Positions 1-64,000 of a stretch of DNA of 64,000 bases are shown one piece after another. Source of the DNA: an uncultured Clostridia bacterium (lineage in GTDB: Bacteria; Bacillota; Clostridia; TANB77; CAG-508); NCBI GenBank assembly GCA_944387545.1, contig CALXFE010000004.1, positions 6,562 through 70,561 of the forward strand, read 5' to 3'. The position numbers were made by a program, and so were the translations under genes. Below the pieces are notes generated by a model. It was given only the letters and a program-made list of their open reading frames with translations, made no database searches and was not told the origin of the DNA. Position 1 is the stretch's first letter; each line of letters begins with the position of its first letter.

Positions 1-9016: not shown

Positions 9017-10684
9017 TTAAGCTGCCTCCATTAATTGGTTGCTATTTTCTTCTATTTTCTTATCTATTGATCTTTTTTCTCTTTCTAAAACTTCTGAATA
9101 TGAATCTAATATTTCTAATTCATTAAACTTTACAACTATTGCCATAATAATTTGGGTATCTTTCGGTAATTTCATACCTGTTATAGATTCTACATCATCA
9201 ACAAACATTGGTGTTTTTATACCTAATACTTTATTTAATAGTGTAGCTATTTCAATATCTGCTCTTAATTTATAAGATTTAGATAATTTTTCATATTCTC
9301 TACCAGAATACTTTATGTCATAGACATCTAATATTTCACCTGTTTCCTCGTCTACTTTGCTAAATTCAATAGTTACTTTATCTAAATAATCTGAAACTTT
9401 TTTCATCTGTTCCTGGATAATTAAAAGATTTAATCTTCCTGCTATTTTTATTTGTTTTTCATATTTTTCTATTGTATTTTCTACTGTTTCGATTTCTTTA
9501 TCTAATTGTTCTATTTTTGATTTAGCTTTTATAATCTCATTATGTTTTATTTCTATTTCCTTGTTAAATAAGTCTACTTTCCTTTTTTCTTCTTGTAAAA
9601 TATCAATTCTACCCTTTAGCTCATCTCTTCTTTTTGTCTGCTCTTGCATTTCTGGCGTTTTCATAAGTTCATATTTTTTTATTTGGCTTTCTTTTTTATT
9701 TATGAATTCTTTTGTTTCTTCCTTTAGTTTTCCTATTCTATCAGCTAATTCATTTACATTATTTTTATATTTTATCTTTAAAACTTTAATAAGATTCTCG
9801 TTTTGAATAGGCTGTTTGCATACAGGACAATTAGATGAAGTTGAAGATACATTATTAAAATTCTCAAGTTCCTTTTTTTGCTTTTCCTGAAGACTTTTTA
9901 ACTCTATATTTACATTATTTTTTATCTTTTCATCCAGCTTTTTTATGTCTTTTTCTAAATCTTCTACAGTAATAATATTGTCAGTATTTTCAATTATCCT
10001 TTCATATTCCTGTTCTATATTTTTTAGCTCTTGTGCTTTTTCAAAGACTAACGGACTTTCTTCTTTTTGAATAGCAATATCTATAAGTGCATTTTTATTT
10101 CCTAGCATTTTATCTAAATCAGATTTCATCTCTTTAATTTCTGCCCTTCTTGCCTTATTAAATCCTTTTATATCTACTACTGGTTGTTCTAAAATTTCCT
10201 GTTCTTCTTTTTCTAATAATGTAAAAGCATAATCAGATGAAATTGCTGGTAAAACTCTTAAAAGTAATTCTCTTTGATCTGTAAGTTTCATGCTTCTAAA
10301 GTAACTTGGATTATATGCACAAAGAAAAGCGTGTATGTCTTTATAAAAAACTGAAATTATTTCTTGTGTGGTTCTTATACCATCAAGCATAACGCAATTA
10401 TCTTTTCCTTTACTTCTAGTTATTATATGTTCGCTTCCAGTATTGTCGATAATTGTCATACTTGCTATTGTATTTAAGCCTCTATTTTCTTTGTCATTAG
10501 ATACAACTTCTCTGTTATTACCAAATAGACTGTAACCAGTTAATATCCAAACAGGCAAAGAGCCTATTGTACTTTTATTTTTAGCATTATCACCTATAAT
10601 GTATGTAATATCACTAAAATTAATATTAAATCCATCATCTAAACCTTTATAATTTCTTACATTAAATATATTTTTTATATACAT
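9017..10684 (-). CDS. SbcC/Rad50-like coiled-coil ATPase with a zinc hook.
   Basis: An N-terminal P-loop-like segment (IIGDNAKNKST, degenerate) is followed by a long coiled-coil with a central CPVC zinc-hook. A C-terminal Walker-B-like PMFVDDVESI is present. Confidence 0.5.
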   Translation of the reverse strand: MYIKNIFNVRNYKGLDDGFNINFSDITYIIGDNAKNKSTIGSLPVWILTGYSLFGNNREVVSNDKENRGLNTIASMTIIDNTGSEHIITRSKGKDNCVMLDGIRTTQEIISVFYKDIHAFLCAYNPSYFRSMKLTDQRELLLRVLPAISSDYAFTLLEKEEQEILEQPVVDIKGFNKARRAEIKEMKSDLDKMLGNKNALIDIAIQKEESPLVFEKAQELKNIEQEYERIIENTDNIITVEDLEKDIKKLDEKIKNNVNIELKSLQEKQKKELENFNNVSSTSSNCPVCKQPIQNENLIKVLKIKYKNNVNELADRIGKLKEETKEFINKKESQIKKYELMKTPEMQEQTKRRDELKGRIDILQEEKRKVDLFNKEIEIKHNEIIKAKSKIEQLDKEIETVENTIEKYEKQIKIAGRLNLLIIQEQMKKVSDYLDKVTIEFSKVDEETGEILDVYDIKYSGREYEKLSKSYKLRADIEIATLLNKVLGIKTPMFVDDVESITGMKLPKDTQIIMAIVVKFNELEILDSYSEVLEREKRSIDKKIEENSNQLMEAA

Positions 10685-10707
10685 ATTTTACCTCCAATTA
10701 TTGTATT

Positions 10708-11238
10708 TTAAGATACTTTTTCTGATGAAAATATTTTGTCTAATTGGTCTATATCATAATTGCTTTCCCCATTATTTTGACTTTCTTCAATGTCATTGCC
10801 AATAATATCTAATTCATCATCTGGATTATCTTGTAAACCATCATCTTTATTATCATTTTGAATTTCATCTTTAATAGGGATTGCAAATACTTGTTGCATT
10901 GCATATCTATATGCTCCCGTTAATGCTCCAAATACAGCCCTACCTTTTTCATCAAAACCAGATGCAGGAATTTCAACTTCTATGCAATCCTTTTGTTGGT
11001 CTTCTACATCTATAAATTGATACTTCATTGTTATATGAACTTTATTTCCTTGCGTACCAAAGTTTATAACCTTCTGTGGTAAAATAACAACTTTATTTTT
11101 TATAAGTAATGGTTGAACCATTGAGATTATTTCCTCTGCTTTTACTGTTTTATAAGTTCTCCCATCCTCATCTGTTACTTCAACTTTTATAATTGGTTGT
11201 ATTTCCTCCATTATTTTTATAATCTTCTCACCAATCAT
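10708..11238 (-). CDS. erf: ERF-family single-strand annealing protein.
   Basis: YKTVKAEEIISMVQPLL and GRAVFGALTGAYRYAMQQVFAIPIKDE match the conserved ERF blocks (YKYRS.EDI...vkPLL / TGA.SYARKY.L..LFGI.DD). Confidence 0.6.
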   Translation of the reverse strand: MIGEKIIKIMEEIQPIIKVEVTDEDGRTYKTVKAEEIISMVQPLLIKNKVVILPQKVINFGTQGNKVHITMKYQFIDVEDQQKDCIEVEIPASGFDEKGRAVFGALTGAYRYAMQQVFAIPIKDEIQNDNKDDGLQDNPDDELDIIGNDIEESQNNGESNYDIDQLDKIFSSEKVS

Positions 11239-11822
11239 ACTAATATTCCTCCTACATTTTTTATTTTAATTTTTTGGCAAATTTCAAATATATCTACATT
11301 AGAATCATTATCTATAAATTCAAATATCTTCATATAATCAGGATTTGTTTCGCCTATAATAATTTCTTTATAAGCTATATTTTGTTTTCTTAACTCCTTA
11401 AATGAACTTTGAATACAATTTACAACAAAATTATTTTCACTCCAGTATGTAGATGTCCATACTAAAATTGCATATTGTTTTCCGTATGCTTGATATTCTT
11501 TATAAATATCAATTTTATTAAAAATATTGTTGTGTTTATTTGGCATCTTTTTAATTTTTCTTTCAATGATTTCTAACCCTCGTATATCTATTGCCAATAC
11601 CACCTTAAATTTTTCTTGCTTTTTAAAATTTCTTTCCATTACAATTTTTATGTCTTTTTCTCTAAACCAATCTTCAGTTTTATCAGAGATAAGTGTTACT
11701 AAATATTCGTTATAGTAATATTCTTTTGCTTCTATAATTCCTAATTGTCTATGTTTCTTTTCGCTGATTTTTCCTATACCATCTACAAGAACTACCTCTC
11801 CTTTTCTAAACCTGTTTTTCAT
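11235..11822 (-). CDS. Hypothetical protein.
   Basis: ORF of 195 aa, translationally coupled (overlapping ATGA) with erf. Confidence 0.35.
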   Translation of the reverse strand: MKNRFRKGEVVLVDGIGKISEKKHRQLGIIEAKEYYYNEYLVTLISDKTEDWFREKDIKIVMERNFKKQEKFKVVLAIDIRGLEIIERKIKKMPNKHNNIFNKIDIYKEYQAYGKQYAILVWTSTYWSENNFVVNCIQSSFKELRKQNIAYKEIIIGETNPDYMKIFEFIDNDSNVDIFEICQKIKIKNVGGILV

Positions 11823-12017
11823 TGTAATTCCATCCTTAATTCTTTATCTAATTTTTTTATAAATTTTTTGATGGTTACATTGTATTTATCCCAAAACTTT
11901 GTTATAATTCTATATATAAAAATTAAAGATTGGATAATTAGAATAAGGCATACTATTAAAATTTTCTTTACTACTTTCATTTTTTATCCTTTCCAAGTAG
12001 TCTTGCAACACCCTTTG

Positions 12018-13019
12018 CTAGACTGCTTTTTTATTTTCTATTTCGTCTGAAATTGCTTTTAAAACCTTGTATTGATAAAGTATAGTATTCGTATCTTCCT
12101 TTATCATTTTTAAAGGTAATATGATGCTTCCTGGCTTTAAATATAATATCTGTTCATTATCTTTCTTTTCATTTGGCATTAAAATAAGTTCCAAATCCTG
12201 TTTTTGAACATTCATAAACTTTAATTTTGGAACTTTTTGATTTTTATATATGGTTATTTGACTGCCTTTATACATTAAACAATTTTTTAAAGCATCACTT
12301 TTTTTATCTTTGCTTTCTTGATTAGCATTACTATTTTTATTCACATTATTGCTATTAGTATTATCTTTTGATATTTGAGTTTTATTTTCCTCTATTTTTT
12401 TATTATTTTGTTTATTTAGAGATTCTATATTCTCATTCGTAATTTCTCTAATATCTGGTATATAATTCTTGCCTCCTCTAGGAGCATCTTCAGAAATTAA
12501 ATAAAGTTCATGCCAACAATTTGTAAGATCCTTTCCTAAACGATTTGCTCTTTCAATTCTTTGTTCTATATAGCTAATTCCTTTTTCACTACCAATAGGA
12601 AAACACCAAATACCTTCTTCTTGTGGTATTTTTTCCATATAAAAATATAATCTAGCTGCTTTTTTACATTCTCTTTTTTTCCTATATGGACAATCATTTA
12701 CATTGCACTCTATAATTTGTGCTTTTCCTTTTTCATCAAATACTTTAGCCTTATTTCCATTTCCATAGCAAGTTCTTCTTTTCCCTTCATATCTTTCATA
12801 ATATGTAACCATTGGCTTTTGACATACAAACTTTATTCTTATTTTATTTGGATTCTTATATGCTTTATTAAATAATTCTACTGCTAAACTTGGAGTAGAT
12901 TTATCAATATGCACATTAAAATATGCAAGTTTTACAGGTCTATCATTTTCTCCTCTTGTGCCTGTTCTAACATTGCCCAATAGATTTCCTTTTATACACT
13001 CTTGTAAACTTTTTTCCAT
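12018..13019 (-). CDS. Hypothetical Cys-rich protein (possible zinc-binding).
   Basis: ORF of 333 aa. It contains CYGNGNKAKVFDEKGKAQIIECNVNDCPYRKKREC and an Asn/Lys-rich low-complexity tail. Confidence 0.35.
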   Translation of the reverse strand: MEKSLQECIKGNLLGNVRTGTRGENDRPVKLAYFNVHIDKSTPSLAVELFNKAYKNPNKIRIKFVCQKPMVTYYERYEGKRRTCYGNGNKAKVFDEKGKAQIIECNVNDCPYRKKRECKKAARLYFYMEKIPQEEGIWCFPIGSEKGISYIEQRIERANRLGKDLTNCWHELYLISEDAPRGGKNYIPDIREITNENIESLNKQNNKKIEENKTQISKDNTNSNNVNKNSNANQESKDKKSDALKNCLMYKGSQITIYKNQKVPKLKFMNVQKQDLELILMPNEKKDNEQILYLKPGSIILPLKMIKEDTNTILYQYKVLKAISDEIENKKAV

Positions 13020-13033
13020 ATTATTACCTCTTT

Positions 13034-13288
13034 CTATGCTATTTTTACCAATGTTTTTTTGTTTGAATAAATAAAATCTTCAATTTCAGCAATTAATTCA
13101 TTTCTAACAGTAGTTTTTATTCTTCTTTCTTCATCTTCGCTATTTTTTGTAATACCTGGTAATGTTACATTTAATTCTTCTAATTTTTCTTCAAAAATTT
13201 CTACTATTTCTGAAGCAAATTCTCTTTCTATTGTTTCATTATTACTAGGGATTACATTTTTAGCTCTTTTCTTCGAGATAAATCCCAT
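13034..13288 (-). CDS. Hypothetical small acidic protein.
   Basis: ORF of 84 aa, first gene transcribed leftward from the 13.3-13.8 kb intergenic region. Confidence 0.3.
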   Translation of the reverse strand: MGFISKKRAKNVIPSNNETIEREFASEIVEIFEEKLEELNVTLPGITKNSEDEERRIKTTVRNELIAEIEDFIYSNKKTLVKIA

Positions 13289-13814
13289 AATTTTTTCTCC
13301 TTTCTTTTATATTTTCTTATTTCGTATTTAAAACAAGGGATTAACTCTAAATTCCTCCTTTCCTAAAAATAAAAAAAGCAAAAAAAGAGCAAAGAGGTAC
13401 TGGGGGGTGAACTTATCTTTGCTAACTTTTTTTACTTTATTAAAATTTTAAAGCACACTAAATAAAGTCTTCACTTTTAAAGCATTTAGTGCTTTTTTAA
13501 CTACACTTACACTTGTAAGTAATTCTAGACATTAAAAAATGTCCTTAAACCTAAATCTAAATCTTTTGAATTTAGTTTAGGTAAATGAAATAAGGTTTTT
13601 CCTTATTTCATCACTTGTTTTAAATACATTTATATTATACAACCTATTTTCTCTAAAAAAAATATAAGAAAGAAAAATATTTTTTTATTGATATTACAAG
13701 CTTTTTAAGATATTTTTTACGAAATTTGTAAAATCGCAAGTATTAGTAGATTTTTCGCTGTATTTATGCTATACTTTAAAGTACAGCACAATTTTTTATG
13801 TATTAGGTGATGAT
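13289..13814. promoter_or_regulatory. Divergent intergenic control region carrying several hairpins and inverted repeats. It is a candidate for promoters, oriT or a small RNA.
   Basis: At about 13385-13435 an 8-bp stem AGCAAAGA/TCTTTGCT encloses a loop with a G6 run and is flanked by A-runs and T-runs on both sides. A near-palindrome CCTAAATCTAAAT...ATTTAGTTTAGG lies at about 13547-13580. A perfect 11-bp-stem hairpin ATGAAATAAGG-TTTTT-CCTTATTTCAT lies at about 13585-13611. An extended -10 TGcTATACT at 13767-13775 and an AGGTGA RBS precede the 13815 start. Confidence 0.4.
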
Positions 13815-14264
13815 ATGGACAATATTTATAAATGTGATCAATTAAATCTTATTCCAGATAACACCTTATTTTTATTAGATAATGAATTGGGTAGCATTTC
13901 TTTAGCCCTAAAATCTGAAGAAAACAATTTTAACCATGTTGACTTTAAATTCAAAAAATTACAAATATCTAATGAAACATTTGGCGTTTTATTGTTAAAA
14001 TTGGATGATAAAATTTATAGTTGCTTTATTGATTTAGATAAATTGCAGGACAAAATATGTTTAGAAAAATTACTACATTTTGATTTTCTAACTCTTATTA
14101 TTTTTGGAAATTCTAATGAACACAAAGTCTATAAGATTTCAAATAGTCTGAAAAATAAAATTCTATTTAATATTTCTAATAGTTCTCAAAATATAAAGAA
14201 GCATCAAATATCACTTGAAAAAGTTAAAAATATGTTTTCCAATACAACTTTGTGGAATATGTAA
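13815..14264 (+). CDS. Hypothetical protein (the only convincing plus-strand gene).
   Basis: ORF of 149 aa. A GGTGA RBS lies 6 nt upstream of its ATG, and an extended -10 element is upstream. Confidence 0.4.
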   Translation: MDNIYKCDQLNLIPDNTLFLLDNELGSISLALKSEENNFNHVDFKFKKLQISNETFGVLLLKLDDKIYSCFIDLDKLQDKICLEKLLHFDFLTLIIFGNSNEHKVYKISNSLKNKILFNISNSSQNIKKHQISLEKVKNMFSNTTLWNM

Positions 14265-14325
14265 ACTTATGGATTTAAATTGTCTATTTAAACAAATTAA
14301 AGGATAGATTTATATAACCTATCCT

Positions 14326-14562
14326 TTATAATTTTGTATAACATTCGTCTAAAATTTCATTTTTTTCCTTTGCTGTTAAATTTCTTTTTAATTCTTTTTG
14401 CCTTTCAAAAATTCTTCTGCTTGAAACCTCAATTAATTCCTCTGCTTTTGGTGCTAATAGTTCTCCTACCTTTTTATCTTTTTTCTCATAGTAGGTTTCA
14501 TATATGAATGTTACAACTGCTCCTCCAAATATTATAGCTAGCATAATTTCCATAACTACCAT
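14326..14562 (-). CDS. Small membrane protein.
   Basis: 78 aa with an N-terminal hydrophobic helix (MVVMEIMLAIIFGGAVVTFIY). Confidence 0.3.
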   Translation of the reverse strand: MVVMEIMLAIIFGGAVVTFIYETYYEKKDKKVGELLAPKAEELIEVSSRRIFERQKELKRNLTAKEKNEILDECYTKL

Positions 14563-14632
14563 CCTTTCTAATTCTATTAATATACACCATTATATATGCC
14601 ATCATGTTAAGATTTCAATTTGAGAAAAAATT

Positions 14633-15115
14633 TTAGTTTATTTTATCTATTATTTTTATAGGATATGAACAAATAAGTACCTCTTTATTAGTGTTTATGA
14701 GTTTTTTATTATATTGTTCATTTTCTAATACTATTATTATTTTATCTGCATTAGAATAATCCTTTAATTTTTTAAAAACTGTATCTTGCTCGATATGTCT
14801 TACTACTGCTATATCACAAACTATTTTTTCATTTGTTAAAACTGTAAATATTACAGGAAATCGTTTACTATATCCTATATCTTTAATATCATTTTTTATC
14901 ATTTTTACTACATCCAATGCTACAGCCGTTCTTACATCTACTTTTTTCATTTTTAGATATAATAGTTTTGTTTTTTCATCTTTTATTATTAGATTTGCTG
15001 AAATTAGATATTGAATATCTTGTATTGAACAATTTGTAAAATACATTAACTGTTCCTCACTACAACTTTTAAATTTACTTAAAAATTGCAATACACTATT
15101 TTGAGCTTTAGTCAT
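14633..15115 (-). CDS. Hypothetical protein.
   Basis: ORF of 160 aa, overlapping the upstream gene by 8 nt. Confidence 0.35.
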   Translation of the reverse strand: MTKAQNSVLQFLSKFKSCSEEQLMYFTNCSIQDIQYLISANLIIKDEKTKLLYLKMKKVDVRTAVALDVVKMIKNDIKDIGYSKRFPVIFTVLTNEKIVCDIAVVRHIEQDTVFKKLKDYSNADKIIIVLENEQYNKKLINTNKEVLICSYPIKIIDKIN

Positions 15116-15950
15116 TTGTGTTCTCCCTTCTTACAATTTTCAATAATGAACTATAAATTTTTCTTTTCTCTGGTATTATTTTTTTGACTTTAACAATAAT
15201 CATATCACCAGGTAGTGGAGGCATCTCTAACCAAACTGGAAGTGTTGCCATAGTGTCTATTCCTTGTTTTAAACTTGCAAATACTCCATTATCAGAAAAT
15301 CCTGTTGTTTTAGCCAAATACTCTCCTCCTTCTACAAAGTATTTTCTTATGTTTGTATATGGATCTTCTTTTGTTTCCTTATGTGATACTTTTAAGATTC
15401 CATTTTCTATATCTATTTTTTTTATTATAACTTTTATTTTATCTCCTACTTGATATAACTCGTTTAAATTTGCTACATATCCATATTCTAAATCTCCTAT
15501 TTTGAGTTTTAAATCCATTCCTAAACACTCTATCTGAAGATATTTGCTCCATACTGCCATTACTTTTGCATAAACAATATCTCCAGCTTCGTACTTTTTT
15601 AACTGAATGTTTTTTATTCTTTCCATTGCTTTTTTTCTTGAACCTACAGCAGTATTTGTTAGTTTATCGGATTCTAATATTATAAATTTTATTTCTGAAC
15701 CAATAAGATTTCTAATGGTTTTTTTATCATCTTTTTCTAATCCAAGTTCTTTTCCTGGAATTAGCACTTTTATATTTTTAAAATTAACAATTACACAATT
15801 TATATTATCCTCATAAATTTTACCGTCTTCATGCGTTAGTTTTACTTTCTCATTTTCTATTGCTATTGCTCTTCCTGATAATATTTTATTTTTTTCTTCG
15901 GATGTATTTATATTTTGCCATGCAAATTGTTTTTCTAATTCATCTATCAA
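15108..15950 (-). CDS. Hypothetical protein with a possible OB/S1-like fold.
   Basis: 280 aa with alternating hydrophobic/charged beta-strand pattern (GDIVYAKVMAV...LGMDLKLKIGDLEYGYV). Coupled to the coupling-protein gene by an ATGA overlap. Confidence 0.3.
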   Translation of the reverse strand: MIDELEKQFAWQNINTSEEKNKILSGRAIAIENEKVKLTHEDGKIYEDNINCVIVNFKNIKVLIPGKELGLEKDDKKTIRNLIGSEIKFIILESDKLTNTAVGSRKKAMERIKNIQLKKYEAGDIVYAKVMAVWSKYLQIECLGMDLKLKIGDLEYGYVANLNELYQVGDKIKVIIKKIDIENGILKVSHKETKEDPYTNIRKYFVEGGEYLAKTTGFSDNGVFASLKQGIDTMATLPVWLEMPPLPGDMIIVKVKKIIPEKRKIYSSLLKIVRRENTND

Positions 15951-17824
15951 ACTTTTTTCCTCCTTCCTCTTAAAAATTCCTCGAATGTTGGCAATCTCAC
16001 TTCATCTTCATTTTCATTTTCTTCTAATGGCTTTAATTTATATTTGTTTATAGGCTCATAATTTTCCACTGATTTTTCTTCAATACCTTGTCCTAGTCTA
16101 TACTCCCAATATCTTAATTTTTTACATTTAAAAGGTTTATAGCCTCTTATAATAATTATTTCTTCTGTATTATCCATTCTCATTATTTCATCCTCATTCA
16201 TAACATTTCTTTTAACAACAGATGTTGATTCTACTCCATATTCTAAAGCTCCATCAAATTCTGCATCTTTTCTAACACTACTACTGATTGCTGAACTTAC
16301 TCCGAGAGATCTAGTTACATAACTTGCCGTCATTAGGTCGTTCACGCCCATTACGATTTTAATATCGCAGTTCCCGATTAGCCCTTGCCAAGCATCGTCT
16401 GGATACAACGGGATCAAGGAAGCTATATGCTGGCACACTATCGTACAGGATATGTTTCTGGACCTTGTTGTGCTTAATTTCTGCTGAAAGTCTGGAATTT
16501 GTCCTATATTAGCAAACTCATCTAATAGAATACATAATTGTCTATCTAGTTTTTTATTTATATTTCTATCAGCTTGTCGTATTGTCTTTATGAACAAAAA
16601 TGAAAAGAACAGATTATTTAAGAAGCTCATTGTTGTATCCATATCGCTTATGATACAATAAATAATCATTTTCTTGTTGTTTAAATCTGTAAAATCTATA
16701 TCATTTTTCTCTGTTATTGCTGCTATTTCATCAAGCTGGAAAATTTGAAGTTTAGTAGCAAGTCCTGTAATTGTGCTTTGTTTTATTACATCACTTGCTT
16801 GTGCATATATGTTATATGCAATTTTTGTAATCCCTTTAGAATGTTTAAATACTTCATCTACTTTCTTTATATCACCAGATGCAAGAATTGAGTTTAAATA
16901 CCTCATATTCTTTTTATTTTTATCTTCAACTTCAAATTTAATATGTAATAGTAATGCCTTTAATAAGTTTTCCTGGTTATTTTGCCAGAACTCATCTCCT
17001 TTTTTTCCTACATTTTGATTAGTGCTTATTACCACTTGAGAAAATACTTGTGCATCTATCTCTTTTTCTATAAACTTAAATAAATCTATTCCGTCTGAAT
17101 GATTAGGATTTACTAAATTAAATACTCTTACTTCATATCCTTTTTCTTTAAAAAAATTGCTTGTTAAACCATAAAGTTCACCTTTTGGATCTGTGCATAC
17201 AACATTTTTTCCTTCAACTGCAATTTTTTCTAAAGTTTCCTTTGTAATTTTGTTATTATCTTCAAAAATTTTCTCTTGATCTGCTATTTTTAAAGCATTT
17301 GGGATAATGTAGCTTGTAGATTTACCAGAGCCTGAAGAACCCCAAATCATAATATTACGATTTATTTTCTTACAGCTATCTGGGAGTGTTATTATTTCAT
17401 CTGTATCTAATGTTTTACCTAATACTATTCCTGAAATATTTGCCTCATCTCCTATTTTTAATATATCAATTTCTTGTGGTGTAATTAAACTAGCTGTTCC
17501 ATGTGTTCCATCTTTTGTAAATCTAATACCTTCTTTTTCTGTTTTCATTTGTTTTTTAGTAAAGAAAATATTAAAAATAAATAGTGCTATTTGAACTGTT
17601 ATTATTAAATAAATAAGTAATATTATTTTATCTGTAAATATTGCTTTGAAACAGTCAAATAGATTAGAAATCTCTATTATTTGGTAATCTTTACTAAAAC
17701 ATTTCTCTAGTTTATTTATATACCAATTTGTTATTGGTACAATGGTTATTATTGACAAAAAAATATAAACAAAAGATATTACTAATTTGTTTTGTAATAC
17801 CTCTTTTAGGCTCTTAACATTCAA
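15947..17824 (-). CDS. Type IV secretion coupling protein (TraG/TraD/VirD4 family).
   Basis: N-terminal TM helices, Walker A WGSSGSGKSTSYIIP, Walker B ILLDEFANIG, 625 aa. Confidence 0.8.
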   Translation of the reverse strand: MNVKSLKEVLQNKLVISFVYIFLSIITIVPITNWYINKLEKCFSKDYQIIEISNLFDCFKAIFTDKIILLIYLIITVQIALFIFNIFFTKKQMKTEKEGIRFTKDGTHGTASLITPQEIDILKIGDEANISGIVLGKTLDTDEIITLPDSCKKINRNIMIWGSSGSGKSTSYIIPNALKIADQEKIFEDNNKITKETLEKIAVEGKNVVCTDPKGELYGLTSNFFKEKGYEVRVFNLVNPNHSDGIDLFKFIEKEIDAQVFSQVVISTNQNVGKKGDEFWQNNQENLLKALLLHIKFEVEDKNKKNMRYLNSILASGDIKKVDEVFKHSKGITKIAYNIYAQASDVIKQSTITGLATKLQIFQLDEIAAITEKNDIDFTDLNNKKMIIYCIISDMDTTMSFLNNLFFSFLFIKTIRQADRNINKKLDRQLCILLDEFANIGQIPDFQQKLSTTRSRNISCTIVCQHIASLIPLYPDDAWQGLIGNCDIKIVMGVNDLMTASYVTRSLGVSSAISSSVRKDAEFDGALEYGVESTSVVKRNVMNEDEIMRMDNTEEIIIIRGYKPFKCKKLRYWEYRLGQGIEEKSVENYEPINKYKLKPLEENENEDEVRLPTFEEFLRGRRKKV

Positions 17825-18734
17825 AAATACCTCCTAACCAATCTTTGTCAATTACTTTTATGCTACACCTATTATCACCTACCATTTCTCCTATTTTTTC
17901 TTTATTTTCACTTATTGTTATAATTTCAACTTTTTTTAAACTATCAGAATTTTCTTTATAAAACCATTTTAATTTTTCTATTTTTTCCGTATTTATAAAT
18001 ATCATTTCAATAATATATTTATTTTCATCTAATAAGTAATCTGCCTTATCCCAATCACTAATTAGAAGTTCCTTGTTATACATTGTTTCTAATACTTCAT
18101 GCCAATTTATATTTGAATAATTATTTATAAGCCTTTTATTAGTATTATCATTTACAATAACAATCGTATTTTGCTTTCCAAAAGAAAAGTTTGAATATTT
18201 TGGACATATAATACTTAAATCTTCCACAAAAATTATAATATTTTCGTAGCTAAACGATTTATTTATATCAAAAAGTAGTTGCTTGATATAAACATCTTCC
18301 TTTTTTCTTGAAACATAATATGCAAGATATTCTCTATTATCAATAATTATTTTTCCAATATACCTTCTAGCTGTTTCAGTAAATATATCTTTTTCTTTTA
18401 TAAGCCAGCTAGGTTCAAATTTTATATTAGAATCTATACTTAATGTTGCAATACTAGCAATAGCTTTTAGTCTTTCCATATATGCTTCATTTTTTATATT
18501 TTTAATATATCCTTGTCCAACTTCTCCTAATGCTTTTCTTCCATTTTTATCTAAAATTATGTAGCTTTTATATCTTTTTACATATCCTTTATCTATCAAT
18601 TTATTTACTCTATCTCTGTAATATCTTTTTGTATGATAGATAAGTGTTGCATCTTCTACTTTTAACATTTTATATTTTGACAAAAATTTTAATACTTCTA
18701 AATCTTCTTTTTTTAAGTTGTTTTTCTCTAGCAC
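17814..18734 (-). CDS. Possible replication-relaxation family protein with a winged helix.
   Basis: N-terminal wHTH-like LEVLKFLSKYKMLKVEDATLIY...RDRVNKLIDKGYVKR. Positioned directly upstream of the coupling-protein gene, as in Firmicute ICEs. Confidence 0.35.
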   Translation of the reverse strand: MLEKNNLKKEDLEVLKFLSKYKMLKVEDATLIYHTKRYYRDRVNKLIDKGYVKRYKSYIILDKNGRKALGEVGQGYIKNIKNEAYMERLKAIASIATLSIDSNIKFEPSWLIKEKDIFTETARRYIGKIIIDNREYLAYYVSRKKEDVYIKQLLFDINKSFSYENIIIFVEDLSIICPKYSNFSFGKQNTIVIVNDNTNKRLINNYSNINWHEVLETMYNKELLISDWDKADYLLDENKYIIEMIFINTEKIEKLKWFYKENSDSLKKVEIITISENKEKIGEMVGDNRCSIKVIDKDWLGGIFEC

Positions 18735-18888
18735 CTAAAACCTCCTTTTTTCATTTAAGACACAGTTTTTTCAACGGTGTCTTAAACTATTGAAAAACAG
18801 AAAAGTTTTTTTCCGAGATTTAAAGATTTACAAGATTTTTTTATACAAAATTTTTTCATTTGAATTTTTTTAAATTTTTTCATACTTT

Positions 18889-19485
18889 TTATATTGTTTT
18901 TTGTAATTTTTCTATCCAGGATAAAATATATTTTCCATCTAGTACAAATACTTCTGTATAAGGCTTTTTAGTATCATTTTTACCTAATGCTAGATAAAAC
19001 ATATTATTTATATTGTCATCCTGAATAATATTTTGTAAAACTAACGCATCCACTATTGGTTTTACATATTTATTATCTATATCCATATTTTCTTGTTTTT
19101 CGTGTACTATAATTACTACAAATGTAAGTTTATCCTTAAATAATCCTTTGTAATCTTTTACTGCCTCTGCTGTATTTAATAAAATATTTTTATAAGCATA
19201 GTTATTGATTCTCTTATATTTTGGAATTACTTCTGGAATATATATCTTTAAAATATCCTGTTTCAATTCTGCTTTATATGAATTATTTATACAATGAATT
19301 TTGTCTTGTTCTTCTATTTGTTTATCATTATTTAACTTTATTTCATTAAATATTTCATATCTTGTTTTTTCTAAAAATCTTAAATACTTTTCTATATCTT
19401 TGTTTTCTAAAATATTTCTGTTATTTATAATAAAATCTGTTTGTTCTTTTAATTCGTTTATTTCCGTTAAAATTTTAGAGTTCAC
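18889..19485 (-). CDS. Hypothetical protein.
   Basis: ORF of 198 aa. Confidence 0.35.
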   Translation of the reverse strand: MNSKILTEINELKEQTDFIINNRNILENKDIEKYLRFLEKTRYEIFNEIKLNNDKQIEEQDKIHCINNSYKAELKQDILKIYIPEVIPKYKRINNYAYKNILLNTAEAVKDYKGLFKDKLTFVVIIVHEKQENMDIDNKYVKPIVDALVLQNIIQDDNINNMFYLALGKNDTKKPYTEVFVLDGKYILSWIEKLQKTI

Positions 19486-19554
19486 TTTCTCCTCCTTGTA
19501 AATAAAAAATTAAAGAAGATATAAAAGTTATCCTCCTATATCTTCTTTTTTTGG

Positions 19555-30095: not shown

Positions 30096-30866
30096 TTATT
30101 TAGCTTCTAATTTTCTTACTAGACTTGTATAATAATAGTCAAAAAAATTTCTAATTTCATTTTCAGTATTTTTATAAGAATTTTCAAATCCTTTGCAATT
30201 CTCATAAACATCTAAAAAATTTTCTCTTGTAGCTTTCTGTAATAATCTTTTGTTTTTAAAAAACATTTCTTTAAGTGTATAAATTATAATCTTTAGTTTT
30301 TCAATATTTTCATCCCTAAATGTTTTTATTATTTCTTCAGTATAATTAAATTCAAATTTTATTAAAAGTTCATAAAACTCTTGATATATTTGAATTTCTT
30401 TAAATTCTTTTTTCAATTCGCTTTTATTATTATTTATAATTAAATAAAAGAATCTATCTATCTTTATATCTTTAGCTTTTTGGCTCATAGGGTATTGTTT
30501 ATTTTGCTTATAGGGGTATGTGCTATTTTGCTTATAGGTATCTTGCACAATTTTCCTACAACTTATATCTGTAATGTAAATTCTTCTTTCTGTTATCTCT
30601 TTCTTATCATTTTTAATTAGTTCAACATTTATATAACCTAATTTCGATAAATGTGAAATCCATCTTGAGATTGTTCCTGGTATTACATTATATAAGTTTG
30701 CAAAGTATGAATTAGTCGCAAAACAATATCCTTCTTTTCCAATTAAAGCTGTAATTTCTCCATATAATAGTCTTTCTGCATATTTTAACCTTTCATCATA
30801 ACGAATTGTAGCTGGAATTATTGCATAATATGCAACCTGTTTTTCTTCGTTCACATTTGGCATCAC
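30096..30866 (-). CDS. Replication-initiator-like HTH protein (RepA_N/DnaD-like).
   Basis: YYAIIPATIRYDERL...LYGEITALIGKEGYCFATNSYFANLYNVIPGTISRWISHLSKLGYI resembles the N-terminal domains of Firmicute plasmid and phage Rep proteins. Internal iteron-like repeats are present. Confidence 0.45.
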   Translation of the reverse strand: MMPNVNEEKQVAYYAIIPATIRYDERLKYAERLLYGEITALIGKEGYCFATNSYFANLYNVIPGTISRWISHLSKLGYINVELIKNDKKEITERRIYITDISCRKIVQDTYKQNSTYPYKQNKQYPMSQKAKDIKIDRFFYLIINNNKSELKKEFKEIQIYQEFYELLIKFEFNYTEEIIKTFRDENIEKLKIIIYTLKEMFFKNKRLLQKATRENFLDVYENCKGFENSYKNTENEIRNFFDYYYTSLVRKLEAK

Positions 30867-31171
30867 CTACCTTTGCTATTTTTTATTTCTGAATTTTCAT
30901 TTTCATTAACAGAACTTTTTAATTTTAGTTCGTTTGCTAATTGATCAAATATTTTATCAATTTCTATTGTTGAAAAATCATTGGCATCTTCCAATTTTAT
31001 CATTCCTCCTATTTTAAAATAATATATATTTCATTTACACGAATTTTTTTTAACTTCACTCACCTATTTTGTTTTTTTAATCTTGTATTATTCAGTATTA
31101 CATAGTCCATATAGTCCGAAAAATAAAGCCTCTATTGCTTGAAAAATAGGGCTTTATTGATAACACTCGTA

Positions 31172-31447
31172 CTATGAGACAAAATACTCAACATTATTCT
31201 CAGGAAAAAACTCTTTGAATTCGCTATATAGTTGTCCTGCTAATGTCTTATTATGTGCTAAAACAAGTGTTGGTTTTTGTACCTTTTGGATAATATTTGC
31301 CATTGTAAAAGTTTTTCCAGAACCTGTAACACCAAGTAGGGTCTGAAATTTTTTGCCTTCTTCCACTCCATTTGATAAGTATTCAATTGCCTTTGGTTGA
31401 TCGCCTGTTGGTTTATATTCTGAATGTAATTTAAACATATTCATCAC
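31172..31447 (-). pseudogene. uvrB: uvrB 5' fragment (codons 1-91) truncated at the mobile-element boundary.
   Basis: [91 protein letters not shown] is collinear with the UvrB N-terminus. The conserved continuation YYDYYQPEAY is replaced by TAG at 31172-31174 and then element DNA. Confidence 0.85.
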
Positions 31448-31490
31448 CTTTTCTTTATTTTGTATAATTTCTACAGATGTTTATCCTTTC

Positions 31491-32402
31491 TTATTCATTT
31501 CCTGTAATCTCCTCTTCTACTTCAGTATTATTTTTATTATTCTTATCATGAACTTTCAAATAATATGGTTGTATATCTAGTAAACTGTCCATGTATATAA
31601 TATTTCCATCTTTATCATTAATTTTCAAATTTGGAAAAGTTTTTATCATCTTTTTATCTCCCCAGAATTTATATATAAATCCTGATAATTTTTCATTTCC
31701 ATATATTTTATTATATTGCTCTATAACAAGCTCTTTATTTGAAACATTTATATCATTTTTTACAATCATTCTTACTAAGAAAAAATCAATCGCAAATGCG
31801 GTAGATATACAATCAATCATTAATAAAATAAATACTGCCATAACAAAGGTTTTTAAACCTTTATAAGTTTTAAATTTGCTTTTAATCCAGTCGATTATTT
31901 TATCTACCTTTGGATTTAAAGAAGCAATCAAATAAATTCCTAAGAATCCCCAGAAAATTGAAAAGTATACACAAATTCTTCCATTGATATTTAGTGGCAT
32001 CCCTGAATAATCCCACCATTTAACCCCAAGTAACATTTCTCCTAAAAAACTGACAACATATTCTACAATTGAACCAACGATAAATCCTCCAAGAAATAAT
32101 ACGTTGAATTTTCTAGGAAACTTGTGTAAACATATAATCATGATGACAGCACCTAAACCATATATCCCACAAAAAGGGCCATATAAAAAGCTTTGTCTAC
32201 TTTCCCATACCCCTTTTGTTATCATACCATAAAGTGTTTCAATAATATATCCTACCACACTATAAATGATAAAATAAGCTAAAATTCTCCATATACTAAT
32301 CCCATTAATTGTTCTTTTTTTCTTAATCGTATTTTGATTATTTTCTCCTGTTACAGTGTTTTCTACTTTCATTTTTTCTTTCTTTAGCTTTTCTTTTTTC
32401 AT
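31491..32402 (-). CDS. Polytopic membrane protein of the putative 'ABC-transporter type IV' (PF06541-like) family, paralog 1.
   Basis: Motifs YFIIYSVVGYIIETLYG, FLYGPFCGIYGLG and WWDYSGMPLNINGR are shared with the ORFs at 35506 and 36358. Confidence 0.5.
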   Translation of the reverse strand: MKKEKLKKEKMKVENTVTGENNQNTIKKKRTINGISIWRILAYFIIYSVVGYIIETLYGMITKGVWESRQSFLYGPFCGIYGLGAVIMIICLHKFPRKFNVLFLGGFIVGSIVEYVVSFLGEMLLGVKWWDYSGMPLNINGRICVYFSIFWGFLGIYLIASLNPKVDKIIDWIKSKFKTYKGLKTFVMAVFILLMIDCISTAFAIDFFLVRMIVKNDINVSNKELVIEQYNKIYGNEKLSGFIYKFWGDKKMIKTFPNLKINDKDGNIIYMDSLLDIQPYYLKVHDKNNKNNTEVEEEITGNE

Positions 32403-32424
32403 ATAATAACCTATGATCCTTTCT

Positions 32425-34236
32425 TTATATTAAACTTCTCAATTCGTCAATTTTCTCTTTATAAAATTGTGTCATAACTTTATATGTGTTACTATCTTCT
32501 AAATCAACATCTACCATTTTTAAAAGGTCTACTGATTTTTTTGTACAACCTTGACTTAGCATATTAATATATTTTTTTATAAATCCCTCTTCTTTATTCA
32601 AAATTTTTGTAGCAATACAAATGGCAGCTGATATTCCTGTTGCATATTTATATACATAAAAATCTCTATAAAAATGAGGAATTCTAGACCATTCATATTG
32701 TATCTTATCATCAATTATGATATCTTTTCCAAAATATTTTTGATTTAATGTATAATACATTTTATTTAAATCTTCTGCTGATAACATTTCTCCATTTTCA
32801 ATCTTTTCATGTACTTCTTTTTCAAATTCAGCAAACATGGATTGTCTATAGAAAGTTGCTCTTATCATTTCCAAAAGTTCATAAATATATTCTGCCTTTT
32901 TCTTTTTATCTTTCTCATGTTGTATTTGGTATTCATTAAGTAAAATTTCATTTACAGTTGAGGCCACTTCTGCTACCATAATCGTATAGTTTGCATCAAT
33001 GATATTTTGATTTTTGCTAGAATAATATGAATGAATACTATGTCCTAATTCATGAGCAATCGTAGCAACATCTTTTTTATTTTGCGTAAAACTCATTAAT
33101 ACAAATGGATGCACGCCATATACTCCAGAACTATATGCACCACCTCTTTTATTTGGTTTTTCATATGCATCTATCCAGTTATGTTCAAAAGCTTCATTTA
33201 ATATATCACTATATTCTGTTCCTAATATAGCTAGAGCTTCTTTTACTTCTTTTTTTGCATCTTCAAAAGAAATTTCGTCTTTCTCTTCTTGGAATGGATT
33301 TACATAGATATCATATAGATGCATTTCATTCATATTTAGCAATTTTCTTTTTAAAGATATGAATTCATGATTAATTTCTAATCCGTCATTAACGCCTTTC
33401 ATTAGTGCTTCATATACTTTGATTGTTGCATCATCATGAATCGTTGCTCTTTCTAAAGAAGAGCTATATTTTCTTAATCTTGAAGTAATAACGGTTTGCT
33501 TTACATTTGATAAATACATTTCTGTTATGGTATTAATATATTTGCTATATTTTTTGTACATTAAATGAAAAGCTTGTTTTCTAATTTCTATATTTGGGTT
33601 TTTTAAATATTTTGTATATGTCGCATCTGTTAACTCAATTTCTTTTCCTTCTTCATCTACTAAAGTTCCGAATTTAAATTCTGCATTTGTTAAGATATCA
33701 TATATATTTTCTGGAGCAGAAAATATTTCTGAATAATTGGCAAGTAAATTTTCCCCTTCCTTACTTAAAATATGTTTTTTCTTCTCTAAAATATCTTTTA
33801 TATCTCTTTCATATGGTTTTAATCTTTTATCTTCAGATAAATATTTATTGATTATATTTTCATCTGTAAATGTAATTTCAGGTGTTATAAAGGAAGTTGC
33901 TGTACTAAATTCTGATGATAAATTTTCTACCTCTTTAAATAATTTTATACCTTCTTGATCTGCCATATTTAGATGATAAGAAAACATTCCATAAGAATAG
34001 ATTTTATCAAAGTTTATTAATAATGTTTCATATAAAGCATAGCATTGATATAAATTATCTGAACTCTCACATAGTTTTCCTTTATATGTTTCTATCTCTT
34101 TTAAGTTGTTTCTCATTGTTTTGACAGCTTCATAAAATGTCTCCTTATTTTTATATAAATCTGTTAATTTCCAACTATATTTATCTTGTATATTGTTCAA
34201 ATTCTTCTCCTCCTTTTTCTTTTGCCATTTTACCAT
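32425..34236 (-). CDS. pepF: Oligoendopeptidase F (M3B family).
   Basis: 603 aa with HELGHSIH zinc-binding motif and overall PepF-like composition. Confidence 0.85.
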   Translation of the reverse strand: MVKWQKKKEEKNLNNIQDKYSWKLTDLYKNKETFYEAVKTMRNNLKEIETYKGKLCESSDNLYQCYALYETLLINFDKIYSYGMFSYHLNMADQEGIKLFKEVENLSSEFSTATSFITPEITFTDENIINKYLSEDKRLKPYERDIKDILEKKKHILSKEGENLLANYSEIFSAPENIYDILTNAEFKFGTLVDEEGKEIELTDATYTKYLKNPNIEIRKQAFHLMYKKYSKYINTITEMYLSNVKQTVITSRLRKYSSSLERATIHDDATIKVYEALMKGVNDGLEINHEFISLKRKLLNMNEMHLYDIYVNPFQEEKDEISFEDAKKEVKEALAILGTEYSDILNEAFEHNWIDAYEKPNKRGGAYSSGVYGVHPFVLMSFTQNKKDVATIAHELGHSIHSYYSSKNQNIIDANYTIMVAEVASTVNEILLNEYQIQHEKDKKKKAEYIYELLEMIRATFYRQSMFAEFEKEVHEKIENGEMLSAEDLNKMYYTLNQKYFGKDIIIDDKIQYEWSRIPHFYRDFYVYKYATGISAAICIATKILNKEEGFIKKYINMLSQGCTKKSVDLLKMVDVDLEDSNTYKVMTQFYKEKIDELRSLI

Positions 34237-34336
34237 AAGTAGGCTTTATATACAACAAAAATACCTTTATTCCATATAACTTTTTTATTTAAGTATACGT
34301 ATAAAGGTATTTAATAGTATTTACATATGTTTATTT

Positions 34337-34645
34337 CTATTCATATATTGGAATTTTTATCTCCATTCCCTCAGATAAATCACTTGTTGACATATGGTTT
34401 AATTTTTTAATTTCTAGTATGACATTTCGAATATCTTGACTTTTAAAATATGGATTATCTTTTATTTCATTTTCAGCTATTTGCCATAATGTTTCTCCTT
34501 TTGCTACATAATCGATCTTATAGTTTTCCCCACTATTAGAATATGATGTATTCGTTATTACAAATAAAATTCCTAATAAGATGAGTACTAAAACAATCAT
34601 AGATTTTATAAATTTATTTTTATTTATAATTTTTACTTTTTTCAT
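34337..34645 (-). CDS. Small membrane-anchored LysM-domain protein (YneA-like architecture).
   Basis: N-terminal TM plus a C-terminal LysM (YVAKGETLWQIAENEI...). Confidence 0.55.
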   Translation of the reverse strand: MKKVKIINKNKFIKSMIVLVLILLGILFVITNTSYSNSGENYKIDYVAKGETLWQIAENEIKDNPYFKSQDIRNVILEIKKLNHMSTSDLSEGMEIKIPIYE

Positions 34646-34745
34646 AATAACCCCTCCTTAAGAATATCTGTTCGCTACATCTGTATTATATACGAACATT
34701 TATTCTTTGTCAATAGGGATTACAAAAAAATGTTTGTATTTTTAT

Positions 34746-35342
34746 CTAAATTAGTATTGGACTGATTTGCTCTCCTTCTAGCGCATATTCTAAAGTCTTT
34801 ATGATGTATTCTGCGTCGAAAACAATTGACCTTGGCTTTGTAATGGGATTATCCTGTCTGAATGGTACAAAATAATACTGTTTCCTGTTTAATAATTTTC
34901 CTATGTTTTCAGCATTACCACTTAATCCATTATTGGTGGATGGTGCAATTACTAAAGGGCGATTATTTCTTAAATGCGATTTAGCAGCCATAGTAGCAGG
35001 CGTATCTATAATATCACAAGCCAATTTTGACATTGTATTTCCAGAACATGGTGCAATTATCATAATATCTGTCATTTTCTTTGGGCCAATTGGTTCTGCA
35101 TCCACAATGGTATGAATGATTTTCTTTCCTGTTATTTCTTCTATTTCTTCTATCATATCTTTTGCTTTTCCAAATTTGGTATCTAAATGATAACTATTAA
35201 ATGACATGATTGGTAATATTTCTGCACCTTGTTGTAAGATTTCTTTCATTTTGGGTATTACTTTGCGAAATGTACAAAATGAACCTGTTAAAACAAATCC
35301 TATCTTTTTTCCTTTTATCTCCAAATAGATTCCTCCTTTCAT
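34746..35342 (-). CDS. dpaB: Dipicolinate synthase subunit B-like flavoprotein.
   Basis: GFVLTGSFCTF, AEPIGPK, IAPCSGNTMSKLA, AAKSHLRNNRPLVIAPSTNNGL and FVPFRQD are collinear with SpoVFB/DpaB. Confidence 0.7.
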   Translation of the reverse strand: MKGGIYLEIKGKKIGFVLTGSFCTFRKVIPKMKEILQQGAEILPIMSFNSYHLDTKFGKAKDMIEEIEEITGKKIIHTIVDAEPIGPKKMTDIMIIAPCSGNTMSKLACDIIDTPATMAAKSHLRNNRPLVIAPSTNNGLSGNAENIGKLLNRKQYYFVPFRQDNPITKPRSIVFDAEYIIKTLEYALEGEQISPILI

Positions 35343-35415
35343 ATAGTCTTATATATAATATGACTTTATGTAAATGTTGGTTGATAATTTTTTTAATTCT
35401 TATATTTTTATAATA

Positions 35416-35446
35416 GAAAAAGCACCGCCAATAATCGGTGGTGCCT
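35416..35446 (-). terminator. Rho-independent terminator for the gene at 35506-36159.
   Basis: On the minus strand a GCACCACCG-ATTATT-GGCGGTGC hairpin is followed by TTTTTC. Confidence 0.5.
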
Positions 35447-35505
35447 GTTTCTTCTCAATTTATGATAACCTCTTAACTTTTCTAGCGGCTTTTCAAAATT
35501 AAGAA

Positions 35506-36159
35506 TTATCTTGTTATTTCAATCTTATTTTCATAAATCTCATTCATTACTTCATCAGAATAATACTTATCGAAAAATGCATCTATATTGTTTGATGCTG
35601 CAATTTCACGATTTCTTTCATCTTGTCTAATGGCTGCCATAAATGATACAGATATATTAAATAGCATAAATATAGCAAATAAGGCTGTAACTGTTCTAAA
35701 ATAGGTATTTTTAGTAATTTTTCCTAGATTTTCTATTAATGGCATGATATATTTCATAAATAATACCCCTCCTATTCCCCAATATGCACAATGCAACAAA
35801 CTTGTTCTTCCGTTAAGATTAAACCATAAATGGGAATAATCCCATGATATCGTTCCAAATAAAATTTCCTGAAAGTAAGAGCATACATATTCTACAATAC
35901 CACCTAATACCATGGTAATAAAAAATTTTTTTAAATAGCCTCCTTTAATTTTAGGAACCACTATATAATATACTAAAATCCCTAATCCATATACTTGTGC
36001 AAATGGTCCAAACACTAATCCTTGCCTAGATACAAAATTTCCGTTTTGAACATATGCTACTATCATTTCTACAACATATCCAATGATACTGCCTATAATA
36101 AATACCCAAAATAGTTTAATCATTGCATTCATATATTTCTCTTTTTTCATCTGTTCCAC
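35506..36159 (-). CDS. PF06541-like polytopic membrane protein, paralog 2.
   Basis: FWVFIIGSIIGYVVEMIV, LVFGPFAQVYGLG and SWDYSHLWFNLNGR. Confidence 0.5.
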   Translation of the reverse strand: MEQMKKEKYMNAMIKLFWVFIIGSIIGYVVEMIVAYVQNGNFVSRQGLVFGPFAQVYGLGILVYYIVVPKIKGGYLKKFFITMVLGGIVEYVCSYFQEILFGTISWDYSHLWFNLNGRTSLLHCAYWGIGGVLFMKYIMPLIENLGKITKNTYFRTVTALFAIFMLFNISVSFMAAIRQDERNREIAASNNIDAFFDKYYSDEVMNEIYENKIEITR

Positions 36160-36357
36160 CCTTTTATATTATTTTATTCCATGCGTTAATCTTTTCTCAA
36201 TTGATTTATCTTACATTTCTATTACACTTTTGTAAGTTAACTATATCATGTAATTATGAATAATATTTTTAGGGTTTCTTAAATTTACTTTAAATTATTA
36301 TTAAGAAAATATAAACATATAATTAGAAGAGGAATTAAAGTAACTACCTTAATTCCT

Positions 36358-36909
36358 CTAATTTAAATATTTTATTGCTGATAAAATTGTATCTAGTATG
36401 ACTGTTACCACCAATATAAAACAAATAATTTCTTGCATATGTTTTGCAACATGTCCTTTTGTTATTTTTTGTATTTTATCTTGTATGAACGGATGTAATT
36501 TTTCTAGTAAAATTAATCCAATGACTCCCCAGAAGATAGAATATAATAAACTAACTCTTCCTTGAATATTTAAGAAATCGTTTGAGTAATCCCACCATCT
36601 TAATCCAAATAACATTTCTAATATAAAAGATACCATATATTCAAATAATGTAAATGCGATTGTAGCAATTAAAAATTTTAGAAATGGCTTTTTATATAAT
36701 TTCTTTGTTGCTAAAATTAAAACAACTGCTCCAAATCCATATATTGGACATAATGGCCCAAATAAAAATCCTCTTTTTACAAAATATCCATGTACAAACA
36801 TGGCATAAATTGTTTCTATTAGCCAACCTAAAAAAGAATATATGAAAAAATAAGTAATACATTCAATTATTTTATCTTTTGTCGTTTTAGATATGACTGC
36901 CTCTTCCAT
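36358..36909 (-). CDS. PF06541-like polytopic membrane protein, paralog 3.
   Basis: FFIYSFLGWLIETIYA, FLFGPLCPIYGFG and WWDYSNDFLNIQGR. Confidence 0.5.
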   Translation of the reverse strand: MEEAVISKTTKDKIIECITYFFIYSFLGWLIETIYAMFVHGYFVKRGFLFGPLCPIYGFGAVVLILATKKLYKKPFLKFLIATIAFTLFEYMVSFILEMLFGLRWWDYSNDFLNIQGRVSLLYSIFWGVIGLILLEKLHPFIQDKIQKITKGHVAKHMQEIICFILVVTVILDTILSAIKYLN

Positions 36910-36933
36910 AAACTCCCCCTTATTCCCTTTTTA

Positions 36934-37665
36934 TTATTTTATATTATTTTGTATTGATTTTAGTGTTTCTTCTGTTAGTTTACTTTTATCGAATTTATTG
37001 ACGATAAATACAACAATGCCCACTAATAAAAATGTAATGGCATATATCACTAGACTTATTTTCCAATCTCCTCTCATTAAGCTATCTCCTGCAAATGTTG
37101 AGGATACAACTGAAGGCAATCTTGCAAAGGTAGATATTAGTATAAATCTTAGTGGCTTTATTGGAAATAATCCTGCAATATATACAAGTAAATCTTTTGG
37201 TGTTCCTGGTACCATAAATAATATAATCATTATCCATTCAATTTTCTTTGGATTTATAAATAATTTACTATTTTCTATTTTTTTCACTTTTTCTTCATCA
37301 CAAATGTCATATACAAATCTTCTTCCCAGTTTTCTTACTAAAAAGAATATAGCTGTTGTAATAATATATACAGATATGGTTATAAATAATAAGCCACCCC
37401 ATCCTCCATAACACATGCCTGCTAAAATTTCTATGGGTTCTCCTGGTAATATAATTAGAAAAATTTGCGCTACTTGTAATCCAAATAGCATTAATAATCC
37501 AATAAATCCAGAGTCATTTACTTTGCTTTTAAATGCTTCTTGTCCTTCTATTGTACTTAGATTTTTCATGACAGGGATTAAATATACAATAACACCTATG
37601 ATAATTGCTACCGCTATGAGTGCTAATAATATTCTAAATATCTTTACTTTATTTTTTCTACTCAT
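36934..37665 (-). CDS. DedA/TVP38/TMEM64 family membrane protein.
   Basis: LPGEPIEILAGMCYGGWGG and VPGTPKDLLVYIAGLF motifs. Confidence 0.65.
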   Translation of the reverse strand: MSRKNKVKIFRILLALIAVAIIIGVIVYLIPVMKNLSTIEGQEAFKSKVNDSGFIGLLMLFGLQVAQIFLIILPGEPIEILAGMCYGGWGGLLFITISVYIITTAIFFLVRKLGRRFVYDICDEEKVKKIENSKLFINPKKIEWIMIILFMVPGTPKDLLVYIAGLFPIKPLRFILISTFARLPSVVSSTFAGDSLMRGDWKISLVIYAITFLLVGIVVFIVNKFDKSKLTEETLKSIQNNIK

Positions 37666-37979
37666 TTTTATCCTTTCCGTATATTACAAAGTTAAGTTAC
37701 TTATATTTGTGCAATAATTACGAGGCAATTTTACACATATGTCGAAATTGCTTTTTTATATAAGTTAAACATAACATATATATTATACCACAATTTTCCT
37801 AAAATGTATGCATTTTACAATATTTTTATCTTACATTTTTGTCATATTTAGTATAGCAATCATTTATTAAATATTTTTTTATGAAATATTAAAATTTTCT
37901 TAAGATAAAGTATAAAGTGAAATGAACCCAAATTATTAAACTCTTTATCTAATAATTTGGGTTCATTTTTATTTAAAGA

Positions 37980-38504
37980 TTAATCTTTTTTCCATGTCAT
38001 AACATATTCTGTTTCGTTAAATTTTTCATTTAATTGTATTTTACTATTCTTAAATTGCAATTTTGAAAAAAATATAATTCCATTCATGTTTTTTTCAAAT
38101 ACTTTTACATATATTTCTGCATTTTCATTTATATTGTCTCTATAATAATTTATTAATTTGGTTCCAATTCCAATTCCTTTATATTGGTCTTTTACATATA
38201 TGGCTTTAATCTCATTGTCATTAATAGAAATAAATCCTAAAACTTCATTATTTTCTACATATACATATGTTTTAAAATTTTCTAAGAAATCTACCTTTAC
38301 TCGATTATAGATTTCTAACCAATAATCTTTTTCAATAAAAGAATTGGCTTTGAAATTTCCTTTCACCCAGATTGTCATGACATTTGTTAAATCTTCTTCT
38401 TTTATTTTTCTTATCATTTGCATCACCTTTTCCTTTGTTTTCTTTAGTTTAACAAAAAAATGTGTATTTTCCAATATGTTTTTGTGAATATTTTTTATCT
38501 GCAA
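37980..38504 (-). CDS. GNAT-family N-acetyltransferase (probable true start at internal Met, about 38423).
   Basis: Acetyl-CoA-binding motif KGIGIGTKLI. The N-terminal 27 codons of the listed ORF lack an RBS context and MQMIRKIKEEDL is the more likely start. Confidence 0.65.
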   Translation of the reverse strand: MQIKNIHKNILENTHFFVKLKKTKEKVMQMIRKIKEEDLTNVMTIWVKGNFKANSFIEKDYWLEIYNRVKVDFLENFKTYVYVENNEVLGFISINDNEIKAIYVKDQYKGIGIGTKLINYYRDNINENAEIYVKVFEKNMNGIIFFSKLQFKNSKIQLNEKFNETEYVMTWKKD

Positions 38505-38603
38505 ACATTATATGTACTTTTATTTAATTCGTCAAATGTTTTATTCTAATACTATAAAAACGCCTCTTTTAATCCTATTAAAGAAAGCGTTTTTATCTAT
38601 TAA

Positions 38604-40361
38604 TTATATTTCATACCAAAAATATAACCCATCTTTAAAATTTTCTATATTTTGATCTATTACATAATTTGTTATTCCCATATCATCTATATTATAGCAT
38701 ACACTTTGGAAACCATATTCATTTAACTTAATTTTTACGGTTTCTTGTGTGCTTGCATAATTTTTAAATTCGTTCAAATTTCTTGATATATATCTATTAT
38801 TTTCTATTACGTATTCAAAATTACTATATGCAATTAATCCTATATTAAACATCATTGCTATGGCAATGATAACACCTGCTATAGCCTGTTTCTTATTCTT
38901 CAAATCTTCAAATAATCCTATTAACGCCATTATTGGAACAATATAGAAATAAGATATATATCTTGCCCAATAATTTCCATCAATAACTAATATTAGTATA
39001 GCCATTACTCCTAGAATAATTACATATGGTATAAATATATTCCATCTTTTTTGGATAGCATATTTGACTAATAGATATATAGTAGCTATTCCTGCTAATA
39101 TAATCACACCACTAAATAGTGGTCCAAATCCACCGATTCTTATATCTGGTATAGTGTAATTTTTTATCTCTTCTTTAGATGTCGTAAAAGGTACTTTCAA
39201 TTCTGGTTGATTTTGATCAACTGGATATGATGGAAGTACATTTTCTCCTTTAGAAAATAATGAAATTAGAAAAGTTTCTAAATGATTTTTGTCAGCAAAA
39301 GATTTTGGCTGTTCCTTTTCAGGAATATTTTGCACAGTCGGCTCATTGTATAACGGGTATAGCGGATGACCAAAACTTATAAAATTGTGAAAATAAGATG
39401 TATATCCTATAACCCCAACTGAAATCACAACTGCTATAACATAAAAAATAGAGTATTCTTTCAGTTTCTTAATAAATATTTCTTTTCCTTCTTTATATGC
39501 TAATATTAACCAATATACATAAAACGCGAAACAAAACATTGCCGCAAATGCTATTCCTGTAAATTTAGCATTTATACATATTGCTATTCCTGCCGCCAAT
39601 ACGAGATATCTTTCTATCTGACTTGATAGGTCAGTCTTCTTATTTTTATCTGCAATTGCTACTAATTCTAATAATATAATCGCAATACTAAACATGATTG
39701 TTGCATCAACATAATAGTTATTGAATTGTACCAAACTGATTGGATTTACTACTAATAGAAAACCTATTAATAAAGAAAATATCACATTTTTATTTTTCTC
39801 ATTTACTAAATAAGATGTGATTAATCCAAATACAATATACATTAAAAGTACTGTAAATACCTTTCCAGTTTCAATGTTTCCAGTAACTGCATATATTGTT
39901 GAAGCAAATATTTCTGTTCCTTTTGGATAATGATCAACCCACATAGGGTTATAATTTTCATCTAAAATGTCAAAAGCATTTCCTTGTTCTTTGTTAAAAT
40001 CTCTAGAACTTTCATATACTGGATTCCAACCGTTTTTTAGCTGTCCAATTGCTAATTTATGATATGTATTTCCATCTTGTGTTATATCATAAAAATGTCC
40101 TATTGCCCATATTCCTATAACGAAAATAAATGTAGCTAATATCAGTGATACAATCTTTTTATTGATTTTATCTTTTCTATATAGTAGAAGAAATACTAAA
40201 ATCGTAAATATATATATTACTGGTAAATGCAATGATGTTACTGATATTTTAGCAAAAAATCCTAAAGAAGTTATCGTCATAATAAAAAAGAATAACATTA
40301 ATAAAAATATAGACGATTTTTTTAGTACATCAAATATATAATATTTTTTTGTTTCTTTCAT
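38604..40361 (-). CDS. Large polytopic membrane glycosyltransferase-like protein (GtrC/YfhO-like, GT-C fold candidate).
   Basis: 585 aa with more than 12 TM helices and a periplasmic loop. Sits directly downstream of gtrA-gtrB-like genes. Confidence 0.4.
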   Translation of the reverse strand: MKETKKYYIFDVLKKSSIFLLMLFFFIMTITSLGFFAKISVTSLHLPVIYIFTILVFLLLYRKDKINKKIVSLILATFIFVIGIWAIGHFYDITQDGNTYHKLAIGQLKNGWNPVYESSRDFNKEQGNAFDILDENYNPMWVDHYPKGTEIFASTIYAVTGNIETGKVFTVLLMYIVFGLITSYLVNEKNKNVIFSLLIGFLLVVNPISLVQFNNYYVDATIMFSIAIILLELVAIADKNKKTDLSSQIERYLVLAAGIAICINAKFTGIAFAAMFCFAFYVYWLILAYKEGKEIFIKKLKEYSIFYVIAVVISVGVIGYTSYFHNFISFGHPLYPLYNEPTVQNIPEKEQPKSFADKNHLETFLISLFSKGENVLPSYPVDQNQPELKVPFTTSKEEIKNYTIPDIRIGGFGPLFSGVIILAGIATIYLLVKYAIQKRWNIFIPYVIILGVMAILILVIDGNYWARYISYFYIVPIMALIGLFEDLKNKKQAIAGVIIAIAMMFNIGLIAYSNFEYVIENNRYISRNLNEFKNYASTQETVKIKLNEYGFQSVCYNIDDMGITNYVIDQNIENFKDGLYFWYEI

Positions 40362-40376
40362 ATTTCTTAATCCCCT

Positions 40377-41336
40377 TTATTCATTTGTTTCTTTTTCGCC
40401 ATTATATTCATTCACTAAGTATAATGGTCTATTTTTACTTTCATTAAAGATTCTTCCTAAATATTCTCCTATAATACCAAATAACAATATTTGAATACCT
40501 GAGAAAAATAAGATTAATAATATAATTGCCTGAAAAGCTTGTATTGCTGTATTTGTTACAATACATTTTACAATAACATAAATAAAGTATATAAATAACA
40601 CTATAAATGTAGGTATACTAATATATGTTGATATTCTAAGAGGTGAGGTTGTAAATGATGTAATTCCATCTATTGCTAAATCTACTAACTTTTTATAATT
40701 CCACTTTGTTTGTCCTGCTATTCTTGGATCTCTGTCATATAATACTTCTTTCTTTTTATAACCAATCCAACTAAACATACTTTTTGAATTTCGCTGAGAT
40801 TCTCTCATTTTTTTCAAGGCATTTACACATCTTCTATCTAATAGTCTAAAATCACCTGTATCTTTCTGAATTGGTACATTTGTTAAACTCTGAAGTACTC
40901 TATAATACATTTTTGAAGTAAATTTCTTTAGCCAAGTTTCTCCCTTTCTAGAGCTTCTTTTAGCATATACATCATCATATCCTTTTTCCCAATATTTAAT
41001 CAATTCTGGAATCAGTTCTGGTGGATCTTGCAAATCAGCATCCATAAATATAACAGCATCACCTTTCGCGTAGTCTAATCCTGCAATCATAGCGATTTCT
41101 TTTCCAAAATTCCTAGAAAAATCAACATAACTTATTCTCTTATCTTTTTCTCTATATTCTTTAATTAAATTGATTGTATTATCTTTACTCCCGTCATTTA
41201 CAAATAATATTTCAAACTCATAATTATCTAATGAACTCATTAATTTTTCCAATCTGTCATATAAATGTGGTAATGATTCTTCTTCATTGTATGCTGGTAT
41301 GATAATACTAACTTTCTTCATTTTTATCACCTTCAT
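40377..41336 (-). CDS. gtrB: Polyprenyl-phosphate glycosyltransferase (GT2, GtrB/CsbB/ArnC-like).
   Basis: Has the GT2 N-terminus VSIIIPAYNEEESL and DAD motif DADLQDPPE. Two C-terminal TM helices are present. Confidence 0.8.
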   Translation of the reverse strand: MKVIKMKKVSIIIPAYNEEESLPHLYDRLEKLMSSLDNYEFEILFVNDGSKDNTINLIKEYREKDKRISYVDFSRNFGKEIAMIAGLDYAKGDAVIFMDADLQDPPELIPELIKYWEKGYDDVYAKRSSRKGETWLKKFTSKMYYRVLQSLTNVPIQKDTGDFRLLDRRCVNALKKMRESQRNSKSMFSWIGYKKKEVLYDRDPRIAGQTKWNYKKLVDLAIDGITSFTTSPLRISTYISIPTFIVLFIYFIYVIVKCIVTNTAIQAFQAIILLILFFSGIQILLFGIIGEYLGRIFNESKNRPLYLVNEYNGEKETNE

Positions 41337-41343
41337 TTTTTAT

Positions 41344-41802
41344 TTATTTTTTTATGTTTTCTTCTAACTTATCTTTATCTTTTTTTCTAAAAATTAATAC
41401 TTTACTAAAAATATAATTTAATACAATCACAATAACTTGTGTTATGCATTTTGCTATTAAATCATTTATTCCTAATATTTTTATCATAAAGCTAAATAGC
41501 ACAGTATCTAATACTGCCGTGAATATTCTACAACCAAAAAATGATACTAGTTCTCTTAATATATCTTCTAATTTTGTACTTTTACTTTCAAATACATATA
41601 TTTTGTTTGTTACATATGCAAATAGGATTGATATGATTTGTGCTACTATATTGCTAACTACTTCATCTACATGAAATAGTTTAGCAAATATAGCGTAAGT
41701 TATAATATTTACTAATGTTGTTAATACACCAAAAATCAAATAATTTACGATTTCTTTATATTTCTTGTATAATTCTTTAATTTTTTTCACTTTATCCTCC
41801 AA
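41344..41802 (-). CDS. gtrA: GtrA-family flippase-like small membrane protein.
   Basis: 152 aa with 4 TM helices (VNYLIFGVLTTLVNIITYAIF...) in the GtrA pattern. Confidence 0.7.
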   Translation of the reverse strand: MEDKVKKIKELYKKYKEIVNYLIFGVLTTLVNIITYAIFAKLFHVDEVVSNIVAQIISILFAYVTNKIYVFESKSTKLEDILRELVSFFGCRIFTAVLDTVLFSFMIKILGINDLIAKCITQVIVIVLNYIFSKVLIFRKKDKDKLEENIKK

Positions 41803-41819
41803 ATTTTGTTTTACTGCTA

Positions 41820-42593
41820 CTACAATTCTTCTGCAAATCTTTTTTGCAATTTATTAAATATGAAATATCCTATTATACATATCACAATTGATATAATTAA
41901 TACAATTATCAACCCTTTTATATCCGGCATTGTGCAATCATAGAATATATTTCTATATCCATCAATGATATATGTCATAGGATTTAATTTTAATATCCAA
42001 GCGAATTCCTGTGGTATTGTATTTGATGCATATACAATAGGTGTTGCATAAAACAACAATTGTAAGGCAACGCCAATCAAATGTTGTAAATCCCTAAAGT
42101 AAACAGTAACACTTGAAACGATAAATGATATTCCTAAAACCAATATATATTGAACTAAAAATATCAACGGATATATGAATATATATTTTGTTAAAGGAAT
42201 TCCCCCTCCTATTACAAAAGCAAGAATAATAATTGTCGATATAACAAAATTTACAGCTTCACTTGTTACAACAGATATTGGCAATATTGCCCTTGGAAAA
42301 TATACTTTTTTCAATAAATTTCCATTTTCTATTAGTGTAAACGCTGATCGATTTATTGCTGTTGAAAAGAAAGTCCAAGGTATTAATCCTGCACACAAAA
42401 ATACCACATAATTTGGTTGTGTGTTTTTTAATATAAGAGGAAATACGATTGCATATACAGCAATTTGTAACAATGGATTTAAAAAAGACCATAATACGCC
42501 TAAAAATGAATTCTTATACCTTCCTCTTATTTCTTTTTTTACATTTGTTTTTAATAATTCTCTATAATTGTATAGTTCTTTAAAAAATTTCAT
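41820..42593 (-). CDS. tagG: ABC-2 type polysaccharide/teichoic-acid export permease (TagG/Wzm-like).
   Basis: 257 aa with 6 TM helices and ABC-2 permease organisation. Confidence 0.7.
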   Translation of the reverse strand: MKFFKELYNYRELLKTNVKKEIRGRYKNSFLGVLWSFLNPLLQIAVYAIVFPLILKNTQPNYVVFLCAGLIPWTFFSTAINRSAFTLIENGNLLKKVYFPRAILPISVVTSEAVNFVISTIIILAFVIGGGIPLTKYIFIYPLIFLVQYILVLGISFIVSSVTVYFRDLQHLIGVALQLLFYATPIVYASNTIPQEFAWILKLNPMTYIIDGYRNIFYDCTMPDIKGLIIVLIISIVICIIGYFIFNKLQKRFAEEL

Positions 42594-42703
42594 AACACTT
42601 TTATGATATATTTAAAATATCATATTTTCTCCTTCCTCTTAGAGTTTTTACATACTTTTTTATATTTATATAATCTAAAATATCGTTTAAATCATTTACG
42701 TTT

Positions 42704-44995
42704 TTATGATTTTCCTATTATTTCTTTGATTTTATCATAAACATGCATTTTTCTTAATATGACCACAATGACATGTTTAAATTTATATGTTAAAGTTTTT
42801 GTTTCATCTACATATTCATAAAGATCTTTTGCATAAGAAATATCTATATTTTTTTCATTAAAGTCTTGACATAGCCATTTGTATTCTGGTTCTGCTGCTG
42901 CAAAATTTCTTGTTATGATTTCTTGTGTTAAATTTTCACACTTTGCTAACGCTTTTCCATTCTCAACCTTTGTTGGTCTTGCATTGCCCTTTGTTTTCTT
43001 AAATATTTCATCCATATTTTTTATCATATTATCAATTGTAAATCCGTTTAAGATTCTGGCTCTGCATTTCTTTTTATATTCTTCTAAATTATCTAATATT
43101 TTTATAATTCCATTTACATATGGTTCTACTTCTTCTTTTTTATAATTGAAATCAAATATATCCTTTTCTTCCTGTAGACATGGAACAATAATGCCTACTT
43201 CTTCTGTAATTAATTCTTTTTGTCCTCCTACATCAGAAGATAATACTGGAACGCCCATTGATAATGATTCATATGCCGTAAGGGCTAGTCCTTCTTTTAT
43301 TGAACAATTTAAAGTCATGTCTGATATAGCATATATTTTTTCTGTTTCTCTTACATTTCCTAAAAATACCATATTTTTTGTTAAATTATGTTTTTTAGCA
43401 TCTAATTTTACATCTGCAAGCCATGGCCCATCTCCAGCTACTATGACTAAAAAGTCGTCTCTTTTTTCTTTTAGTTCTTTTAATATTCTTAATAGTAGAA
43501 ATGGTCTTTTTTGCTCACTTATTCTACAAATAAAACCAATGGTTTTCTTACCATTTGTCTCTATGTTTAACTCTTTTAAAATTTCTTTTCTATCATATAG
43601 CTCAGGATTAAACTTTTTCTCATCAACACCTATGTACATGGTATGTACTTCTTCAGAATTTCTCTTAAAGTGTTCAACTAATATTTTTTCTGAATTTGCA
43701 TTACAAACATAAGTATCATCTATTACTGAACTATAGGCACTTGAGTCTCTTGAAAATCCACCATTACGATTATACCATTCTTCCATATGTACATAATCTA
43801 TGATTGGAATTTCTGGATGTTTTGCTTTTAAATATGGAGCTACTGCATATCCAAACTTACTGTTTGTTGTAAAAACAATATCAATATTTTGAGATTGTAT
43901 TAAATACAGTAAAAAAGCTGGCCAATATTTTTGATCTAAAAAAGCTGGAAGCTCATATATTTTAGCATAATCTTCAAATTGCAATCTCCAAGGATTATTA
44001 GATGGTTCTGTTGTAATAATCGTAAACTCATATTGTTCTTTGTTCAATCCTTTTATTAAATCCAAATTAAATTTATCTGCCCCACCAGTTACCATCCATG
44101 GTAATAACATTAATATTTTTATTTTTTGATTAGATTTATGTTTTGGTATTATTATACTATCAGATAAAGTATCTTCTATTATCTTCCAATTAAAATCTGA
44201 TTTTGGGTATTGTATTCCTTCACGTATATCTACAATTCGCCTTGCAATATTTCTTCCATATTCCAATGCTTTTTTTTCATTTTTTGAATTTGTTCTAGAT
44301 AATTCACTCTCTTCTGGAGCTTTTTTTCTATACCAAAAGCCTAAAAAGCTCATTCTAACAGGGAATTTCTTTTTTTCTATCAATTTTAACCATAAACACC
44401 AATCTTCATATATGGTTTTATCTTGCAAGTCAAAACCATTCACTTCTAAAAAGTCCTTTTTCTTTAAAAGGGCTGTCATTACTAGCAAATTCATTTCCAT
44501 TTCTTTTTTGACAGAATACCATTTTCTCCATAAAAATTCTTGTCCATCAAAATTAATTGTATCTGTATAGGTCCAACTTGCGTCTGGGTGTGTTTTTAAT
44601 GTGATATATGCACACTCGATAAATGTATTACATATTAAATCATCAGCATCTAAAAACAACAAATATTCGCTATTTTTATCAGTTTGTTTTACGCCATAAT
44701 CTCTTGCTAATGCTGGTCCTCCATTTTCTTTGTGAAAAACTTTAATTCTTTCGTCCATTTTTTCTATTTCTTTTAGTTTGTCTTTTGCTTCTTTGCTTGG
44801 AGAATCATCATCGACAATGATCCATTCAAAATATGGAAATGTTTGATTTAATATCGAATTTGCTGTTTGTTCTATATATTTTTCACCATTATAATAAGGT
44901 GTTATGATACTAATAATGGGTGTATGATTATGATTATTTTCAAACTCAATTTTTTCTAATTTTCTTCCAGGTGATAATTCGTAATCTATATCCAT
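42704..44995 (-). CDS. Bifunctional glycosyltransferase (N-terminal GT2, C-terminal GT4). The 5' end is trimmed to an internal Met.
   Basis: GT2 motifs ISIITPYYNGEKYI...IVDDDS sit in the N-terminal half. GT4-like ...EGLALTAYESLSMGVPVLSSDVGG sits in the C-terminal half. The listed ORF (to 45103) extends over the tagH 3' end; MDIDYELSPGR is the more plausible start. Confidence 0.65.
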   Translation of the reverse strand: MDIDYELSPGRKLEKIEFENNHNHTPIISIITPYYNGEKYIEQTANSILNQTFPYFEWIIVDDDSPSKEAKDKLKEIEKMDERIKVFHKENGGPALARDYGVKQTDKNSEYLLFLDADDLICNTFIECAYITLKTHPDASWTYTDTINFDGQEFLWRKWYSVKKEMEMNLLVMTALLKKKDFLEVNGFDLQDKTIYEDWCLWLKLIEKKKFPVRMSFLGFWYRKKAPEESELSRTNSKNEKKALEYGRNIARRIVDIREGIQYPKSDFNWKIIEDTLSDSIIIPKHKSNQKIKILMLLPWMVTGGADKFNLDLIKGLNKEQYEFTIITTEPSNNPWRLQFEDYAKIYELPAFLDQKYWPAFLLYLIQSQNIDIVFTTNSKFGYAVAPYLKAKHPEIPIIDYVHMEEWYNRNGGFSRDSSAYSSVIDDTYVCNANSEKILVEHFKRNSEEVHTMYIGVDEKKFNPELYDRKEILKELNIETNGKKTIGFICRISEQKRPFLLLRILKELKEKRDDFLVIVAGDGPWLADVKLDAKKHNLTKNMVFLGNVRETEKIYAISDMTLNCSIKEGLALTAYESLSMGVPVLSSDVGGQKELITEEVGIIVPCLQEEKDIFDFNYKKEEVEPYVNGIIKILDNLEEYKKKCRARILNGFTIDNMIKNMDEIFKKTKGNARPTKVENGKALAKCENLTQEIITRNFAAAEPEYKWLCQDFNEKNIDISYAKDLYEYVDETKTLTYKFKHVIVVILRKMHVYDKIKEIIGKS

Positions 44996-45024
44996 TTTTT
45001 CTACAATCCTTTCTTTGTATGTCT

Positions 45025-45819
45025 CTATTTTGTTGCTTCTACATAGGCATCTGTTACTTCTTTTGTATTTCCATCCATTTCTATTTTTCCATCTCGAAGC
45101 CATACAGCTCTATCACATAATTTTTTTACAGATTGCATACTATGTGATACAAATACCATCGTTTTTCCTTCTTTTTTTAGTTCCATCATTTTTTCCATAC
45201 ATTTATTTTGAAAATGCTCATCTCCAACAGATAATACTTCATCAAATAATAAAATATCTGCATCAACATTTATTGCAATTGAGAAAGCTAAACGCATATA
45301 CATTCCTGATGAATATGTTCTAACAGGATTATCTATATAAGAACCTAATTCTGAAAATTCTATAATTTGTTCTAATCTATTATCAATTTCTTTCTTGGTT
45401 AATCCAAATATGGAAGCATTAAAATAGATGTTTTCTCTTCCTGAAAAGTCTGGGTGGAAACCTGCACCTAACTCTAATAAAGAAGTTAATTTTCCATTTG
45501 TAATAATCTTTCCTTTATTTGGATAAATGATTTTTGTCATTAATTTTAATAATGTTGATTTTCCACTTCCATTTGTTCCAATTAATGCAACCACTTCTCC
45601 TTGTTTTATTTTTAAATTTATTCCTTTTAATACTTCCCTTTTTTCTTTTCTGTTTCTTGAAAATAAAAATAATAATTTTTCTTTTATTGTATTTGCCTTA
45701 TCTAAATAAACATTAAATGTTTTATATACATTTTCTACAATAATTTTATATTCTTCACTCATAATTTGTAATCTTCTCCTTCTTTGGGTAATTATAACAA
45801 TACTTAATTTAAAAATCAA
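45025..45819 (-). CDS. tagH: ABC transporter ATP-binding protein for glycopolymer export (TagH/Wzt-like).
   Basis: Walker A GTNGSGKST, signature YSSGMYMRLAF, Walker B ILLFDEV. Confidence 0.8.
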   Translation of the reverse strand: MIFKLSIVIITQRRRRLQIMSEEYKIIVENVYKTFNVYLDKANTIKEKLLFLFSRNRKEKREVLKGINLKIKQGEVVALIGTNGSGKSTLLKLMTKIIYPNKGKIITNGKLTSLLELGAGFHPDFSGRENIYFNASIFGLTKKEIDNRLEQIIEFSELGSYIDNPVRTYSSGMYMRLAFSIAINVDADILLFDEVLSVGDEHFQNKCMEKMMELKKEGKTMVFVSHSMQSVKKLCDRAVWLRDGKIEMDGNTKEVTDAYVEATK

Positions 45820-48368
45820 CCTTTTTGTTTTCTTATTTTATTTACAATATTTGCTATTTTACTAGTATATTTCCATCTTTTACTTCCATAAACTTTCTGT
45901 AACTCTTCTTTATATTCTTTTTCTAATCTCTCATTTTCTGCTTGTTCTCTTTTTATATTTTCTATATTAATATCTCTTAGCTCTACTTGTCCTTTTAAAT
46001 AAGTTAGTTCTTTTTCTTTTTCTCGTAAATATGCTTTTATGTCTGCTAATTCCCTCTTTAATTGTTTTTCTGACTCTTCATTATTTAGAATGTCTATTGC
46101 CATTTTTATATCATTAGTTTCTATCATGTTAAAAAATCTTTCTTTATTTTTGGTATATTTCACTGATGCGGTAAGCACTGGATTTGCCTTTAAAATGCTA
46201 TCAAAATCTGTTTCTTTATATTCTATATTTTCCTTTACTTTCTCAAATAATTCTTGTCCTTTCTTTGTATTAATGATTAATGCAGACACACCTTTATCAT
46301 CATCCATTTGGGGAAATACATTTTCGATCCCCCAAAAATCTCCTATTATCATATCTGCACTATTTTTCTTGTTAAATCTCATTTCGCAGTTATAACAAGA
46401 GTCTCTTAAAAAATAATTTTTTAGAAAGCCTTGCATATATGAATCTTCTGTAAATATGTTCTTTTCTTCACTTTTTAGTGACTTATATACCATACTAAAT
46501 TTGTGCCAACCATTATCTTTGTTTCTAAATTGAATATCATCAATTTGCGTGTTATCTTTTTTCTCTTTTTCTTCAATAAATTGCTTAAATACCTGTGGAC
46601 TAGGTACTCCATGACATATGATAGAAATACAAATCAAATTATTATATTCTTTACCTAAATACGATTTTAAGCCTTCTATTTGACAAGGAGTTCCTGTAAA
46701 AATTACTTTTATACCATTTGTTAAATCATTTTTTACATCATGGTAAATAAATCCAACTTGACTTTGTACATATTTTGACCCCATAATTTTGTATAAATCT
46801 TGTGCATTATCTATACGAATATGTTTTGCCACTTTATTTTCTAATGTTACACCATAGATAACCCCTTTATTTTCTAATATATTTTTAGCAAATAGTGCAA
46901 CCATTCCCCCTGATGAACTATGTTCTCTATCAACTTCATTCTTGTTTTTTGTTGCATAAAAACGAGGCTTGTCTATTTCACTTTTATATACTTTATTTAC
47001 TGGACAGATATTCTTACATAAATCACATCTTATACATTTTTCATCATCAATTTCTGGGTATATAAATCCATCATCACTCTCTACTAGTCGTATCGCATCA
47101 TTTGGACAGATATTCACACATGCCATACAACCAGTGCATCCATTTTTACTTGTTACATATTTTTTATCTAAAGCATCTAGTCTTTCTAACATTAGATTTA
47201 CTAGGTTTTCTGCTCTATCTTTATATCCCGGCATTTTTTCTCTTAATATTTCTTTTATTTTGTCTTCATTTTCTGTTATAAATTTAAATTTTTCTAATAA
47301 TAATTCTGGTGTTATTGTGTCTACTGGTATTACATAATTTTCATATTCTCCAAATATATCTAATGCAATTCCTTTTGATTTCACGCTATATCCAATAACT
47401 AAAGTTGGAACAATACTAGAATATCCTGCAATACTTGCATGTGTCCTTGCTGCAATTAAATAAGCACAATTTGATATGACATATTTTAATTCTTGACAAT
47501 CATATATTCTATCATCTAATACATATATTCTTTCTTTATCTTTATATAAATCTTTTATCATTTTTAATGAATCTAAATCATTATTTCCCTGTATATACAC
47601 ATGTGGAATTAAACAGATATTATTATCTGTCTCTTTTAGAATTATATCAATCAATGCTTTAAAACTATCTAAAATATGGTTTTCATTTTCGGTATACTTT
47701 GAAATTAATGGACTAATATTAATTCCTACGACTTTTTTATTTTCTTTAAATATAGCAGGTAGATCTATCTCTGTTGTTTCTAAAGAAAAGGCTGTGTCTG
47801 GTACAAGCATTAATCTTTCCTCATCAATATATTGGGATAATGCTTTATATGTTAATGTTTCTCTTACCATTAATAAATCATAAGATTTTAAATCTCTTAT
47901 CATCTCATCAGATTTCATTTCCTCAAACAAAGAAGTGCACCAAAATACATTTTTCTTGTTTTTTTCTTTTATTTCTTTATTAATTGTGTAAATCCAATTT
48001 GGTTCACCATAACAATAATTGTCTCCTCCAACAGATAAACAAATATCAGCGTTTTCAATTTCTTTAATGCAATCTTTTTCATATATTTTTTCAAAATTAG
48101 TATAGTCAAATGGTATGGTTTTAAAATAGTCTAGCTTTTCTTTTTCTTCTTCTGAAAGTTCCTCTTCTTTGTAATATCCTTTTACATATTTTGTTATAAT
48201 ATCATTATACATATTTTGGTCATTCATATCATTTGTCGATAGTACAATTTCTCCATCACAACTTTTCTGTATTTTCTTTACTGTTGTATTTACAATTGCC
48301 TCACAGCCTTTATTTAGAAATGAACCTTCTCCATACAACAGAAAATTTAGTTTTCTTTTTTCTTTCAT
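45816..48368 (-). CDS. Polysaccharide pyruvyl-transferase-like domain fused to a 2x[4Fe-4S] ferredoxin, an F420-hydrogenase-beta-like domain and a C-terminal coiled coil.
   Basis: CTGCMACVNICP and CIRCDLCKNICP ferredoxin motifs sit mid-protein. The N-terminal ~400 aa is pyruvyl-transferase-like (GGDNYCYGEPNW). 850 aa. Confidence 0.5.
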   Translation of the reverse strand: MKEKRKLNFLLYGEGSFLNKGCEAIVNTTVKKIQKSCDGEIVLSTNDMNDQNMYNDIITKYVKGYYKEEELSEEEKEKLDYFKTIPFDYTNFEKIYEKDCIKEIENADICLSVGGDNYCYGEPNWIYTINKEIKEKNKKNVFWCTSLFEEMKSDEMIRDLKSYDLLMVRETLTYKALSQYIDEERLMLVPDTAFSLETTEIDLPAIFKENKKVVGINISPLISKYTENENHILDSFKALIDIILKETDNNICLIPHVYIQGNNDLDSLKMIKDLYKDKERIYVLDDRIYDCQELKYVISNCAYLIAARTHASIAGYSSIVPTLVIGYSVKSKGIALDIFGEYENYVIPVDTITPELLLEKFKFITENEDKIKEILREKMPGYKDRAENLVNLMLERLDALDKKYVTSKNGCTGCMACVNICPNDAIRLVESDDGFIYPEIDDEKCIRCDLCKNICPVNKVYKSEIDKPRFYATKNKNEVDREHSSSGGMVALFAKNILENKGVIYGVTLENKVAKHIRIDNAQDLYKIMGSKYVQSQVGFIYHDVKNDLTNGIKVIFTGTPCQIEGLKSYLGKEYNNLICISIICHGVPSPQVFKQFIEEKEKKDNTQIDDIQFRNKDNGWHKFSMVYKSLKSEEKNIFTEDSYMQGFLKNYFLRDSCYNCEMRFNKKNSADMIIGDFWGIENVFPQMDDDKGVSALIINTKKGQELFEKVKENIEYKETDFDSILKANPVLTASVKYTKNKERFFNMIETNDIKMAIDILNNEESEKQLKRELADIKAYLREKEKELTYLKGQVELRDINIENIKREQAENERLEKEYKEELQKVYGSKRWKYTSKIANIVNKIRKQKG

Positions 48369-48408
48369 AACTTTCCTCCCACCCTTTTATTTTCTTTACA
48401 AATTATTT

Positions 48409-49266
48409 TTATTCTTCTTTCCAATGATGAAGTTTGTATTTTATATATTCTTTTTCTCTCGTATCATATTTATCTTTAATAATTTTTAAGTATTTTTTCT
48501 TTTCTTCTCTATCATCAATTATTTTTGATACTGTTTTTTTTAATATTTTTCTGTGGTTTTGCATTCTGGCTAAAACATCTTTCATGGTTTCTTTTTGACG
48601 AGAATGACTATTCTCCCTTACTAGATAATTATATACAACGACATCTATATAACCTGTTTTACTTTTATATACTGCTGGTAAAATAATTTGCCAATTCTGA
48701 CCAGCTTTATTGACATAAATATCTCTTCCTTTATTATTTTTTAAGAATTGAGACATTCTCATCATAATTACGCCAGGAAAACAATAAATATCTTTTTCTA
48801 TAATATAATTCATAAATAAATCCGTATTTTGTAGTTCTTTACTTCTTCTAATTTCGATAATTTCCTTTTGTTCATTATCTTTTCTAAAAGCCGCATTTCC
48901 TCTAACTGCATTATAATCTTTGTGTGTATCTAGAAAATTTACCATCGTTTCAATTGCATTATCTTCATAATAATCATCTGAATCTGCTTGAACAAAATAT
49001 TCACCTTCTACATATTGTAATCCATAATTAACAGCTGCTGCTTGTCCTGCATTTTTTTGTTTTATATATTTTAAAATAATACCTTTATGTTTTAGTTTTT
49101 CTTCATATTGCTTTACGACTTTTTCTGTATTATCTGTTGAACCGTCATTTATAAATACAAATTCTATATTCTGATATGTTTGTTTCAATAAAGAATCTAT
49201 CAATATATGCACATATTTTTCACCATTGTAGCATGGTGTTATTACTGTTACTAATCCTCTTTTCAT
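48409..49266 (-). CDS. GT2-family glycosyltransferase.
   Basis: VTVITPCYNGEKYV...FINDGSTDNT, DxD-like ADSDD. Confidence 0.8.
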   Translation of the reverse strand: MKRGLVTVITPCYNGEKYVHILIDSLLKQTYQNIEFVFINDGSTDNTEKVVKQYEEKLKHKGIILKYIKQKNAGQAAAVNYGLQYVEGEYFVQADSDDYYEDNAIETMVNFLDTHKDYNAVRGNAAFRKDNEQKEIIEIRRSKELQNTDLFMNYIIEKDIYCFPGVIMMRMSQFLKNNKGRDIYVNKAGQNWQIILPAVYKSKTGYIDVVVYNYLVRENSHSRQKETMKDVLARMQNHRKILKKTVSKIIDDREEKKKYLKIIKDKYDTREKEYIKYKLHHWKEE

Positions 49267-49286
49267 AAAATACCCCTTTTTATCTA

Positions 49287-50187
49287 TTAAATAAAAAAAT
49301 AACTTTTTATTATTCCAGGAATAAATAGTAAAATATATAACAATTTATTACTAAAATTTTTAATGTTTCTTATTGTATATTGTTTTGTCAAATAGCTAAA
49401 TAAAATATAATGTTTCATAACATACAATCTCTTTTTAAAAGGAACACCAATCATATCATGCTGTTCTAATATTTCTTTAAAATAAGCCAAATGACCATAT
49501 GGATTTTGTTTAAAAATCTTTTTGATATTTTTCGTATATCCATCTTCTTTGTAATCACAAAGCATGATTGGTTTATTGATACATTTCATTTTATATTTTA
49601 AATCCATTTCATGATACATTCTAGCCTCTGTTGAAAACTTTTCATGATTCTCAATTTTGTAATAATATTGTTTCCTGATATTGGCAAAAAATACAATGGC
49701 TTTTTCTCCAGTTTCTCCGCTCTTTAAAATATAAGTCAAACATGGTCGTTTCTTCTTTTTTGAATAACTTTCCTATATTATTCCCGTTTAAATCATATTT
49801 TAAAAAACATATACCATACAAATCTTTTCTTTCTTTCGTTTCACGATAAGCTTGCAAAATATCATAAAACGCATTTTCTGAAAAGATATCATCAGAATCA
49901 CATTCTACAATCATGTCTCCTTCTGCATATTTTATCACATTGTTAATGGCGGACATTTTCCCTTGATTTTCTTGTTTGTGGTATTGGACTTCAAATTTAT
50001 TTTCATTTATACATTGCTCTACAAATTTAGAAGTCTTATCTGTTGACCCATCATCCATAACAAGCCACTGAATCTGCATATTTGTTTGTATTTCTTCATT
50101 TTGTTCTATATTTTTAACAATACTTGTATATAAATTACCAAGCATTTCTGCCCTATTATATGTTGGTGTAATAATGGATAATTTCAT
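49287..50187 (-). pseudogene. GT2 glycosyltransferase split into two overlapping frames (frameshift in 49651-49739).
   Basis: The ORF at 49651-50187 holds the GT2 N-terminal half (LSIITPTYNR...ECDSDD). The ORF at 49287-49739 holds the C-terminal half in another frame. The overlap contains A6 and T5 runs. Confidence 0.5.
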
Positions 50188-50188
50188 A

Positions 50189-51296
50189 TTATTCTTCCTT
50201 TAATAAATTTTCTAATTTTCCTATTATATCTTCATTATGATATTCGTTTTCTTCTTTTCCAAAACTTTTTATATTATTTTCTATAATATATTTTAATTTG
50301 TTATAGATTTCATGTTCATCATTTTCTACAATGATGGCATTTTTATAATTTTCAACTGCTTCTCTTGCCGCTGTATTTGTTATAATAATTGGTTTATTTA
50401 ATATTTTTGCTTCTTCTAATACCATTCCATATCCTTCGAATTTGGAAAGTAAGCAAAATATATCTGCTTGTTTCATATAAGGATATGGGTTTTCTTTTGC
50501 ACCTAATAAGATAAATGTTTTTTCCAAATGCTCTTCTTGAATTAATTTTTCTAGCTTTTCTTTTTCTGGTCCATCACCAATGATGTAAAATTTATGATTA
50601 TAATGGTTAGCCATCAATTCTCTATGAATACGAATTAATCTATCAATGCCTTTTTGTTCAACCAATCTTGCTACTGTCAAGAAATTCATTTGTTCATTTT
50701 CAAAAGTAAAATCTATTGGTTCTTCTGATTTTTCTAAAACATTTTGCGAATCAATATAATTATATATAATCATTTCTGAAGGTTTCATATTTTTATATTG
50801 CCTATCAAAACTTTCTTTATTATCCTTACTAACAAATACCAATTTTTGATATTGATTATAAATCTTTTGATCTATGATTCGTTTGATTTTTGCTTTTATA
50901 TTATTTCCATAAACTTTTGCAATATCATTATGAATCCATGCTATTTTTTTCGTTTCTTTATTTTTGGTACTAAAAAGTCTTGTAATTGGTCCTTCTAAAA
51001 ACGCAATCTCTTTATCATAATTGCCTTTTATATATTTGTTATAATACTGTTTTTGAAATAATAATATTTTTAATGGTATCATTATTTTTTGAAACTTAGT
51101 TAATTGTATATATGAAATATCAAATATTCTTTTTAATTTAATCTTACTATTTAATTTTTTTTCTAGTTCACCATTCCCATATATCGTAAATATCGTAATT
51201 TCAAATGTATCACATAATTTATTTGCTATATCTACTAGCACTCTTTCTGCTCCTCCGAAGGGTTAAACTGGTTATTCCAAATAGTATTTTTTTCAT
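50189..51296 (-). CDS. GT4-family glycosyltransferase. An apparent +1 frameshift separates the first 12 codons from the body.
   Basis: ATG at 51294-51296 encodes MKKILFGITSLT. A frame change within the GGG run at 51260-51262 precedes GGAERVLVDIANKL... Removing one C/G restores the canonical N-terminus. The EX7E region EGYGMVLEEA is present. Confidence 0.65.
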
Positions 51297-51373
51297 GTTT
51301 TATATCTCCTAATATAATTTCAGATTAAAAAATTTAAATTTGGCAAAGATAAAATTGTAATGATTTTTCAATC

Positions 51374-52360
51374 TTAAACAAATTTTTCTTGTAGTTTGTC
51401 TCTTATCCATTTCATTCTGGCTAAACGTGTATATATTTTTAACGTAAATTTGTTTACAGTTTTCATATATACATTTTTTAATCCTTTTTCTTTTAAGTAT
51501 ATATTTTCCTTCCAACCCGGAAATTGCATATTTAATGATTTCCATGCCAGGTGGATAATTTCTTTTCTTTCCTTTTTATTTTCTATCATAACCATTCTAA
51601 GCATTGAACTGCACAAAATATATCTTGCATAAACATACTCTATTGGTTCTTTATATTCTGCAAATAGATTATTTGTTTTATAATAATCTATGACATGTCC
51701 TAAAACATCAATAATTTCTTTTGTTCTAGCATTTTGTACGTTCGAAATAGAATTTTCTCTTTGTACATAATGAATAAATGGTTTTTCAACAATCCCATAT
51801 GTATTTATGTGTGGCAATAACTTATAAAAAAATTCAACATCTTCATAACGGTAGCCTTTTGGAAATTCAATTTTATTCTCTTGTATAATTTCTCTTTTAA
51901 TTAATTTGTTCCATGCAACCACTCTTGTATGAATAAACATTTCTTTTTTATTTTCATATACTTTTCCTTTGCTTTCTAAAACCTTATCTGGATACTCCCA
52001 TAAAAAATCACATTCCACATAGTCTAGATTTTCCGCTTTTGCCTTATTGTACATTTCTTCATACATAATCATTTCTGCATAATCATCAGAATCTAAAAAA
52101 GCAATATATTCTCCTCTCGCTTTTGGTATTGCATAATTTCTAGCATCTGATAATCCGCCATTTTCTTTTTCTAAGTAGATAATCTTATCCGGATACTTTT
52201 TCGCAAATTTTTTAGCAATTTCTTCTGATTTATCTTTGCTTCCATCATTAACAAGTATAATCTCTATATCTTCTAAGGTTTGCGTTACTAAAGATTGCAA
52301 ACATTTTTCTATATAATTTTCGACATTATAAAATGGAACAATAACACTAACCTTTATCAT
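51374..52360 (-). CDS. GT2-family glycosyltransferase.
   Basis: VSVIVPFYNVENYI...LVNDGSKDKS, DSDD. Confidence 0.8.
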   Translation of the reverse strand: MIKVSVIVPFYNVENYIEKCLQSLVTQTLEDIEIILVNDGSKDKSEEIAKKFAKKYPDKIIYLEKENGGLSDARNYAIPKARGEYIAFLDSDDYAEMIMYEEMYNKAKAENLDYVECDFLWEYPDKVLESKGKVYENKKEMFIHTRVVAWNKLIKREIIQENKIEFPKGYRYEDVEFFYKLLPHINTYGIVEKPFIHYVQRENSISNVQNARTKEIIDVLGHVIDYYKTNNLFAEYKEPIEYVYARYILCSSMLRMVMIENKKERKEIIHLAWKSLNMQFPGWKENIYLKEKGLKNVYMKTVNKFTLKIYTRLARMKWIRDKLQEKFV

Positions 52361-53331
52361 GATTTAACCTTTCTTCTTAAATTTAAATACCATTTTATAT
52401 TTAAACTTAAGATTAATTTTCTTAAAGACTGTTTTGCATTTTTTGCTTTAATATTTTTTGTCATTTTTCTTCTTCTAATTTCTTTTATATATTTTCTTTG
52501 ATCTTTTTTATTTAATGTTTCTGTTTTTAATAAAATGGCATTTGTATAATACGTTTTTAAAATTTCTGCTATATGTTTGTTTAATTTATATTTCTCTATT
52601 TTTATTAAAGCTTCATCATATTGTTTTAAGGCATCATATGCTTTTTTCTTTGTCTTTTCATAATTATCATTTCTTGTAATACTATTTTCTACTTGTACAT
52701 AATGATAGCCATAAAAATTAATCGAAATCATGGTTTTCGCAAGAACTATCACAAATGGCATTAATCCAAAATCCTCGTGTTCTGTTCCGACTTTAAATTC
52801 TAATTTGTTTTTGGTAAATATCTCTTTTTTTATGACATATACACAAGGAGAATCTAGCAAAACATCTGTGGCATACAGTTCTTCGAACCCTTCTTCTCCT
52901 GTTTTATCTTCAAAAACAGGTCCATCCACTTTTTCTATTACGTTTCCTTTCGCATCTTCTCTTTGTAATTTGAATTTAATTAAGTCTATATCTTTTTCCA
53001 TATATTGTTTTATCAAGCCATATAAATGGATATCTAAATAATCATCCGCATCTAAAAATAGGATGTATTGTCCTTTTGCTTTTTGAATACCATAGTTTCT
53101 GGTATCTGCTACACCAGTATTTTTCTTTTTATAATAGGAAATCACTTTAGGATTTTTTTCTTTATATTCTTGCACAATTTTATCTGATGAATCTGTACTC
53201 CCATCATTAACTAATACAATTTCTATATCTTCATCTTTTTGCTTTAATACAGAATCTATACATTTTTTTAATGTTTTTTCCCCGTTATATACAGGAATAA
53301 TGACACTTAATTTTTTCACAATTTTCTCCAT
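52357..53331 (-). CDS. GT2-family glycosyltransferase.
   Basis: LSVIIPVYNGEKTL...LVNDGSTDSS, DADD. Confidence 0.8.
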   Translation of the reverse strand: MEKIVKKLSVIIPVYNGEKTLKKCIDSVLKQKDEDIEIVLVNDGSTDSSDKIVQEYKEKNPKVISYYKKKNTGVADTRNYGIQKAKGQYILFLDADDYLDIHLYGLIKQYMEKDIDLIKFKLQREDAKGNVIEKVDGPVFEDKTGEEGFEELYATDVLLDSPCVYVIKKEIFTKNKLEFKVGTEHEDFGLMPFVIVLAKTMISINFYGYHYVQVENSITRNDNYEKTKKKAYDALKQYDEALIKIEKYKLNKHIAEILKTYYTNAILLKTETLNKKDQRKYIKEIRRRKMTKNIKAKNAKQSLRKLILSLNIKWYLNLRRKVKS

Positions 53332-53339
53332 CTTTCTTT

Positions 53340-54434
53340 TTAAAATATTGTTTCTAATATTTTTAATATTTCTTGATTATATGTTTCATCATCAAATGGT
53401 TCTTTTATTTCATACCCATTTTGTATAAATTCTTTCATTGCTGTATATATTGCTTCTGAATTTTTCTCTACGACTATGCCTCTTCCCTTTTCTACTTGCT
53501 CATAGTCAGATACTTTTGTTGTAATAATTGGCTTATTTAATACAAAGCTTTCTAAATATACAACAGGATATCCTTCATATTCAGAAGATAAGATAATACA
53601 ATCACTTAACTTAAAATATGGATATGGATTTTCTCTTCTTCCTAAGAAGAGGATCGTCTCTTCTAAGTTATATTCTTTTACTTTTTGTTTATACAAATCC
53701 GTATCTTGTCCATCACCAATAAATATTACTTTAAATGAATAATTTTCTTCTTTTAATTTTTTAGAAGCTTCTATAATTCTTGTTAATTTTTTTTGTCTTT
53801 CGTCATGTCTTCCTACATTTAAGAAAATAGGGATATCTTCTTTTTTTATATCTTCTATAAGTTTCTCTGTTATCGGTTCTTTAGATTTTTCAATAATCCC
53901 TTTACCATCAATGATATTATTACAAGTGATAACTTTATCTTTTAAATCAGGGAAAAGCTTTATAAAGCTATTTGCTCCCTCTTTCGATACAAATACAATA
54001 TGTCTAAATTTTTCACAATCTACATTTTGAAAGAATTGTTTTGTTTCTTCTTGGTTTTCATGATATAGAGTCAAATAATTTGCATGGCACCATAAAGCAG
54101 AATTTTTAGAAGCGGTTCTTGCCATAAAACTACTTGCTAAAGAATAGGTAGCAAAACTTGCTGAAAAATCAAATTGATTTTTGTATTTTGTAATAAATTT
54201 TAATCTATTCACTAAATTACAAAGTTTTCTTACAACAGTATTTTTATTATTGTTTGTGTTATATTCTATAATTTTAATTTCTTTATACAGTCTTTCTAAA
54301 AAGACACCTTCTTTTTTTTCTAATGCAATCGTTACATCATATCCTTTTTCTGATAAGTAATTTGCTAATGTAACTAGTGCTGTTTCTATTCCACCTAAGT
54401 CTAAATTATGTGCTGCAAATAATAATTTTTTCAT
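53340..54434 (-). CDS. GT4-family glycosyltransferase.
   Basis: N-terminal LGGIETALVTLANYL and C-terminal EGYPVVYLESFVLNKPIITT. Confidence 0.8.
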   Translation of the reverse strand: MKKLLFAAHNLDLGGIETALVTLANYLSEKGYDVTIALEKKEGVFLERLYKEIKIIEYNTNNNKNTVVRKLCNLVNRLKFITKYKNQFDFSASFATYSLASSFMARTASKNSALWCHANYLTLYHENQEETKQFFQNVDCEKFRHIVFVSKEGANSFIKLFPDLKDKVITCNNIIDGKGIIEKSKEPITEKLIEDIKKEDIPIFLNVGRHDERQKKLTRIIEASKKLKEENYSFKVIFIGDGQDTDLYKQKVKEYNLEETILFLGRRENPYPYFKLSDCIILSSEYEGYPVVYLESFVLNKPIITTKVSDYEQVEKGRGIVVEKNSEAIYTAMKEFIQNGYEIKEPFDDETYNQEILKILETIF

Positions 54435-54552
54435 TAAAAAATTCTCCTCTATTTTTAGACATTATTTTCCTCATTATCTTATCATTATATTGGTTTTTTT
54501 GCAAGTAAAAAGCAGTTTTTTAGCTAAGCTAATTAACTGCTTTTTCTAATCT

Positions 54553-54879
54553 TTATTCATTAAAAAAACTATATGTTTTTCCATCAATCGTTATTCTATA
54601 GCTATCTGTAAATTTATTTGTATAACCATAATATATTATATCTTTCGTATCTGTGTTCTCTACATTTTTTGAAAAATTATTAAATTCTGTATTTACGTTA
54701 TCTGTTATACTTGACAGATTTTTATTAGCTTCAACGAGTGATTGATATAGTATTATGTAATAATCATTTGAATTTTTATAATTATATACTATTATACTAG
54801 AGTCATTGCAATATGACTTTTCTTTTTTTGTTTTTCTTTTATCCACCATGGTAATATCTCCTACACCCATCTTCTTCAT
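54553..54879 (-). CDS. Small protein sharing a C-terminal motif with the RHS-adjacent membrane protein (orphan immunity-like cassette).
   Basis: Its C-terminus ...YRITIDGKTYSFFNE parallels ...YTITINGKTYKFFNE in the ORF at 56872-57504. Confidence 0.4.
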   Translation of the reverse strand: MKKMGVGDITMVDKRKTKKEKSYCNDSSIIVYNYKNSNDYYIILYQSLVEANKNLSSITDNVNTEFNNFSKNVENTDTKDIIYYGYTNKFTDSYRITIDGKTYSFFNE

Positions 54880-55001
54880 ACTCTTTCAAAATGTTCCTGT
54901 ATTTTTATCCCCTTTTTGAGTCTTTTATTTTTGCTTTTATTTACCAAAGAATAATTTTATGTTAATTGTTTTCTTTCTTTATTTTATATTGTAAGTCTTT
55001 T

Positions 55002-55298
55002 TTATAATATTGTCATTGTTTTCGCTAAAACCCATCCTGTCAGTCCTGATGAAGAATTAATTATATAATACTTCTCTCTTTTTTCTTTTATCACTTCTCT
55101 TCCTTCATATTCATCTATATTAAATATAATGCTGTCAGGCATTGCCATTTCAAAATAATGAACTAATACTCCGTCGAATTTTATTAAGATTTTTTCTTTG
55201 TGGTAATTAACTGTTTCCATCACAATTTCTTCTTTTTCAAAATCAACTGTATATTTAATAATTATATTATCGTGTATATCTTTTCCTATCTTTATCAC
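55002..55298 (-). CDS. Hypothetical small protein (candidate orphan immunity gene).
   Basis: ORF of 98 aa in the array downstream of the RHS toxin. Confidence 0.3.
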   Translation of the reverse strand: MIKIGKDIHDNIIIKYTVDFEKEEIVMETVNYHKEKILIKFDGVLVHYFEMAMPDSIIFNIDEYEGREVIKEKREKYYIINSSSGLTGWVLAKTMTIL

Positions 55299-55352
55299 CT
55301 CTTCCTACTTATTTATCGTTTTAGTATCGTCTGTTTTTCATATTAACATTTT

Positions 55353-55766
55353 TTATCCTTCCATAGTGACATTATTATTCTTATCAGTTATATACTTTAT
55401 ATTTTTAAATTTATTTTGCTTTGCATTTAACTCTATCTTATTTAAAATTTCTTTATCTTTTACATAAACACAAACATCTATGCCATCAATTATTAATATT
55501 ATGAATTCACACTCACTATCTAAGAATTCTTCATATGTTTTTATTTTATTAATTTTAGAACCTTTTTTGTATATATGTATATTAGCAAATATTGCATAAT
55601 ATGGATTTTTAGATATTAGTTTATTAAAATCTTCTCCATTTATAATATTCTCTATAAGTAGCTGTTTATCGTTTTCCATCCATATCTCGTTATCATCATT
55701 TATTTCAAAAACATAATTTTCCAAATTTATATTTTTTAGTATATCTCTCTTAATATATATCCCCAT
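55353..55766 (-). CDS. Hypothetical small protein (candidate orphan immunity gene).
   Basis: ORF of 137 aa in the array downstream of the RHS toxin. Confidence 0.3.
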   Translation of the reverse strand: MGIYIKRDILKNINLENYVFEINDDNEIWMENDKQLLIENIINGEDFNKLISKNPYYAIFANIHIYKKGSKINKIKTYEEFLDSECEFIILIIDGIDVCVYVKDKEILNKIELNAKQNKFKNIKYITDKNNNVTMEG

Positions 55767-55966
55767 TTATTTGGTATTTCAAATTGTATTCCTCTTATCA
55801 TTTTAACCTCTTTTATCTGAATCTTTGTATTTTTATTTTCTCTATTCTTTAATATCTTTATATTTATTTATAATTTTTTCTATTCACTTATGAATAAATC
55901 ATCTTTTACAGAGAATTGTATCAAAACGATACAATTCTCTTTTTCACTATTCATTTTTATCTACAT

Positions 55967-56842
55967 TCATTCAATATCTTCAATCAGATTTCCTTTTTTC
56001 TTTTCTCTTTCTAATGCTTCTAAGATACTAATATCAAAATTATATATATTATAAAAGCTTCTTCCTAATCCTTTTTCTTCAATTAGTTTTTGAGAATATG
56101 TATCTTTCTGTTCATTCATTAAAACTTCTATGTTTAATTTTTTTAGTTCTCTTTTTGATGGATGAAATACTCCAATATATTTTTCTATTTCTCTATTCTC
56201 CCCATCCATAAATTCATCTAGCATAATTATTTTTAATTTCTTTATTGTTTTTATATCTGGTCTTTTGTTTCCTATCCAATTATATAGACTTAATATATCT
56301 TCTTCATAATAATATATATCTCTTGGTAAACTTCCTAAGTATAATTTTTCCTTTCCTACTACTTTTAGTAAAATATATTTTCCATACCATTTATGACCTT
56401 CTAATTCCTTGTTCAATATTTGATATAATAAGACATCTCCTGCTTTCCAATATGCTCTATAAAATTTTATTTTTGTTACTTTCTTTTCTGGTGGTTGTTC
56501 TGAATTTAATCTTTCTCTTAATGCTTCTAATACCTTTTTACGTTTTTCACATAGTTTTTCATCTTCTTCTCTCCATTTTTCTAAATCTACTCCTGAATCT
56601 ATACATTCTATTGCCTTTTCTTTTATTTTATCTAGTAATCTTCCATATTTCCATTGTGTATCTGCTAATGCAAACCATAATAATGCTCCTTCATCTTCAT
56701 ACTCAAAACACCAATTATTTTCTTCTATAATTTTCCTTGTTGCCTCTTCATTTGTCATTCCGATTTTTAAATATGTTATATAATCATCTTTTATATCACA
56801 GGTTGTATCATCTTGATACAACCCTGTTCCCCATGCTCCCAT
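55967..56842 (-). CDS. DUF4259-like predicted immunity protein.
   Basis: The N-terminus MGAWGTGLYQDDTTCDIKDDY matches the MGAWG.G.F.ND signature of the DUF4259 immunity family. Confidence 0.4.
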   Translation of the reverse strand: MGAWGTGLYQDDTTCDIKDDYITYLKIGMTNEEATRKIIEENNWCFEYEDEGALLWFALADTQWKYGRLLDKIKEKAIECIDSGVDLEKWREEDEKLCEKRKKVLEALRERLNSEQPPEKKVTKIKFYRAYWKAGDVLLYQILNKELEGHKWYGKYILLKVVGKEKLYLGSLPRDIYYYEEDILSLYNWIGNKRPDIKTIKKLKIIMLDEFMDGENREIEKYIGVFHPSKRELKKLNIEVLMNEQKDTYSQKLIEEKGLGRSFYNIYNFDISILEALEREKKKGNLIEDIE

Positions 56843-56871
56843 GTTTTTAACTCCTTTTTAACTTTTTTATT

Positions 56872-57504
56872 TTATTCATTAAAAAACTTATACGTTTTTC
56901 CATTAATTGTTATTGTATAATTTGAATCAAAACTATTTAGATATGCACCATATTCATAGTATGTACTTTCATTATCTAATTTTCTTGAAAACTGTTCAAA
57001 TTGTGAATCTTTATTATCATATATATTGTATATTTTTTTGTTTTCAGTATTTGCCCTATAAAAGAGTGTTACATAATATTCTTCTTTGTATTTATATACT
57101 ATTATACTAATTCCATCACAATCAGATATTAAAGCATGTTTTAAAAAAAGACTATTTCCAATTTTCCATCCATTTTCGCTTTTTATTGCAATCATACATG
57201 AAGTTGTTGAATTATCTATAACTGTTAAACCTAAGCTTGAATCTTTGCCATCTACAATTCCCAAAATTTCTCCTTTACTCATATATTCAAAAACTTTTTC
57301 TGGAGTTTTAAAAGTATAAAACAAATTCTCAACTGATAGAAAGTATGATAAAGATAATATAACTCCCCAAATAATTACAAATATAATTGCAGTATTTCTT
57401 TTTATTTTTTTCTTCTTTCTTTTACAAATCACTAAAAATATTATCAGTATTATAATAAAAATTATTGTTCTTATAGTAGAATACATTTCTTCTCCTCCAT
57501 TCAT
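56872..57504 (-). CDS. Membrane-anchored protein immediately downstream of the RHS toxin (cognate immunity candidate).
   Basis: N-terminal TM (IRTIIFIIILIIFLVIC). Its stop is 1 nt from the RHS gene end and its C-terminal motif matches the ORF at 54553. Confidence 0.45.
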   Translation of the reverse strand: MNGGEEMYSTIRTIIFIIILIIFLVICKRKKKKIKRNTAIIFVIIWGVILSLSYFLSVENLFYTFKTPEKVFEYMSKGEILGIVDGKDSSLGLTVIDNSTTSCMIAIKSENGWKIGNSLFLKHALISDCDGISIIVYKYKEEYYVTLFYRANTENKKIYNIYDNKDSQFEQFSRKLDNESTYYEYGAYLNSFDSNYTITINGKTYKFFNE

Positions 57505-60500
57505 CTAGTATGCTGGTTGTAAGTTCCAACTTCCTGTAGTATATAAAGCGTATAATCCTATTAAAAATCCTCCACTTATACTCGTATTGGCATATGTTGA
57601 ATCCAAAATATTTTCATCAATTTGAATTTCACTTTCCGCTTCAAACCCAATTTTAAATTTTGTAATATCTAAAACTATGCCTGCAGTACTAGTAGTATCT
57701 CCATTATTAATTGAAAATTTTAATGATGTATTATCTAATCCTAGACTTAAATCTAATGTAGTTCTTGAAATATTAAATTTTATTCCTATGTTTGAAGATT
57801 TAGGAGATTTTACTACTCCATTAGCATAAACTGATATCAATTTAGATGAGTCTCCTTTTTTCGAACTAACAGTACTTTTTCTATATCCCGTTTCTACAGA
57901 TATTGGTGAATACTTAGGAGTATGTATAATTGTCTCTTTTTCTAATACTGTTACTTGTGAAGAAACTCCAAACCATCCTGCTACTGTTTTACATATCTTT
58001 TTAAAGAAATTTATAACTCCTGTAAAAAAATGTCCTTCAATATCAATTCTATTAATTGGATTATTCTGACAATATGCATACATATTTTTATCCAATAAAC
58101 CTTGACCAGTTTGAAGATAAGCGTCTGCATTGATAAACCTTCCTATCTCTGGATTATAATATCTACTCTGTAAATAATATAAACCTGTTTCTGTGTCATA
58201 TCTGTACCCTCTGTATCTGTATGGATTTTTATAGCCTATGTGATTCGCATTATTGGTTACATCATTTCCTTCTCCATCCTTGATGCTGATTAGTTTTCCC
58301 CATGTATCATATGTATAACTAACTATTTGATTTAGGTTGTTATCTAATATACCTATAATATCATTTTGTCCATTTCGTATGTAGTAATATTGTTCATTAT
58401 TTAATTGAAATCCAATTAGATTTTGACTATCATCATATTGGTAATAGATTGTATCGTTTCCTTTGGTTTCATAAATAACGATTTCTCCATCTAAATGATA
58501 CGCTGTTGTTTCTCCGTTAACTGTCTTTTCTGTTCTAATACCATCATCTGTATATTTATAGGTTATGTTTAGTCCTTTTTCTGTATTTTGTATACCTGCT
58601 AATTCCCTTCCATTTTGCCATGTGTAAGTATTTCCATCATATGTTAATGGATTTCCAATAGCATCATATGTAATTTGTTTTCCATTATATGTAGTTAATT
58701 GGTCTTTCCAGTTTGCATTATTATATATATATTCAATAACTTTAGTTGGTTGTGTTGTAATATCTCCTTCTGTATAGGCATATTCTTTTTTGTTTAAGAT
58801 ATTTCCACCTGTATCATATTCATAGATAATTGTTTTTTCTTGTTCTTTATTATCTTCTCTTGTTAATTGTCCTAATCCATCATATTGATATTTTGCAAGA
58901 AATTCATTTCCATTTTTAATGGTTTCAATATATCCCATATTATTATATGTATAGTGGATTGCTTCATTGTTTCCATTTTTGATACTTTCTAATATAGTTG
59001 TTGTTTTGTTTGGTGTTTCTGTATTTTTATATTCATATTGTGTTGTATAGGTTCCTTTTTCATTTATGATGTTTTTACTTGTTCCTCTTGCTAATCTATC
59101 ATAATTTATTTTTACGACACTATTGTTAAATAGAATACTATTGATGTTATTATCACTATCAAAATTATGATTCATGATATTGGTTTTATCATTTAGTTTA
59201 TATTCTGTTTTGTTTATATTACTATTATCATCATATTCATATAAAATTGTCAAGCCCTTATTATTTTCTGCTTTTGTCATTCTATTAGCTAAATCATAGC
59301 TATAATTTGTTGTAATGCCAGTTGTATTGTCTTTTATCGTTTTTAGATTTGATTTTGCATCATAATTAAATTCTATATTTCCTGTTGTTTTTTCTTTTTT
59401 TATAATTCTATTAAATCTATCATATTGATATTTTACATTTTGATTATTTCCATAAGTAGATTGCAGTAAATTTCCATTTTTGCTATCATATATTGTAGTT
59501 TTTAAACTCTGATTTCCAAGTTTTATATCTTTTACATTTCCATATCCATCATATACAAATTCATATGTGATTCCATTATGTTTAATTGTTTTTATATTAT
59601 CATTTTCATAGGTATATTGATTTGTATATGTTTTTTCTCCTACTTGCTTTGAAACTTGTGTTGTTAAATCTGTATTTGCATCATAACTATAAATGGTTTC
59701 TCCATTATTAGAATCAATTTCTTTTGTTACCAATCCTTTATTTTCATCATATACATAATTTGTTTCATTTCCAGCCTCATCTGTTTGTTTTGCTAAATAT
59801 CTACCATCTTCTGAATATGTTCCTGTTGTTTCTATATATTTTTTCTCTTCTGAGGGTATCACTTCTTCTAAAAAGAATTGTTGTGCAGCACTATTATTAA
59901 TACTCCATGACCATATTTTTACACCACTACTTGTTGAAGCATCTTCTACATCTAAACATCTTTTTCCATTTGTTAGTCTTGGTTTTATAGCAAAACTTCC
60001 ATCTCCTACTGGAACAAATTCAAATTCTTGAGCCGAATTTTCTCCTTTTTCTCCCCATTCTCTATATATATTTACAGCTGTTCCTTCTGCCGGGTTCGCA
60101 TTATCTATATCCATTACTTTTGTTTTATCTGCTTTTGACACAATTTTATAATATCCATTATTTAGTTTTTTTAATATCCATCTCTGACTATTCTCATCAT
60201 TGCTATCTTGCTGTTCCAATTTATTATTATTAACCCCAATATATTTTCCACTATGTTTTGCTCTAATTTTATACGTTGCACCTGCATCTATATCAACTAA
60301 ATCTGCTTTTTCCAAATAAAAACTTTGATTTGCTCCCCCTGTTATATCATATATAGTTCCTTTTGCACCTATATCCGTGGTATTATTTTGAATTGTTATT
60401 GCTCTTTCTGTTCCACTCAATTTACTTCTAATTGAATATGTATTATTGCCATTGTTTACTAGTTTCCATTCTTGTGATAAATTGTTTTCTGAACTTTCAT

Positions 60501-63500
60501 ATAACTGAATTACATTATTATTGTTATTTTCTCCTAATCTTACATCTATTGATTTCCCTTCATTGCTTGCCAAGTTGATAAATTTATATGTGCTATCATC
60601 TATTCTTAATATTCTCCATAGCTGCTTTTTCTCGTTATTTTTATATTCTTGTTGTATTATTTCTACAGAATTTGTATTAGCATCTCCTGAAACCTCTAAA
60701 TATAATCCACTATTTTTAGCTTTTAATCTGTATACTTCTCCTGATTCCACAACTTGTTCATCTAATAATGTATGATTGCCATCTATATCATATAGTTTCA
60801 ATTTTTGTGTTGATTTTCCTTCCCATTTAGATACTAAAATTCTTGTTCCATCTTTTGGACTATCCGTTTCTAAGGAAATACAATAATCATCACCTTTTTC
60901 TTTATTTACTAATCTAATTGTTCCATCCAAATTATCAATTGCTTTCCATTGTTGATTATTCGAATTTCTTTCACTCCATTGTTGTATGATTCCTGTACCC
61001 ATATCTAAGTCTACTGCTTTGTTAGAATGGTTTGCTAATATTTTAAAGTATCCATCTTCCTGCTCTACAAATTTAAATTCTTTATTTTTATATCCTTCTA
61101 AGAATTCCCACTGATGTATATCTCCTCCATTATTAGTACTAGAATATCTAACATCCATAACGCTATTAGTACTAGCAAATTTTATATTATATATTTTATT
61201 GTTTTCTGGCATTATAGCTTTATCTGTTTCTTCAACTTTTGTTGATATCACATTTCCTTTATTATCATAATTGAATTTGTATTCTTGTCCGACTGTATTC
61301 ATAGCTTTTAGTAATCTATTTTTGTGATTATAGTCATATTCATATATATAACTTCCACCCTTAGGATTTATGGATTTAGCTACATCTCCTTCTGAACTAT
61401 ACTTAAAGGTACTTTCTTTTTTAGCATTATCTTCACTAGACACAATATTTCCAGTTTTGTCATATTGATAACTATTTCCTTTTTCATCTTTAAATAATCC
61501 TATATTATCCCAAAAAGTATCATTTGCATTATAATTATTTATTAGATAAATGGTTATTGCTTTATAATCACTATCTGTAATAAATTCTTCTGACATATAT
61601 TGCCATTGTGAAGTATCCGTATTTACAAAAGAGTTTAGCCATTGTATTGAGTTATCATTCCTAACAATTCCTATTGTTACTCTTACACTTTTCCCCGCAC
61701 TGCCTTCTTCTTGTAATCCATAAGATTTCACCCAATAAGATAAATTATATATATCTCCCTTGTTTCCAGAGATATCTATTTTTTGATATAATTTCTTAAT
61801 TTTATACGCTGTTCCCCACGTTTTATATACATTGTTATTATCTATATTCAAAATACATTCATTCGAATCAGCATTGTCTAATTTTTGCCAATTATCTAAT
61901 CCGCTATCAAAAAATGCATTTTTAACAAGATTATTTGGCATTTCTTTTACACATATTAGATTAGATTCAAGTGTTAATTTGTTTTTGTTTTCATCACTTG
62001 TACCATATTTATACATTTTTCCATAAGCATTATTAACATTATTTCCTTCTTTTCCAAAATCCCCTATACTAATGGTTTTCCCAGAATTATTAAATGTGTA
62101 TACATTACTATATCCTTGATTATCCCTAAATTTCGTTGTATTATTTTCATAAAGTATATCTAATGAATTTCCTTCTTCATTATTTGCTCCATATTCTTTT
62201 ACACTTTTTACTCTATTTACTTTTTGTCTATAATAATCATATGTATGAGAATAACCATCAATATTTTTTACTTTTGTCAGTAGATTTAAGTTATCATATT
62301 CATAATAGCTACTTTTTCCATCAAAATATTTAATTTGTGTAAGATTACCATTGGTATTATAATAATATTCCATTTTTCGATTATTAATATCTTTTATTGC
62401 TGATAACTTTCCATTTGTATATTCTAAGTTGATTGTTTTTCCTACTCCATCAATAACAGATGTTATTTTACCATTTCCATCCATATCAACAATGATTTTT
62501 TGGTGCTCTGTATTTTCACTTTCATATAAAAACCATTTATCATTTATCTTCTTAAATCTTAATATATTTCCCTGTACATCCTGCATTATAAATATATTAT
62601 TTTCCAATTTCAGTCTTAGATTTAATCCATCTTCATCTACATATATGTTCTCTTTTTTCTTAAAATAATGTTCTGTTCCATCTTCATCAATATATTTTGC
62701 ATATTCCACATTATTAATTGTTACTAATGTTATTTCTTGTCCATAATTTAATCTAAATCCTTTTCCATAACCTATATCTATATCTTTATTATTCGTATTG
62801 TAAACATGAGAAATACTTACTGGCAATATATTTCCCGGTGTTTCAAGATCTGTATGTGTTAATACAACATTTCCATTATAGTCATTTGTATTTACTTCTC
62901 CTGCTCTTCCCACATTTTGTGTGTGATATGTCATATTACTTTCTAAACCTGTCTGATTTCTATACACAATTTGTATCATTGGTCTACCATCTATATATTC
63001 CACATGTGTATTAGCAGATAGAAAATACGCATCTGATTGTGGATAATTATATGTTTCAATATTATCTTTTAGCATAACACCATAATTATTCCCATTCACA
63101 TACCAATCTTTAACAATTGCAGTAATGTTAAAATAATTAAATTTAAAAGGTGAATTTTCATCATATTTATATTTTATATAATCGGTAATATGTGTATCAT
63201 AATTATTATTACAATTATCCCAGTTTGCTGTTGCCTCATCCCAATCAGCAGTCATTTTATGAAGATTAATTTGCATCTCATTTGGCGATGGTGTCCATTC
63301 CTCTGTATCTGGATAATTGCATATACTTAAATCCGCAGCTACTACTTGGTCTCCAGCTTTTAGTTCTGGTAATGTAAACTTTATCAATCCTCTAGGTGCT
63401 TCTTTTAGTCTATTATTACTACCTATTCTAATAATATGTGCTTTGTGTCTATTAGGTGTGTTATTATCACCTTTAAATATAAAGGTATCTTTTATATCAT

Positions 63501-63966
63501 TATAGTATAAGGATGTGTTAATCGTTGGGTCTATCGTTACAGGATATTCTCTTTCTTCTGCTTCCAACCATTCTGTATCTGGTATAATTTCTAAAATGTA
63601 ATAATCTCCTTCTTTTTCTAAAATCACATCTATCTTATCTGATTGATTTAATTGATTGTCAAACATATACGGTGCTTCTATTTTAAAAATAACATTTGTT
63701 TTTTCTCTATTATATACTATTACTTCTTTATTTTCATTCAGCTCCATTATCATATCATTTGCTTGATATCGAAAAACAAATTTTTCTTGAATCGCATCTT
63801 TATCTTTTATGATTATACTTTCTTTTATACTATCTGATGTATTTTGATATTTTAAATCAATCTGTTCCATTATATTTTCATAATTAATTTCTGATGAGAT
63901 TTTATCTAAATTTACTTTTTCTTGGCTCTCTTTAGAATATATTTTATTGTTCATATTACTTTCCAA
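57505..63966 (-). CDS. RHS/YD-repeat polymorphic toxin (2153 aa within the window, N-terminus possibly beyond 64000). It carries ricin-B-type lectin repeats and an unrecognised C-terminal toxin domain.
   Basis: Multiple YD repeats are present. The RHS core end is RYYNPEIGRFINADAY...NMYAYCQNNPINRIDIEGH (the PxxxxDPxGL equivalent). Repeated QxW lectin motifs (QQWK/QEWK/QRWI) lie at about 59650-61090. The frame is still open at the window edge. Confidence 0.85.
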   Translation of the reverse strand: MESNMNNKIYSKESQEKVNLDKISSEINYENIMEQIDLKYQNTSDSIKESIIIKDKDAIQEKFVFRYQANDMIMELNENKEVIVYNREKTNVIFKIEAPYMFDNQLNQSDKIDVILEKEGDYYILEIIPDTEWLEAEEREYPVTIDPTINTSLYYNDIKDTFIFKGDNNTPNRHKAHIIRIGSNNRLKEAPRGLIKFTLPELKAGDQVVAADLSICNYPDTEEWTPSPNEMQINLHKMTADWDEATANWDNCNNNYDTHITDYIKYKYDENSPFKFNYFNITAIVKDWYVNGNNYGVMLKDNIETYNYPQSDAYFLSANTHVEYIDGRPMIQIVYRNQTGLESNMTYHTQNVGRAGEVNTNDYNGNVVLTHTDLETPGNILPVSISHVYNTNNKDIDIGYGKGFRLNYGQEITLVTINNVEYAKYIDEDGTEHYFKKKENIYVDEDGLNLRLKLENNIFIMQDVQGNILRFKKINDKWFLYESENTEHQKIIVDMDGNGKITSVIDGVGKTINLEYTNGKLSAIKDINNRKMEYYYNTNGNLTQIKYFDGKSSYYEYDNLNLLTKVKNIDGYSHTYDYYRQKVNRVKSVKEYGANNEEGNSLDILYENNTTKFRDNQGYSNVYTFNNSGKTISIGDFGKEGNNVNNAYGKMYKYGTSDENKNKLTLESNLICVKEMPNNLVKNAFFDSGLDNWQKLDNADSNECILNIDNNNVYKTWGTAYKIKKLYQKIDISGNKGDIYNLSYWVKSYGLQEEGSAGKSVRVTIGIVRNDNSIQWLNSFVNTDTSQWQYMSEEFITDSDYKAITIYLINNYNANDTFWDNIGLFKDEKGNSYQYDKTGNIVSSEDNAKKESTFKYSSEGDVAKSINPKGGSYIYEYDYNHKNRLLKAMNTVGQEYKFNYDNKGNVISTKVEETDKAIMPENNKIYNIKFASTNSVMDVRYSSTNNGGDIHQWEFLEGYKNKEFKFVEQEDGYFKILANHSNKAVDLDMGTGIIQQWSERNSNNQQWKAIDNLDGTIRLVNKEKGDDYCISLETDSPKDGTRILVSKWEGKSTQKLKLYDIDGNHTLLDEQVVESGEVYRLKAKNSGLYLEVSGDANTNSVEIIQQEYKNNEKKQLWRILRIDDSTYKFINLASNEGKSIDVRLGENNNNNVIQLYESSENNLSQEWKLVNNGNNTYSIRSKLSGTERAITIQNNTTDIGAKGTIYDITGGANQSFYLEKADLVDIDAGATYKIRAKHSGKYIGVNNNKLEQQDSNDENSQRWILKKLNNGYYKIVSKADKTKVMDIDNANPAEGTAVNIYREWGEKGENSAQEFEFVPVGDGSFAIKPRLTNGKRCLDVEDASTSSGVKIWSWSINNSAAQQFFLEEVIPSEEKKYIETTGTYSEDGRYLAKQTDEAGNETNYVYDENKGLVTKEIDSNNGETIYSYDANTDLTTQVSKQVGEKTYTNQYTYENDNIKTIKHNGITYEFVYDGYGNVKDIKLGNQSLKTTIYDSKNGNLLQSTYGNNQNVKYQYDRFNRIIKKEKTTGNIEFNYDAKSNLKTIKDNTTGITTNYSYDLANRMTKAENNKGLTILYEYDDNSNINKTEYKLNDKTNIMNHNFDSDNNINSILFNNSVVKINYDRLARGTSKNIINEKGTYTTQYEYKNTETPNKTTTILESIKNGNNEAIHYTYNNMGYIETIKNGNEFLAKYQYDGLGQLTREDNKEQEKTIIYEYDTGGNILNKKEYAYTEGDITTQPTKVIEYIYNNANWKDQLTTYNGKQITYDAIGNPLTYDGNTYTWQNGRELAGIQNTEKGLNITYKYTDDGIRTEKTVNGETTAYHLDGEIVIYETKGNDTIYYQYDDSQNLIGFQLNNEQYYYIRNGQNDIIGILDNNLNQIVSYTYDTWGKLISIKDGEGNDVTNNANHIGYKNPYRYRGYRYDTETGLYYLQSRYYNPEIGRFINADAYLQTGQGLLDKNMYAYCQNNPINRIDIEGHFFTGVINFFKKICKTVAGWFGVSSQVTVLEKETIIHTPKYSPISVETGYRKSTVSSKKGDSSKLISVYANGVVKSPKSSNIGIKFNISRTTLDLSLGLDNTSLKFSINNGDTTSTAGIVLDITKFKIGFEAESEIQIDENILDSTYANTSISGGFLIGLYALYTTGSWNLQPAY

Positions 63967-64000
63967 GATTTCTTTATCATTTGCGTTATTCTTTATTTCT

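Follow-up and report, generated by a model that had tools for sequence, protein, structure and literature searches.

Probable site-specific insertion of a conjugative element into the nucleotide-excision-repair gene uvrB of gut Clostridia

Several mobile elements are known to split a bacterial gene. The skin element in sigK, SPbeta in spsM and phi10403S in comK are gene-splitting elements that are removed by large serine recombinases, enzymes that use a two-base overlap and a dyad target of about 40 bp, with half-site motifs common to attB and attP. In Streptococcus pyogenes, mutL is occupied by SpyCIM1, a small island of phage-like type that has a known integrase and for which growth-phase excision was shown. 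SXT, of the SXT/R391 elements in prfC, integrates through a tyrosine integrase and supplies a 5' end of its own that makes prfC functional again. Here, we describe a locus in an uncultured Clostridia bacterium at which a conjugative element abuts the 5' part of uvrB. All positions refer to the window, namely the whole stretch of 64,000 nucleotides that was analyzed, which has a G+C content of about 26% and contains no tRNA genes.

The uvrB fragment lies in an open reading frame at 31172-31447 on the minus strand, which a first-pass annotation had read as the N-terminus of UvrB with its Walker A motif. This reading was confirmed in a tblastn search with the intact UvrB (653 aa) of L001, the closest genome locus, from an uncultured Clostridia metagenome-assembled genome (MAG). 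Residues 1-94 of this protein align with window positions 31438-31157 at 94.7% identity (E 3e-52), and UvrB has no other match anywhere in the 64 kb window. The fragment is collinear with UvrB, carries the Walker A motif GSGKT at codons 39-43, and its 88-aa product is matched by the ResIII/DEAD families of Pfam. The earlier annotation also described a gene that stops after codon 91 at the element boundary; the collinearity and the stop hold, while the length is corrected here to 88 codons, as counted from the ATG at 31438 (MFKLHS...). This ATG is most likely the true start, given that it agrees with the start of the homologues and is preceded by a GGTG ribosome-binding site 7 nt upstream. Codons 1-88 (31175..31438, minus strand) are thus host DNA. 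Directly after ...EYFVS, a TAG codon at 31172-31174 stands where the conserved YYDYYQPE is expected, a replacement that had already been pointed out and that is evident upon reading the sequence. Of a full UvrB of about 650 aa, only residues 1-88 are present at the stub, with the beta-hairpin, domains 2 and 3 and the UVR domain being absent.

Past the stop codon, weak similarity to uvrB runs for 15 nt further (TAgTAcGAgTgTTATCAA versus TAtTAtGAtTaTTATCAA). We read this stretch as a probable element half-site that resembles the host half-site, rather than as residual host DNA. Just inside the element, a terminator-like hairpin with a T-run (31116..31158, minus strand) faces transcription coming from uvrB. 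RNA folding of 31105-31180 gave -20.6 kcal/mol (z = -3.8), with none of 200 shuffled sequences being as stable; this hairpin was missed by a simple terminator scan because its stem contains a bulge. As the 88-residue stub is closed by TAG and by the terminator-like hairpin, the uvrB copy at this locus is inactive, and carriers of the element are probably without UvrB.

To follow the junction in other genomes, the first element gene was looked up in public assemblies. This gene (30096..30863, minus strand; PF13730) encodes a 255-aa HTH_36 protein of replication or regulatory type and is separated from the junction by a small ORF of 46 aa (30863-31003). The exact protein was found on 439 contigs, and ten loci (L088-L097) were inspected. 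Eight of these (L089-L091 and L093-L097) contain the 88-codon uvrB fragment at a constant distance from the 255-aa gene; L092 contains the same fragment with a frameshift and L088 has no uvrB fragment. In L089-L097 and in L192, the element side is 100% identical for 1.1 kb from TAGTACGAGTG (TAGTACGAGTGTTATCAAT) on. The uvrB side, by comparison, is only 79-86% identical between loci and is variable through its last codon, such that the endings before TA read GTCTCA, GTAAGT, GTATCA, GTTTCA or GTGTCA, depending on the host. At least six different uvrB alleles are hence joined to the same element end at the same nucleotide. The genes upstream of the uvrB fragments are mostly unrelated and include sbcCD, polA, relA/spoT-like genes, ABC exporters and, in this window, polysaccharide genes; when flanks have genes in common, these show about 74% identity. 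Comparison of 11 kb of the element between hosts gave 94-100% identity (0-6% differing), a far closer relationship than that of the hosts themselves. An invariant element side next to variable uvrB sides and flanks argues that the fragment belongs to each host and that the element arrived separately at the same nucleotide.

It should be considered that the fragment could instead be the element's own, taken from an earlier host, and not the mark of a host uvrB. Such an origin would agree with the homology between loci, which begins abruptly 3 nt before the uvrB start codon, and with the GTDB species representatives, none of which carries a fragment that exceeds 88% identity to one of the seven. 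The fragments, however, differ by 14-21% while the adjoining element is 100% identical, and each lies in a different host-like neighborhood (polA, sbcCD, polysaccharide synthesis genes). A uvrB fragment that travels with the element was accordingly rejected on the basis of polymorphism; this explanation is largely refuted, and we consider it scarcely credible.

In this window, the host flank begins directly upstream of uvrB with a gene for a CmpB-like membrane protein (31491-32402, minus strand), followed by a gene for oligoendopeptidase F (32425-34236, minus strand). The exact CmpB protein was found on only 4 contigs. Elsewhere in the window, a 2153-aa ORF (57505-63966) with seven ricin-type lectin repeats, RHS repeats and DUF6531 adjoins a long cluster of polysaccharide-synthesis genes and resembles surface proteins of the polymorphic-toxin type.

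The only sequence common to the host and element sides of the junction is the dinucleotide TA at 31173..31174 (minus strand), the first two bases of uvrB codon 89, which we infer to be the crossover point. The invariant element sequence starts with the G at 31172, which completes the stop codon TAG with the TA shared with the host. The adjoining positions 31140..31172 (minus strand; GTACGAGTGTTATCAATAAAGCC...), which by direct reading are identical in L089-L097 and L192, would act as the element-side attachment half-site. In this arm, TATCAA lies at the same distance from TA as it does in the host half-site TTATGATTATTATCAAC.

All of the sequences compared are metagenome contigs, in which repeats shared between species can be mis-joined. 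As about 50 kb of leftward sequence contained no junction with the uvrB 3' part, insertion is deduced from one junction, the right one, which is present here, and from the empty uvrB sites that are present in other species. Could the wrong flanks have been attached to a common repeat by metagenome assemblers? The element is a long repeat that several species have in common, and one left flank could in this way come to be paired with many right ones; all related sequences are indeed metagenome contigs. The identical junction, however, recurs in over ten assemblies produced by different assemblers, with a 771 kb contig (L093) among them; right flanks of the window's host end at the same point in three contigs from three samples; the host-specific CmpB protein and sequence from far to the left occur together on one contig; and deletion variants have unique junctions of their own. 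An assembly artefact is therefore most improbable. The claim made at first pass, that a large integrative and conjugative element had been inserted into uvrB, is in contrast borne out by an identical element end (1.1 kb) that abuts codon 88 of divergent uvrB genes with unrelated flanks. Insertion into uvrB at a conserved hot spot is well supported by these comparisons and, in our opinion, very likely.

The locus without a uvrB fragment, L088 (1-10000), is a variant of the element that is 99% identical from the HTH_36 gene on but has a different right end, with ORF6N antirepressor-like, DUF4097 and LiaF-like genes and with smpB nearby. This suggests that the attachment module was swapped for one with a different target site.

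The conservation of the target was scored across 69 intact uvrB genes of diverse bacteria, in 36-nt windows along the first 600 nt. The windows that start at uvrB nt 247-253 span the TA at 265-266, and these hold ranks 1-7 of 564 in conservation. At the protein level, the insertion motif is ...EYFVS|YYDYYQPE.... The target forms an imperfect dyad, GTTGAGTA...TTATCAAC, with its center at TA, while one of the two element arms is seen. Being nearly invariant in uvrB, this target allows the same element to land in many species of gut Clostridia.

The same site is used by other DNA as well. In four GTDB genomes (Lachnospiraceae, Acetatifactor), uvrB is cut at codon 88-90 by unrelated DNA (L032 10001-10270, L039 1048-1320, L079 9995-10264 and also L077), such that at least three unrelated elements are found at this uvrB site in other genomes. 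The occupant in L079 is conjugative as well but is a different element, which encodes ParB, a DnaC-like ATPase and a coupling protein of its own. L091 contains, in addition to the uvrB fragment abutting the conjugative element, a decayed and frameshifted uvrB piece (4432-4524; codons ~64-88) that lies 4.9 kb upstream of that fragment and ends at a second junction, TCA|TA|GAATGAGCAACTTCAAG. The approximately 4.9 kb between the two junctions contain genes of no assigned role, including those for a transglutaminase-core protein and an LRR protein. This arrangement suggests successive insertions at one site, with the second junction being the older; the origin of the regenerated complete uvrB 5' fragment is not explained by such a succession. 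A further uvrB piece, of 31 codons (residues 38-68), was noted in a Lachnospiraceae MAG (L022 6118-6210), where it lies 1.4 kb upstream of an intact uvrB, with a 288-aa ORF in between. Full-text searches of the literature gave no report of uvrB as an integration site.

The portion of the element inside the window spans 1..31172 (minus strand) and extends beyond position 1, as contigs that are 100% identical over 11 kb continue leftwards. The first-pass annotation had described all of the DNA from 31172 down to position 1 as conjugation and phage-like, and this description is upheld by VirB4, the coupling protein, ERF, SSB and methylases. The genes given below with coordinates lie on the minus strand, and the order is from the junction leftwards. 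A type IV secretion block identified with Pfam (22460..29710) encodes pilin-like (29318-29710) and PrgI-like (29008-29304) proteins, a VirB4 of 625 aa (26446-28323; DUF87/AAA_10/P-loop_TraG), a TrbL/pilin-like protein (24958-26433), an M23 peptidase (24221-24961) and a sortase (23222-23803). It is followed by an 853-aa surface adhesin (19834..22395) with thioester (TED) and SpaA domains and an LPKTG sorting signal. Between the adhesin and the phage-like block are genes for SpoVG, a type IV coupling protein of the VirD4/TraG type (15947..17824; PF02534, T4SS-DNA_transf, E 3.6e-63; TraG-D_C; TrwB_AAD_bind) and an S1-domain protein. A 333-aa protein of the phage-like block (12018..13019) contains a phiC31 Gp3-like recombination-directionality-factor domain (PF18897, E 1.1e-20; 74.8 bits as compared to a cutoff of 23.6).

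The phage-like replication and recombination module (1301..11238), likewise identified with Pfam, comprises ERF (10708-11238), an AAA/SMC-like protein (9017-10684), an S6-like protein (6688-6999), SSB (6247-6666), two DNA methylases (5101-6003 and 3966-4637), an ArdC/SprT-like protein (2405-3283) and a zinc-ribbon primase-like protein (1301-2386). The ribosomal-protein-S6-like gene lies directly upstream of the SSB gene (window 6247-6999), an arrangement that mimics the chromosomal rpsF-ssb pair.

With both the type IV secretion ATPase VirB4 and the coupling protein present, the element is conjugative. Its VirB4 is 40% identical to that of large Clostridium botulinum plasmids (235-276 kb). No relaxase family was matched among the element proteins in Pfam or PHROGs, with the 306-aa protein adjoining the coupling protein having no match. 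Collections of plasmids and phages contained no DNA-level match to the element. The element was likewise absent from viral contigs, and the viral contigs that bear uvrB all have an intact 5' end.

As for the enzyme that would have inserted the element, Pfam searches found no serine, tyrosine or DDE recombinase (Resolvase/Recombinase, Phage_integrase, DDE) in the called genes of the core of about 35 kb, and none was found hidden among the unannotated element proteins with Pfam and PHROGs. Pattern searches of all loci for an inverted copy of the element arm and for the conserved YYDYYQPE DNA returned only the known junction. A TA overlap, a partly symmetric target, TATCAA at equal spacing in the host and element half-sites and a Gp3-like gene, taken together, nonetheless point to a large serine recombinase by analogy with known systems. 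The Gp3-like domain should be given little weight in this respect, since Gp3-like proteins also occur in phages that have no serine integrase. This predicted excision-factor domain is also the sole evidence of a capacity for excision.

Beyond position 1, the sequence was followed leftwards by exact-protein look-ups, with proteins of the region itself and with one metagenome scan. This walk added about 30 kb and did not reach a left end. The order of genes past position 1 is three HTH regulators, a MazE-like gene and small ORFs, followed by an abhydrolase/ArsR/DUF1648/ABC cluster, then variable ABC modules and repeated response-regulator/kinase/BceAB-type units and, furthest left, a PAP2 phosphatase, an rRNA methyltransferase-like gene and an adenylyltransferase. 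This island (L191 7500-21662, L206 1-20651, L196 5789-12422 and L207 1596-7571) is thus a mosaic of BceAB-type ABC transporters for peptide resistance with two-component systems. In L196 and L207, small elements with Mob_Pre, a serine recombinase and AAC/APH aminoglycoside-resistance genes are inserted in the island at different points, and these are the only places where serine recombinases were seen. The remainder of uvrB and a flanking recombinase had been sought beyond the left edge, following the earlier annotation; neither was found in about 50 kb, which did not extend to the true left end. For uvrB 3' sequence, over 130 loci were searched by tblastn and by motif, which together span about 50 kb contiguous to the left of the junction, and there was no match.

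Whether the island is host DNA or cargo of the element bears directly on how the locus is explained. That it is host DNA is suggested by a cluster 93-97% similar that adjoins carB in element-free contigs, and by a pair of contigs whose identity is 100% in the core but 89-98% in the island. Observations that argue for cargo are the 99.4-99.6% identity of the island across contigs whose right flanks come from clearly different hosts, and the core itself, which varies by up to 6% between hosts. Right flanks of the window's host stop, by our arithmetic, 51,373-51,396 nt from the junction in each of three contigs from three samples, and a single contig of 101,745 nt holds both the host-specific CmpB protein and the island. 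No sharp boundary between core and island was located, with identity shifting gradually. The view of the island as an ordinary host flank is weakened, as the core varies as much as the island does and as the island is tied to different right flanks on single contigs. Because of the identity of the island across hosts, the variation of the core, the lack of a boundary and the contig with CmpB, we favor one large composite element; its far end, where the recombinase and the uvrB 3' part would be located, would then lie beyond the approximately 50 kb covered.

The same observations serve to weigh the possibility that the locus is a dead relic, in which the left end, the recombinase and the uvrB 3' part were lost or relocated, the stub cannot be repaired and the host has no UvrB or relies on a second copy. 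In agreement with such a relic are the lack of a recombinase in the core, leftward sequence that resembles the ordinary chromosome next to carB in element-free contigs, the deletion variants, and the absence of any uvrB 3' sequence or motif from the loci searched to the left of the junction. Against this, the same element and island are linked to right flanks of clearly different hosts, which requires a unit that is still mobile, and the extent of variation is equal in island and core, as fits cargo of one large element with an end that was not reached. If the unit is still mobile, then every fresh site-specific insertion must have uvrB from codon 89 onwards at its other end. We therefore regard a dead relic as a rather doubtful, albeit serious, explanation.

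Deletion variants are informative in their own right. Three different large internal deletions of the element were found in L092, in L094/L192 and in L096, each still in uvrB. These deletions join the first 2-10 kb next to uvrB straight to the transporter island, such that the transfer and recombination genes are gone, and such derivatives occur in at least two host backgrounds. In L092, moreover, the uvrB fragment (9425-9692) has a 1-nt insertion in the Walker A codons. Disruption of uvrB is also seen where the element is not. Upon a search with the C-terminal part of UvrB, 34 of the 120 best UvrB relatives were N-terminally short calls. We considered such short calls (565-608 aa) as products of the junction and rejected this idea, as those inspected were full-length uvrB genes frameshifted by insertion of a single C at ...CT^C GGA.... 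The insertion sites are the Walker A codons (GGC TCT^C GGA AAA) and codon 66 (GCT^C GGA CAA). For example, L213 (9741-10010; also L214-L216) contains an otherwise intact uvrB in which a single-C insertion creates CTCGGA. In these loci, CTCGGA is found nowhere else on that strand, and a +1 shift at each CTCGGA would restore the native protein. Some of the short uvrB calls were seen on up to 34 contigs. The single-C alleles may be either recurrent pseudogenes, reflecting frequent loss of nucleotide excision repair (NER), or cases of +1 recoding at the rare CGG codon.

The deletion copies that remain in uvrB and the frameshifts argue that restoring uvrB is not under strong selection, and the frequent disruption of uvrB in element-free relatives likewise suggests little selection to restore it. 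These data bear on the idea of a regulated switch, raised at first pass, in which precise excision, for instance after DNA damage or before transfer, rejoins the uvrB halves and couples repair to the element. In favor of a switch are the precise, site-specific insertion, the phiC31 gp3-like excision-factor domain encoded by the element, and the displaced 5' fragment, which in most loci has kept an intact frame and its ribosome-binding site. Yet neither an integrase nor the uvrB 3' half was found in the sequence covered (about 35 kb of core and about 50 kb to the left), copies that lack the type IV secretion and recombination modules stay in uvrB, the L092 fragment is frameshifted, uvrB is often disrupted in relatives that lack the element, and a search of the literature gave no report of such a switch at uvrB. 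We thus favor tolerated loss of UvrB in these gut anaerobes over a regulated switch, which we deem unlikely; the switch is the exciting part of the story, but is so far unsupported.

A broader, and quite improbable, proposal is that the TA of uvrB codon 89 is a landing pad shared across gut Clostridia and Lachnospiraceae and that, together with the +1 frameshift alleles, it makes NER a contingency function. If this were true, NER would be turned off by element entry or by frameshift and brought back by gp3-assisted excision or by +1 recoding at CU-CGG-A, so that mutation rate and element mobility would be linked.

Taken as a whole, the explanation that we find likely combines site-specific insertion, a serine recombinase and tolerated loss. 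A conjugative element, whose core measures about 35 kb and which probably exceeds 50 kb with the attached peptide-resistance transporter island, would enter uvrB between codons 88 and 89 by site-specific recombination, with the point of exchange being the TA in the best-conserved DNA of the uvrB 5' part. Recombination would be carried out by a large serine recombinase, the presumed enzyme. The insertion would leave an 88-residue stub and a TAG completed by the element, with the terminator-like hairpin coming next. This explanation predicts that a restored attB would read ...GAGTATTTTGTCTCA TA TTATGATTATTATCAACC..., that uvrB from codon 89 onwards would read ...TA TTATGATTATTATCAACC at the far junction and that the junction of the circular element would read left end + TA + GTACGAGTGTTATCAAT.

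If confirmed, uvrB would join comK, sigK, spsM and mutL as a gene split by an element and would be the first NER gene among them. That the target is the most conserved stretch of uvrB explains the entry of one element into many species, and the recombinase, once found, could serve as a broad-host-range integration tool. The element is common, as judged from the number of contigs with its first gene, and is linked to an island that gathers resistance genes of peptide, macrolide and aminoglycoside type. If carriers lack UvrB, abundant gut anaerobes could mutate faster and be more sensitive to drugs that damage DNA.

When compared with known systems, the uvrB element shares features with each of them. 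Like the large C. botulinum plasmids and other conjugative elements of Firmicutes, it encodes VirB4, a coupling protein, a PrgI-like protein, an M23 hydrolase and a sortase-anchored adhesin; unlike the plasmids, it is chromosomal, carries a phage module with ERF, SSB and gp3-like genes and has no recognizable relaxase. As with SXT/R391 in prfC, the target is a conserved housekeeping gene, which a conjugative element enters in its 5' part in many hosts, but the uvrB element leaves a visible 5' stub, and no rebuilt uvrB was found. With skin, SPbeta and phi10403S, it shares precise insertion in a coding sequence with a very short overlap (TA here), a stop codon supplied by the element and an excision-factor-like gene. 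It differs from these three in that the target is an NER gene, in that the element is conjugative, rather than a phage or phage remnant, in that neither a recombinase nor a second gene half was found in the sequence covered, and in that there is no sign of developmental or damage-regulated excision, against which the decayed copies argue. As compared to SpyCIM1, the uvrB element is large and conjugative and is known here from sequence alone. In both cases, nonetheless, a mobile element interrupts a DNA-repair locus, so that repair capacity and mutation rate could depend on the state of the element.
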